Translations under genes and position numbers: made by a program
From: Zancudomyces culisetae HAW-14-8
Lineage: Eukaryota; Fungi; Kickxellomycota
Length of the DNA stretch: 64,000 nt
NCBI GenBank assembly: GCA_052426225.1
Contig: JBNJNM010000013.1
Coordinates: forward strand, 310,001-374,000
Direction: 5' to 3'
The notes under the pieces: generated by a model
Database searches by the model: none
The model's input: only the letters and a program-made list of their open reading frames with translations
What the model was told of the DNA's origin: nothing
Shown here: piece after piece, positions 1-64,000 of the stretch
Numbering within the stretch: the stretch's first letter is position 1
How the letters are laid out: the number at the start of each line of letters is the position of its first letter

Positions 1-578
1 TACCCTGAGCATAAGCAAGGGCTTATAGAGATAGGGAGGATAAGAACAGATAGGTTTTGAACAGCAGAGAGGCTGGCAAAGTTGGGAACAATAGATGAAA
101 AGTTCAAGACCAGGTGCCCATTTTGTAAAAAAAATAGCGCAGAAACCATTGAGCACATGTTACTGGACTGTAAATACTGGGCTGGAGTTAGGTATAAAAC
201 TCTGGAACGTATCCCAGATATGTCAATTATAGGAAGTCAGGAGAGAGGTAGTAGTGAAGGATGGCGGAATTTTTTTGTAGGGCGACTCCTTGGAGGGGAG
301 TCAAAAAGAATGGTTACTCTCTCCGTTGAGAAGAGAGAAACCGAAGCACCGTCTTTGGTTGAGCTGGTGACGGCACAATTTTTGAACGGAATATGTCGAA
401 CGAGGATGCAAGTCTTAGACCGACTTAGATCAGAAACAACCTCCTTGAACCAACGCCCGGTGGGTATGGAGTCCCTAGAGGGACGGAGGGGAATTGGTTA
501 GGTAGATATTTTATAGGACTATTTTTTGTAGTTTTATGGGATATTTATTTAATAAATTCATCTAGCAGAAAAAAAAAA
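1..578 (+). mobile_element. 3' end of a non-LTR (LINE, L1-like) retrotransposon, 5' part outside window
   Basis: Frame 1 open from base 1 to 501 with C-terminal CPFC-x6-ETIEHMLLDC zinc finger typical of LINE ORF2; short 3' UTR with AATAAA (551-556) and A10 tail (569-578). Confidence 0.85.
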
Positions 579-1745
579 GATACTCTTGGAAAATAAGGAG
601 GAGAATGAGAATGAGATCAAGATTCCGAGCACACTGGAAATAAACGGAATCAAAGTAGCAATGTTCTGGAAGGGCTGCGACCCAATGTGTACCTACTGTA
701 AAGGGCAAGGTCACTGGAAGAACGACTGTCCCGAGCTTGAAAGGAAAGTGGAGGAGCAAATAATTGCCAGACACGAGAGGAAAGCAAAGAAGCAGGCGAT
801 GAAGGAGTTTACAGCTAGAGTAAAAGCAAAACTTGGACCAGTGAAGGCGGTACAAGTACAGACACCTAGATTGGATCCTGGAATGAACCAACAAAGGGAT
901 ATGAGCGTACAGCAAGAGGCTAGAATGATGCCACAGAGTGAACATACGGCCTCTAACACAGTAGGGACAAACCTACAACAGGCCAAAGGAAAAGGCTTGA
1001 AGCTTACTACGATGACCAGTAGTAGTTTTAATAGTGTTAATAGCGTTGGTAGCTTTAATAATACTAAACAAACTGGTTCAAATAAAACTATTATATCAGA
1101 AGAACTATCTTTTGTAGAACAAATTAGCAGAGAGGAGTACGAAAAGAGAAAGGCAAAGGGACAATAATACACCTCTAAAACAAAGATAGTATACCCTAAC
1201 TTACCTACCGAAAAACGAGTAGCACCACTAAATACTACACCAGATCACGTGACCACTGCACCAGCTCAGCCAGATTCGAGATTCGAATTTCGAAATGAGG
1301 AGGGTGCGATAAACGCTGATTCGTTTACAGGGGTTAGAAAACCCCAAACCCGACACCCTAAGGTGATCGACTCAAACCCATCGAGCGAGGGTGTGCAGAT
1401 GGACGAAGATTCAGAATCCGAAATGAGTTGGGAAAAAAGTGGCCAGGTGGGGATTCGAACCCAGGACCACACTCAGGGCGAATTTCAGGATGCACTGAGT
1501 CATGGCGCTGAGTCTAGCGACAATGAGGAGGGTGAAATTAGGGAAGACTAATCACCAAATCTCGACTCAGCGGGGACCAAATGTGTCAGAAATGACCACT
1601 TGGGGACCCCAAAAATTACCATTAATACACGCAGAAATGATCAATAAGGACACTGGACAACAGGAAAAAAGGGATAACAGGAGACAAAAACTCCTGTTAT
1701 GGAACATTGATGAGCTCAAAACGAGCTCAGTAAAGCAAGCAATAA
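579..1745 (+). pseudogene. Disrupted second LINE: ORF1 (gag-like CCHC) plus start of ORF2 endonuclease
   Basis: CTYCKGQGHWKNDC knuckle; ORFs 586-1167 and 1249-1551 are in frame across one TAA; overlapping ORF 1502-1783 contains LLLWNI, resembling the start of an APE endonuclease; truncated near 1745. Confidence 0.65.
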
Positions 1746-1818
1746 TGTATCAAGTGGGAATCGATCCTATACCTTCCGAATAAAAAGGATTAGGCAGTAC
1801 AACAAGCGATATAGGTAC
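1746..1818 (-). pseudogene. Decayed tRNA-like sequence (possibly tRNA-Lys UUU derived)
   Basis: Minus strand 73 nt: GTACCTA...TTGATAC-A (5/7 acceptor pairs), CCTAATCCTTTTTATTCGG anticodon-arm remnant, ATAGG-ATCGATT-CCCAC T-arm/B-box remnant at canonical spacing. Confidence 0.4.
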
Positions 1819-1834
1819 GAAATAACAAACAGAA

Positions 1835-1883
1835 TGTTGTATAATTAAATTTTACTTATAATTATTTATATTTTTCTTATTTA
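1835..1883 (-). repeat. LTR 3'-end fragment, inverted copy of the 4433-4894 LTR family
   Basis: Reverse complement of 4846-4894; cut by the Tc1 insertion. Confidence 0.75.
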
Positions 1884-3451
1884 CAGTGAGTTTCAAAAAT
1901 GTCTCAAAATAATGATAATAATTTTCAAAGTGTAATATCTCGCTCAATAAAATCCAGAAATTAGATAATTTTATATAATATAATGCACAATTGGTATAAT
2001 TTAATTTTATATAATTTGTATTATTATTATTTAAAAATTCATTATATAATTATAAACTGAAAAATTTTTAAAAATGAGACAATTTTGGGAATTTTTCAAA
2101 AAAAAACTTTAAAATTATGTCCACCTTCCTTTAGACTTGATAACTGCCTCTACTCTTTTAGGCATACTATCTATTAGACCAAGTATTGTTTCCGCTGATA
2201 TTAAATTCCATTCCGTTTCTATTCGCTCCCATAATTCGATCATCCCGGACGGAGGTTTACTGTATCTATTTAGGCGTCTTTTGATGATTGCCCATATAGT
2301 TTCGATTGGGTTTAAGTCTGGAGATTGTGGCGGCCAGTCCAATGTATTATATTCCTGGTTTTCAAGCCAGCTGGTAACTAACTTTGCGGTATGTTTAGGA
2401 TCATTGTCATGTTGAAATATTATTGACTTGGGATCCAACTTGTAGTACTTTATTGTATTGCTAAGCTCGTCTTTTAAAATGTTTAAATAACCTTCCTTGT
2501 TTAACATTCCTTCTATTTGGCACATGTAGCCAGTTCCAAATGCTGTGATGCATCCCCAAATCATTAATGATCCACCACCGTGTTTTACGGTCTGGTTAAT
2601 ATTGTGCGGCTGTAGACTCACACCATCACGAACCCAAGTCCATTCATTTCCATCAGATCCAAATCAATTGATTTTAGTTTTGTCGGACCAAATTACTCGT
2701 CTCCAATCATCAGTAGTCCAGTGGCGATGTGATTTTGCGAATCTCAACCTTTTTGCAATATTTTTAAGGCTCAGTTTCGGTTTGGAGGTTATTTTTTTTG
2801 CAACGGCTTTTAGATCATTAAAAGCCCTATATATTGTAAACTTACTTGCACAAACAATATTATCCATTTCTAACTTCTTTTGTATCGAAGTAGCAGTTCG
2901 ATACTCTCCAGATAATATCATCCTAGTACATATTCGCTTGCTTTGGGGTGAAAGCTTCGCTGGACGACCGCGTTTATTAGCCGGTAAATTGATATTCATT
3001 GCTGCTTTAATTCTGTATATTGTTGCTTTACTAACTCCATGTTCTATAATGATTTGGTCAATGCTTCTGCCTTCAAGTAACGCGTTTTTAATATCCAGTT
3101 TACGTTGTTCAGATATCATTTTTTAAAAAATTATTATATTGATTAGTATAATGTTGTTATATATTATAATATGTAAAAGCTTTAAAAATTAAAAATTTGA
3201 ATTCATAATGTTATGATAGTTAAAATTTTTTTTTTGAAAAATTCCCAAAATTTTCTCATTTTATAAAATTTTTTCAATTTAAAATTTCATAATGAATTTT
3301 TAACCAATAAAAATACAGTTTATATATAATCTGAATATAAAATTTGTGCATTATATAATATAAAAAACATATAATTTCTGGATATTATTGAGCGAGATAT
3401 TACACTTTGCAATTCATTATCAATATTTTGAGACATTTTTGAAACTCACTG
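1884..3451 (-). mobile_element. Tc1/mariner DNA transposon with ~230-bp imperfect TIRs
   Basis: Ends CAGTGAGTTTCAAAAATGTCTCAAAATA / TATTTTGAGACATTTTTGAAACTCACTG; TA on both flanks (1882-1883, 3452-3453); TIR similarity extends over ~1884-2112 and ~3222-3451. Confidence 0.93.
2115..3119 (-). pseudogene. Tc1 DD34E transposase with one in-frame stop
   Basis: GRP linker, WSD, QHDND-x-SPDLNPIE with 34-residue D-E spacing; ORFs 2664-3119 and 2115-2621 are in the same frame, separated by TGA at 2664-2666. Confidence 0.9.
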
Positions 3452-3576
3452 TACAATTCTATCGTGCAATAACATATATTTAGTATTTAAATTAAAGTTA
3501 ATTAAACAATATTCTTGTTATCATTAGAATTGAATACACCAATTATATAGAAAAACTAAGTTTTTCTATAACAAAA

Positions 3577-3878
3577 TGTCATATAATTAATGATAGTTCA
3601 AACCTTCTAGCTTTGATTGGCAGTTTATTTATCATATTTAGTTTATCATATTTATTTTATCATATTTATTTCATTGGAGATTGGACTTTTCTCCCTATGG
3701 AGGGTTTTATCCAATTTCTATCCTTGATAACAGGTTAGTGTCACAGAACGAGTTTTATTAGTTAAACAGGTTGTAATTCTTAAGGAATTACAGCTAGGCA
3801 AATGTTATTAATTAAATACTAAGTAAATATTAGAATAAATGTTATGGGAGGTTAGATGTCACCTGATTGGCCATGACA
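3577..3878. repeat. LTR-like fragments (TGTCAT at 3577; TGTCAC..ATGACA 3739-3878)
   Basis: TG..CA bounded AT-rich segments; AAA spacer after a TATAACA end at 3573; no matching TSDs, so boundaries are uncertain. Confidence 0.4.
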
Positions 3879-4894
3879 CACATTTATGGAAAACCATGTT
3901 AGTATTAAGAACAATGAAAAATAAATCAACGGGATACTCGCCTGCAGAAATGCTATATGGAATACAAATGGAAATACCATCAACATGGAAACCTAACGGT
4001 ACAAACGAAAATGAAGAAGAGGAATTTAAAAACAGAATTCAACTAATAAAAGAGGATTTACCACAGATAAGAGAATTAGGAATAAAAGGCTCGGTAAAGG
4101 CTAAAAAGTACGATGAAGTAAGGTATAATCGTAAAGTAGAGATATATAATTTTAAAATTGGAGATTTTGTTTTGAAGTTGATAGAGTATGAACAGGCTAA
4201 GCTAGAAAGAGTTTGGGAGGGACCTTATAAAGTAGAAAACAGATTAGATAAAGGAACTTACATAATCAGCGATCAGTTCGGTAACAGAGACTTAGTACAC
4301 GGCGATATATTAAAGCAATATAATACGAGTACATATATGATACCAGAAGTTACGACCACTTTAAAATCCAAACTACGCAGATTCAGGCAGAAAGCGCAGG
4401 ATGAGGGCATCCACGCTTAAAGAGGAGGGTACTGTCATATAGTGACATGAACCCTTGGTGATAAACTAATATTATATGTTTATCATCAAGTGAAATAATT
4501 AAATTATTAATATACTTTTAGTTTTAGTTTTTTTAGTATTCAATGAAACTGATTCATTGATGTTTTTTCTAAGAGTATTAGTTTATTACTCATTTAAATT
4601 GTTTCAGTATTAGTTTATTTAGAAGTATTAGTTCAATAGTTAGTTATTAGTATATTTATAATACTAGAAAAAGTATTTAAAGGGTTAGTTATTGCATAAG
4701 GAAATAAATATCATTCTATCATACAAGCTTTATAGTAGTAAATAAATAGTTATGATCAACTACAGATGTTTATATTAAGTTTATAATAGTTTCAACTAAG
4801 TTTATAATATATAACAATAATTATACGATACATATTATACATATATAAATAAGAAAAATATAAATAATTATAAGTAAAATTTAATTATACAACA
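3879..4894 (+). mobile_element. 5'-truncated Gypsy element F: integrase C-terminus, PPT and 3' LTR (4433-4894)
   Basis: SPAEMLYG, WEGPY and MIPEV integrase motifs up to 4420; PPT AAGAGGAGGG 4420-4429; LTR TGTCAT..ACAACA followed by AAAC. Confidence 0.85.
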
Positions 4895-4898
4895 AAAC

Positions 4899-5121
4899 TG
4901 TTATATAGTGGAATTATATACCTGTATTTCCTTGTATTTTATTGGTTAATTTAAAAAGTATTATTTTATGTATTAAATAGTCTAGTTTTGAATTAATTAA
5001 TAAATTGTCTTTTTCTCCCACAATAATTATAGTACTAATATATAATAATAAAAGTCCCGTCCTGTATAATACTGGGTAATTATATTACTCAGTAGGACGT
5101 TAAACATGTAATTATACAACA
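4899..5121 (+). repeat. Solo LTR (223 bp), same family as the LTRs of the TRIM-like element at 30349-31357
   Basis: TGTTATATAGTGG..TATACAACA; near-identical to 31135-31357. Confidence 0.88.
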
Positions 5122-5711
5122 AAAAATTGTATGCAAAAGCATCAACTTAAATTTAATAGTACAAATCGATTTATTTTTTAGTCGAATCGATTTTATACTT
5201 TATTAGTGGATTTATTTTTAATCAATTTTATTAGTAAATTATTAGTATAAATTGAAAAAATTTGTAAATCCGACCAAAACCACACTAAAAGTAAAAATAA
5301 ACATATATAGAGAGGCGTAATACTATTTTTTTAGTGTAAGGAAAGGGCCATTTTGGCTATATTTTCCAGGTTTTGGGAGGAATTCTTTTAAATAAAATTA
5401 ATTTTACCAAAAATTGTGGAAATTGTCCAGTTGTGTTCTTTCCGAGGGGGTTTTATAGATAGTGGTTAACTGGCTAGAAATGGTAATCCTGTGTCAGTAT
5501 AAACCACCCTTCTAGGGAACCGTGATTGATATTAGTGGAAGTTTTTTGGGAAAATCCTATTGGGCTAGTACTAAAAAATGAAAACGAATTCAACAAATGG
5601 GGGCTCTGCCGGAAACGGTATGAGGAAAATTTGGGAGAAAAGTTAAATTTTTGGTCAGAAGATTTTCTTTCTAATAACCAAAAATTTGCCGTAAAAGCTT
5701 CGGCTATGTCG

Positions 5712-5904
5712 CCTAGAAGCCATTTATGAGACGAGTTGGACCTTACACCATCTGGGGCCAATGTGGGCTAGTAGGAGGTTTGTTCCTTTTAAATAGGGAA
5801 TAAATTCTCTGAACCACCGGACCAGGTAAGGTAACCACGAAAGCCCTTTTAGGGACTCGCGCTGGTAAATGCGAAACACTTTCAGTGGGGCTAGGAACAT
5901 TGGC
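5712..5904 (+). ncRNA. Structured, pseudoknotted RNA motif in the leader of element A (homologous fold to 14059-14222)
   Basis: Stems CCTAG/CTAGG, CATTTA/TAAATG, CGAG/CTCG, CCTTAC/GTAAGG, CTGG/CCAG, GTGG/CCAC; pseudoknot GCCAATGT(5757-5764)/ACATTGGC(5897-5904); AGUA/GAA loop-E-type internal loop. Confidence 0.7.
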
Positions 5905-8900
5905 TTTAAATACATTTTTCCCTTTAAGATTTTTCTCAATACTTTTTCGGGTTTCATTTACATTTTAGCCTAAATGTAATTGAATTTCCCACATTACCCG
6001 ACCTTTTCTTTTTAGGCTTTTGGGGAATTTAACAAATTGGGACTTGGGATATTAATTAAGTTTAATAGAACATTTCCAAACAGATAAATTCAACAAATGT
6101 CTTTGGGAACTTTTCCCAGTACAGCTTAAAATGCTGTGTTACCTGCGGGAGTTGAAGCAAAATGTGCGTTATGTCGCATACTTTTGGATACTTCCCAGGT
6201 GTTGGTGGTATGTTTATGGGTTTTTAGGCCGATAAGCATATTTTTGGTTGGAAGCGGAAACGAGACGGGTTCGTCTGGATTCCCCAAATATTGAAATCTC
6301 CTAGATACGGTGATAGCTAAAGAAAGTTAATTTTCGTTAATGCTAGCTGTACGGAGACCTTCCAATACTTGGGAGAAGAAAGATGGATACTGGGGGTTTA
6401 CTGCTGAAAAGTCAAATTATGTGTAAGTAACCTAAAAATACATGTACACAAGTCACCAAAGGTGGGCTCAAAACAGAAATGAGACGGACTTCTTTGAGAA
6501 GTACTGGGGATTTCTGCGGCGGGTTTTACACCATATCACCGGCGTCTAGGGACTAAATGCAATGCCATTTAGTCTTAGTGGAAGCCACTAGTAGTAATGA
6601 GGATAATAGGATGTAAAAATCCTAATTTTTTCTTACTACACCGAGTCTAGGAGCCCGACCATAGGTTACTAGACCGGCAACTTTGTAGCTAACTTTAAGA
6701 ATAACATCCTTAAAGTGGGGAAAAGCTACCAGTGACAGTGGGAAGGTAAGAGTTAACCAACCTACTAAAGTCACTTGGTAAGTTTATGCGAGCTATATGC
6801 AAGCTTATTCTAGGCCACAGTTTTGCTGGGAAACTACCTGGAGTTGAACTCCAGTAGTAAAAGTGTAAGAAGTTTAAAGGTAGAAATAAACTTCACACTT
6901 TAAATAGGGAGATCCCGTATCTATCTCCAGATACACTCATAAGTTTTGAGAAGTTGAAGTTAGTTATCCAAATCCTTTTTCAAGATTTAGGGAAACTGAA
7001 TCTGACTTCTCGGGTGGTTTTAAAGGAATAATTTTTTCTTTAATTGGTTTTAAGTAAGGAAATAACTGGGGAAATAATTTCTACCCTACCAGTTAACCCA
7101 GAAACTATAAGAGTAATAAAATACTCGATTCCAAAACCGAGTGAATGAAACAGGTGGAGGAATTTTGTGGTAAAGTTCCGTAAAATATGGAACTAAATTG
7201 GTATTAGGTTTGGTAGTAATATTTAAACAAGATCAGCCTAATATTATCGGGAAACTAAAAAGTTTACCCAGTAAGTCAGTAAATGGTAGTACCCAAAAAA
7301 GGGACACCTTGGGTTCGGTAGAACAAACGGAAGTATTCCAAACCCTCCAACCTACGTGGTAAGAGTACTTTCAGTTCTGGGGACCTTTCTACACCTTAAG
7401 TAGCTAATAAGGTGAGATAAATATTTACGAGGTGATAACCCTGCAGGAATCAACCTACGTCATTAATGGGACAGGAGCAGAACTGGTTTACTCTCTTTGT
7501 CCGGCCTAACCATTCTATCAAAATAAGGATAGATAAGTTAGATGGGGGTCTTAGTATAACCAATTACGGAGTAGCCAAAGCACTCCAAGAGTAAAGGATA
7601 CCATGGAGGTCAATTCCTAGGTATTCTACAGTCAATTGGGTCATGTAAGTTCAACATTCCCAAGGAGCTAGGGAGAGGTAGAATTTATTATTTATTTCAA
7701 CCAAACCCAATAGTGGTAACAAAGTAAGATGCACAATATTGTCGTCTTAGGAGTTCTGTTAGAGCGGCGCGTCTTCAGAACGGTAAATATCATTTAACTA
7801 GTTTCTACTTTCTAGTTAATGTTATTCGGAACCGAAACATACTGAAAAGATTATATTCAATAATCTTTTATTACACTAGATTAAATCCCTCCAACGTTCG
7901 AAAGATCTAGTGTGGAAATATGAAATGGGGGTAAAACAAATCCGATGTCCAATCTTTTGGGCGGGGAGGTCCTCCCTTCCAAACCGTTCGGGAGTTGGGT
8001 AAAACATCAAACCCAAACTGTTCATCTGTCACGATTGACACTAGGTACTATTGTTGCTTGAAAATATTTTATTTAGGATAAGATAATATTTTATCGCTAA
8101 GGATTTCATAGCGAAAAAATATTACTTTATATATTCAATAATATTACTAATAAAAGCATGTACTAATATTATAATTAACTATTGTAAGATTAATGTTATA
8201 ATTATAATTATGGTTTTGTGTTAGTATCATTACTTAAGTAAATAATTAAAACAACAAAATGTTTCAATTAAAATGAGTGTTTTGAATCAGTATTGTAACA
8301 ATACTAATTCAAAATCTTTTCATGTCATATTCATGACATCATCACTTCAAAACTGACTGAACTTTTGGTAACTTATATTGGGAATTAAATTTATAAATAC
8401 AAGTCAGAAAAACATAGCAGATAAAAAGCAGGGACACAGTCCAAATTAAAACAAAGTAAAACTAATCAAAACCAGCAAAGAAATTTAAAATTAAAATTTA
8501 TTGAGTCGAAATACTAAAAATCAAATCAGACTCCAAATCAAATAAAATCGAAATCAAATCCTATAAATCTAAAAGTTTATCCAACTTTCAACGGTTTAAC
8601 AAGCTTTCTAAACAATACTAAACTACAACAATATAAAATAAATTAAAAATTAAAAAAAATATTATATAATAAAAATATTATAATAAAATAATATATAATA
8701 AAAATATTGTTAAAAAATTAAACATAAAAATATAAAAAATATTTAAATTATAAAATTACAAAATAACAAAAAATTATCAATTATTTAAAGTTTAACAACA
8801 AAATCAAAATGTTTAGTAAAAGAGCAGAAAAGTTGAGAGAGGATACTACTGATGATGAATCAGAGGAGGTCGAAGTACAGGAGATGTCAGAATCGCATTA

Positions 8901-9025
8901 TTTACCCATAAGTTTTAATATTTATTTTTAATCATATTTAATTACCTTTGAATCCTAACTTGGGAACATTAAGTTTCCCAACTTAAATAAATTAGTTTCC
9001 TGACATTTTGGGAAACTTCTAATTA

Positions 9026-9994
9026 TTGGTTGAAGAGTTAATGATGGTCCACCAATTAGATGAGATCGCAAAATTAGCTATGCAACAAGCTTTGCAAGAA
9101 AGTCAAGCTCAAGCCCAGGCTCAAGCCCAGACACCCGCCCAAGTCCCCAGTCAGTTGCAGAATTTGCCTGCACCAAATCCGCAGCCAAGGATTGATGGTA
9201 TCAGAATACCAGAAATCCAGAAATACTCAGGAGAATCAGGAAGGTTCCGAGCCTTCACCGCCGAGATCAAGCGCCAGTTCTGGGCCAGACCAGACGTGTT
9301 CCAGAGTGACCATAACAAGATATGGTTCATCAGTTCTCACCTTGCCGGTCATGCTGCCCTGTGGTTCGATAACCTTATCGATACCCAATCACCGTTGCTC
9401 TCAGATTTCAAAGGGTTTGAGAATGAATTTCAAAAGAGATTCTCAGATCCTGGCCACCAAGCCCGAGCTATCACCCAGCTTCATAGTTGCCGCCAGTCCC
9501 AGCGTTCCGTTCTGGAATTTGCAACCGAGTTCAGAAACCTCGCCTCTCTCAGTGGATTCAACGAGCCAGCCAAAATCCACCTGTTTTACATCGGATTGGA
9601 TACTAGCCTTGTCCAGCGCCTTGCCACTGAACCGCTACCAAACACCTTGGACCAGCTCATTGATCAGGTGATTGAGCTTGAGAACAGAATCAATGCCCGC
9701 AGTGCCTACCTGCCCAAGAGAAGCGTCCCATTCCGCAACTGGAGTACTCCGGCTCCACCGGTCTTCCCCCGTCCAGCCATGCCTGTCCCAGATCACCAGA
9801 CTTCTGAGCCAATGGACGTTGATGCCGTCACCTCCCGTCCAAGAGCACCGCTAGATACAGCCGAACGCCAGAGAAGATTAGCCAATAATCTTTGTCTATA
9901 CTGTGGTCAGCCGAACCACATTCTCCGTAACTGTCCGCTCCGCAGGCCAAGACCCCCTATACCTGGGGTGCCAAAAGACAGTGCTCAGATGTAG
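9026..9994 (+). CDS. Gag of chromovirus B (true start probably an ATG at 9041/9044)
   Basis: Retrotransposon capsid-like region, PMDVD motif, CLYCGQPNHILRNC knuckle. Confidence 0.9.
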   Translation: MVEELMMVHQLDEIAKLAMQQALQESQAQAQAQAQTPAQVPSQLQNLPAPNPQPRIDGIRIPEIQKYSGESGRFRAFTAEIKRQFWARPDVFQSDHNKIWFISSHLAGHAALWFDNLIDTQSPLLSDFKGFENEFQKRFSDPGHQARAITQLHSCRQSQRSVLEFATEFRNLASLSGFNEPAKIHLFYIGLDTSLVQRLATEPLPNTLDQLIDQVIELENRINARSAYLPKRSVPFRNWSTPAPPVFPRPAMPVPDHQTSEPMDVDAVTSRPRAPLDTAERQRRLANNLCLYCGQPNHILRNCPLRRPRPPIPGVPKDSAQM

Positions 9995-12900
9995 TCCGGG
10001 AGTTACTCCTGAGCGTAGCAAATAATTCTAATATTTCTAGTAATAAATTTCATATTAAAGTTGTTTTAAATAATCTACACGAACTTGTTGCATTAGTGGA
10101 CTCCGGTGCTTCAGCCAACTTTATTCGTCAAGATTTATTAGAAAAACTAAACCTCCCAACCAAAGAAGCAGAAAAAACCATCGTCCTAGAAAGTGTTGAT
10201 GGTCACCAGATATACCCAGGGGGCATAAATGTCAAGGTTGATAATGCCCATATCAAGTCCGGTCCTAACCACTCTGAACACCTAGACCTTATCCCGATTC
10301 CAACCAATCACGCTGACATTATTTTTGGATTACCCTGGTTACGCAAACACAATCCTAGTATAACTTGGCCAGACCTCCAGATCCACTTCGACTCTGACTT
10401 TTGCAGTACAAATTGTGTTGATACCCACTCCATCCAGGCCGTGTTCAAGTCACCTGATGAACCAGATCCAGATCCAGTAGAACAAAATATTAGTCAGAAT
10501 ACGTCCACAAACCCAACTATCCTCCAAAGGGTGTTGAATAGATTATCAACTACCCTGCTTCCACACAGTGCCAAGTTGCTCGAATCGGTCAAGTTGGACG
10601 ATTCAAACACTGAAAATCAAAGATTTTCACCGCCTCCGTCTCCTGATCTCCCCAGCCCAGCTCCGTCAAATCCATACGCCAGAATTGAAGAGATTCTTCC
10701 TGTTCCTGTTCCTGCACCAGTCCAATCAGTCACTCCAGAACCTGAAACCCAAAGTTTGCCCAAACCCACCGCTATTGAGAATCGAGTAAATAACCATGTT
10801 AAGCAAATTCCTGAGCCCCGTCGTCCAGTAACCCCTGTTCCAAAAGTACCACTCAGACCTGAACTTCCCAAAGCAATCCTGAAGAAAATTGAGCCAAGAG
10901 AACCAGTCGTCAGATCCCGGCCATTTCATAAAAAAACCCCAGTCACCACCCCCGAGCCAGAATATTCCTTGGATCCAGATCCTGTAAATTTTGCCGTTTC
11001 TGAGTCCCCGCTAGAGTACTTGGAAGAATTCCCGCAACTTCCAGTAATATACTCTGAATTCAAGGAAGTGTTCAATCCCAAGTCTGCCGTCTCACTTCCT
11101 CCTCACCGCCGTTATGACTGTCCTGTCAACACCAAAGAGGGTTACACCCCATACTGGGGGCCAATATACCCGCTATCTGAAGTAGAGTTAGAGTCTCTAA
11201 GAGGTTACATCCGCGAAAACCTCACCAATGGCTTCATCAGACGCTCTGTCTCCCCTGCCGGTGCACCAATCATGTTTGTAAAGAAGAAGTCTGGAGACTT
11301 GCGCCTTTGTGTTGACTACCGCCGATTGAACGAAGCTACCATCAAGAATAGGTACCCATTACCTAGGATTGATGAGGCGTTCGATCGGCTGCGTACAGCC
11401 AAGGTCTTTACAAAATTGGATCTCAAAGGTGCCTACAACTTAGTGCGGATCAAGGAAGGTGACGAGTGGAAAACTGCATTTAGGTGCAGATATGGCCACT
11501 TTGAGTACCAGGTCATGCCATTTGGCTTGACAAATGCTCCCGCTACCTTTCAGCACTTTATCAATGATGTGTTACGAGATGTATTGGATCTCTATGCAAT
11601 TGCATACCTTGACGACATCTTTATATTTTCCAATGACACTGACACTCACATCAATCATGTGAAATCTGTTCTGAAAAAGCTGCTTGAAAATGGTCTGTAC
11701 TGTAACGCCGAAAAATGTCACTTCCATATCAGGGAAGTTGAATTTCTAGGCCATGTTGTGTCTTCAGATGGAATAGCCACCGATCCTGCTAAAGTCAAGT
11801 GTGTAAAGGAATGGCTACCACCCACCAATGTCAAGGAGGTCCAGAAGTTTCTCGGTTTTGCCAATTACTACCGAAAGTTTATCCCATACTTCTCACTGAA
11901 AGCCCTGCCAATCACAAGACTTCTGAAAAAGGATACACCGTTCGTTTGGAGTAAGGAGGCAGGTGAAGCCTTTAATACTCTTATCCAGGATCTCACCACT
12001 TCCCCCGTTCTCAGATACCCTGACCCAGGAAAACAGTTTATTCTGGAAACTGACGCCTCAGACTACGCCATTGGGGCTGCTCTGTCCCAAGAAGATGAAA
12101 ACGGTGATCTCCGTCCTTGTGCCTACTACTCTTACAAACTCAACACTGCCGAATCCAACTATAATATCTATGACAAGGAACTTTTGGCAATCATCAAGGC
12201 TCTCAAAGAATGGCGACATCATCTGGAAGGCTCCTCCATCCCGTTCAAGATTCTTACAGATCATAAGAATCTGGAGACCTTTAAAAATCTGAAGTCACTC
12301 AACAGAAGACACGCAAGGTGGTCTCTTGATCTCAGTAGATTCAGCTTCATCATAACCTACAGGCCTGGATCTCAAGGAGGCAAACCTGACGCTCTTTCTC
12401 GTTTGCCCAATCACACACCTGATAAGGTCGCCAACAACAACATCATAGGTGAAGACCACTTCATAGACACTATCAGCATAGTGGACAGTGATTTTGCTCA
12501 AGAAATCGCCAAATCCAGCAAAGCCCATCTAGAAGGATTATTGGATGCCGCAAGATACCAGAGCAGCCATAAGTCTAACGAGCCAGTAGAAGTTGAAGAT
12601 GGGATTGTAATGCTTGGAAACCGTGTTGTCGTCCCCGACAAAATGAAGCCGCAAGTTGTAAGTTCTAGACATGACAGTGGCCCAGCCGGCCATTTTGGTG
12701 CTAAGAAGACATTGGAGCTCGTGGAACGAGACTTTTGGTTTCCAGGAATGCGCAAATTTATTAAAGAGTTTGTTCAAACCTGTGATACATGCAATAGATC
12801 AAAGGACAGAAGACACAAAGTTTACGGTAAACTACTTCCGCTACCCGCTCCTTCAGGCCCATGGAAATATATTACCATGGATTTCATAACTGATCTTCCT

Positions 12901-13920
12901 CCATCCAACAAGCACACTACTATTATGGTAGTTGTAGACAGGTTCACTAAAATGAGCCATTTCATCCCGCTTAAGAAGCTGCCATCCTCAGAAGAAACTG
13001 CCTCCGCCTTCTTTACCCACGTATTCAAGCTTCATGGACTTCCAGACGTCATAATCTCAGACCGTGGAACCCAATTCTCGTCCAAATTTTGGAGTTCACT
13101 ATTCAAACTGCTCAAAGTTGATACTAGAATGTCTACAGCCTTCCATCCAGAGACAGACGGTCAAACGGAGCGGGTGAATCAAACATTGGAACAGTATCTA
13201 CGCTGTTTCATCAACTATCAGCAAGATAATTGGTTTGAACTGCTCCCAATTGCCGAATTTGCTTATAACAACACTCTCCACTCCAGCACTAATACTTCTC
13301 CTTTCTTTGCTCTATATGGTTACCATCCAAGATTTGATCCTCAAATCACTAAAAACGTTCACGTCCCCAGCGCTTCTGATAGGATAAAACAACTCAAAGA
13401 ACTTCAATCAGCCCTCACTTCCATACTTAACAAGAAATCTCAGGAATATAAAAAGTATGCTGATGTAAACCGATCTGAACATCCAAAGTATAAACTAGGT
13501 GACAAGGTTTGGCTATCCAGCCAAAATATCAAAACTCAAAGGCCTTCTAAAAAGTTTGGCCTTAGACTTCTAGGACCTTTCACCATCTCTAAAATTATCA
13601 ATCCTGTTTCTGTCCGTTTAGACCTCCCGCCATCAATGAAAATCCATAACACTTTTCATGTCTCGTTATTGGAACCGTATATCGAACCCAGCAGTAACCG
13701 CAGATTAATAAACAGTCTTCCTCCACCTCTAATTATAAATGGAAATAAAGAATATGAAGTTAAGGCTATTTTGGATTCTAAGCTTGTACGGGGTAAAAAA
13801 TATTACTTAGTTGATTGGAAAGGCTTTGACATAAGTGAAAGAAGCTGGGAGCCGATTGAAAACATAAACGCGCCTCAACTATTGAAAAAATACTATAAGA
13901 CATATCACAACAAACCATAA
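9970..13920 (+). CDS. Pol of chromovirus B (PR-RT-RH-IN-chromodomain), -1 frame relative to gag
   Basis: Frame open upstream of 10096 through the gag stop; LVDSGA, YLDD, ETDAS, integrase, and YEVKAIL..YLVDWKGF..SWEP chromodomain. Confidence 0.92.
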   Translation, partial: AKRQCSDVVRELLLSVANNSNISSNKFHIKVVLNNLHELVALVDSGASANFIRQDLLEKLNLPTKEAEKTIVLESVDGHQIYPGGINVKVDNAHIKSGPNHSEHLDLIPIPTNHADIIFGLPWLRKHNPSITWPDLQIHFDSDFCSTNCVDTHSIQAVFKSPDEPDPDPVEQNISQNTSTNPTILQRVLNRLSTTLLPHSAKLLESVKLDDSNTENQRFSPPPSPDLPSPAPSNPYARIEEILPVPVPAPVQSVTPEPETQSLPKPTAIENRVNNHVKQIPEPRRPVTPVPKVPLRPELPKAILKKIEPREPVVRSRPFHKKTPVTTPEPEYSLDPDPVNFAVSESPLEYLEEFPQLPVIYSEFKEVFNPKSAVSLPPHRRYDCPVNTKEGYTPYWGPIYPLSEVELESLRGYIRENLTNGFIRRSVSPAGAPIMFVKKKSGDLRLCVDYRRLNEATIKNRYPLPRIDEAFDRLRTAKVFTKLDLKGAYNLVRIKEGDEWKTAFRCRYGHFEYQVMPFGLTNAPATFQHFINDVLRDVLDLYAIAYLDDIFIFSNDTDTHINHVKSVLKKLLENGLYCNAEKCHFHIREVEFLGHVVSSDGIATDPAKVKCVKEWLPPTNVKEVQKFLGFANYYRKFIPYFSLKALPITRLLKKDTPFVWSKEAGEAFNTLIQDLTTSPVLRYPDPGKQFILETDASDYAIGAALSQEDENGDLRPCAYYSYKLNTAESNYNIYDKELLAIIKALKEWRHHLEGSSIPFKILTDHKNLETFKNLKSLNRRHARWSLDLSRFSFIITYRPGSQGGKPDALSRLPNHTPDKVANNNIIGEDHFIDTISIVDSDFAQEIAKSSKAHLEGLLDAARYQSSHKSNEPVEVEDGIVMLGNRVVVPDKMKPQVVSSRHDSGPAGHFGAKKTLELVERDFWFPGMRKFIKEFVQTCDTCNRSKDRRHKVYGKLLPLPAPSGPWKYITMDFITDLPPSNKHTTIMVVVDRFTKMSHFIPLKKLPSSEETASAFFTHVFKLHGLPDVIISDRGTQFSSKFWSSLFKLLKVDTRMSTAFHPETDGQTERVNQTLEQYLRCFINYQQDNWFELLPIAEFAYNNTLHSSTNTSPFFALYGYHPRFDPQITKNVHVPSASDRIKQLKELQSALTSILNKKSQEYKKYADVNRSEHPKYKLGDKVWLSSQNIKTQRPSKKFGLRLLGPFTISKIINPVSVRLDLPPSMKIHNTFHVSLLEPYIEPSSNRRLINSLPPPLIINGNKEYEVKAILDSKLVRGKKYYLVDWKGFDISERSWEPIENINAPQLLKKYYKTYHNKP

Positions 13921-14043
13921 GAGCAACATTATATTTTATTATTTAACCAATATTATACCTAAATACTTATCAAAACAACTATAAAAACAACCTAAAAACA
14001 ACTAAAAAGCATAAAAAATTATAAAAGAAAAAATAAAAAAAAA

Positions 14044-14301
14044 TGAACTTAGGAGGGCGCTAACGTCTTGGGCCACACAATCACGTGATTCGAATTAACT
14101 GCTCGAGATCCCGAAGGAGTTATCGGAGAGGTGAAACGGTCCGGTACTAGTCCCGAAGGACGTTATCGCGCACATTGGCCCCGTGAAACATCACATCCAC
14201 TCTACAGCTAATTACTTCCCAATTACGGTCTTACAGCGAAGGATCGAACCAGGGTCCTGCAGAATACAAGTTCGACGCCTTAGCCACTCGACTATAAGCT
14301 C
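14044..14301 (-). ncRNA. Putative RNA polymerase III ncRNA (~258 nt) with tRNA-like head, carried antisense by element B
   Basis: A box TAGTCGAGTGG at +8, B box GGTTCGATCC, 5' GAGCUUA pairing with 3' UAAGUUC-A, T9 terminator (A-run 14035-14043), two cUUCGg hairpins, TATATAAAA at about -31 to -23 once element C is removed (25191-25199). Confidence 0.75.
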
Positions 14302-16597
14302 ACATTTTTGTTATAGAATTTCACAATTCTATGATTATTTAATATTCTTATTGTATTATATGTTTATTACTAAGTATATTATTTTTGTATTATTGTTCTT
14401 TTTAATACTATATATGTTTAACTTAATATTTTGTTAAGATGTGTTTTTATTTAATTCAAAGTGGGCGGTTGCTTTAACCCCCAGATAATAATATAATTAA
14501 TGAGGAAATATAATGTAAATAACTAACTAAACTATTGGACAAAAACCACAGGGGGAAAAAAGGTCCAATCTCAAAACTATTAACTAAAAACCTAATGAAT
14601 AAATAAAGCTAATTATATAAAATCGTATCTTCATACGACAGAACCCCGGTCCCAGATTGGGCCTACCGGTCTAGGTGTACGGAAGCGTACCAACTTGGTT
14701 CTTAATGGTGTACTAATCTCTGGTATCATGTATCTACTTTGATGATAATGCTTTAGCATATCACCGTTTACTAGATCGCGGTTCCCTTCACTATCTGATA
14801 TGACGTAAGTTCCTTTGTTCAACCTTCGGTCTACCTTGTATGGTCCTTCCCATACTTGTTCTAGCTTTGGCATGGGTTGTTCGGTCAGTTTAAGTACTAT
14901 ATCACCCTCCTTAAATGCTGAGGGTCTCACTCTGCTGTCGTATCTGATTTTTTCTTTTTCTTTTTCAGCGATACTGTTACTTAGTCCTACATTTCTAAGT
15001 TCAGGTATATCGGTTTTTATTGCATCAATCCTTTCTTGTATAGCTATATCGAGATCGCTAATTTCGGGTGGTGGTGCCCATAGGGCTGGCGTTGTTAATT
15101 TTACGCCGTATAATAATTCCGCAGGACTATATTTCGTAGCTCGGTTTCGCATCGTTCGAATGGCAAGCAGAGTTTTCCAAAGGTACTTGTCCCAATTACC
15201 TTTGTTCTTATGACACTGCTTCACTAACGTATTCTTCAGAGTCTGATTAAGCCGTTCCACCTGCCCATTACTCTGGGGCCTATAGGAAGTGGTGGGTGTG
15301 TGCTTAATCTGGAGGAAGTCGTAAACCTTGGCTGCTTGTTCACTGATGAAACCTGATCCTCTGTCCGTTATTATTTGATCCGGTACGCCATAGTGTTGCA
15401 CTATTTGTGTAATAATAAAATTTACTATTGTTTCAGTCTTTATGCTTTCAACAGCCTCAGCCACGGGCCACTTTGTAAAATAATCGATTCCAGTGAGTAT
15501 AAAGCGATTTCCTGTTGACGATATTGGGTTTATTGGCCCCACTGCGTCTAATCCAAATATACTAAATGGCTTATATGAATATATAGGATGAAGTCTGTTT
15601 CTTTTTATACGTCCTCCTTTAAATAGCTGACAATCATGGCATTGCTCTACAACTTTTCTTACTGTTTCGAAAAGCCCTTCGCCTGTATAAGTGTCTTTCA
15701 TTCGTTCCCATGTATTCTCTACCCCATTATGATTTTCGTTATGTATTCGCTCTACTGTGTCGCGCATGTGCCTTCGTGAAGTACTTCTTTAATATTTCCT
15801 TTTATATATCGAACTAGTTTATCGTCTCTAACCCTGTATTTTGTTGCCCTGTTTCTTATTTTTAACTGTTGGCTTTCGCTACTATTTTCTGGATACCTAG
15901 AGTTAGTGATATAGTTTTTTATAGCATTATATTCAATAGATGATAGTGTAAAAATTTGAATCTCATTAGGTGATTCTTCAGCGTCCTTTGATACCAAACG
16001 TGAAAGCGCGTCGGCAGGATTCGTTTTTCCTGGACAATGTTCAATAGTGTAGTCGTAGTTTCTCAGCATCATAGCCCATCGGGCTACTCTGCCTGTAATC
16101 TCTTTGGAATTGAATAACTGCAATAACGACTTATGGTCAGTGTGTCATGAACTGATTCTAGAATGTTCGAAAACGTTCTAGAATCATCTGATTTTACACC
16201 GCAGTAATGTTTAGAATGTTCCCCAACATTCTAGAACATTACCGAAAATTCACATTATTTCTTAATTTTTATTACGTAATAATTTTCACATGTTTAATTT
16301 TAATAGCATTCGAGTTTGATTTTTGTTTGATTAATAATCAAACACGTTTTTCTTTACATTTCATTTTTAGCTATTCCGCAGTTTTCATAGTGATTTTGTT
16401 CAAAAACCAAGGCTGGAAAAAAGTATAAAAAGGGTACAATTTTCCTGTCTTGGATTCAGTATCTAGTATCTTGTATACATTCATACAATAAACTTTAATA
16501 ATAATAAATATAACTCTCCTGACTCCAGATCTTGACACTATACTAGATCAAAATATTATATTTATTATTTTCTGACACCAGCCTAAGTATTTTAACC

Positions 16598-17818
16598 ATG
16601 GAACCGTTTAGCCCAGAACAAGTTGAATTCCTCAACAAAGCCGCCGTGACCCTGCCAACAGTTGAAGAAGCCCTCCAGCAACTACTAATAAGAGTAGAAA
16701 AAGCCGAGTCTGCCATCAAGGAACACCCTGCCACGGTATCCAAGAAAATTTATGACAAGGTCAAAGCAGACACTACCAAGTCCATCCAGACCATTCTTGA
16801 CTCCATGAACAACCTCCAGTCCGATATCCAGAATTCAGACCAGCTAACCCAAAGCGCCATACAGGCCAACCAGTTGGAAATCCAATCCCTTCAGGACCAG
16901 CTCAGTACCCTCAGGAACGAAGTCATACTTTATATAACTGAAAACCGTGCCACCAAAGTTGCTAGTACTTCTGAACCTAGTATCAAAGTAAGACACCCAG
17001 ACACATTTTCAAGAAAACCCTCCGCCTGTTCCAACTTCTTTTCACAGCTTGCTCTCGTCTTTGCCGCTTCACCCGATAAATTCAACACAGACTCAAGTAA
17101 AGTCTTGTATGCCATCTCCTACCTCTCAGGCACACCATTCAGTTACATGGAACCTTACCTCATGAAAGCAAACCTTCCACAGTCTGATCGTCCTGCCATC
17201 CTCTCCAACTACAATCTGTTTAAAGAAACTATCACTCGTGCCTTTGGTGATCCCAACCATATTGAGAATGCTGATAGGGCAATCCGCCAACTCCGCCAAA
17301 CCACTTCCGTTGCCGCATATGCCACCGAGTTTAGACGCCTACAGATGTTAATTGACTGGAACCAACCACCTTTGATCTCACAGTTTCTATCCGGTCTCAA
17401 GTACAACGTATCCCAAGAACTCAACCGTAGAGAACCAATAGAAGACATCGATACCCTGATCTCTACAGCCATCCAGATCGACAACCGCCTTTTCAGCCAT
17501 CCACAACGTCGTCAACCTCCAGTTAACCCCACTGCAACTATGCCACCCAAACCCACTGCTTACAACCCGTTTGCTTCACCTGTTTCTGCACCATCTACCA
17601 CTCCACCAGCTAATAGTGATGGACCGCAACCAATGGATCTCAGTACCGCTTCATCGACTAGAAGACCACCACTTACTCCTGCTCAAAGAGCATACCGTAT
17701 CGAAAACAACCTCTGTCTCTATTGTGGCGGTAATGACCATTTCAACATCAACTGTCCAAAGAAACGCCACAACATGTCCAGCATTACACCAACACAGGAA
17801 AACGACACCGCCCAGTAG
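16598..17818 (+). CDS. Gag of chromovirus D
   Basis: Coiled-coil N-terminus, capsid-like region, PMDL motif, CLYCGGNDHFNINC knuckle. Confidence 0.92.
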   Translation: MEPFSPEQVEFLNKAAVTLPTVEEALQQLLIRVEKAESAIKEHPATVSKKIYDKVKADTTKSIQTILDSMNNLQSDIQNSDQLTQSAIQANQLEIQSLQDQLSTLRNEVILYITENRATKVASTSEPSIKVRHPDTFSRKPSACSNFFSQLALVFAASPDKFNTDSSKVLYAISYLSGTPFSYMEPYLMKANLPQSDRPAILSNYNLFKETITRAFGDPNHIENADRAIRQLRQTTSVAAYATEFRRLQMLIDWNQPPLISQFLSGLKYNVSQELNRREPIEDIDTLISTAIQIDNRLFSHPQRRQPPVNPTATMPPKPTAYNPFASPVSAPSTTPPANSDGPQPMDLSTASSTRRPPLTPAQRAYRIENNLCLYCGGNDHFNINCPKKRHNMSSITPTQENDTAQ

Positions 17819-17840
17819 ACAGTAAGGGACACCTATTGGG
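17797..17840 (+). promoter_or_regulatory. Putative -1 programmed ribosomal frameshift signal
   Basis: G GAA AAC heptamer in the gag frame, 6-nt spacer, stem GCCCAGTAG/CTATTGGGC. Confidence 0.75.
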
Positions 17841-20800
17841 CAACTTAGCCAGTCCCCACGCCACTGTAACCACTCCTGTTTCTGACACCCAATCTCCTGA
17901 TAAACCAAACACCTTGACCATTCCTGTAACCATCTTGTCCAAGCACCACCACATCAAAACCTACGCTATGGTTGATTCTGGTGCTTCGTCCTCGTTCATT
18001 GACGCCACCTTTGCTCTAAAAAACAATCTACCATCTATATCTAGAAAAATGACAATCACGCTCGCTGACGGATCAAAGCTTAGATCCAACTCTGCCTCCC
18101 AAGTAACACTAAAAATCAACGATAACCATCTCGAAAGTATCTATCTGCAACAAATAGACCTTGGATCTTCACCAATCATCCTTGGTCTTTCCTGGCTTCA
18201 ACAACACAATCCTGACATCAACTGGACTGAGAACATAGTCCATCTGCCTTGTACCTTGACTTCTTGTGGGCCCAACCATGTCAACCTAGACATATCTCTT
18301 GTGGGCTCAAACCAGTTTAAAGAACATCTGAAGGCACCAGACACTGTCTATGCTGGTGCAATTACCGTGAACAATCTTGAATCCCTTGTAGCTCCTGAAT
18401 CTTGTGAAAATCTTTGTCTTGTCTCTGAATCTAATCCTGAAACCCCTGTTACTCCTGTAATCCCTGAAAAGTATAAAATGTTTGAATCTGTCTTCTCTGA
18501 ATCCCAATCTGCCAAACTGCCTGAACATCGTCCATATGATCATACCATTCCTTTGCTTCCTGACTCAAAGATACCATATGGCCCATTGTACAACCTCTCC
18601 CAATTGGAACTAAAGACCCTGTACGACTACATTCAGGAAAACCTAGCCAATGGTTTTATCCAACGCTCTGAATCCCCGGCTGGGGCTCCCGTCCTATTTG
18701 TAAAAAAGAAAGATGGTAGTCTCCGGTTGTGCGTCGACTATAGAGCCCTGAATAAGGTCACTGTCCCCAACCGTGCAGCCTTGCCACTCATCTCTGAAAC
18801 CTTGGATCGGCTTGGCAAAGCCAAGATATTCACCAAGCTGGATATGAAATCCGCATACCACATGATCAGGATCTCGCCTGGTGAAGAATGGAAGACCGCG
18901 TTTCGTACACGCTACGGCCACTTCGAGTATAAGGTCATGCCGTTTGGCCTTATGAATGCTCCAGCCACGTTCCAGTCCTTTGTTAACGATCTCTTCCGTG
19001 AATACATTGATCAATTCCTTGTTGTGTACATCGATGATCTGTTAATCTACTCAGATGATATCGATAAGCACTATGACCACGTCTGCCTTGTCTTGAAGAA
19101 GCTTCAGGAACACAATCTCACCCTCAAGCTAGAGAAATGTGAGTTTGATGTACAATCAGTACAGTTCCTCGGTTTTGTAATTGGCCCCAACGGAATCTCT
19201 ATGGATCCATCTAAAGTATCCAGCGTTACCGAATGAAAGACACCAACTTGTGTCCGTGACGTTCAGGTATTCCTTGGCCTTACAAACTTCTACCGCCGTT
19301 TTATTTTGAACTACTCCAAGATATCTCTGCCGCTCACCGCCTTGTTGAAAAAAGGTGACCAATTCCAGTGGACACCCAAAGCTGAAGAAGCTTTCGCCTT
19401 GCTAAAAGAAACCATGATCAGTAACCCAGTCTTAGCTCACTACAATCCTGACCAGCCTTGTATCATCGAAACCGATGCATCAGATTTTGCATTAGGTGCC
19501 ATTTGCAGCCAGTATGACAACGAGGGACAACTCCACCCTGTTGCATACTACTCCCGGAAACTCCTGCCTGCTGAAGTGAATTATCAAATCTATGATAAGG
19601 AACTGTTAGCAATTATCGACGCTTTTGCTCACTGGCGTCACTACCTTGAATTTTCTGTACACCCAACCGTTGTTATGACCGACCATAAAAACTTGGAATA
19701 CTTCTCCACTACCAGAAATCTTAGTCGCCGCCAAGTCAGATGGTCAGAATACCTCAGTAACTTCAACTTTGTCATCAAGTACCGCCCTGGAAAACAGAAC
19801 ACTGCCGCCGATGCTCTTTCTCGGAAAGACCAACCTTGGAAGGGGGGTGACTCCCGTACTGACCAAAACAAAATAACTTTGCTGCCTCCTGATATATTCT
19901 TGAAGTCCATGACTAGTACACCTGTTGAACCTTTGTCATCCACGCTCATGAACAACATCAAGTCACTACAACCCAAAGACACGTACTTTGGACCCATTTA
20001 CACTGACTTATCCAAGAAACCTGATTTCCATGAAAAGTTCGCTCTTGTTGACAATCTTCTGCACTATGATGGACTAATCTGTATCCCCTCAGACGACAAC
20101 ATCAAAAGAACAATTCTGATTGAATGCCATGATTCCCCTGCTGCCGGCCACTTTGGAAATGCAAAGACGTACGAACTTGTATCTCGCAACTTTTACTGGC
20201 CAACCATGAGAAAATATATCAAAGACTACATCTCTGGTTGCGATACCTGTCAACGCAACAAATCCTCTCGCCATAAACCATATGGCTACCTCGCTCCACT
20301 TCCCGTTCCTGATTCACCTTGGTCATCTGTTTCTGTCGACTTCATCACTCAGCTACCTCCATCCAATAACTTTACTGCAATCTGTGTATTTGTGGATCGC
20401 CTTACCAAGATGGCGCATTTTGCTCCCACAACCAATGAAATTGATGCTGAAGGTACTGCAGATCTATTTATCCAACATGTCTTCTGCAAACATGGGCTCC
20501 CTAAAGACATCGTATCTGATAGAGGTGTGACCTTCAATTCATCATTCATGCGTACTCTAATGAAATCACTGAATATTGAACAGAAAATGTCCACCGCATT
20601 CCATCCTCAGACAGATGGACAAACTGAACGCGTAAACTCAGTATTGGAACAGTATCTCAGGTGCTACATTGATTACCAACAAACTGATTGGTCAAAGTGG
20701 TTACCAATTGCTGAATTCGCCTACAACAACACATCTCATGCTTCTACTAAAACCACACCTTTCTACGCCAACTATGGCTTCCATCCACGCTTCTCAGTCA

Positions 20801-21414
20801 TAATCCCTCGTACTCAAGTTTTAAATCCTGCCTCCTCTGATAGATCCAAACGACTATCTGATATCCACCAAGAACTGAAGTTTAACATCTCCCTTGCCCT
20901 TGAAGACCATGAGAAATACTACAACCGAAAAGTATCATCACAACCTGACTTCAACATTGGTGATCTTGTCTATCTATCAACTAAAAACATCAGGACTCAA
21001 AGACCAAGCAAGAAGCTTGACTATCGGAAACTTGGTCCATTCAAAGTATTGGAAAAGATTGGACAAAGATCATACAAACTTCAGCTACCACACACAATGA
21101 AGATTCACCCAGTATTCCACGTCAATCTCCTTGAACCTTGTAAACCAGATCTGATCCCAGACAGACTATCAAAACCGCTTCCACCTGTGATCATTGACGG
21201 TCAAGAAGAATATGAAGTTGAGAAAATCCTAGATAGTAAAATATTTGGTAGAACTGTCAAATACCTGGTACACTGGAAAGGATACCCAGACACTGAACGT
21301 ACCTGGCAAACATATTCTGACTTAGCAAATGCAAAATATCTTGTCACTGAATTCCATCGTCACCATCCTGAAAAACCAAAGCCACCACAAATGCTTCACG
21401 GAGCTCAGCCTTAA
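17797..21414 (+). pseudogene. Pol of chromovirus D (PR-RT-RH-IN-chromodomain) with in-frame TGA at 19234-19236
   Basis: MVDSGA, YIDD, ETDAS, chromodomain YEVEKIL..YLVHWKGY; TGA replaces the Trp seen in EWLPP of element B; -1 frame relative to gag. Confidence 0.9.
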
Positions 21415-24400
21415 GAGGGGAGGTCGTGTCATGAACTGATTCTAGAATGTTCGAAAACGTTCTAGAATCATCTGATTTTACACCGCAGTAATGTTTAGAA
21501 TGTTCCCCAACATTCTAGAACATTACCGAAAATTCACATTATTTCTTAATTTTTATTACGTAATAATTTTCACATGTTTAATTTTAATAGCATTCGAGTT
21601 TGATTTTTGTTTGATTAATAATCAAACACGTTTTTCTTTACATTTCATTTTTAGCTATTCCGCAGTTTTCATAGTGATTTTGTTCAAAAACCAAGGCTGG
21701 AAAAAAGTATAAAAAGGGTACAATTTTCCTGTCTTGGATTCAGTATCTAGTATCTTGTATACATTCATACAATAAACTTTAATAATAATAAATATAACTC
21801 TCCTGACTCCAGATCTTGACACAGTGCGTATCGTGAAGTGTTTTCCCCAGAGATAATACTTTAGCTTTTGGATAGACCAGATTACCGCTAGACCCTCCAG
21901 ATGTGAAATTGAGTAATTACGTTCGTGCTTATTAGTGATTCTACTTATAAAACATACCGGTCTCTCTCCATCATCAAATTTTTGCGAAAGTATACCCCCG
22001 ATTCCAATCACGGAAGCGTCAGTTGTTACAATGAACTCACGCTCCCAATCTGGATGAGCTAACGTTGGTGCTTTTGACATCTTTTCTTTTATTGCTTCCA
22101 TTGCCTGCTCACATGTTTTATCCCAATTCCACGGCTGTCCTTTTTTCAGTAGCTTTAACAGCGGTGCGATAGTCGTAGCATAATTTTCCACGTATTTCCT
22201 ATAAAAGCCTATCAAACCTAAAAATGATTGAAGCTCTTTAACTGATGTAGGTGCTCTTGCTTTCTTAATGGATTCAACTTTTTTCATGCTTGTTCTCACG
22301 CCGTTCGTAGTTATCACATGGCCGAGGTATTCCAATTCTTTCATTCCTAAGAAACATTTTGCTTCATGCAACTGTACCTTTCCTCCTCGTAGTAAATTAA
22401 ATACCTCCTTTAGATGCACTAAATGCTCCTCTACCGTTTTCGAGTAAACAATTATGTCATCGACAAATACTATCGCTGTCTTCCACAGAACAGGTGCAAG
22501 AATCTTCTCCATTAGCCGCTGAAAAGAGGCAGGACTGTTCGTTAAGCCGAACGGCATAACATTGTAACAAAAACTGCCAGTACCGGGTATAGAAAATGCT
22601 GTTTTATCTCGATCCTCTTTGGCCATACGGATTTGCCAAAATCCGCTTAAGGCATCAAGAGATGAGTATATCTTTGCTCCCGCGACAGCCATAAAAATAT
22701 CCTCAATAGTTGGCAGTGGGTAGGTGTCTTTCTTAGTCTGTTCGTTAAGTTTTCTGTAGTCCGTACATATCCTAAGTTTACCATTCTTTTTCCAAACGGT
22801 GACCACTGGGGAACACCATTCGGACATGCACTTGGATATTACACCGTTATTCTCCATTATCTGTAATTCGTCTCTTACTTTTGTGTATAGGTGATGCGGG
22901 ATCCTATAGGGTTTTAACTTTATAGGGGTATCGTCTTTTAGTATTATTCTGTGTTCCGCTTGATCTGTCTGTGTTAGCTGTTCCAAATCAGATGCGAAGA
23001 TATCCCTATTATCTGCCTTCATAGCTTCGATTCGTGGGTCACTATACTTTAAGCTATCATCAACAGGTGATTGGTTTTCTTTAAGCATTAAAAACAATTC
23101 ACTTTCCTCACATTCCTCGTAGCCTGGCACATCCTGTGTGTGCAGTGGTACTATAAGCATTATCCGTTCCAGCGGTAGTCTAAGCTCTGAATCTTTAATA
23201 TTCAGTTGTGCCTGGTGCCTCATAAGCCAATCCATCCCTAAAATTAGGCTATCATCTTTACGTTGCATTATAGTTAAATTTGTTGTAAACCTATTGTTTC
23301 CTATTCTTAGCGGAATATCCCTCACAGTGCCTAATGAATGATGCCTCATTCCGTCTGCAGTTATGATTACCTGGTCGTTTTCCTCATCCATGATTAGTCC
23401 CCATCCTTCTACCATTCTTGGTGTAGCAACGGAGCACGCAGCTCCTGTATCAACAACTGCCCATATTTCCTTGTTGTAAACTGTCACAATTATTCTGCAG
23501 TTGGTAGTGCGCGGTCTGGCAAACTTCAGCTCGTTGATTTCCTGCTTTTTTGTCTTCTTGCATAAACTTATCATTTCGCTGTTCAACGATGGTGCAACAC
23601 TCATAAGTTGCGGGAAGGATATTGTTGGATTCCATTTAGCAAGTTGATCCACTAATGAGAATGGTTCTATCCCTTCTGCCATTTTTATCTCGGTTTTTAC
23701 TTTAGTTTTTGAAGCTTGCGCTACATTATCCTGTTCTATCTCCTGCTTAAGCTTTTCTTGTTTTAAGTTGTTTTTTGATCTATAACTAACCTTGTTTCTA
23801 GCTGGGTCTGGATCTTCTACTTGCATTGACAGTTCTGCATTTGGTACATACTTGTTGTTAACAACTGTATCTGCACTATCCTGAATTTTCACTGCCTCTT
23901 TTCTTGTGTATGGCGTACTCTGTTTGTTCCCTGGTGCCCTTCGTTGTACAGCTAAGATTTCCATTGGTGAAATATCCTCATGAGCTAGTTCTAAAAAATT
24001 AACATTCTTAGTGTACTTTGACTCTGATTTATTCTCAGCTTCTTTCAGCTTGGGGCATTCGTACTTTTTATGTCCCTCCTTGCGACAGTGAAAGCATGTA
24101 ACAACCCTAGGGTATGTACGTTGGTACCTATTTCTTCTAGATTCAAAAAACTTCTTCTCAACCGCCTCGTCTACTTTGCTTAGTAAATTTAAACTCAACT
24201 GTTCCATTCTTTCTAGTATCTCCTTATATTCTCCTGAACCACTGTTTACTTTTTTACTCGGACTAGCTTGTTTCCCTTCTTTTTCTACATCCTTTTCCCT
24301 GTCTGCTATCCATTTAACAACTGCATCCCATGTTTGTAAATTATTATCCCTAACTTTGATCTTGATATCACTGCTCAATGAACTCACGAGCCAGTTATAT

Positions 24401-27400
24401 TTTGCATTAGTATCCTCAATCCCGGCCTTGCTTAAAGCACTCTCCAAAGCAAATTCTAGTTCTTCTATAGACTCATAGTTTTCTTGTTTAATTTCCTTGA
24501 GTTTGTCGTAACTTACATAGCCTTGCTCTGCAGATGCAAATTTAGATTTAAATTCCACTGTGAAAGTAACCCAGTCACTAAACGTTGCGACATTCTTTTT
24601 ATACCAAACTAGTTCACGCTTGCCTAACTTTAACTGCGCTAAATCAACCCAATCTGCTGCGTCCCACTTATTCAACTTGGCAATCAATCTAAACTGCTTT
24701 AACCACTCTTCTGGGTCAGTGCCCATGGATGATTCAAAACGAGGGATACTTTCCATTTTAGCTGTAAGTCCTTAACCTATCTTGAAAATGTTACTTTTAT
24801 TACCATAGGCATATGTTCTGGCCTAGCTGGGAGCGCCACTGTTATAGAATTTCACAATTCTATGATTATTTAATATTCTTATTGTATTATATGTTTATTA
24901 CTAAGTATATTATTTTTGTATTATTGTTCTTTTTAATACTATATATGTTTAACTTAATATTTTGTTAAGATGTGTTTTTATTTAATTCAAAGTGGGCGGT
25001 TGCTTTAACCCCCAGATAATAATATAATTAATGAGGAAATATAATGTAAATAACTAACTAAACTATTGGACAAAAACCACAGGGGGAAAAAAGGTCCAAT
25101 CTCAAAACTATTAACTAAAAACCTAATGAATAAATAAAGCTAATTATATAAAATCGTATCTTCATACGACATTTTTGTCCAAGATATTATTTTTATATAT
25201 TTAAAATATTCTTTGAAGGGGGGATAATGTCAGAATCGCATTATTTACCCATAAGTTTTAATATTTATTATTAATCATATTTAATTACCTTTGAATCCTA
25301 ACTTGGGAACATTAAGTTTCCCAACTTAAATAAATTAGTTTCCTGACAGGAGACGAGCGTTCCTGAACCAACAACTGACCGAATACCTCTAAATATGAAC
25401 TTTACGTTCAACAGAGGAATTCCAGATGTAGCAATGTTCGATAGCAACACTACTACAAACGTGGAAGAATGGCTCGATAGGTATGAGCTAATGGCTAGGA
25501 TCAACAGCTGGATGGAAAAAGACAAGATTGATTTCTTAGAATTGTTTTTAACGGGGAAAGACCTTCGATGGTACAAGATCAATAAGTCTAAACTAGAAAA
25601 ATGGAAAAAGGTTCGTGAGGAATTCCTGGAAAAGTTTGAAGGTAAAGACAGAGAGGCACGAGCGTGGAATCAACTGCAAAGCCTTAAACAAAGTGACTAC
25701 CTCGACTTTGAAGATTTTGAGACGGAGTTCAGCAAACTGGTCTCAACAGTCGATATTAAAGACGAACGGATCAGACTTAAGTTTTTTGTAGACGCTCTTA
25801 ACCCCAAGTATCAAAGGCAAATTTTAAAAGCCAAAGTTAAGGATGTCAAATCTGCCATAGCAATAATCCAGGCAGAAGAGGATGTCGAGAAAATATTACC
25901 TACTGTCAGGGAAACATCAGAAAAACCAAAAAGCACTAGTAGGAAGGTGATGAAGGTACATAAATCTAATGAGGGACCAGATATGTACGAGGCGTTGATT
26001 AAAAAGTTTGACGAGCTTTCACTTAATCTCCTAGCTAGATTAGAAAAGAGACCAAATTACTCTGAAAAGTCTGCTCCACAATCAAGAAGACCGTTCAAGA
26101 AAGTGGAATGTACATACTGCAAAAGGCCAGGGCATGAGGCCGCAGCGTGCTACAAGAGGCAGAAGGACCAAAAACAAGAAATTAACTGCATAGAGATAGA
26201 AAGAAAAACAGATAGAAACAAAGATACGGAACTCTATGCGGTGGACAAACGGAAGAGAGACGAAAACAATGGCATGGATTTTCAGCCAGCTCATGCAAAA
26301 ATCCGTGTGGCACAAAAAGAACCTAACAAAACGGGGCCAGTAATCAAACCAGCTACCCTAAGAGTTAGGAAGAAAATGGATATTAGACTATCGGAGAACA
26401 TTCAAAAGTTTTCGATAGGTTCAGAGTTGGATAAATTAAAACCAGATATTTCACTTGGTCAACTGTTACAGTCTTCACCCGAAATCAGGAAAGAGTTGGT
26501 CGATCTCTTTAAGAAGATAGAAGCCAAGGAGCTGAACACCATTGTAGAAGATAGGACAACCACCACAAACTGCAAAGCTTACATTGAAGTATTTGGAAAG
26601 CACCAGCTCACAGTTATTGATACAGGTGCAGCATGTTCAGTAATCTCAGAGCAATTTATGGACATGTTAGGTTTAAAAATTGAGCAAAAAGATCACTCAA
26701 TGCTCATAACCGCTGATGGCACCAAGCATGAGACACTGGGAATAATCAGAGATGTTCCATTTGTTATAGCAGGGTTCATCTTCCCAGGAGATTTAGTAGT
26801 TATGGAAGGAGGATTAAACAGGATGGTGTTGGGAGCAGATTGGTTACTGAAACACCAGGCCAACATCGATTTGAGCAACATGGAGCTGCTCTTACCAACG
26901 GTAGAAGGGGACGTTGTAGTTTCACTGATGATAACTGAAACAGATGGTCCAAAACAGACAAACGAGTATGAATACTACTCGATGATCAAGGAAGTCGATA
27001 ACCGCGAACAGAAAGAAAAAGTACCAGAAAATATTGCAGAAGTGCTCAAAGAGTATGCAGAGATATTCGTGGATGACTTGCTAGAACTCCAGCAAACAAA
27101 TGTGTTGGAACACAGTATTGATACTGGAGATTCAAACCCAGTAAGAGTGCGACCATACAGAATAGCTCACCACCTAAGGGAACAGGTGAGGGAAGAACTA
27201 AAAATTATGGAACAAAGAGGGATCATAGAGCCATGTCAATCAGACTGGTGTGCACCGGTAGTTGAAGTCAAAAAAAAAAACGGAAAACTTCGGATCTGTT
27301 CTGACTACCGCAAACTCAACATGATTACCAGAAAAGATCTTTATCCTCTACCCATAATTGACGACATACTGGCAGCATTCGGAGAAGCAGGAGTATTCAG

Positions 27401-30348
27401 TGTAGTCGATGCCATGAGTGGATTCTGGCAGGTACGTATGAACAGCGCGGATAAACACAAGACCGCGTTTGCATTACCAGGTGATGGTATGTATTGCTAT
27501 AATGTAATGCCGTTTGGATTATGCAATAGTCCGGCAACATTCCAAAAGATGATGGAACGAGTACTGGCAAAAGTACTCTGGAAGTTTGCTATTGTGTTTG
27601 TAGATGACATAATCATCTATTCAAAGAACACAGTAGACCACACTCAACATCTTAGAGAAGTGTTTGAGTTATTGAAGCAACACAAGGTGCAACTCCACAA
27701 AGAAAAATGTGAGTTTGCAAAGACCGAAATCAAGTATCTGGGATATACGGTCTCTAAACATGGCATTTCTACCAACAAGGATAAAATAGAGGCCATGGAA
27801 AAAGTAACCGCACCAAGGAACGTCAAAGAGATTCAATCGTTCTTGGGGCTCACAGGTTACTACAGAAAATATATAGAGGGATACGCATTGATAGTAAAGC
27901 CGCTTACAGATCTATTAAAGAAGGACGTACCCTGGACATGGAGCGCAAGTTGTGAAGAGTCGGTTAAAACACTAATTAAAAAACTAACAGAAGCACCGAC
28001 TCTGGCACACCCAAATTGGGAACAGGCATTTATACTCACAACGGATGCATCTGGAATTGGATTGGGGGCAATTCTATCTCAAGTACAAAATGGGGAAGAA
28101 AGACCCATAGCATATGCCAGTAGAACAAACAACAGGCATGAACAGAACTACTCAATCACACACTTGGAAGGATTGGCAGTAGTTTGGGGAGTCAAAAAGT
28201 TTAAGCACTACCTGTGGGGAAAGAGGTTCAAGATTCGAACCGACCATATGGCATTGTTAAAAGTTTTTGATTCTCAAGAGTTAAATGGAAGAGTCGCTAG
28301 ATGGGCCATGTTCCTAAGAGAGTACGACTTTGAATTGGAGCATTGCCGCGGTCCAAATAATCCTACTGATTATTTATCCAGGAACGTAGAGACCGGAGAA
28401 AAAGAAAACAAGATAACAAAGTATGAGGAACTAATGGTAATCGATGTCTTACATCATAAAGCCATTGAGAACTACCTCAGAGATTTCAGCTACCCGCTAC
28501 GAGCTGATGAGGAGTTCAGAGCCAAGCTAAGAAAAAGAGCAAAGCCGTATAAACTAGTAAACGGTAAAGTATGCAAGTACTCTAGGGAATCAGGAATCCG
28601 AGAAGTGTTACACAGCGACAATGCTAAGTTAATGATAAGAGAAATTCATGAAGAAGGACACGAAGGGATTCTAAACACTCTCAATAGAGTGAAAAATAAA
28701 TATGTAGGAAGAGGCTTGCGTAAAATTGTAGAAGAAGTGGTACAAGAATGCGAACGGTGCCAAAAATATGAAGAAGGCGAATTTAGAAGAACGGAAATGC
28801 ATCCGATAATTGCGCCTGCACCATTCCAAATCATGGGTATAGATGTAGTAGGACCCATTAACCCTATATCAAAATTTGGGAATAGATTTATCATCACAGC
28901 GATAGACTATTTTACTAGGTGGCCCATTGCGGTACCAGTAACAAATTTCCAGTCAGAAACCATCGTAGAATTTCTATTAAGTAAGGTAGTACAGGAGTTT
29001 GGAGTACCAACTCAGTTAATTTCAGACAGAGGCAGTTCATTTGTATCAGAAATAACTACGGAGTTATACAAGCAGTTGGGAATAAAACACACACCAACTA
29101 CTGCTTTCAGGCCTCAGACTAACGGACAAGTCGAGAGATTTCATAGAACATTTAAGAATGTCTTAGCAAAAATATGCGTAATGGACAGAGACAACTGGGA
29201 TAGTTATATTTGGAAAGGCCTACTGGTTGTTAGATCAATGAAAAACAGATCTACTGGGTTCAGTCCATCAGAGATGTTATATGGTGTAAAAATGCAAACA
29301 CCATCAACTTGGATGCCGCCGGCTGAGATTGATAACTTAGAGGAAGAGATATTGCAGAGAATGAGAGTCGTGCAGATCAGTATTCCAAAGATGAGAGAAA
29401 AAGTCATGGAAAATAACGCAAAGTCAAAGTCAGTAATGAAGCAGAGATACGACAAAGTGGTAAAGCGTTATAAGTTCAAAGAAGGAGACCTAGTATTAAA
29501 AAGAATAAGTGGACCTGGAGGCAAGTTTGACCCAATCTGGGAAGGTCCTTACGAAATCATCAAGTGTTACACAAAAGGCGTGTATTTGATCAAAGACCCA
29601 GACGGAAACATGGATACAGTGAACGGCGATAGATTAAAGGCCTACAAGTATTCAGAAAGAATGGTCCCCGAAGTAGTTCCAAGTTCTTTAAGAACTAAGA
29701 TCAGAAGATACAGGAATTAATCACGGAGTGAAAGCTGGAGGGGGGACATTGTTGTATGCAAAAGCATCAACTTAAATTTACCGCTTTCATTGCAGCAAAA
29801 TAGCAGAGAAATCAATTTTGAAAAAATTGTTTCCTGCGCAATTCAATTTAGAGTACAAAAATTATGACCATGTCATAAATTTTTGTCAACTTTACAGCCA
29901 ATTTAATAGTACAAATCGATTTATTTTTTAGTCGAATCGATTTTATACTTTATTAGTGGATTTATTTTTAATCAATTTTATTAGTAAATTATTAGTATAA
30001 ATTGAAAAATTTGTAAATCCGACCAAAACCACACTAAAAGTAAAAATAAACATTATAGAGAGGCGTAATACTATTTTTTTAGTGTAAGGAAAGGGCCATT
30101 CTAGCTATATTTTCCAGGTTTTGGGAGGAATTCTTTTAAATAAAATTATTTTTACCAAAAATTGTGGAAATTGTCCAGTTGTGTTCTTTCCGAGGGGGTT
30201 TTATAGATAGTGGTTAACTGGCTAGAAATGGTAAATCCTGTGTCAGTAATAACCACCCTTCTAGGGAACCGTGATTGATATTAGTGGAAGTTTTTTGGGA
30301 AAATCCTATTGGGCTAGTACTAAAAAATGAAAACGAATTCAACAACAC

Positions 30349-31357
30349 TGTTATATAGTGGAATTATAAACGTGTATTTCCTTGTATTTTATTGGTTAAT
30401 TTAATTAGTATTATTTTATGCATTAAATAGTTTAGATTTGAATTAATTAATAAATTGTCTTTTACTCCCACAATAATTATAGTACTAATATATAATAATA
30501 AAAGTCCCGTCCTGTATAATACTGGGTAATTAAATTACTCAGTAGGACGTTAAAAATTAAATATACAACAGTGGTGATCCAGCCAGGACTCCACTCTGTT
30601 GAGAGGAGTCTTATTGGGCCGAATTGGAATTGAGATTGGCCAAGATGAGATTCGAAATTTCGAAATCTCGAAATTCAGATTGCGGAATTCGTGCGATTCG
30701 AGTAGTTCAGAAGTGGACAATAAGATACTAAAGCTTGTATAAATGGACTAGGCAGATGGTTGGAGCTCACAGGCTTCAGGTGATGCAAGATGATTTATGT
30801 GAGGGACGAGATGCAGACAGGGTAATCTGCAGTGTGAAGCATATTGGAACTTGCTAGGGACCGTTGGAAGTGAGTGTGAGTCGTTCATGGGCCATGTATA
30901 GTCTGAATACAGCATAGTAGGAAGTCCAGGAAGCGATTTCGAAATCAACAATTTCGACATTTATGAGTTCGAAATTCGGAATTTCAGTGTGAAGTCACAT
31001 GATAAACTTTGAAGCTTGATAACAACTTAGTTTTAGTTTTATAAGTATTTTATTTACTTAAAATATCATTTTTTAGAGACTAAGTAGTTTTGGTGAGCTT
31101 GGTCGAGGGCGACTCAAGCTTAAAGGGGGGATACTGTTATATAGTGGAATTATATACCTGTATTTCCTTGTATTTTATTGGTTAATTTAATTAGTATTAT
31201 TTTATGCATTAAATAGTCTAGATTTGAATTAATTAATAAATTGTCTTTTTCTCCCTAATTAATTATAGTCCTAATATATAATAATAAAAGTCCCGTCCTG
31301 TATAATACTGGGTAATTATATTACTCAGTAGGACGTTAAACATGTAATTATACAACA
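30349..31357 (+). mobile_element. Non-autonomous TRIM-like LTR element (~1.0 kb)
   Basis: LTRs 30349-30570 and 31135-31357 (about 95% alike by eye); PBS TGGTGATCCAGCCAGGACTC at 30572; PPT AAAGGGGGG 31122-31130; 564-bp internal region with no gag/pol. Confidence 0.88.
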
Positions 31358-31360
31358 ACA

Positions 31361-32048
31361 TGTTGTATGCTTAGTTCTACCCAAGCTAAACTATTGGATG
31401 AACAGCATACAGCTTCTCAAACACCGAATAACCACCGTTATCTCGAGTGTTCGAGCAAGAAATCTGGGATTTCTTGGGTAATAAATTACCCAAATGTTGG
31501 AGAAATATTCAGTTTTAATTGTTTTATTTTAAGTTTCTATTATATAAAGTTCTAATAAAATAGCTAGTCAGGTACTAGTATATTACTAGTAACCTCACCA
31601 CAAGTTTGGTGGTTTTATCTTTTTATTTTTAAAAGTTATTCATTAAATAAAATACAAATTAGCTCTAAAATACTTGATTTTACTCTATAAAATTGAAATT
31701 TGTGATTTGAGCAAAAACCTACCTAAAACCAAAAAAAAACATAGGTAGTGAAGCGTAACACAATTTTCAAAGGGTATCAGAAAGGTATCAGAGTCTAATT
31801 TTTGGACCAAAATTAATCGTTTTGCACACCAAATTTTAGTAGTTGGGCGTAATTTTACCCAGTTTTATCGCATTTATTGAAGTAATAAATACATAAAACT
31901 AAATTAAATATAAGCTAAAAAGGTAGGGTTGACTGGTTAAATAAAGTAAAACTTATTCCAGTAACAATCCCCCTCTATTAGCAAAACTTTTTGTAGGTTT
32001 AGTTTCGGAAATTTCCAAAGAAATTAATTGCAAACTAAAATTACAACA
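31361..32048 (+). repeat. Solo LTR of the element E family
   Basis: 688 bp, collinear with 32821-33509 with scattered differences. Confidence 0.92.
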
Positions 32049-32051
32049 AAC

Positions 32052-32422
32052 TGTCATATAGTACCCTTATTTTCTAATATGTTTATTTTTATTTAGTTGT
32101 TTAGTGAAATTTTTCTAGTTAATTTTGGGTTTAAATTATTTAGTTTTTATTGGATAAAATTACGTAAGTGGTAAACAGTAAAAACTGAATCCATTTAGAA
32201 TTTTATCATAGTATGTTTATATAGGTTTGGTAGGTTTTTGTGATAGTTTTACTATCAGATTTTTTCAGTTTAATTATTAGTAATAAAGGATTCTAACACA
32301 CAATATATCTAATAAGGCTTCTAGGCTTAAAGAGTATTTAGTTATAAGGTAATACTAAGTAATAGAAGATAGTTTATATTGCTACAACATTATAATATAT
32401 AAATAAAGCTATTTATATGACA
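32052..32422. repeat. Solo LTR (371 bp)
   Basis: TGTCATATA..TATATGACA terminal inverted repeat; AAAC on both sides. Confidence 0.85.
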
Positions 32423-32426
32423 AAAC

Positions 32427-32815
32427 TGTCGCATCAAAGATCGACAGATGGGCGTCTCACTCGGGTTATAGCGAGTGAGATGTGATGATTTACCTAGTGC
32501 TTTTCACCTATGAGGTTTTTCACTATGCGTAAATCATCATTTCCCAAATATTAATTAATTTCGGATGGTTTTTATATTATTCATAGTATTTTAATATATT
32601 AGTATATACGAGGAAAATGCATTTAAGCACTGCTTTTTCTCTTCTATGTTTTTAGCATCTTATTTTCGGATTAGTATTTAGTATACACTTTATTATAATA
32701 AAACAATATTAACAAAAGAACTAAGGTCCTACCGCTTACTGGTAGTAAATAAACATAATACTAGTGAAAGCAGTAAAGTCGGATAAGACCGACAAATGGA
32801 AAATAAATTCCGACA
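32427..32815. repeat. Solo LTR (389 bp)
   Basis: TGTCG..CGACA termini; AAAC TSD on both sides. Confidence 0.85.
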
Positions 32816-32820
32816 AAACA

Positions 32821-35800
32821 TGTTGTATGCTTAGTTCTATCCAAGCTAAACTATTGGATAAACAGCATACAGCTTCTCAAACACCGAATAACCACCGTTA
32901 TCTCGGGTGTTCGAGCTAGTAATCTGGGATTACTAGGGTGAAATTATCACCCAAAAAGTGAGTCAATATTAAGTTTTGATTATTTTATTTTAAGTTTCTA
33001 TTATATAAAGTTCTAATAAAATAGCTAGTCAGGTACTAGTATATTACTAGTAACCTCACCACAAGTTTGGTGGTTTTATCTTTTTATTTTTAAAAGTTAT
33101 TCATTAAATAAAATACAAATTAGCTCTAAAATACTTGATTTTACTCTATAAAATTGAAATTTGTGATTTGAGCAAAAACCTACCTAAAACCAAAAAAAAA
33201 CATAGGTAGTGAAGCGTAACACAATTTTCAAAGGGTATCAGAAAGGTATCAGAGTCTAATTTTTGGACCAAAATTAATTGTTTTGCACACCAAATTTTAG
33301 GAGTTGGGCGTAATTTTACCCAGTTTTATCGCATTTATTGAAGTAATAAATACATAAAACTAAATTAAATATAAGCTAAAAAGGTAGGGTTGACTGGTTA
33401 AATAAAGTAAAACTTATTCCAGTAACAATCCCCCTCTATTAGCAGAACTTTTTGTAGGTTTAGTTGCGGAAATTTCCTGAGAAATTTTGTGCAAACTAAA
33501 ATTACAACAGTGGGGGCTCTGCCGGGAAACTACCAAAACACTTGGGAAGTCCCGCAATAACCACTCTAGTCAGCAATTAAGCTGCTAAAGGATTATTTTA
33601 TAAGTATTAAAATATATCTGGAGCATTCTGGGTGAAATACCACAGTTTCTCGGGTGCGAAAGGTAACTAGTCAGCGACTAAAGTTACCGAAAAAATTAAT
33701 ATTAATTAAAAGTTTCACCAGGAGTTTTTCCTGCAGGAAACATTAATTTTGGGTAGTTATACCTCAGAAAAATTAGCAGAAGGCTAGGAATAATAGTAAA
33801 TTGGTACTATTCCTTTTGCGGAGATATTTTTCCGAGAAAACTCCCAATTAAAAATATAAAAAGTTAAAAGTTCCGAACAAGTTACGGGAAGAACTATTAT
33901 TAAAGTAGTTAGTTTATACTACTAAAAAATGGTTGGGAACACTGGTAAAAAAGTGATATCTAACCGCGGGGGTCCAGAAATTACTCCGTTTGATAGCGCA
34001 AACTGTCCCGATGTTGAGGACTGGTTGCATACATACGGTTTAATTTCATCTATGTATGGGTGGAATGATGCAGAAAAACTCAAGTATCTTGAGCTGTACC
34101 TATCCGGGGAGGACAAGAAGTGGTTTAAAAGGCAATTGTCAACTTTGACAACCTGGGAAGCCGCTTCCAAGAAATTCCTGGAGCAGTTCGGTACTCAAGA
34201 AACTGAGTTAACGGCATTGGAAACCCTGATAGATTTGCGGCAAGCAAACTTTAAAAACTTTGAGCTTTTCGAAGCCGAGTTTGATAGTTTGGCTAATGCT
34301 GCGGGTATTAAGGAGGATTCGAAGACTTGGATGAATCTCTTTCGGAGAGCACTCACCCAAAGGAATCAAGTCCTTCTTTCTAAGGCTGGGATTACTAAGG
34401 TAAAGGAAGCTAAGGAGAAACTCCTCGAGGAAGAAAAACTCGAGAAGGCTCTGAATCTTTCGGCACCAAAGAAAACCAGAGCACCCGCAAAGGTAGAAAA
34501 GAAAGAGCAAAGTCCTCCAAAAGCGGATACTTCGCTGAAGGAAAACTTTGCTGGGGAATTACAGAGAACGTTGAAGTATATGCAAGGTTTGCAACTCAAC
34601 ATTCTCGACAGGATGGAAAAGCTTGAGGCCAAATCTCATGGGGGAAACAATAGGAAACCCCAGAGAGACTTCAAGCCAAGAATCCTGGAGTGCTTCAAGT
34701 GTAAAAAGCCTGGGCACCATGGAACACAATGTCCTGAAGCAGCTGGAGGGTCGAAAGACTTAGGCTGTATTGAGCTATGCTCTGAGATGTCCGACTCAGA
34801 GGCAGAAGCGTTGTTTGGAGTGGAGAAAAGGCCCAGAAGCCCCTCCCCAACAGACAACGGCCCTGTAAGGGGTAGAGTTAGGACAGGAGAAAATCCTCCG
34901 GGACAGGTTACCGGAGAGATTAGGGAGGTTGGTATGGAGGTCGAAAAAGACCAAAATCCACCTCAGGCAATACGAGTGGTTCCGAGAAACCCTGCGAAAG
35001 ACAGGTTCTCTTTCCAGACGGAAACCAACTCTAAAACAAAACGCTACTTAGCTGATAAAGCAGCTATAGTACGCGAGAGAGGTGCGGCGACTGGGAAAAC
35101 TCGCCAGACACCTGGGGACAAGGAAGAACTCCCAATAAAGGAGTTTTCCATTGAGGATGAGTTTAACAGGATTCAACCAAAGTTAAACTATGCCCACCTC
35201 CTCAAGGTTTCCCCAATGGTTAGGAAGAGGATGTTAACATACATCCAAAAGTTGGAGGAGCAAGAGTTGGGAGCCATTGAAGATGAAGGTAGTCGTTATA
35301 CAAACTGTAAAGCGTACATCGACGTCTTTGGTGAATACCACGTTGCTATCCTAGATACTGGAGCAGCCTGCTCAGTAGTCACCAACGACTTCCTAAAAAT
35401 GCTGGGTTTGGAAATAGACACTATGGATACGCCCACTATAGTGACAGCAGATGGGGCGAAACATTCCACACTTGGAATAGTTTCGGGTGTACCTTTCAGA
35501 ATCGCTGGGTACATCTTTACTGGAGATCTGTTGGTCATGGAGCGGGGTATTAATCAGCTAGTCTTAGGCATGGACTGGTTGACTAAACATGGTGCTATGG
35601 TCGACTTGGGCGGTAAAGAATTAATATTACCCAAGGGCGACAAGGAGATTGCTTTGACACTCTTTACGAGTAAGAAAAGCAACCTCGTAGATTATTCGGG
35701 GTACGAACTCTACGGGATAGCAAAGGAGGTGTCAACTTCAACATCTGAAGTGGCACCAGAAGTACCCCAGGGGCTCCTCAATGTGCTGGAAAAGAATAAG

Positions 35801-38800
35801 GATCTGTTTGTGACTGATCTTATGGATCTAGAACAGACCGACGTTTTGGACCACCGCATTGAGGTTGGAGACGCCAATCCGGTGAAGGTTCGCCCTTACA
35901 GGATTCCGCACCATCTACGGGAGCAGGTGCGAGGGGAACTGGAGGTAATGGCAGAGAAAGGCATAATTGAGCCCTGCCAGTCCGATTGGTGCGCCCCAGT
36001 AGTGGTGGTAACTAAGAAGAACGGGAAGTTGAGAATTTGCTCAGATTACCGTAAACTTAACTTAGTTACCCGCAAGGATCTGTACCCATTGCCAATAATT
36101 GATGATATCTTTGCGGCATTTGGGAATGCAGGGGTTTTTAGCGTAATGGACGCTATGAGCGGGTTTTGGCAGGTCAAAATGAATCCCGCAGATAAACACA
36201 AAACAGCATTCGCTCTACCAGGAGATGGAATGTACTGTTACAACGTTATGCCTTTTGGACTTTGCAACAGTCCCGCTACATTCCAGAAACTGATGGAGAA
36301 AGTGTTGGCAAATGTTTTATGGCGTTGTGCAATTGTGTTTATCGACGACATAATTGTGTACTCCAAGACCTGGGAGGAACACAAGGGACATTTAGAAGAA
36401 GTTTTTGAATGTCTCAGGAAGGGTAAAGTGCAATTGCACAAAGATAAGTGCGAATTCGGCAAGACTGAGATTCGTTACTTGGGGCATACCATTGGTAAGA
36501 ATGGTATAAGTACAAATGAGGATAAAATAGTGAGTATAAACACTCTAATAGACCCAAGAAATGTTAAAGAAATACAATCCTTCTTAGGATTCACTGGGTA
36601 CTATAGGAAGTTTATACCTAACTATGCGTTAGTGGCCAGACCGTTGACAAACCTCCTAAAGAAAGATGTCTCTTGGGAGTGGTCTGAAGAATGTAAAGAG
36701 GCGGTGCGGGAGCTAAAGAGACTGCTCACTCAAGCTCCTACACTGGCACATCCCAATTGGGACAGGGAATTTATCCTGACCACGGATGCCTCTGGGGTCG
36801 GACTGGGAGCTATCTTAACACAAGAAATAAACGGCGAAGAACGCCCAATAGCTTACGCCAGTCGCACCCTAAACATTCATGAAGCCAACTATGCTATTAC
36901 TCATTTGGAAGGCCTTGCGGTAGTGTGGGGAATAAAGAAATTTAAACACTACCTTTGGGGGAAAAAGTTTGTGGTGAAGACAGACCATTTGGCATTACTA
37001 AAGGTCTTTGACACCCAGGACTTAAATGGCAGAGTAGCACGATGGGCAATGTTCCTGCGGGAGTTTGACTACGAATTCCAACATGTTAGGGGTGCTGTAA
37101 ACCCTACTGATTTCCTGTCAAGAAATCCAGGAATCACGGAAGAAGTAGCCCCAGGAGCAGAGGCCGAGGAAGTAGAAATAGCGGCGATGGATGTGTTACA
37201 TCACGCAGCTATTTCCAACTACCTAAGGGATAGAACTTACCCAAACAGAGCTAATGACGACTTCAGGAAAAGCCTTCGGGAAAAGGCTAAGTTGTTCAAG
37301 CTGCTGGATAATAAGTTATGCAAAGTAACAAAGCAGTTTGGGATAAGGGAAGTACTTCACCATGAGAATCAAAAGGAGAAAATCCGGGAGATTCACGAAG
37401 AAGGTCATGAAGGAATACTCTATACCCTGAATCGCGCCCGAAACAAGTACTTCGGTAAAGGGTTGCGAGAGGTAGTTGAGGAAGTTGTAGGAGAATGTGA
37501 GCGTTGCCAAAAACAAGATAAAGGTAAATTCTTTAGAGAGCCGCTCCATCCTTTCCTAGCCATGCGACCGTTTGAAATAATGGGGATTGACTTTGTAGGA
37601 CCTATAAATCCTATAGCAAAATCAGGCAACAAGTATGTCATAACTGCGATAGACTACTTGACGAAGTGGCCAATTGCTGTGGCGGTGCCACATGCTACTT
37701 CGGAAGTTGTGATTAACTTCTTGTTCACCAAAGTGGTGCAAGAGTTCGGTATACCCGCACAACTTATGTCTGACAGAGGAGCATCATTCACATCAGAATT
37801 GTCCTCTAAGTTTTACGAAGAGGTGGGGATTCACCACACCCCAACTACCGTATTTCGTCCCCAAGCTAATGGTCAAGTGGAACGCTTCCATAGAACTTTC
37901 CGTAATGTGTTAGCCAAAGTTTCTGAGAGAAACAAGGAAGAGTGGGATACTTATATCTGGAAGGTCTTGTTAGTCATCAGGACTATGAAGAACAGATCTA
38001 CAGATAAAAGCCCCGCAGAGTTACTGTATGGAGTAAAGTTGCAAACCCCAGCAACTTGGAGACCTCCTGCAGAAGTGGAAGATCTCGAGGAAGAGATGAT
38101 TCAAAGGGTAAACGCCATCCAAGTTGGTATCCCCGAGATAAGGCGCCTAGCAGTTGAGAAAATGGCTGAGGCAAACCAGGTCATGAAGCAAAGGTATGAC
38201 AAACAAGTAACTGTCTACCGTTTCAAGGAAGGTGACAAGGTGCTCAGAAAAGTTGAGCAGCCTTCAGGAAAATTGGAACCCTACTGGGAAGGACCATATA
38301 CCGTCACCAGAGTACTTAGGTTAGGCACATACGTTATCCAAGATCCAGCAGGACACCGTGACTTGGTTAATGGAGACCGCCTTAAACCATATCGCCAGGC
38401 AGAACATATGATTCCCGAGATCACGCCAGGGAATATTCGGAGCACTTTGAGACGCTTCAAGAATTAAAGCTTGCACACAAAGGTTGAAACCCTGAGTGTA
38501 AGCTGTGGGGGGGAGGTGTTGTATGCTTAGTTCTATCCAAGCTAAACTATTGGATAAACAGCATACAGCTTCTCAAACACCGAATAACCACCGTTATCTC
38601 GGGTGTTCGAGCTAGTAATCTGGGATTACTAGGGTGAAATTATCACCCAAAAAGTGAGTCAATATTAAGTTTTGATTATTTTATTTTAAGTTTCTATTAT
38701 ATAAAGTTCTAATAAAATAGCTAGTCAGGTACTAGTATATTACTAGTAACCTCACCACAAGTTTGGTGGTTTTATCTTTTTATTTTTAAAAGTTATTCAT

Positions 38801-39205
38801 TAAATAAAATACAAATTAGCTCTAAAATACTTGATTTTACTCTATAAAATTGAAATTTGTGATTTGAGCAAAAACCTACCTAAAACCAAAAAAAAACATA
38901 GGTAGTGAAGCGTAACACAATTTTCAAAGGGTATCAGAAAGGTATCAGAGTCTAATTTTTGGACCAAAATTAATTGTTTTGCACACCAAATTTTAGGAGT
39001 TGGGCGTAATTTTACCCAGTTTTATCGCATTTATTGAAGTAATAAATACATAAAACTAAATTAAATATAAGCTAAAAAGGTAGGGTTGACTGGTTAAATA
39101 AAGTAAAACTTATTCCAGTAACAATCCCCCTCTATTAGCAGAACTTTTTGTAGGTTTAGTTGCGGAAATTTCCTGAGAAATTTTCTCCAAACTAAAATTA
39201 CAACA
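32821..39205 (+). mobile_element. Intact Ty3/Gypsy element E adjacent to tRNA-His
   Basis: 689-bp LTRs 32821-33509 and 38517-39205 (2 mismatches seen); TSD AACA; PBS TGGGGGCTCTGCCGGGAA at 33511 (tRNA-Pro type); G-rich PPT before 38517. Confidence 0.96.
33929..38467 (+). CDS. Single-ORF Gag-Pol polyprotein (1512 aa), no chromodomain
   Basis: CFKCKKPGHHGTQC, LDTGA, FIDD, TTDAS, HHCC/DDE integrase, WEGPY. Confidence 0.96.
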   Translation: MVGNTGKKVISNRGGPEITPFDSANCPDVEDWLHTYGLISSMYGWNDAEKLKYLELYLSGEDKKWFKRQLSTLTTWEAASKKFLEQFGTQETELTALETLIDLRQANFKNFELFEAEFDSLANAAGIKEDSKTWMNLFRRALTQRNQVLLSKAGITKVKEAKEKLLEEEKLEKALNLSAPKKTRAPAKVEKKEQSPPKADTSLKENFAGELQRTLKYMQGLQLNILDRMEKLEAKSHGGNNRKPQRDFKPRILECFKCKKPGHHGTQCPEAAGGSKDLGCIELCSEMSDSEAEALFGVEKRPRSPSPTDNGPVRGRVRTGENPPGQVTGEIREVGMEVEKDQNPPQAIRVVPRNPAKDRFSFQTETNSKTKRYLADKAAIVRERGAATGKTRQTPGDKEELPIKEFSIEDEFNRIQPKLNYAHLLKVSPMVRKRMLTYIQKLEEQELGAIEDEGSRYTNCKAYIDVFGEYHVAILDTGAACSVVTNDFLKMLGLEIDTMDTPTIVTADGAKHSTLGIVSGVPFRIAGYIFTGDLLVMERGINQLVLGMDWLTKHGAMVDLGGKELILPKGDKEIALTLFTSKKSNLVDYSGYELYGIAKEVSTSTSEVAPEVPQGLLNVLEKNKDLFVTDLMDLEQTDVLDHRIEVGDANPVKVRPYRIPHHLREQVRGELEVMAEKGIIEPCQSDWCAPVVVVTKKNGKLRICSDYRKLNLVTRKDLYPLPIIDDIFAAFGNAGVFSVMDAMSGFWQVKMNPADKHKTAFALPGDGMYCYNVMPFGLCNSPATFQKLMEKVLANVLWRCAIVFIDDIIVYSKTWEEHKGHLEEVFECLRKGKVQLHKDKCEFGKTEIRYLGHTIGKNGISTNEDKIVSINTLIDPRNVKEIQSFLGFTGYYRKFIPNYALVARPLTNLLKKDVSWEWSEECKEAVRELKRLLTQAPTLAHPNWDREFILTTDASGVGLGAILTQEINGEERPIAYASRTLNIHEANYAITHLEGLAVVWGIKKFKHYLWGKKFVVKTDHLALLKVFDTQDLNGRVARWAMFLREFDYEFQHVRGAVNPTDFLSRNPGITEEVAPGAEAEEVEIAAMDVLHHAAISNYLRDRTYPNRANDDFRKSLREKAKLFKLLDNKLCKVTKQFGIREVLHHENQKEKIREIHEEGHEGILYTLNRARNKYFGKGLREVVEEVVGECERCQKQDKGKFFREPLHPFLAMRPFEIMGIDFVGPINPIAKSGNKYVITAIDYLTKWPIAVAVPHATSEVVINFLFTKVVQEFGIPAQLMSDRGASFTSELSSKFYEEVGIHHTPTTVFRPQANGQVERFHRTFRNVLAKVSERNKEEWDTYIWKVLLVIRTMKNRSTDKSPAELLYGVKLQTPATWRPPAEVEDLEEEMIQRVNAIQVGIPEIRRLAVEKMAEANQVMKQRYDKQVTVYRFKEGDKVLRKVEQPSGKLEPYWEGPYTVTRVLRLGTYVIQDPAGHRDLVNGDRLKPYRQAEHMIPEITPGNIRSTLRRFKN

Positions 39206-39212
39206 AACACAA

Positions 39213-39283
39213 GCCGTTGTAGTATAGTGGCAGTACATCGCGTTGTGGCCGCGTCGACCTTGGTTCGATTCCAGGCAACGGCA
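39213..39283 (+). tRNA. tRNA-His (GUG)
   Basis: GCCGTTG/CAACGGC acceptor stem, CGCG-TTGTGGC-CGCG anticodon arm, CTTGG-TTCGATT-CCAGG T arm, no encoded G-1 or CCA, TTTTT at 39287-39291. Confidence 0.95.
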
Positions 39284-39384
39284 AGCTTTTTATATCTTTT
39301 AAGTCATTTTATTAAGCTCTATTAGTTTGTTTTAATTTAATGTTACAATTCTTTTTCTAGTGAATTGTAGTATAACGTCAACAA

Positions 39385-40285
39385 ACTTTTTGCTAGCGAA
39401 TCAATTCGATTCCTTAGTAGAAGATAACTACCAATGAATGCATAGCGAGATTAATTTTATTATAACTATATTAATCTAGTTGGAATGTCAAAACTATCAG
39501 TGAATATAACGAGCGTGGTCAACGAAAAAGGACATCTTTAGCCTTACTTAACTGATAATACTTTACATATACGTTTTTATATACTTACTAATAGCAAATA
39601 GCTCTTGATAATGATACATTTTACTTAGTGTTTTATTTTATTATAACAATAATTACAGCTATTAATAACATTCCTATTATGGCAATCAAAACCCGTGAAG
39701 TGAACCGCGACCTGGGTATAATTGACATAATCAGTGCTATACCAAACTCAGCCATCACATTAGCTGAAAAAATATATCTGATAACTTATAATATCTACAA
39801 TATATTACAGAATCAATTAAAAGATATATTTGATCCTGTATTATAACTCTACAATTTTTTTTAGCGAATCTATTATGATATCTTCGCAGATTACGGCTAC
39901 CAATTAACCATGGCTAAATCATATATATTAAATATATTATTATATTTTGAATTTCCGAACGATAAGCGAGTATAACTAGAGGTAACAACGAAAACAAACA
40001 TTTAAGCATTTTTAGTATAATATATTTTATATATTTGTTTTAAAGTCATAGTGATTAGTATTGGTTCTTAATTTTCATATATTTACATAGTGTTAATATT
40101 AAAATTCAATTTTACTAGTTAACACATTCATAATCGGTAAACAGAACTAGAAAAGTGATTTATTCTTATGTACTACTGAGTTTGTCAGTGCTATTCAAAC
40201 TCAGCAATCGTCTTAGCTGAAATTTATATCAGATTAATTATAATTTCTACTATATATTACAATACGCCTACTAATAGCGTATAGT
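39385..40285. repeat. Degenerate tandem duplication, period ~455-470 bp
   Basis: Matching blocks TAGCGAATC..CTACCAAT (~39394, ~39862) and TCAGTGCTAT..CAAACTCAGC..TTAGCTGAAA..TATATTACA (~39731, ~40185). Confidence 0.55.
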
Positions 40286-41290
40286 GGGACCAAGAATAAG
40301 AATGTTTTTTTGTAGATTCTGTATTTCCTAACAACTAAGATTAAAACAGTATAATCAACTAAAAGACAACCTTTGATCATTCATAATTGAATATAGAATT
40401 TATTTATCTATTTAAACTACATATTGATAATTTTATTACTTTAAGAATTGATTTTAAAAATTTAAATGTTATTTTCACTTATTCAAATTGGTTTAACATA
40501 TACATAGATGCAAATCCGATCGGTCAAGTGATTTAGACTTGAGTATAATTAACAACTCGTTGGAATACTAAACTCATACATCAACTTTGCCGAAAATTAT
40601 TTCAGGTTGGAAATAACGTTTACATATATTATTTTCCTTAATTCTAATTGTATAATCTTAAAATCTCAGTAAGATCCATAATAGTATTTATATTTTACTA
40701 TATCACCATTTATTCAGGTATACCTGTTTGATTTGTATCGTCTTATATTGGATATTAACTCGTCATGTAGCCTTCACATTCATCGCTAAGTTTGTTTTAT
40801 TTAAAACTAGATATTTCAATTAACAGTTTTAATCACATTCAGATGTTTAATGTTTCTAAATTCAACATGGCGTTTCAGTTTCTATTCATTCATGGCGATA
40901 TTAAGTAGCTAAATCAGAATTTAACAATATTTTTAAACATATTACTTATTCTTTTACTTGAAATATGGGCTTTTACAAGTTGAGTATATTAAGCATTTAC
41001 ATTCGTCAACAATATCAAAATACTCAATGTACATTCTCACATTTTCACTACGCTACTTTATAATAACACACTGAATGATTTATTTTTCACTACTTATTAT
41101 TGACTGAAATTCTACCAAGAAATTATCGACACGCTATTATTCAAAAATATAAAATCAATAGATATAAACATTTTTAGTTAATAATTGAAATAATTTTGTT
41201 TTGATATTATTAATTCAACAGAGAACTTTTTGGTGATATACCATTGAAAATATGATTAAATGTGGTCATGTAGTATCTTGTGCAAAAATA

Positions 41291-43243
41291 TTAATATAGA
41301 GGGTAGTAATTGTAACTACATCCTTCTAATATTTCAAGCTTGTGCTTGTGGAATCTTTCAAGACTTTTCTTGTGACCAACGGAAATAATCGTTATATTTC
41401 TAGCCATGATCTTTGAGTAAAGGTCATATTCTGCAACTTCATCCAGTGAAGATGTGGACTCATCCATTACAACAAAGTTAGGATTCCAGAATAGCACTCT
41501 TGCTATTGACAATCGCTGAATTTCACCAGGTGAAAGCTGCTCATACCAACTAGCCACATCATGTCTCACCTCCAAAGCAGAAACATCTGGATCAATATCA
41601 GCCGAATCTTTTCCCTCTTCGGATACGTTCAGGTTGAGTTCAGTTGTAGATTTGTATTTGAGCAGGTGGCTTAGTCCAACAGTTTTTAGAGCTTCTAGTG
41701 CTCTAGGGGTCACATCTGGAGTATCCATAATGTTGTAAAAGTTGCCCGGATAGATAATTTGATCAAGAAGAGATCCCTGAACTAATATTGATAGCTGTGG
41801 CAAGAAATATACATCTGGGCTCCCATTTTTAAAAGGTAGCGCTACAGTACCTGTGGTAGGACACCACAATCCCTTGATTACTCTTAACAATGATGTTTTA
41901 CCGAGTCCATTTTTTCCGGTTATCAAGAGGTTTTCTCCCTTAAGAACAGTCAGACTAAGATTGGTAATCAACTTGACTCCCGTTGGCGTGGAAACGTCAA
42001 GGCTACTAAGCTCAATGGAATCGTTTCGTGATTCTTCGATCCAATATGCGCCTTTTGATGTCTTTTTTAGTTCATCTAGTTGTTCCCAAACCTGAGTTAT
42101 ACGCACAGCATAGCCAATCAGCTTACCAAAGTCAGTGAACCCGCTTATGATGGTTGTGAAGGAAAAGATCAAATACATGATTATGAACGAGCTTTGACTC
42201 AAAAGTCCGGCTTTATCTTCTGGAGGCAAGTTATCATAATACCCTCCCAAGAAGCGCAGACCAATTACTATGTACGTTAGTATACTTCCGAAATAGGAGA
42301 AAAACTGATACACAAATTGAACCGGGAAAGTAGCTAGTGCGACTTTAATCTGATTTTTAACTAGCACCACCAGAGAAATGTCTGCCTCATTTTTGCTTTT
42401 CTCCTCTGCCCCATAGAATGAGATTGTCTCTGCTTGATCACGCAAGATAACATGTTGGTTTCGGAAAACACCTTCAGATCTTTCAGCAGCAAATACTTTT
42501 GAGGAGACCAAGGGTGTGAATGCATTAATTGCGATAAGCCCAACTATAAAATATACATATATGGAAATTGGCCCATATGAACCTGTCGTGATCCAAGTTC
42601 TTACTGTGTAATAGACCACCAATGCAGGTGTGATAATGAGTACTGTCATTACATTTGCATATGTTTGTGAAAGCTTGTCAATATCCTGAGTGATTCTCTG
42701 GTCTGGGTTGTCCAACTCCTTGTTCATATTGATCTTATTCAAAACCAGTGGTAGGATGTAGCTGTCATGTGTGTATCGTGTCAACGCGAGCCTCATTTTT
42801 GCTGCTATTACTCCTGATAACGTTGTGTTCAAAGCGAGAAGTATTACCGTTGACAGCATAATCAATACGCTTTGTAAAACAACAAAGTTGAACTGACTTC
42901 TATCTTGATATAAAATCGCAAGGTAAAATTTGGATGTTACTATCCCGTTAAAGTATGCGGCAAACTCGTAGGCAACTTTAGAAAGTATTAGAATCGCTGT
43001 CAGTGGTCCAAGTCCAACATTCAAGCCGTTTGTGACTACTCCTGGTTCACGCGATCTGTACGCAACTTTTGCGACATTGTTTAAAGTTTTGATTCCCTTG
43101 ATGTTTAGCCAGAATTTCTTGATTGGTGGTGCGCTCAGGTTTTTGACTATATCTGGGTTTCTTTGAATAAAACGCTTAGATTTAATACCCTTGCCCCCTA
43201 GAAGAATCTTTTTTACCTCATCCGTAGTACCTTTTTTGGCCAT
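41291..43243 (-). CDS. ABCD-family half ABC transporter (ABCD4-like)
   Basis: NPDQRITQD ABCD motif, hydrophobic helices, Walker A GKNGLGKTS, LSPGE signature, Walker B VVMDE, SVGH. Confidence 0.9.
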   Translation of the reverse strand: MAKKGTTDEVKKILLGGKGIKSKRFIQRNPDIVKNLSAPPIKKFWLNIKGIKTLNNVAKVAYRSREPGVVTNGLNVGLGPLTAILILSKVAYEFAAYFNGIVTSKFYLAILYQDRSQFNFVVLQSVLIMLSTVILLALNTTLSGVIAAKMRLALTRYTHDSYILPLVLNKINMNKELDNPDQRITQDIDKLSQTYANVMTVLIITPALVVYYTVRTWITTGSYGPISIYVYFIVGLIAINAFTPLVSSKVFAAERSEGVFRNQHVILRDQAETISFYGAEEKSKNEADISLVVLVKNQIKVALATFPVQFVYQFFSYFGSILTYIVIGLRFLGGYYDNLPPEDKAGLLSQSSFIIMYLIFSFTTIISGFTDFGKLIGYAVRITQVWEQLDELKKTSKGAYWIEESRNDSIELSSLDVSTPTGVKLITNLSLTVLKGENLLITGKNGLGKTSLLRVIKGLWCPTTGTVALPFKNGSPDVYFLPQLSILVQGSLLDQIIYPGNFYNIMDTPDVTPRALEALKTVGLSHLLKYKSTTELNLNVSEEGKDSADIDPDVSALEVRHDVASWYEQLSPGEIQRLSIARVLFWNPNFVVMDESTSSLDEVAEYDLYSKIMARNITIISVGHKKSLERFHKHKLEILEGCSYNYYPLY

Positions 43244-46200
43244 TTTGGTGTTTTCAAATTACACTAGTATAAAGTGATTTTGTAATTTAATGTTTATTAC
43301 TTGGACACCTACACTAGATTTTAGAATTTTACTTTTATCCGCGGTTCTCTTCCATAAAAATTCTTAAACTGGGACCATCCTCGCTTTTTATATATTTTCA
43401 AGTTTTATTTGTAGACCAAGTATAAAACATAATCGAGTAACTAACTAATTTGTTTTACTTTATTTTTTGATTTGGTGCAATTTTTTCAAATATTATTAAT
43501 TCAATCCTGATTATTTTTTTATATCATTGATTTCATTGTTATCGTGTACAACTATTAGCCGGATTTTAATTGGCATTTAAACCCAGCATTGATTGGTAGA
43601 GGAAACTTTCCAGATTTTTTTAAAATTGAAAAAGCCAGGAAAACACCCAACTTGAAAAATTAATTTTCCAGGAATCAGTGGGAAATCGATGTGCACAAAC
43701 AAAAATTGTCGTTAATTAGATTTACCTTATTGCACAAAAAAATTTTTTGAACAACAGCTTGCGAAATTAGTATATATTCAAAAGCACCATGTACAATAGA
43801 TAAGATAACATATTACAGCCATACAAACGATGCATATATTAAATAGCCAGTTTCATATCTCTTTTGGAAGAATTCGTGGTTAGAAAAATCAAAATGTAAA
43901 AGCGACAACAATCCCAATTATGGTAACGCCAATAGTAACGATTCCGGTAACGATTGTGGTACCAGTAACGGGAAAGGTAACAGCTACTGTGAACATTCTA
44001 TAATCAAGAGTTTGGTATAAGAGTAGGGTTTTCAAGATTATTGTGACAGCCCTCACAGTACCAACACTTCATGACTCGGTACCAGACATCATTCCGCAGT
44101 GATAGCTGGTGCCTTTGAGCATACCAACGATCCCATTATCTATTTCAGTCAAAATTTTAGTGAATCAAAACCCAAACGGTAACATGAATACCATTCATAT
44201 AATACAAGATTTTTCAGTCGCTATGAATATTAAATACAATTATATTGTAGTTGCACATTTGGTCCGTTAAATTTTATAACGAAAATAATAGAAATTTAGA
44301 ACGAAATTGGATCTATTTAGTTGGCCTGGGCCCTTCTTTGGCTGTACTATAAGAATTTTTTATCTAATCTCTTGGCCTTGTATAATTCTCGTTGGTGGTA
44401 GTGATTCGCCTAATAGAGTATAATAACTCAAAATACATAAGCAAGCCGCTCGTATGTTAGACCCATCTACCTTGCATACGAGAATGTATAGATAATACTA
44501 TCTACGGACTGATGACTACGAGATTGCCCATTTTAATACTTGGCCACCTTACTATTTCAGAATACCCCGAGTATGTTAGCATTTTTTTACGGCAATTTAT
44601 TGTTGATTAGTACCAGTGAGTATGTTAGTAATACTTAGCAAAAGTGGGCTAAACATTACATTCAGGTATACCCATAACTGGTAAATTTACAATCATAATT
44701 TCTACAACTCGCGTCAATTTGCATAATTGTTTGATTTGCTCGTCTTCCTGTCGTATCTCTATGTCACCTCTACCTTTTGGTATCTCAATAGTCCCCTTTT
44801 TAAGAAAGGGGGGAGGGTAGGGTTCTATCGAATACGTGGCCGCTTATGAAGGTTTTATAAATACTTGTGCAGTATTAAAGTCATAAGGTGTTCTCCTGTT
44901 CGTTATCTGTAGTTAGTTAGTCATAGTCAGTCGTGAAATTTAGATTGCACTAAAAAAAACAGCTGAAAAAGCCTCAAGAATATGTGTTTTACGTTTAGTT
45001 GAACACATATTACTCCCCCGAATGTGAAAAACAATAGTTGCTATCTTTCCTATCTGTATGGATTTGAAGTTTTTATAAAATTTGCAATGCATCATTCAAA
45101 AATCAACGAAGGGTTGTAAACCAGAACGCATATTCTTTTCTAAACCGGTTTATTGGCATTACATACATTTGAGTAACACCTGATAGGCTTGCAAATTCCT
45201 CAGACCAGAGTATTGCATGTATATATCTCTTTGTCGGAATTGGAACTTTTGTGCCAGATACCCCATTTCACTAACCAATTGAGTTAGATCTCTATGTTTA
45301 TGGTTTTTTTAGCATGTCAAAATAGACTATTTTTTTGCCCATTTATTCGTAGTTGGTGCCTTTTTTTGTGCTTCTTTCTAATGTACTATTAACCCCAACG
45401 CTGCGCCTCGTGTATTAAACTCTATAAGAGACAAATCTTCAGTTTTTTTCCTGGTTGTAAACCTGGTACCTTTTTGCAACAAAATGCAACATCGAACTAT
45501 CAATAAAATAGACATTTTATAAGTTCTATTGGTATTCATAGCTATGATGCCTTACCTTAAAGAAATAAATAACGATTGAAGAATTAGGTTAGCTGCAAAG
45601 AAAGATGATTGCTTGGCTTCACCCTGAGTGCGGAAATGTTTATACATTGATAGTGTAACAGATAATGCATACCCCAACATCATTAACCCTATACCTAGTT
45701 TCATACAAAATTTGCCTTTCTCTTCTAGCACTACTATTGTTTCCTTGTTTTCTCTGCTACCCTGATACACTTGTATTTCTCCAAGTATGAACACTCTAAA
45801 CAAATTATAAAATTCAGTTACCATATCGTGAACTAAAAATAAATTTCACACTCATACATATTTTTCCACTTACAATAGGGCTCCTACACTGCTAAAGAAT
45901 CCAGGGAGGCAATCGATACATCCAATTTTGATATCCAGTTTTGGGTCGTATAAGACTTTGATTATTCCATCGAAGAAAATTAACCAACCACCTAAGAACT
46001 TTAATGTCAACTAGCTATTAGGATCTGTTAAAATGTATTTCTTTGCTAGTTGCATGATACGTTTTACTTACCATCAAAATAGATAATGTTTTAAGTGGGA
46101 TACAGAAATGAGGGTGTATTATTCCCTCTGTTTTTAGCTTTCTTGTTTTCGGATACGCTGTACCATTATAATCCAACATTGTCGCTGATAGTTTTTCAAA

Positions 46201-49048
46201 CGTCGTTTAAAATTGCCAAAAAACAAAGACTATTCAGTTGTAAGTATTATAATTTTTCCAGTACGTCTTTACCTTTTCTAACAACTTACTGTGTAAGTTG
46301 AACTCTATATCTAATCTAAAGACGGAAATGTTAAATCCAGATGAGTATACTTGGTATGACTATGCAGAAATTTTGGGATGGTGAAAATTGAATCTTGTGT
46401 AGTGTTCTCATCATATTAAATATCAAAATTTATATAATGGGGACCTGGCTAATTACACCCTCCCCCATACTGTGAGGCTTTTTTGTATATAAACATTTAA
46501 AGTGATTATATTTAACTGAACGCGCTTAGATAGGCAAGCACGCATGACCAGTAGTAGACTTACTACTAAGATTATGCCTTGATTCGACTCACTTTAGGTG
46601 TATTTAGCTAAAACAAACTAGCTACTTTTCTTAATATTTATTCCGTGCTTACCAGAATCGCATATCCGGTAATTTTTTTTGTTTTTTATATTAATTTTTA
46701 ATCGTGGAACAAGCTCTCGTGAATAGTACGATCCAACGATTTTATTCGCAAATGCTAATATTTAATATATATAATACCATTCGAGCCAAAGCTTTGACCC
46801 CCCCCCCTTCCCTAAAAAAGTATAGTTTTATATGACTTTGTTTTCTTTCCCCGCATATTTATGTCTTGTATACTTTTCAAGCAGACCATTTAAATCTGAG
46901 TACTAATTTTTATTACGAACTTGCGAATACCCTTCTCCTTGAAGGAATTTATCCCAAAACATTTGTAAAAATTACCCTGAAACATGTTATATAGTCTTGC
47001 ACTCATCAATTATTAGACGTTTTTAATCTAGATTTTTTAAACAAAAGAAAACATGGTTTAACAACTATAGAAAATTGCAAAAGATGTCATAAAAACCTGT
47101 TAGGTTTTTATGATGTGCTTATATTTGCTTTTAACTTGAAATGGGCTAATACACTAACTGGAATTATTTCATTATCAATCAGCAACAAATACGCTTGCTT
47201 TTCAATTATTTCTAAACATACTTTCATTTTCGGCGTTAGATATAGTTTGTCGTGTTTTATTATATGCATTGTCTCGGTAATATAGCTACGATACCTATCG
47301 AAATTTAGCAAGACAATGTTCCTGTTATTACGAATCGGTATGTTAGTGTGTAGCTGATATGGGATTATGTTGAATTTCTGAATTCCAACAAACGCTCTGC
47401 TGATTGAAGGTTATTTTAATTAGATTACACAGAAAATGAATTTGTAATATCACAATTCACATTACACCAGTACTTTCTGCTTTGCCCTATCGCCTCCATT
47501 TTTATCCTCAAATTGACTGATTGAGCAACTACATTACATTTTGAGAAAAAATAATTATTTTACTATAATATTACAAGCCAAAAATTTCTAATTATGGAAA
47601 AGGGACTTATCAATTACTAAATCTAACATATAAATCGCTTTTAGAGTTACATATTATTTTTTATAAATAGAAAAATAGGAAAGTAGCTAACTAGCTATTA
47701 TTCTACCCACCATTATACTGCCAAAAATAGAAGCTATGTGTATTTGGAAATAGTGAGAATAAATAAAGCCATCATAAGCACGACCTTCTCAATAGGTTGG
47801 TATACAACTAGAGCAGATAATTTTGTGGTTTATACTGAAAAACCTGTGTTAATTTAGAAAAATAAAAGATCATGTTTGGTTTTTAGACTGTCGTGGCTTT
47901 TTTTGTGTAGTCGAAAAATGTGATTGATGTTCTCTAACTATTGGAAATCGATAACGAGATCTAAATTGTTAATTAATAAACTATAGGGCTACTTTTATCT
48001 TGTGTATATACTCCACTTAGCATAGTATTGCTTTATAAATTTGAGTTTTTTAAGAATAGAGGTGATAAAGAGGTGAGAGTGGTGAGAAAGAAAGTACAAG
48101 AACCGGTTCAATCTATTCTGTACCAAGGCGATAATAAATATGGTACACACATAGTCCAAAAAAAAAAAGAAATAGATGTGAACAGAAAAGTGAAATTGTA
48201 AAATGGATCTTTGGCAACAGCTACCAAATCCAATAATCGTTTGCCTTGCCATTGGATGATGTTGAAAAGTGTATCAAAAAAGACAAGTGTACATCCAGGA
48301 ATAATTTATCTGAATTCACTAAATGCGTTTTATGTAATGGTTTATAAAAGACACCTTCTTGTTCAATGGGGTAATTCAATTTACCATTAACCATCATTTT
48401 GAAAGTTACATATGCACCAAGTGTTGCAAGAACATAAAGGTAGCAGTACGATCTTTCTTTGGTTTGAGTTGTAGGTCTATTTTTAAATTCGAGTTTAGCT
48501 ATTTGGAATTGCAATTAGCTAAGTTAATTAACTTTGCAATTCCCAACTTTTATTGTTTTTTTTTCTTCAAAATGTATAAAGGATAATTTTCACCCTTTCT
48601 TTAACAGAAAACATTAATTTAAATCATGCATGTTAAAGTCAATACATATTATCTGTCTTATAGATAAATACATTTATAATTCATGAACTACATTCTACTT
48701 ACATTTTAGCCTCACTGATCAAAATTGCTTTGTGTATAGTGTGTTTAACGAGGTGCAAATAAACAGGAATACTGGGTGGAAAACGAATAAATTTTTTTGG
48801 AAACCGGTATCTGTACTTTTCAAGGTTATATGCGACAAAAGGGCTACTTTTTAAATAAACTATACGATCGATCCTTTGACGTGTTCATATCAATAATTAC
48901 AATATCAACGACATTAATAACTTATTTCAAGCATAACCAACAACGAAAATAAAAGTGAATAAAAAAAGCCAGAATACCGACCTACAACTAATACAAGCAT
49001 ATAATATTTTGACGAAAAATATTTCTTTAAAATATATAAATAACAAAA

Positions 49049-50620
49049 ATGCACATCCTACAGCTAACATTTTTTTTGCTTATCATATTAAAATCAAACT
49101 ATGCAATGGTTCAACCTAGACTAGCTGAACGTAAAGTAGTATCAAAGGTCATGGATAGGCTTGATAATTCAACTCTTCAGCAGAATAGAGCATATAACAT
49201 TGGGTTTTCTGTAAACGAAGGTACAGGGAATGAAGAGTATTTTGACATGTTGAAATTTTTAATTTCAGAATTTTCGCTAAACAATGATACCGATGTTTCC
49301 AACCTAAAATACGAGGAGATTTTTGTATCTGGTAATACAGGCAATCAAGCTTTACAAACCTCCAAGATAATCAGTGTTGTATTATCCGAAGTTCAGGCTA
49401 CAAAGCTTAGATCACTAACCTTTCCATACATCTCAATCGTTGAACCAGATATAAAAGTACAGGTATATTGGGGCGAAACACCATCAAATGATGATGATAA
49501 GTTGATAGTTGCACATAATACTCCCAGTAGTGACAGAAAAGAGGACTTTTTAAATATCTTTGCAAACTTATGGGATTCTAACCGACAGTCATCGAAATCA
49601 GTTTCATCAGATAGCGAAAATGAAGATCTCGATGTAAGTATTGTGGCAAATGATACTCCAGTATCAACACTTGGATTTAGTTCCTCTCCAGATAACTGGG
49701 CTCATGAGCGTCTTCCGCCCTGGAACTTGTGCAGAATTAGCAAGGAAAAATTTGACAATCCGCTAGAGTATATTCCATATGGTGGGACATACAGCTATCC
49801 AATCACTGAACCAAGCAAAGTTTTGGTGTTTGTAATTGATTCGGGAGTAAACAAGACGCATAGTGAATTGCAGGACAGAGTAATATACGAAGAATCCCTA
49901 GTTGCCACTGAACCCGAGACTGAAGATTTTTTTGGGCATGGAACATTTGTTTCAAGCATCATAACAGGAAAAATGGCTGGTGTAGCTAAAAATGTACAAC
50001 TAGGCTCGATAAAAGTAATAGATAGAGATGGATTGGCTGATGTTAAAACAATCATCTCTGCATTCAATCGAGTTGTACAACTAAAAAACTCTACGTTTAA
50101 AGATTATTCGATACTGGTGAACCTATCTATAAACGCAGATGGTGTGTCAAATACTCTATTATCAGCAATAGCTTCTGCAAACGAACAAGGTATCTTGACT
50201 GTAATTTCAGCAGGAAATAATTCAGATGATGCTTGTAGCTACAGCCCCTCTGGAGAACCCTCGAGCATCACAGTTGGAGCGATAGGATTTCCCAATGATG
50301 CCTTTTTTTCCTATTCCAACTATGGAAAATGTGTGGACATTCTTGCACCTGGTCAATCGGTACTTGGAGCAAGTGATGAGACCATTAGCGTACTTTCTTT
50401 CCAATCAGGAACATCAATGGCAGCACCTATGGTAACAGGTGTGTGCGCACAGGTATGGCAGAACAATCCTTCTTTATCCCCTGCAGAGGTTAGAAAGCGG
50501 GTTCTGGATAGTGCATTACGGGGGTTAATTACAGATTTGGATGAAAACACACCAAACCTGCTATTATGGAACGGATACAGTGGTCCCACGCTGCTACCAG
50601 AAATGATTACTGACAGTTGA
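49049..50620 (+). CDS. Secreted subtilisin-like S8 serine protease (proteinase K type) with propeptide
   Basis: Hydrophobic signal peptide; IDSG, GHGT, AGN and SGTSMAAP catalytic motifs. Confidence 0.93.
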   Translation: MHILQLTFFLLIILKSNYAMVQPRLAERKVVSKVMDRLDNSTLQQNRAYNIGFSVNEGTGNEEYFDMLKFLISEFSLNNDTDVSNLKYEEIFVSGNTGNQALQTSKIISVVLSEVQATKLRSLTFPYISIVEPDIKVQVYWGETPSNDDDKLIVAHNTPSSDRKEDFLNIFANLWDSNRQSSKSVSSDSENEDLDVSIVANDTPVSTLGFSSSPDNWAHERLPPWNLCRISKEKFDNPLEYIPYGGTYSYPITEPSKVLVFVIDSGVNKTHSELQDRVIYEESLVATEPETEDFFGHGTFVSSIITGKMAGVAKNVQLGSIKVIDRDGLADVKTIISAFNRVVQLKNSTFKDYSILVNLSINADGVSNTLLSAIASANEQGILTVISAGNNSDDACSYSPSGEPSSITVGAIGFPNDAFFSYSNYGKCVDILAPGQSVLGASDETISVLSFQSGTSMAAPMVTGVCAQVWQNNPSLSPAEVRKRVLDSALRGLITDLDENTPNLLLWNGYSGPTLLPEMITDS

Positions 50621-51057
50621 TTTACGAATAACCCACGAATTAAAGAATGAGGTGCAAATGTCAAGTAACTAGATAGACCTTTTTTTTTCAACAAAAAGTA
50701 GTTTACTTTATGCATATCCATTACCATTCATGTCTTGTTTTTTGATATTCTTAGATTGCGGTGTTGTTGGCATTGTAGGAAAATCAAGAGAAAAATAAAC
50801 AAATAATAACAAAACACCTTGTAATCGAAAGTTTGGTAATATTTTACATCGCAAATATAAAACGTGGAAATAGTGTGTTAGGAATAAGCATGTAGTTCTG
50901 GGTAGTTTTATCGGCCCTCTTGTCGAACAAAATAAACACCAGTTCCTTTTTGCCTTCAAAAACAATACAAATTAAAGTTTGGTAGTTCATAATACCTAAC
51001 CTTACTAAAAAAATCAAAAAAGTGAGAATATATAAAATAAATAATTACAAATGTATC

Positions 51058-52860
51058 TTATGTGGAAAGTAAATTATTATCAATAGAAAAAGTGTACTCG
51101 GGTTCACCAATAGTCGAACTGAAAAATACAGACGAGGGTCTCTGCTTAACCCGGGGAGAAACCCGAGGGGTATCGTTTGAATGACAATTCTTGGAGGATT
51201 GCTTATTATTGAGACCTCGGTTCGAAACCAATCTTTGATCCCTAAATCTAGAGCCCATAGATAGCTCAGCATCTAAAGGAAGGTATGAGAGCTGCGGACC
51301 TAGTTTTGGTGATTTTGGATTCAAAAACATAACTCTGTTTGACTCATCAATCTTGCAAAGAGAGTTTCTCCTAAAGGCAGAGATTGCAGTGTCTGCTCGG
51401 TTATTCAGCGTAGAAAAGTTTGACTCTACTTCCAACTCAAGAGCTTTCAGAGTGTCGAGAGACTCAACCAACATAGAATCAATTTTTTGAGGAGTCGATG
51501 AAGATAGGGTACGAGCAGATAAAGTGAATTCTCTAGAGACTGATGGATACTCGAGTTTTTGGGAAGTATTAAGGTGAAATTGTTCTTCTGCTGTGCTGAC
51601 ACTGCGCTGGTGAGGAAATGAACTATGATTTATGATGCTACGTGTATTATGAAGAGAAGAAAGGTGAGAGCGCTTGTGCGAAAACGGGCCATGTTTTGGA
51701 ACATCTTTGGGCACAAACAGGCTGTCCTGTGCCTCAAGAGTAAAGCTATATGACTTTGAACTGTTCAGCTTTGTGCCTGTCTGATGAGCGAGGTTATCAA
51801 AGCCAACAGTCACATTTTTCTCATAAAAAGTTTGCTTATTGTCCTCTGAATGCAAACCATTATCATCTAGACCTATGCCAGCCACTCGATCATATGATAC
51901 AATAGACTCTAGTGAATCTTCGAATTTCCCAAGGGTTTTTGACGGATACAAAACACTTTTGCTGGTCATCAATCTTTGTTTGCCTTGGTATATTGTGGCA
52001 CCACCATTATCACAGCTGCCACTACTACTACTACCACTACCATCGTCAGCTCCATCGCATGCGAAAACAGCTGGAATGTTTGTATACCTTCTCTCATATC
52101 TCCTTTCACAAACCGCTTCAGTTGTACAATGAACGGAGACTCTCCTGGCCTTCAATCCACCCTTTTTAGTAACCTTTTCTTTATTACCCAGAGTAGAAAA
52201 CGGAAATTTGAGTCTTTTTATATCTTCAAGGTTTTGGTTGATCAACTGGAGCTTCTCATACATCTCTCTTGGTTTGTCCATCACTTTGTAAAACTCAAGC
52301 AACCTATCAAACTTTTTTTCTAGCGCCTCACATTCCTTTGCTATGCGTTTATACATTCTCATGTCTTTGGAACTTTGTTTCCCAGAGTTCTCAACAGACA
52401 TTTCCATTTTCTTCATATTTACTACTCGTTCGAGGCTCGTTTTTACTTCAAACCCAAAATTCGTTATTGTTTTTTCCAGTTGCTCCTTTTGTTTCTCCTC
52501 AGCGCTCTCCTTTTTAAAATAATATGAATACAAGCTCGATGTTTCTGCTGAGATATTATGAAAAAAATCAGAATAGCTCGAACCTCTTCTCCTAGCCATT
52601 AGCGTTCCCATAGACTCAAACTCAACTTTGGGCTCGCCATATTCGGGGTATTCTATATCACAATCATATATATTCGTTTCTTTTGCTATTACGCTTTCTG
52701 TTTTTGCTATATCTGAATTACATATGAGTGTTTCATTTATTGTTTCATCGATTTTATAATTCCTGTTAGCTGAACTTTTTGATTTGTTTGTTCGGGTATC
52801 GCCTACTGCTCCTCTTGTTCTTGTTTGTCCTAAGTTTAATTGATGTTTTTTTATTTCAAG
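51058..52860 (-). CDS. Large last exon of a hypothetical low-complexity/coiled-coil protein (upstream exons unresolved)
   Basis: The 517-aa ORF stays open upstream to an ACTAATATAG acceptor at 52861; GTAAGT donor near 52924. Confidence 0.65.
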   Translation of the reverse strand, partial: LEIKKHQLNLGQTRTRGAVGDTRTNKSKSSANRNYKIDETINETLICNSDIAKTESVIAKETNIYDCDIEYPEYGEPKVEFESMGTLMARRRGSSYSDFFHNISAETSSLYSYYFKKESAEEKQKEQLEKTITNFGFEVKTSLERVVNMKKMEMSVENSGKQSSKDMRMYKRIAKECEALEKKFDRLLEFYKVMDKPREMYEKLQLINQNLEDIKRLKFPFSTLGNKEKVTKKGGLKARRVSVHCTTEAVCERRYERRYTNIPAVFACDGADDGSGSSSSGSCDNGGATIYQGKQRLMTSKSVLYPSKTLGKFEDSLESIVSYDRVAGIGLDDNGLHSEDNKQTFYEKNVTVGFDNLAHQTGTKLNSSKSYSFTLEAQDSLFVPKDVPKHGPFSHKRSHLSSLHNTRSIINHSSFPHQRSVSTAEEQFHLNTSQKLEYPSVSREFTLSARTLSSSTPQKIDSMLVESLDTLKALELEVESNFSTLNNRADTAISAFRRNSLCKIDESNRVMFLNPKSPKLGPQLSYLPLDAELSMGSRFRDQRLVSNRGLNNKQSSKNCHSNDTPRVSPRVKQRPSSVFFSSTIGEPEYTFSIDNNLLST

Positions 52861-55800
52861 CTATATTAGTCAACGTTTAACGTGAATATTTCTAACAAAA
52901 TAGTATCTTAATAGCTAGACTTACCATTCTTATCCCCTTCGGTAGTTTTTGATACTTGGTTTCCCATGTTACCGTGTATAGCCTCATAATAATAGTCCAG
53001 TTTAGTTTCTTTTTTAGCTTTTCCTGTGAAGGATATTTTGCTTTTTTTCTTCTATTTGCTTTGTTTGTTTTTTCCTCCGAAAAAAAAAACTTTGTTGGTA
53101 CAGAGTCGGCTAATACATATATAATCTTACACTTTTACGCTAGGAAGAGAAGTAAAAAGCTTTTTCCATACACTTTGGGTATACAATTCGTTAAGTACCA
53201 AGTCTTTTGTATAATACTTTAGCACTTTTCGAAAGTTACGAATTACAAAGTCAAGCTCTCTTAAACTATTCGATTTGCAGGTACTTGTCTCTACTAGGAT
53301 TTATTTTGTGCTACCACTCTCCGATTTTTCTTGACCTTGATCTAGATCTTGGTTGTCTGCTCTTTGCTAGATTTTATTGACGTGTTTACTGTGAATTCTA
53401 ATTTTTATACAAAGTTTCGTCTTTATTTGATGTACTGGTTAATAAATCTATTTTTCTACACAAAACCGGATAAAGTTAATATACAAGCTAAAAATACTGG
53501 GTTACTGGTGCATTTTAAAAGATATGGATATAATATTTCTTTTGTCGCGCAGACGGGTTTGATAGTTTATATACTCAGCATTGTTTTGTTTTCCTTTTTT
53601 CTGTAGCATTGTTCTAATTTCCTTTTGTTTGGTTTTAGTTTCGCATCTACACTTTTTTCATTTTTTTTTAAATTTCATTTCTGTGCCACTGTTATCTTTT
53701 GGTGACAGGTGTGGTCGAATATTTTACAAAATTACGTTGCCATTTACATCATTTTTCAGCCATATGAAATAAATAATAAACACCCTGAACTATAGTAAAA
53801 AATTCATTTGAATTAATACTTTGCACTACCTAGAAAGTGGTGCGAAAATATCATTATTTCCGCAAACAGACTAGTGCATAAAATGAGTCAAATTAAAAAA
53901 AAGAAAATTTCAATTGAATTGAATCAAAACAACAAAGTTGGGCACCCCAATAGGGCCAATAAAAAACAATTACACCAACATGCTTTGTGGTGTTTTGGTG
54001 ATTTATATATACAAATGCCACTTTGCACAGATTTCTGTTTTTGTTTGGCGTTTTTGACCTCGCAACTCTCATTTACAATGCAAAGAATTTTAATAAGAAT
54101 GTTCTACACCCTTAACGCCAATAAATAAACGAAAAGCGATTGAAATATATGCTTGTTTTCTGTATAAATGAGTAAGGCGTATCACAGTACATGTATGTAT
54201 CTCAATTGTATTAAATTCCGTTCGCCTTTATACCTGAGGTATTTTAGTCCAAGTATGAAAATGAAAGATTGTGCTTTAGGATATGGGGTTATGGTAATGA
54301 CCTAACCAAAGTTAAATGCAAAAATGGCGTGGTACCCAAATTTAGGTGTGATACGTTGAGCATAGTTCAAAATGAAGATTCTCATGCGTTTAATGATTCA
54401 GACTTTACTGTTCAGATAGGAGTTACTTTAAAAATTCCTAATGAGTCAAGTGCAGAAATACAGCACACTAAACATGATCATGTTTAGGTGTGGTGGCAAA
54501 GAATTTTAAAAATATAGTATATAGTATAACGTGCTGTATACCAAAATAAAAAGTAACAAGGCTTTACTCAACAAGGAGAATGTTCTTTATTTAATAAAAT
54601 GATATCATGTATACTTTCAAAGCGAGGTAGTGGGAGAATCACGTTTCATCCTGTGAGGTTACTTCAGGGCAATTTATTCCTCTTAGCCCCCTTTACTAAA
54701 ATCACTGAATGGGGGGAGGGTCGGTATGACTAATAGCAAAAGGCATCGTCATTTTTTATTACAGAAGAATGTAGCCAAGATGATATCATGGGTAAAATGC
54801 TAACATTTTGAAAGTTCTCTTTAAATGACAAGCCCATAGTTTGCCAATGGTTTCTAAAAATACCTTTATAAACGCTAATCAGTACATATACTTGTAGATT
54901 TAAAAAACTATAGCAGTATATATTACCCGAATCAACAATGAAATAATTTTTACATGTCGAATACTGGTAATGAACACGGAGTGAAGAAAAATGCAAAACC
55001 CAATAATGGCAGGAGAATGAACATCGCAGAATAAAATGACCCACATCATTCCTGAAAAACGCGTAGTCAAACTGATAATACATAATCATGGGGTTGTATA
55101 CCCGCGAGTACATCTGTACTAAAGTGTACTAATTTTATCATTTAAATAACACAATTACTTGTCATTTTTTTGACCACTAACTATTTGGCATAGACCAAGT
55201 AGTAGTTTTATGAAAAAGGTCTGGGAACTAAAAAAAAAGGATACTTTACACATTCTTTGCTTTGTTACTTTATATATTGTTTTGATAAAACAGTATGCCA
55301 CATTGTATCAAGAATGATCCATATAAACTCCAAGTGCTGCCTAGTTTTTTAATATCAAGAATAAGTGAATACTAACCTACACTTGCGTAATGTAGATAGC
55401 CCGCATAGGATGTAAATTATGTTTATCACACATATCACGTTTTTGACATTTATCAGGCTGTTTATCGTTGTATTTTTTCTAACTTATTGGTCAACCGTTA
55501 CATAACCTCAAGTTACAAATAGCTGTGAGAATATTAACCCCTTTTCATTAAATAAATTGTTTAACGAACTGGGGGGGGGGGCTTAAACAAATACAGATGT
55601 TTAGTCTTTTATTTTTCTTTCTGAAAATATACCAAATACTTTATGTTTCAAAACAACAATAAAGTGATGTGTATGGTCTAAACATTAGAAATGCATAGTC
55701 AGACCCGTATCACTTTAGCTGAAAAATCTACAACGGTATTGCTTTTATACAAATAAAACAACGCCAGTTGTTTCAGCTAGATTTTTTTTTTAAAAAGCAG

Positions 55801-57152
55801 GGGGTGAGGAAAGGTGGGTGATGCGACATGGGAGGTGGAATTTCACATCTACAGTCAGGATAGTTTAAACTTTTCCAATTTCAACCAGCTTTACTCTAGC
55901 CGTATCTTGGCTGTTCGATTTTGCTCAACGGAATTCATAGTTTGTATTTTATTATTGGCTTTTTTTCCAAAGTAAATATAAACATTGGTACTCTTTAATT
56001 TTAAAATAATCTAATAATCCTGGTATAAACAGAATATTCGGCTTTCTTATTAGCATTTTAAGGAATGATATTTCAGGCCACTTAAAAGCTAAAACTTGTC
56101 AATTGCGAACCCAAGAATACCATTTTATAAAGTGTGACAGACCAGTTGGTGGATCTGCAAAAAGTGTTAATCTGCAATTACTTTTTTGGTGATTCGTGTC
56201 GCATTTCTTTGTAATTTCCGAGCAGAATAAAACATCATTTCTATTTATCTTTTTGGAAAACTGTTATTTTTTGTTAATATGCACCCATTTCCGTCAATAT
56301 GCGCAAATCCTCTTTCAAGTTCATTTCACCTCAACAAAGATGATCCCATAAATTAGTCATGCAATTTCGGCGAAACAGTTTATAGCTTATGTAAAGACAA
56401 CGCGTTTTATTCTGGTTGTAAATCAATTCCAAATTTCCTTTGTTAAAACAGAGTAACAAAAGCAAAGTAGTGCAAGTGTTACAATTTTTTACTATACTCG
56501 TATTTCAATAGCCGAATGCTTGGTGTTTCAAGTCAAGAAATAAAGGAGAATATAAATAGTCTGGTCGTTTTGAAACCACCCCAATAAAACCAAACGTGTT
56601 TTGTCTAGAAACTGGGTTCTAGTTAGGAGTGTCTTGACCACAGACTTAAAAAGTGGTGATGATGTATATACAAGCTTTATTAATCCAAGTCTATTGAGAA
56701 ATTACATTTCCTCAATTGCTGGCAATTTTGGCGCGTTTCATAATGGTATGATGACAAAACTGCCATTGTCCCCTATTGTCTATTGCCGACATTGTGTATA
56801 GTTTTGCGATTCCGTTGTTTTATACGCTTATGTTCGTGTACCAAACCAATAATGAACGCGTGTCAGTTTTATTTTTATTTTTTAGGGATTATAGACCGCG
56901 TTGATCATTAAAGAAAAACAAAAGAGCATACTATTCTAAGAACTATCGCCATTTATTTTTGTAAGAAATATAGGGCAGGACTCATCAGAGTTCGAAGAGA
57001 CTTGACCAAAAAGTATAGTTTATTTAGACAGGCAAATATAAAACGTATAATAAAGGCATGTAATTTATCTTGAAGCGCGACAAGTAAAATAGGCGAACGA
57101 AGATGGAGTTGAATTGGAGCCGGAGCTAGAGCTGAGTGGGGAAGGGAAGGTG

Positions 57153-59111
57153 TTATTCCCATGAATCCCAATCATCAGCAGAGAGATCTTTACTATCGGC
57201 TTGCTTTTTGTGATCATCTTTTTTTGTAGCATCCTTGTTTTGCGATACAGTAGTGTTTTTTGTGTCCACTGGGCTAGTTTCATTGTTGGATGGTGCGCCA
57301 GAATCGCTTTTATTAATCTTTTCAAAATCCTCATCACCCTGTGTCCCACTTTCTGCTAACGTAGCTTTACCTTCGGGAACAGCTTCATCGTCCATTTCCC
57401 AATCAAACTCGTCATCATTTGATTCCTCAATCGCATCTATAATGATATTTCAAAAATTATACAAACAAATATTTTACTATTTATCTTGGTTCCTACTGTA
57501 CGTGCATGTGGTGAGGTAATGCAAGTTACAGGACAATAAACTTTTAAAAAATATTTTAGGACTTACTTGTAACTAAGCTTCTAAGTCGTTCCCGCCTATG
57601 ATCAAATTGCCAAACTCTAAAAAAATATCGCGTCCAAAACACATTTTCTGACAATTTAGTTGGAACAAGCTCCTTGTAATATCTTGCCACAGCCTTGTTA
57701 TTTTCGATTAATGTGTTAATTTTCTCGGTGTAGTCATCATGCTTGTAGGAATCGACAAAAGTCTTAAACAGTTTTGATACATCCTCACTGTATACCTCCA
57801 ATTGATATGGTTTATCTTCATTGGTGTCCGCATTCTTTGAGGATGAATAAGAATCAAGTTCCTTTTTAGAGACGCTTGGATCTGATAAATATGTAATCTC
57901 GTTGTCCTCGATTTGATATAATAAAGCGAGCCTTTCTCTTTCTCTATTGGCACATTTTATAAAAAAAATTTGAGGTGTTTGTATAAACACACATAGAAAT
58001 ATATACATAGGTACATAATAAAGGTTAACCAACACTTACTTTAGACTTTGGTGAGTAAATCCATGAATGTCTGTCAGATCACTCGGTGGAACAATTGAAA
58101 TCGCTTTTTTGGTGAAATCCTCGATATCTTGACCTATCTTCTTTACATAACTAGAAACACCAACCTTGCTCCTTTCTAGAATTTCTTTTGAAAATGTATT
58201 TTCGAATCCTTTAACCATCTTTGAAAACTCGCTTGTCATATCTTTCACAAATGTATTTTCTTGCTCCCCAAGTTCGCCAGCAGCTTTACTTGTTCCTGGA
58301 ACTGAACTGGTGTCACTTTTAGCACTGCCAGAAATTAGATCCATTCCACCAGCAGCCTTAGCTGTAACTACGTCAACAGCCTCAGAAATCTTGTTATCAA
58401 TCCCCACAAAGTCGTCCTTTGTTGCTACTATAGGTATTCCACGTTCGTCGTACTCCACTATTTCTCCTGATTCCCCTTCACCAGCTCCTATTTTTTCTAG
58501 ACTTTCCATTTCTGCTTTTACATTTTCTTTAAGTGTTTCTATTCCAGAATTTATTCCCTCAGCGGCTTTTTTGGCTCCACTCTTGACCAATTTTGTCAAA
58601 CCCTTGACGTCTTGTTTGTAGTTTAGCACCAGCTCTTCAGACTATTTACATTTTTGTATAAAATACGTTTCTTGGTTAATTATCCTTCCTCTCCCAATTT
58701 TCTTACCCATATGGTTCTTAGCATAAAGTGATTTATATGTTGTTGATGCAAACTTACTCCTTTTTTAAAATAATCAACAAATTTGTTAAACTGTTGAGTG
58801 TTTTGGTTATTTTGACCCCAAAACCCGGATATACCAAAAATAGAACCTCCTACGGCAGCGGTGGTTCTTTCCGGAGTGCTCTCATTTTGACCATTATCCA
58901 GACCCACTTGGACATTATATTCATCCTTGATCGTGTCCTTTCCAGGCTGGTCTTTTTCTTCCGATGCATTATTAGTTGTATCCAATTCTTTTGATTCCTG
59001 AGTTTTGGATGCTGCTATGTTTCCAGAGCTTTCAATATCAGCGTCTGCATTTTTCTCTGTTGTTACTTTGTTGTCTTTGGTTTCTACTATCTTTTTTCCT
59101 TTGTCTTCCAT
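57153..59111 (-). CDS. BSD-domain protein (Dos2/BSDC1-like), multi-exon
   Basis: YKELVPTKLSENVFWTRYFFRV BSD motif; acidic tail ending DDWDSWE; GTAAGT introns (e.g. 58757-58642) link ORFs 58680-59111, 58036-58629, 57556-58035 and 57153-57395. Confidence 0.85.
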
Positions 59112-61084
59112 TTTGCCTTTTATCTACATACTATTAAAACACTGTTGTTTGGAGCGAATTTCTTTTGTAGGTTGTTCTAATTATGGGTTTCAAATTAATT
59201 CAATCTCAGAATAGACCAATAAAATAGGACCGAGTTCGTTTTCCTTGGCTGGTTTAATAACTGTTTAATTGGTAGTTGTGAGTATTTTTAAGGAGAAATC
59301 ACCTGAAATTAGCGGCAGAGCAGCCAATGGTTGTACTGAGCCTGCACCTTTTATTCACTTCATTTTCAAATTCTATCTGAGAAAAATTAACCCTGAACGT
59401 AGTGACGGAGTGCACAAAAGTTGAGGTGTGATGGATTTAGACAAGTATTGAATACTTAGGGGGATATTTCGTACATTTCTTCGTTTCATATAAGGTATCA
59501 CGAATAAAAGGAAGCGATAGTTATCAGGTTGTTGTGGTTTGTGCCAGTTGCTAGCTGGTAATAACATTGACTTTTGTCTCTTGAGGTATTATAATAGGTT
59601 GTGTATTTGATACGCACCAATACAAGCCCAACATATATAGCTATTTGACAAAATGAAAATAAATCTGTTATATATACTAGTGCTTGGTGTATTAAAAGGT
59701 GAATATTAGGATAGGAAAATTCAGTATCTGTAACATTTGTGCTTTAAACCATGAATCCGGGGCTTTATCGCTAAATCCATCTTAAGAGAACCCAGCTCGG
59801 TATGAAACTGGTGTTTGTGGTCATATATGATCGCCCTACACTCTATTTCAACAATAAAATGTAGAGACATGTGCCTGCATCGATTTTCATTGTATTTTAA
59901 ACAAGTCCCCTTAATAAGGTATGTTTTAGAGATTGCTCGGAACTTCCTTTTGGCAATTACTTCAAGGGTAAACGTGGAGTATTTACAATAGAAATGAACA
60001 ATATTAAAAATGGCAGCTAATAAAAATGTGAACGCTTAAGAGGTAGTAATAGTTACATGCTTAGTATACTACACACCTTTTGGGCGAAAAAAAAATACGC
60101 ACAATTTCACTGTATATAACAACCACGGACGTGCACAGATGTGATTTTTGGTGTTGGGCATGTGTGTGTTTGATGAAAAATTAAAGCGAAAAACAGGAAA
60201 CATCGCAACAACTGTATAGTGGTAGTATCCTATGGACACAATACATCTGTTTTTGTTTTTGTTTTTTTGCTTTCTGTTTATGACTAAAAAGTGAACTTTT
60301 CTCTGGGCGCTTTAGATAATTTTTTTTTGTAGTAGAGCTAGCCAAAAACGCTTAAAACAATTGATCACAACTTTAATTCACCCCATCTTTAGAGGAAAAG
60401 CCGATGGGATTTAAGCAAATAACATTCTTTTAGATTGTTTTGTTACTATTATTTCAAAATTATTTGGTAATTCAAAACAAAAATATCAAACCAAACCAAA
60501 TCAAATACTCTGATAACATAAAGTGTAAACTAACAAGCAAATTAGACTGCAAGTTAAAGAAAGATCATCTTTAGAAAAAAAATTTTCAGTGCTTTAAGCT
60601 CATTCTTCTAGCAGGTTTTTAGTATAGTTTTGGGCAAAAGCTGAATATAACAACGAGGAAGGGGGTTAACCCAGAAAAAAAAACCAATAATAAAAATGGG
60701 AAGAAAAAGGTAAATCTTAAATTGGATGTTATGAAAAGAAAAACAAGGAGCGGTAAAAGGAATAACCGGAGGTTTGAGAAGAGCCACAATTGTATGGGCA
60801 TAAATATTTCCGCTCATGAAAATTTGTTATTCACATTCCAACCCTTGGTTTTTTTTATGCACCACTCATCAATGGTGCCAACTTTTTTAATCTAAATATA
60901 AGCGGATGTTTTCAACATTCAGCAATTTTTTTAATAAATAAAATAAGTAAAGTACACAACAGAACCAACACTGTTGTTGAAACATTACGAATATATTTAT
61001 TTGAAGATCGGTTTAGGGCTTCCAGTCAACACCAAATATCAAAGACAAAGGTAAACAGTGGTACAAAAGATACTAATAACAAAG

Positions 61085-63020
61085 ATGACGATCGCTCAAA
61101 GACCACAAAACGTTGGAATTATCTCTATGGACGTTTACTTTCCAAGAAAGGTAAGACTTTTTTTATGTTTTTGAGTCCGTTTCGTTTTTTCGAGTGTTTC
61201 TATTTTGCTATATGGTCAATCCTAAAATGAGGGGAGCCTGGTGGGTTTTATGAAAAAATAAAGCCCCGGATTTGTGGAAAATATGACTTTTTATTTGACT
61301 GAGAAAATATCGGGGGAGGATATTTCTCTATAAATACTATAAAATATATACGTGAGGGTATCTGATTAAATGATGAGGTGTGTCAGTAAATATTTGAAAA
61401 AATATAGTACACTTAACCTTAAAGTCTCAACTAGATAAATATTTTTTAATAAAATAAAATAGTACGTCGATCAAGTTGAACTAGGTAAGTAAAGTTTATG
61501 TGGTGGTTTTTATAGACATTGTGTGTTGTTTTCTGTATCTTCTAAGATAGTAATAGTATAATATATATTTTTATCCCATAAACAGAAAAACACGATGGTG
61601 CATCCACAGGAAAATATACAATTGGCTTGGGACAAGAAAAAATGTCCTTTTGTGATGACCGTGAAGGTATTGTATTTTTTTTTAATTTTTGATTTCTTTT
61701 AAGTATATGTATGTAGATTGTTACATACCAACTAACGAGTGTTGGAGATTGTTTTTTTTTTTTGCTATTTATGTCAAAAGATATAATCAGAAAAGTTACA
61801 CATGATCTAAAAAAAAGTAAATAAATGATATAGATATATCATCCATGTGTCTGACTGTTGTTGACAAATTCATGAAAAAAAACAACATGTCATACAAGGA
61901 TATTGGAAGGTTGGAAGTTGGAACAGAAACATTGGTTGACAAATCCAAATCCACAAAGACTGTGCTAATGAAGTTGTTTGAAGAATCAGGAAACTTTTCA
62001 GTTGAAGGCATTGACACAACAAACGCATGTTACGGAGGAACTTCGGCATTGTTCAATGCATGCCAGTGGGTTGATTCATCGGCATGGGATGGTAGACTCG
62101 CTCTAGTTGTCGCTGGTGATATTGCAGTGTATGCATCAGGAAATGCCCGCCCATCTGGAGGAGCTGGAGTAGTTTGTATGTTGGTTGGTCCAAACGCACC
62201 ATTGGCATTCGAATTCCCACTGAGAGGAACATATATGAGCCACGTCTATGATTTTTACAAACCAGACTTATCATCTGAATTCCCAACAGTTGATGGACCT
62301 TTATCCGTTGTTTCTTATATCAAGGCATTTGAAAATGCTTATCTCAGGTATTTAGAAAAGTTGGAGGTTGCTGAAGCAGACAAAAAGGCGTCTGTAGAAA
62401 GTTTTGACTACATTCTATTCCACTCCCCCTATACAAAGCAGGTAGCCAAGGCCTTTGGACGATTGTTATTTGTTGACTTTTTGCGAGACCCAGAGAACCC
62501 ACTCTTTGCATCAGTCAAAGAGCAATTTGCAGGAAGAACTTTGGAGGATACTTACACCGATAAGGTGCTAGAAAAATCGTTCATTACTTTGGGCAAAAAA
62601 TTGTTTGCACTCAAGACTGAACCCTCACTGTACGCCGCCAAGAACATTGGAAATATGTATACAGCCTCTGTGTTCTTTGGTCTAGCTTCATTGCTTACCA
62701 ATGTCAGCTCAGGGACTCTACAAGGTAAAAGAATTGGTATGTTCTCATACGGATCTGGGTGTGCTGCTTCGTTCTACTCGTTTAGAGTAGTTGGTGACAT
62801 TTCCGAAATTGCACAAAAACTCAACCTTGTTTCCTTGATGGAACAAAGAATTGCAGTTTCGCCAAAGGACTTTGAGAGTATTATGGGTGTACGCGAAAAT
62901 ACACACAATTCAGTCGAATATAAACCAGTAGGACCTACCGAGGATTTGTATCCTGGTACTCACTACCTAGAATCGATTGATTCTATGTGGCGCAGATATT
63001 ACTCGGTTACACCTCAATAA
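61085..63020 (+). CDS. ERG13: Hydroxymethylglutaryl-CoA synthase; exons 61085-61150, 61463-61484, 61586-61666, 61834-63020
   Basis: [34 protein letters not shown] active site, GNMYTAS, FSYGSG; GT-AG introns restore one frame. Confidence 0.96.
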
Positions 63021-63224
63021 TACATTTCTCCTTAGCTTTTTTTTTTAATAGCACACTAACGTTTTACCATAATTATAATGTTACCAATGTTTAAATAAAA
63101 AATATATGCAAATCATGGTTTTGTGGCATTGATGAAGATACAAAAAGTAGGGGGAAAGAGAGAAAGGGGAGGGGTGGGGATGGTAGTTAAGATAGATGAT
63201 GTACAAGTAACCAAAAAATAAAAA

Positions 63225-63503
63225 TTAGGTTTTATGTAAAGGTGAGTCAGAATTAACTGTCAGTGTTATTCGTTTTATTGGTTGTGAGATGGTTATGACT
63301 GTGTGCGGTACTAGAACAACGGACAGTCTAGACTCTAAAGCAGTTTGTGGTTCTTTTTCGATTAAATGCTGATGAAAGCGGCGGCGGTGATGATGATGAT
63401 GATGATGATGATGGGAATGGCGGTGGTGGTGGTGATGATGTTTAGGTTCAGATGATGGTAAAAACAAAGTTTGTGTATTGTTAACGGTGATTAAAGATTT
63501 CAT
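63225..63503 (-). CDS. Possible small His-rich protein overlapping a (CAT)n/(CAC)n microsatellite
   Basis: 92-aa ORF with A-rich start context; no recognisable domain. Confidence 0.25.
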   Translation of the reverse strand: MKSLITVNNTQTLFLPSSEPKHHHHHHRHSHHHHHHHHHRRRFHQHLIEKEPQTALESRLSVVLVPHTVITISQPIKRITLTVNSDSPLHKT

Positions 63504-64000
63504 TTTTTTACTTTTTGAGCTTTAAGCTGGCTTATGACCCGTAAAATCTATGGCAAATAAAAACATAATTCAACCATTCGCTGAAATTTAGCAAAAATAC
63601 AAATAAATAAATAAATAAATAAAGGTTAGTAGAAACCACTATTGTAAATAAATATCAAAAAATAAAAACAGTGAAAAAACGATTTACATTTTCAAACAAA
63701 AAAGAAAATAAATAAACTGACCAATGAATACATGAACGAGGTGAAAAGTGTGGAAGGGTGGATAAATGAGGAGAATGGGAGGGGGGGGCAGGTGGAGAGG
63801 AGGAGAGGAGGAGAGTAGTTGATGGAAATGATTTCCAATGTTTATGAAAAAAAAACACGTAAGTACGGTCTTTTTATTATTTGTTTATTTAATTACTGGT
63901 CGATTGGAAATGTGTAGTAGAAAGGGAGATATAAATAAAATTGCATAACAAAACAATTCATGATAAATTCGATTGGCAACGAAAATCATCAAGCCGATTA

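Follow-up and report, generated by a model that had tools for sequence, protein, structure and literature searches.

Two diverged copies of an uncatalogued small structured RNA in LTR retrotransposons of the fungus Zancudomyces culisetae

Some pol III genes are driven from a leader upstream of the RNA, as are RPR1 and SNR52 in yeast, and others are linked to a tRNA, as in the tRNA-snoRNA units of plants, the tRNA-5S units of Yarrowia and the tRNA-miRNA units of gammaherpesviruses, where the RNA downstream of the linked tRNA is released by tRNase Z. Retroviral and Ty particles selectively package pol III RNAs, and retroelements also carry ribozymes, of the HDV-like type in R2 and others and of the hammerhead type in Penelope-like elements and retrozymes. 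To our knowledge, beyond the classical RNAs eukaryotes offer few folds that are large and compact and have conserved unpaired strands, each new one having opened a field, and pol III small-RNA modules in LTR elements have so far come mainly from the Cassandra elements of plants. Cassandra elements are TRIMs with a 5S-derived pol III module in their LTRs (PMC7215508; bioRxiv 10.1101/2023.07.14.548913).

A stretch of 64 kb of DNA from the gut fungus Zancudomyces culisetae, with nested Ty3/gypsy elements (hereafter the window), was analysed. Comparison of RNA folds in it points to one small structured RNA, so far uncatalogued, that is present as two long-diverged copies. The RNA copies were named A (193 bases) and B (approximately 165 bases); copy A is held by element D and copy B by a chromovirus named element A, while the Ty3-like element B is a separate insertion beside copy B and distinct from it. 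Covariance model R1 was built from copy A alone with the helices as drawn in the original prediction, R2 is a sequence-only model of the same copy with the base pairs removed, and R3 is a covariance model from both copies. The features referred to below are as follows.

5122-5596, plus strand: 5' LTR of element D (Ty3-like), followed by the PBS TGGGGGCTCTGCCGG at 5598-5612
5597-8808, plus strand: D leader, free of ORFs, 3.2 kb, containing copy A and followed by the ATG of D gag at 8809
5689-5919, plus strand: extended copy A, from sequence reading and local alignment
5712-5904, plus strand: copy A, core fold (P1, P2/P2b, P3-P4-P5 arm with a long variable hairpin, P6, P8, 3' tail); R1 self-match, 221 bits with R3
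8885-25348, plus strand: chromovirus element A, 121-bp LTRs, target-site duplication GGAGA, inserted in D gag
14035-14043, minus strand: T9, pol III terminator-like, 15 nt past the tail of copy B
14059-14222, minus strand: copy B, same helices, two cUUCGg hairpins; R1 match
14229-14299, minus strand: tRNA-like leader of B, non-cloverleaf, with a 7-bp acceptor-like stem (CUUAUAG/CUGUAAG), A box and B box
14309-14640, minus strand: 3' LTR of element B, LTR pair 100% identical
39213-39283, plus strand: tRNA-His, serving as the reference for the targeting of pol III start sites

The locus resembles Cassandra in that a pol III module of cellular type, complete with promoter and terminator, is borne by an LTR element and the fold of its RNA has been kept (PMC7215508; bioRxiv 10.1101/2023.07.14.548913). 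However, the modules lie here in a 3' UTR (antisense) and a leader (sense) and not in LTRs, the hosts are autonomous, the RNA is neither 5S nor catalogued, and a cellular progenitor is unseen. As in RPR1, SNR52 and the tRNA-linked genes, an upstream segment with an A box and a B box would drive a downstream RNA ending in oligo-T; in those genes the RNA is then cut free, whereas for copy B the cut is only predicted, its RNA has no Rfam match, its leader is not a cloverleaf and the unit lies inside a retrotransposon. Copies A and B share with 7SL RNA and Alu/B1 the character of a small, in this case putative, pol III RNA whose compact fold is conserved and whose copies have covarying helices. 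Retroelement particles package 7SL RNA and Alu/B1. The architecture of A and B differs, and a match to SRP RNA was absent at any threshold. Like retroviral Psi, the Ty1 5' pseudoknot and the Ty3 bipartite PBS, copy A lies in the interval from PBS to gag and has several helices and possibly a pseudoknot. Unlike them, its module is missing from the sister element E, retains a terminator-like T-run and has a homologue lying antisense in another element with a candidate pol III promoter of its own. HDV-like and hammerhead ribozymes are likewise retroelement-borne structured RNAs with conserved unpaired strands, but neither their core motifs nor an Rfam match to them was found here and the position is ill-suited to 5' processing.

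Every helix and conserved strand listed in the original prediction was located where it had been placed, together with the spacing of 13 nt from GGA to GGGGCC in both copies. The proposed fold with covariation was borne out by the suggested covariance-model check. Searched over the whole window on both strands (128 kb) with filters off, R1 recovered copy B in full length (model positions 1-193, 14222-14059, minus strand) at 47.4 bits with an E-value of 1.8e-9, the next-best match in the window being 12 bits. R2 scored copy B at 5.9 bits (E-value 0.5), with a background match reaching 6.8 bits, and therefore about 41 bits of the score of copy B are due to base pairing. The pair cells of the fitted alignment are 95% canonical as opposed to 31-47% with the partners slid, and 15 two-sided pair changes remain paired as opposed to 1-4 in the slid controls; these are 15 of 17 two-sided changes (P ~2e-4, a binomial estimate). 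G.U pairs exceed A.C pairs by 10 to 2, indicating that the strands given above are the RNA strands. No third copy was found in the window with the model of A or that of A and B (filters off), and no free-standing genomic copy was seen within the 64 kb; two members are known.

Sequence likeness alone is borderline for an all-against-all comparison of 64 kb: copy B was undetected by nhmmer, the A-B pair was unreported by blastn (word size 7, E-value cut-off 1000), and the local alignment of A with B scores 40 against 22.6 +/- 3.1 for shuffles, whose maximum is 38. Chance likeness, shaped by the choice of helices in the original prediction, could draw on these figures and on the ease with which a two-motif pattern (GGGGCCAATGTG, a gap of 20-50 bases, ACCGGACC) is met in public collections, where it gave 1 match in viral contigs and 27 in metagenome contigs, none of them genuine. 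All 28 were rejected as bacterial or viral coding DNA to which R3 fits only locally, with at most 18 bits. However, the structure model reaches 47 bits where the same procedure gives a background maximum of 12, the folding of single sequences recovers P1 in both copies and P2/P2b independently in B, and invariant strands on either side leave the helix positions no more than 1 nt of play, so that chance is already disfavoured and in our view barely credible. The minimum free energy of copy B is no better than that of shuffles (z +1.55), and that of copy A (z -1.9) is largely due to its variable hairpin.

In the fold, P1 joins the ends, and P2 together with a GAG/CUC helix leads into a three-way junction bearing the long P3-P4-P5 arm and the short P6 hairpin. 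Two internal-loop strands of the arm, GGGGCCAAUGUG and ACCGGACC, are invariant, and a P8 (CAC/GUG) hairpin precedes the 3' strand of P1. The helices originally listed were thus all present, with the amendments that P2 comprises 10 bp followed by GAG/CUC and that P8 was added. All helices of copy A are intact save for one G.G. The 3' tail is able to pair with the internal loop of the P3-P4-P5 arm, and the pseudoknot proposed on this basis appears strong in copy A (8/8 Watson-Crick, duplex -10.5 kcal/mol) and only weakly supported in copy B (6 Watson-Crick, one G.U and one A.C, duplex -3.5 kcal/mol); no compensatory (double) change separates the two copies in it, and its strand shares 2 nt with P5.

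In agreement with the expectation that the RNA belongs to no known class, neither copy matched any of the 4227 families of Rfam 15 at gathering thresholds, among them hammerhead, HDV-like, twister, pistol, hatchet, group I/II, RNase P/MRP, SRP, 5S, U6, Y RNA and TPP. With E-values of up to 10 there was no match in 13900-14450 and six unrelated weak matches in 5500-6100, and the remainder of the D leader gave nothing relevant; at gathering thresholds tRNA-His was the sole match in the whole window. RNase P/MRP was rejected on the wrong order of the pseudoknot strands and telomerase RNA on the absence of a template-like repeat, each also lacking an Rfam match, and a 5S-type module as in Cassandra, the SRP Alu domain and Y RNA were ruled out by inspection and by Rfam. 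Literature on the motif strings and on Harpellales retrotransposons yielded nothing relevant.

The extended copy A consists, in order, of CCGUAA (5689-5694), an extra AGCUUCGGCU hairpin (5696-5705), the core and UAAAUACAUUUUU with a terminal T5 (5915-5919). In copy B, CCGUAA stands directly 5' of P1, and UAAGUUCAUUUUU lies 3' of the tail. The likeness of A and B runs from CCGUAA to UAARUNCAUUUUU and starts in B one base past the acceptor-like stem, CCGUAA in B being the predicted tRNase Z cut site. The matches at CCGUAA and the T-run are short and AT-rich, and the flank alignments alone are without significance. An oligo-T run follows soon after the RNA in both copies (T9 at 14043-14035 in B, T5 in A). 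Upstream of copy A both an A box and a B box are absent, and the 115 nt preceding it were rejected as a decayed tRNA-like leader on a non-significant alignment.

From its sequence the B unit looks like a pol III small-RNA gene with a tRNA-like leader, an RNA body and an oligo-T terminator. The A box TAGTCGAGTGG (14294-14284) agrees with TRGCNNAGTGG, and the B box GGTTCGATCCT (14250-14240) with GGTTCGANNCC, at 8 of 9 specified positions each, and the spacing between them is tRNA-like, as in a pol III type-2 unit. Both ARAGORN and the Rfam tRNA model were silent for a tRNA in the leader (14229-14299), which folds as an elongated hairpin retaining of a tRNA only the acceptor-like stem, without a cloverleaf with an anticodon arm; processing by RNase P and tRNase Z is therefore an assumption. 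The 3' LTR of element E (Ty3-like) ends at 39205, 7 nt upstream of tRNA-His and in the same orientation. Likewise, 9-10 nt separate the B leader from the end of the 3' LTR of element B upstream, again in the same orientation and with the same geometry, which suggests that the pol III machinery once sat on the B unit.

Target-site duplications, PBS/PPT and a check of the reading frame confirmed that both copies lie inside LTR elements, the reading of D gag rejoined over the nested element serving for the frame check alone. Copy A begins 115 nt past the D 5' LTR, in sense, between PBS and gag. The D leader as a whole is unusually structured. In chromovirus element A, gag (9026-9994) and pol (10096-13920) are followed by a 3' UTR (13921-14308 and 25177-25227) that holds the B unit in antisense; element B (14309-25171) is nested in this 3' UTR and element C (16142-21822) in element B. 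The two hosts, originally called unrelated, do represent different lineages; both are Ty3/gypsy, however, and so not wholly unrelated. The LTR pairs of the window elements are 98-100% identical. Element E carries the same PBS as D and is 66% identical to it in pol at the nucleotide level, and its leader of 419 nt is module-free. With R1 and R3 over the window no module was found in E or in chromovirus C, nor was one present in two Smittium culicis element loci and nine metagenome element loci. The closest proteins to those of the host elements are ~54% identical, and a scan of viral contigs found no relatives of D. Exact look-ups of four ORFs of the window gave no record.

The account that we favour, though tentatively and with somewhat more room for doubt than for acceptance, is that A and B belong to a hitherto undescribed family of small pol III RNAs with a structured fold, of which LTR retrotransposons took up members on two occasions. 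The fungus would have, or have had, a family of such genes, of which each of the two elements took one as a passenger. The B leader would be a promoter that RNase P and tRNase Z cut off, giving an RNA with CCGUAA as its 5' end, and A would be a promoter-less copy corresponding exactly to the processed transcript, from CCGUAA to T5. Copy B probably arrived with flanking DNA through read-through transduction, which would explain its antisense site between pol and the PPT, and copy A probably when reverse transcriptase switched its template to a small RNA packaged with the element, which would account for the sense site of this copy just past the PBS; Ty3-like elements landing at pol III start sites may keep making such neighbourhoods. 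Since the fold has been kept by selection, the function of the RNA would depend on its structure and would most plausibly be that of a scaffold for proteins.

The capture of a small-RNA gene was weighed against an intrinsic cis-acting element of D serving packaging, dimerisation or translation, with B, in line with the decoy of the original prediction, as a pol III-expressed mimic by which the chromovirus would titrate D Gag or RT. This arrangement, which we consider rather unlikely, would suit the position of A 115 nt past the 5' LTR, the usual site of packaging signals, the nearly unbroken helices of A, the location of both copies inside elements and the structured D leader. However, E has the same PBS and a leader without the module, the module does not recur at the same place in related elements (E, C, Smittium culicis and the metagenome loci) as a leader element should, and a leader element would need neither a T5 nor a start at the predicted processing site of B. 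The helices have moreover diverged to saturation in contrast to the near-identical LTR pairs, and the module is therefore far older than these insertions. The original prediction of a retrotransposon-borne RNA thus holds for location but less well for an intrinsic origin, and the captured gene fits better than a leader element and decoy because B comes with pol III-type boxes and an oligo-T terminator of its own and runs antisense to its host, A keeps T5 and starts at the predicted cut of B, and elements E and C lack the module. The intact helices of copy A are also compatible with a function inside element D.

Two further origins were considered. The module could be the body of a SINE-like pol III retroposon with a tRNA-derived head that landed by chance in two elements, A being 5'-truncated; B does combine a tRNA-like head containing A and B boxes with a body and T-run, A is headless as 5'-truncated retrocopies are, and the region is a transposon nest. 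We judge this distinctly unlikely: neither unit is flanked by target-site duplications or direct repeats, the ends are T-rich on the RNA strand instead of having an A-rich or LINE-like tail, the window contains no LINE, and two copies in 64 kb that differ in nearly every helix are unlike a recently amplified family. A new self-cleaving ribozyme borne by retroelements, comparable to the HDV-like and hammerhead types, would account for the invariant unpaired strands, the multi-helix junctions, the possible pseudoknot and the retroelement association. It is nevertheless highly improbable, as the Rfam ribozyme families gave no match at any threshold, cutting in the D leader would split the PBS off the genome, copy B has a weak pseudoknot and nothing points to a cleavage site. 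A bolder possibility, which we regard as doubtful, is a new class of eukaryotic structured RNA, either catalytic or belonging to an unknown particle and serving LTR retrotransposons as a weapon against one another or the host. Element D would then rely on the leader copy for packaging or priming or to evade silencing, and the rival chromovirus would make a decoy of the fold, expressed from a pol III promoter of its own.

A covariance model and exact coordinates now exist for direct testing of these proposals. Autonomous LTR retrotransposons of an early-diverging fungus carry a pol III-type small-RNA module, which, if it is a host RNA, would represent an unannotated gene family in Harpellales and, if it is owned by the elements, a new cis-acting or decoy RNA.

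Copy A (5712-5904, + strand, 193 nt) and copy B (14222-14059, - strand, 164 nt) of the shared RNA were compared, and the helices and conserved strands listed in the original prediction were all found in both, in the same order. The copies stay collinear within 1-2 nt for 55 nt from the 5' end and for 90 nt from the 3' end, the sole large difference in length being the hairpin that caps P5, and an exact 12-mer, GGGGCCAATGTG, and an exact 8-mer, ACCGGACC, occur within the window only in A and B. By sequence alone the similarity is borderline; the pair was not reported by blastn (word size 7, E-value cut-off of 1000), B was not found by nhmmer with A as the query, and the local alignment score of 40 (22.6 +/- 3.1 for dinucleotide shuffles, maximum 38) is unremarkable for a 64-kb all-against-all comparison.

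A covariance model (R1) was built from A alone using the predicted helices, and the whole window was scanned on both strands with filters off. R1 recovered B end to end (model positions 1-193) with 47.4 bits, possibly inflated by the helices having been picked with both sequences known, and a rough E-value (short calibration) of 1.8e-9, the best background match in the window reaching 12 bits. The bias from helix choice is limited, as each helix register is fixed by invariant strands on both sides and independent single-sequence folding gave P1 in both copies and P2 and GAG/CUC in B. With the same A sequence and no base pairs (R2), B scored 5.9 bits (E-value 0.5, equally rough), below a 6.8-bit background match, indicating that approximately 41 bits of the B score come from pairing. 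In the alignment, which comprises two sequences and was fitted to the structure, 95% of pair cells were canonical compared with 31-47% when the 3' partners were slid by 1-3 columns, and 15 pairs differed on both sides yet were still paired compared with 1-4 in the slid controls; both bases were changed in 17 pairs, and the canonical fraction of 15/17 compares with a chance expectation of 4/9 (P ~2e-4). G.U pairs outnumbered A.C pairs by 10 to 2, placing the RNA on the + strand for A and the - strand for B, as originally assigned. The minimum free energy of B was no better than that of shuffles (z +1.55; A, z -1.9), so the case rests on covariation and not on stability. Given the R1 score and the compensatory pairs, the proposed covarying fold holds, and we consider with high confidence that it is real and selected; a chance likeness between A and B is very hard to credit.

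Refined fold of the shared RNA, 5' to 3'
P1: 5 bp, 4 compensatory pairs, followed by AAG
P2: 10 bp, 4 compensatory pairs, one G.G in A
2x2 loop, then P2b: GAG/CUC, invariant
Three-way junction: bears the P3-P4-P5 arm, with invariant strands in its internal loop, and the P6 hairpin
After the junction: 3' strand of P2, CGAA and the P8 hairpin (CAC/GUG)
3' end: 3' strand of P1, one purine and an 8-nt tail

The predicted pseudoknot, in which the tail would pair with GCCAAUGU, has perfect complementarity in A (-10.5 kcal/mol) and is weak in B, whose eight positions include a G.U and an A.C (-3.5 kcal/mol); its strand carries no double change between A and B and overlaps P5 by 2 nt. A loop-tail pseudoknot is regarded as no more than plausible.

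Ty3/gypsy elements form a nest in the left half of the window, and a subtilase ORF of the window is 100% identical to an NCBI protein of Zancudomyces culisetae (Harpellales).

Elements of the window (LTR elements 'A' and B are distinct from RNA copies A and B)
~5122-5596 and 29752-30345: LTRs of element D, Ty3-like, no chromodomain; PBS 5598-5612
5597-8808: D leader, 3.2 kb, ORF-free; gag start 8809
8885-25348: chromovirus 'element A', inside D gag; 121-bp LTRs, target duplication GGAGA, PPT before the 3' LTR
14309-25171: element B, Ty3-like, identical LTRs, inside the 3' UTR of 'element A'
16142-21822: chromovirus C, inside element B; identical LTRs, target duplication CAGTG
30348-31357: miniature TRIM-like LTR element; 223-bp LTRs, ~560 nt internal, PBS TGGTGATCCAGCC, PPT, no ORF
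32821-39205: element E, relative of D with the same PBS; 3' LTR ends 7 nt upstream of tRNA-His
39213-39283: tRNA-His

A frame check showed that the D gag frame runs on into ORF 25395-29720 when the nested element and a single target-duplication copy are left out. Copy A lies in the D leader, 115 nt past the LTR, and the B unit lies antisense between the pol stop (13920) and the PPT of 'element A'. The module is absent from E, the sister of D (419-nt leader), and from chromovirus C (12-nt 3' UTR), a member of the broad clade to which 'element A' belongs.

B is directly preceded, on its own strand, by 71 nt of tRNA-like sequence (14299-14229). This leader combines an acceptor-like stem of 7 bp with A and B boxes that each agree with the consensus at 8/9 specified positions; it is not a cloverleaf. 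A T9 run follows 15 nt past the tail, and the B unit looks like a pol III gene. Such elements integrate at pol III start sites, as is established for Ty3. Element B has the same orientation as the leader, its 3' LTR stopping 9-10 nt upstream, with the geometry of E and tRNA-His, and this insertion is an in-genome indication of pol III machinery on the B unit; as the two LTRs remain 100% identical, that occupancy would be recent. Leader-promoter and tRNA-linked pol III genes provide models for leader removal, and the B leader would be cut off after the discriminator base, the RNA starting at CCGUAA (14228).

Upstream of A, neither an A box nor a B box was found, and the T5 at 5647-5651 would act as a terminator for pol III arriving from that side. 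The sequence common to A and B begins at CCGUAA in both (5689 in A), A having an extra UUCG hairpin before P1, and extends to UAAAUACAUUUUU (5907-5919) in A and UAAGUUCAUUUUU in B. These boundaries suggest that A is a copy of a processed B-type transcript, and are no more than suggestive because the matches are short and the flanks on their own gave no significant alignment.

Several other features were recorded. The D leader (3.2 kb, against 419 nt in E) has a mean z of -1.96 in 150-nt windows (D pol, -1.05), reaching -4 to -5 at about 6500-6950, 7100-7250 and 7550; it gave no Rfam match, and additional structured modules or captured RNAs may lie in it. Just past the 5' LTR of 'element A', TTTTGGGAAACTTCTAATTA (9006-9030) resembles the 5' end of the B RNA (14208-14222) in the same sense and is hence complementary to the 3' UTR of that element, which could allow 5'-3' pairing or be due to chance. 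Upstream of tRNA-His, a same-orientation LTR series (4887-39283: solo LTR X, D, TRIM F, solo LTR Z, an unassigned 770 nt, E) has neighbours spaced only 3-7 nt apart (AAAC, ACAC, ACA, AAC, AACACAA), as if elements had landed repeatedly at a single pol III start site; a solo LTR of the TRIM-like element is also present at 4887-5121. The stretch 39502-40631, close downstream of tRNA-His, contains diverged tandem-like repeats of ~325 nt (39935-40259 and 40307-40631, with 63% identity). Older element remnants are the probable source of three ORFs, each exactly 193 aa long (586-1167, 2545-3126 and 3839-4420, the last with DNA-level likeness to the D integrase C-terminus), and of inverted repeats at 1822-2113 and 3220-3521. 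A relic at 1436-1500 (- strand) that looks like the 3' half of a tRNA carries GGTTCGAATCC (1451-1461), a perfect B box, with T6 after it, and was not called by ARAGORN.

Model scans found no third copy in the window, and the module was absent from two Smittium culicis element loci, nine metagenome element loci and all matches to a two-motif pattern (27 in metagenomes, 1 in viral contigs; each a chance match in unrelated coding DNA). No account of such an RNA emerged from a literature search. For both host elements the nearest relatives at the protein level (D Gag-Pol and 'element A' Pol, only ~54% identity) come from one Logan sequencing run, SRR18067333, whose source is probably a related fungus.

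The most economical reading, held tentatively, is that a family of small pol III RNA genes was captured twice as a passenger; the module differs in position and orientation between its two host elements, carries a putative promoter and terminator of its own in one of them, and is absent from the sister elements. That it is instead a leader element of D, in whose leader A lies, with B as a pol III-expressed mimic, is unlikely, and a SINE-like family slightly more so; a ribozyme would be improbable. The nearest precedent is the 5S module of plant Cassandra elements (PMC7215508; bioRxiv 10.1101/2023.07.14.548913).

Elements that target start sites continually set retrotransposons beside pol III RNA genes of this kind; under passenger capture, B may have been acquired by read-through transduction and A by template switching onto packaged RNA, and the RNA may serve as a protein scaffold. 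The helices have diverged to saturation whereas the LTR pairs are 98-100% identical, indicating that the RNA family is much older than the insertions and, consequently, that more members must exist somewhere.

Follow-up and report, generated by a model that had tools for sequence, protein, structure and literature searches.

Does an LTR retrotransposon of a Harpellales fungus carry, antisense behind its pol gene, a Pol III unit of its own, and what would such a unit do to its carrier? The question is posed by a window of 64,000 nucleotides of Zancudomyces culisetae HAW-14-8 (contig JBNJNM010000013.1, positions 310,001 to 374,000), in which a nest of LTR elements spans approximately 4.4-39.2 kb. 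The HMG-CoA synthase encoded at 61821-63020 shows 100% identity to a protein recorded under the name Zancudomyces culisetae, in keeping with a Harpellales host. The carrier, element B, has the following parts.

8885..9005, plus strand: 5' LTR of B (TG...CA)
9006..9018, plus strand: primer site of B
9023..13920, plus strand: gag (9023-9994) and pol (9931-13920) of B
25215..25348, plus strand: polypurine tract (25215-25223) and 3' LTR (25228-25348) of B

Judged by its sequence, B is a Ty3/gypsy retrotransposon with a chromodomain. Its pol encodes protease, RT, RNase H, integrase, SH3 and chromodomain, and this Ty3/gypsy domain order with a C-terminal chromodomain is that of a chromovirus. The element is 5.6 kb long with gag and pol open, its 121-bp LTRs are identical at 119 of the 120 compared bases, and its 5-bp target duplication GGAGA (8880-8884 and 25349-25353) lies within gag of another element, A. 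Positions 9008-9018 are complementary to B's own LTR at 8971-8981 (an 11-nt match), from which we infer a self-priming type that does not need a tRNA primer; a primer complementary to the own LTR has been described for Tj1 (PMC4600332). With the inserted element C removed, the 3' UTR consists of the pol stop at 13920, 123 nt that are T-rich on the minus strand, a 258-nt island, about 46 nt of AT-rich sequence and the polypurine tract. Close relatives of B were not found, the best among the matches listed showing 56% identity near full length and 58% over a partial length; they were also absent from viral contigs with the single protein.

The 258-nt island (14044-14301) is the candidate unit, lying antisense in the 3' UTR of B. 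The unit and its surroundings are composed as follows.

13921..14043, minus strand: U9 terminator (14035-14043) and T-rich stretch
14045..14067, minus strand: 3' arm of the predicted terminal helix, pairing with RNA positions 1-28
14109..14137, minus strand: twin module, second copy
14150..14189, minus strand: twin module, first copy
14229..14301, minus strand: tRNA-shaped head, 73 nt
14241..14250, minus strand: B box
14284..14294, minus strand: A box at +8
25176..25214, minus strand: former upstream flank of the unit, now split off by C

The island has a GC content of 51%, against 18-23% in its flanks, a richness that only 1.5% of 258-nt windows match, and its CpG observed/expected ratio is 1.21 versus 0.58-0.72 in nine coding regions. 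As in a type 2 Pol III unit, A and B boxes stand at tRNA spacing and an oligo-T terminator follows, with none earlier. Scanning the window for the A/B pattern returned two sites, the unit and a tRNA-His gene, where 0.175 are expected per shuffled window. At its end the unit has one A and then U9, beyond which seven more runs of 4-6 T follow on the RNA strand. In being T-rich downstream and A-rich upstream, the flanks resemble what surrounds a Pol III gene; the AT skew downstream of the unit is -0.42 (RNA strand) versus -0.39 behind tRNA-His. It should be added that an internal T4 is absent from the unit, but only at chance level (P 0.33).

Within the 73-nt head, all 20 tRNA positions that were checked, on a list of our own choice which we take to be conserved, were in register without a gap, and five of them (26, 32, 33, 37 and 48) fall outside the promoter boxes. 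The stems pair in one of seven positions (acceptor), three of three (D), three of five (anticodon) and three of five (T). Because the 20 positions are in register and yet the stems are broken, the head reads as the descendant of a tRNA which kept the promoter and lost the tRNA fold. The original prediction had described a GC-rich island between the pol stop and the polypurine tract, with a minus-strand A box at +8 and a B box at tRNA spacing, with broken anticodon and T stems and with U9 behind an end stem. All of these features were found again, the boxes starting at 14294 and 14250 and the U9 being set off from the stem by the single A.

Other identities for the island were tried and rejected. 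ARAGORN makes no tRNA call at the unit (in its relaxed mode it gives noise, with 177 calls in the window), and Rfam covariance models, among them SRP, RNase P/MRP, U6, Y and vault RNAs, matched nothing in 13900-14450 at E values of up to 10; with the cloverleaf stems broken, a functional tRNA gene was discarded. The sole frame of 100 codons, 14135-14437, crosses the junction with C, which speaks against a protein-coding gene. A MITE was dismissed since the end repeat is interrupted, no target duplication is present, and the ends pair better as RNA on one strand. By eye, neither CUGANGA, the core consensus of a hammerhead, nor the D box of a box C/D snoRNA was seen. Furthermore, the top BLAST score of the unit against the rest of the window was equalled by 76 of 100 shuffles. 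Taken by its sequence features, the unit resembles a type 2 Pol III unit and not a tRNA gene.

Evidence of another kind on whether the promoter is live comes from the elements that surround it.

14305..14308, strand not applicable: 4-bp target duplication of C, second copy at 25172-25175
14309..25171, minus strand: element C, Ty3/gypsy, oriented like the unit
16143-21821: chromovirus D, interrupting C
4899..39205, plus strand: LTR train (G solo, A, G, F-like solo, H, I, F)
39213..39283, plus strand: tRNA-His(GTG)

The train has an eighth member, J, which ends at 4894, and together with J and tRNA-His the array occupies 4433-39283. Its order is J, G solo LTR, A, G, F-like solo LTR, H, I and F, arranged head-to-tail; for H and I this orientation was assumed, for the rest it came from genes, from primer sites or from identity to LTRs of established orientation. 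The elements belong to several families, have 4-bp duplications and are separated by A/C spacers of 3-5 nt. The train ends 7 nt before tRNA-His, and the 4-bp target duplication of F (39206-39209) occupies -4 to -7 of this gene, with F oriented like the gene. Only a few bases separate F and its train from the Pol III gene downstream of them, in the manner of Pol III-targeting Ty3/gypsy elements. In our reading, the train arose as element after element inserted at the start of a single tRNA gene, an arrangement that shows apparent Pol III targeting in a Harpellales fungus. Chromoviruses B and D differ from the train in being inserted within other elements and in having 5-bp duplications. At 1835-1883, an LTR end of the kind found in the train stands without a neighbouring tRNA gene, which counts against the argument from Pol III targeting.

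Several further features of the nest and its left border may be recorded here. Element G (30349-31357) is a non-coding, TRIM-like LTR element of about 1 kb with primer site and polypurine tract, and its solo LTR lies at 4899-5121. Element A has an unusually long non-coding leader of about 3.2 kb between primer site and gag (5597-8808), and the solo LTR of I (32427-32815) holds, by eye, nested inverted repeats. Chromovirus D has an in-frame stop (19234-19236) between RT and RNase H, its LTRs being identical at 397 of 397 positions. The LTR end at 1835-1883 is a 49-bp perfect inverted copy of the end of J's LTR (4846-4894), and it adjoins an element (1882-3453) that has long inverted repeats at its termini and an interrupted transposase-like frame, by eye Tc1/mariner-like. 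Positions 1-1551 hold the zinc-finger end of one frame, poly(A) and a zinc-knuckle frame; on the zinc-finger motifs these are apparent tandem LINE fragments. A lone B box lies on the minus strand of this region at 1461.

Element C groups with A and F: RT identity is 59-61% to these versus 36-41% to B and D, the grouping has a support of 100/100 in a five-row tree, and integrase identity with A and F is 49-50%. No chromodomain was matched in C, and its LTRs (14309-14640 and 24840-25171) are identical over 332 of 332 positions. Its target duplication covers -4 to -7 of the unit, equal to that of F at tRNA-His. A random insertion within B would produce this offset and direction with a probability of about 5e-4. 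Since C's offset and direction at the unit are those of F at tRNA-His, the site was probably bound by a Pol III initiation complex. Insertion of yeast Ty3 requires intact A and B boxes and TFIIIB, and sites with TFIIIC only are not targeted (PMC5911963); the insertion orientation of Tj1 is fixed (PMC4600332). By analogy, it is very likely that TFIIIB was present at the unit when C inserted, and in the recent past a Pol III initiation complex probably occupied the unit, in the midst of the repeat nest. The Pol III targeting of C itself is inferred from its relatives, the single C insertion being the one at the unit. C's insertion does not prove that RNA is made, because loading of TFIIIB suffices for Ty3 and full transcription is unnecessary (PMC5911963). 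It would represent a natural footprint of a Pol III complex within a repeat nest. The proposal of a Pol III unit within the 3' UTR of B is in this way supported, and strengthened by the common geometry of the C and F insertions; the feature is real, and its promoter is probably live.

Boxes that arose by chance where GC is high, with C inserted next to them accidentally, would agree with the lack of Rfam and ARAGORN calls and with a TATA element, a fold energy and a T4 absence that are all at chance level. We consider this highly improbable: by chance, a UTR as long as this one should hold about 0.001 A/B pairs, tRNA positions beyond the boxes are kept as well, and the placing of C would have to be accidental too. 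Another possibility raised by the nest is a portable chromatin barrier, where the Pol III complex would hold part of the element open within silent repeats. B has a chromodomain and sits within another element, C's insertion implies access within a 35-kb repeat nest, and tRNA genes of S. pombe are barriers in either orientation, with TFIIIC and Pol III needed (PMC2040200). The TFIIIC barrier of the original prediction is nevertheless a poor fit and, in our estimate, quite unlikely: a distance of about 5 kb separates the unit from the 5' LTR promoter, the unit stands on a single side, and, being outside the LTR, it is not copied to the 5' end.

Whether the unit belongs to B as a family or to this one copy was approached through public sequencing runs and distant relatives. 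Three of the five listed runs, from three studies, contain part of the stretch, none of them being listed as RNA; four runs were first compared with it (X1-X4), then X1, X2, X3 and X5. X1 contigs cover pol (7 differences in 432 nt), the pol end with the UTR, and the island (1 difference in 175 nt). A 216-nt contig of X2 holds the final 28 nt of pol, crosses the UTR and reaches the island, with two differences, both in the UTR, so that a contig of another study joins the UTR of B to the unit (13893-14108); X2 also has the LTR of B joined to the primer site. X3, probably DNA, yielded a 177-nt island contig with about five differences, some of which may be errors at a depth of 4.9; it covers only 14071-14248, within the predicted RNA, leaving pol and LTR uncovered, and uncovered parts prove nothing. 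X4 gave low-complexity matches only. No new B flank or C-free junction was seen in the contigs of the compared runs, and the X1-X3 contigs may represent alleles of this one B insertion.

For the wider comparison, 100 distant Ty3/gypsy loci (31-52% integrase identity) were used, 85 of which have at least 250 nt behind pol. None of the 85 has an antisense A/B pair behind pol, and on any strand one does (L097, sense strand). This locus, which looks like a plant element, has two sense tRNA-like A/B-box units behind the polypurine tract (L097:4834-4892 and 5002-5058), probably inside the LTR and the sole such matches in 669 kb of loci. Scans for motifs of the unit gave no match in viral contigs, prokaryote genomes and the 100 loci. 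Taken together, the unit does not appear to be a general chromovirus feature; that it is a regular part of the B family seems somewhat more likely than not.

The same data bear on the idea of a passenger of no use to B, either a SINE of tRNA origin or a host gene for a Pol III RNA, caught in one B lineage with its promoter live. A tRNA head, an unrelated 185-nt body and a T-rich end make up the layout of fungal SINEs, for which calling used 140-493 bp and oligo-T (PMC5063351). The absence of an antisense unit from the 85 relatives, the ordinary short UTR that B would still have without the unit, and the LINE fragments of the window point in the same direction. On the other side, the unit has no poly(A) tail, and no shared word abuts both its ends as a target duplication would (an old one could have decayed). 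No second copy was found in the window or in the 100 loci, and no Rfam family matched at E up to 10. None of the loose ends listed joins the unit to a foreign flank, a comparison of low power with contigs of 175-216 nt. A passenger is possible, if doubtful.

If the unit is transcribed, its structure may indicate what the RNA is for. The pairing of the first and last seven nucleotides that had been pointed out holds (P 0.013), and it extends into an interrupted helix of 19 bp between positions 1-28, which include the A box, and 235-257. For this helix P was 0.012-0.027 with ends of 28-30 nt and 0.05-0.06 with ends of 35 nt, and five of 300 shuffles equalled it. The end duplex has -20.5 kcal/mol on the RNA strand versus -15.2 on the other. 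The ends of the unit thus look modestly shaped at the RNA level. The 'structured body' of the original prediction found no such support: the whole-RNA fold is no stabler than shuffles (z 0.22), and five sub-regions on either strand showed no unusual folding (z -0.9 to +1.5, whole or parts). Two of the X3 differences alter both partners of one predicted pair into a mismatch and one breaks another pair, the remaining ones being unpaired in the minimum-energy fold, so that two pairs are broken and none is restored. The module said to occur twice is indeed a collinear duplication (P 0.002), but folding does not favour the UUCG hairpins in it, which have pair probabilities of 0.04 and 0.01-0.02, the second having only 3 bp. 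The claimed TATA near -30 is likewise present at -31/-29 in the former upstream flank (TATATA at 25194-25199, that is -31 to -26), but such a placing arises in 10% of shuffles (P 0.10). The unit body also contains a perfect 12-bp palindrome with a CACGTG core (14079-14090), both ends of which are altered in the X3 contig.

A trans-acting accessory RNA, either an end-paired Pol III decoy similar to VA RNA or a source of small RNAs similar to TMERs, would fit a terminal helix of 19 bp in which the A box takes part and which stops a single base short of U9, a duplex stronger on the RNA strand, a high CpG ratio and a twin module with cUUCGg loops. In VA RNA, box A is likewise part of the terminal stem, which Dicer cuts (PMC7589676). 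The folding that equals shuffles, the unfavoured UUCG hairpins, the X3 variant (one contig) with its broken pairs and the missing GGGU-ACCC pair all speak against such an RNA, and we regard it as improbable.

Our preferred, tentative reading is that the antisense tRNA-derived unit of B, likely bound by Pol III and predicted to give an end-paired RNA of about 260 nt, would act as a brake on B. It is favoured because it follows from layout alone. The sequence itself shows the boxes, the terminator, the complementary ends and the placing of C. A Pol III complex would stand just before the polypurine tract, head-on to Pol II, and the RNA of the unit would be fully complementary to the genomic RNA of B; both effects would leave less full-length, reverse-transcribable B RNA. 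Maf1 represses Pol III under stress, and the brake would lift when stress does so. The lowering of full-length B RNA is the weakest step of this chain. An antisense MIR occupied by Pol III lowers the expression of Polr3e by transcriptional interference (PMC5358760). Against the brake, the end helix and the twin module are not needed and are left unexplained; the unit attracted C, which cost this B copy its integrity; and no independent B insertion was seen among the contigs compared, nor an antisense pair in any of the 85 relatives. A passenger ranks nearly as likely as the brake. The fuller claim, an accessory Pol III gene owned by the chromovirus as its equivalent of VA RNA or the TMERs, fixed in the family, controlling the element or its silencing and serving as landing pad for tRNA-seeking elements, is doubtful. 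If true, one element family would trap another, every B copy attracting tRNA-seeking retrotransposons; if fixed and functional, the unit would be a non-coding accessory gene and a testable case of retrotransposon self-control.

For fungi, no report was found of an autonomous LTR retrotransposon with a Pol III unit lying antisense inside it, in a coverage made up largely of journals other than subscription ones, and the publications listed on Zancudomyces and retrotransposons hold passing mentions. Pol III promoters have been described in viruses and in the LTRs of elements that are short and non-autonomous. Helenus, Ajax and Cassandra (TRIMp3) are LTR retroelements with a Pol III promoter derived from a small RNA, as B has; in Helenus, from fungi, the A and B boxes lie in mostly non-functional tRNA-like sequence (PMC10886601). 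TRIMp3 elements are non-autonomous, under about 1.3 kb, carry this sequence in their LTRs and are thought to make template RNA from it (PMC10886601). B, in contrast, has full gag-pol, and its unit is internal, single and antisense and cannot make a template. Membership in TRIMp3 was rejected, the unit being placed between pol and the polypurine tract of an autonomous 5.6-kb element whose LTRs have no A/B pair.

The unit shares with tRNA-derived SINEs such as AfuSINE2 of Aspergillus fumigatus a tRNA head with boxes, an unrelated body, a similar length and a T-rich end (PMC5063351). It differs from them in having neither target duplication nor dispersed copy (window and 100 loci) and in its mutually paired ends. 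With adenovirus VA RNA it has in common the internal A/B promoter, a (here predicted) terminal stem with box A, an oligo-U end and a selfish carrier (PMC7589676), whereas it lacks the GGGU-ACCC pair and an exceptionally stable stem, is antisense to its carrier and has a fungal host. The TMERs of gammaherpesvirus 68, about 200 nt long, also combine a tRNA-like 5' part with a downstream body under Pol III (PMC4337559). The unit, unlike TMERs, has no stable downstream hairpins, and processing of the tRNA type is unlikely because the cloverleaf cannot form (acceptor 1/7). BLV and foamy virus have Pol III miRNA cassettes with short miRNA hairpins within the LTR-bounded genome; no miRNA-like short hairpin is predicted in the unit.

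Like Ty3, Tj1 and TRE5-A, elements C, F and those of the train have their insertion sites upstream of a Pol III unit and within a few bases of it (PMC5911963, PMC6673722, PMC4600332, PMC5391098), and in a single orientation, as Tj1 does (PMC4600332). They differ by 4-bp instead of 5-bp duplications, and the target of C is inside another retrotransposon. The use made of C here also has a precedent in this literature, insertions of TRE5-A having served to deduce the presence of Pol III complexes at A/B boxes that belong to no tRNA gene. Finally, the antisense MIR in Polr3e is, like the unit of B, a Pol III unit lying antisense within a Pol II transcription unit (PMC5358760); it sits in an intron of a mammalian host gene and its repression was shown experimentally (PMC5358760), whereas for the unit of B a brake is predicted.
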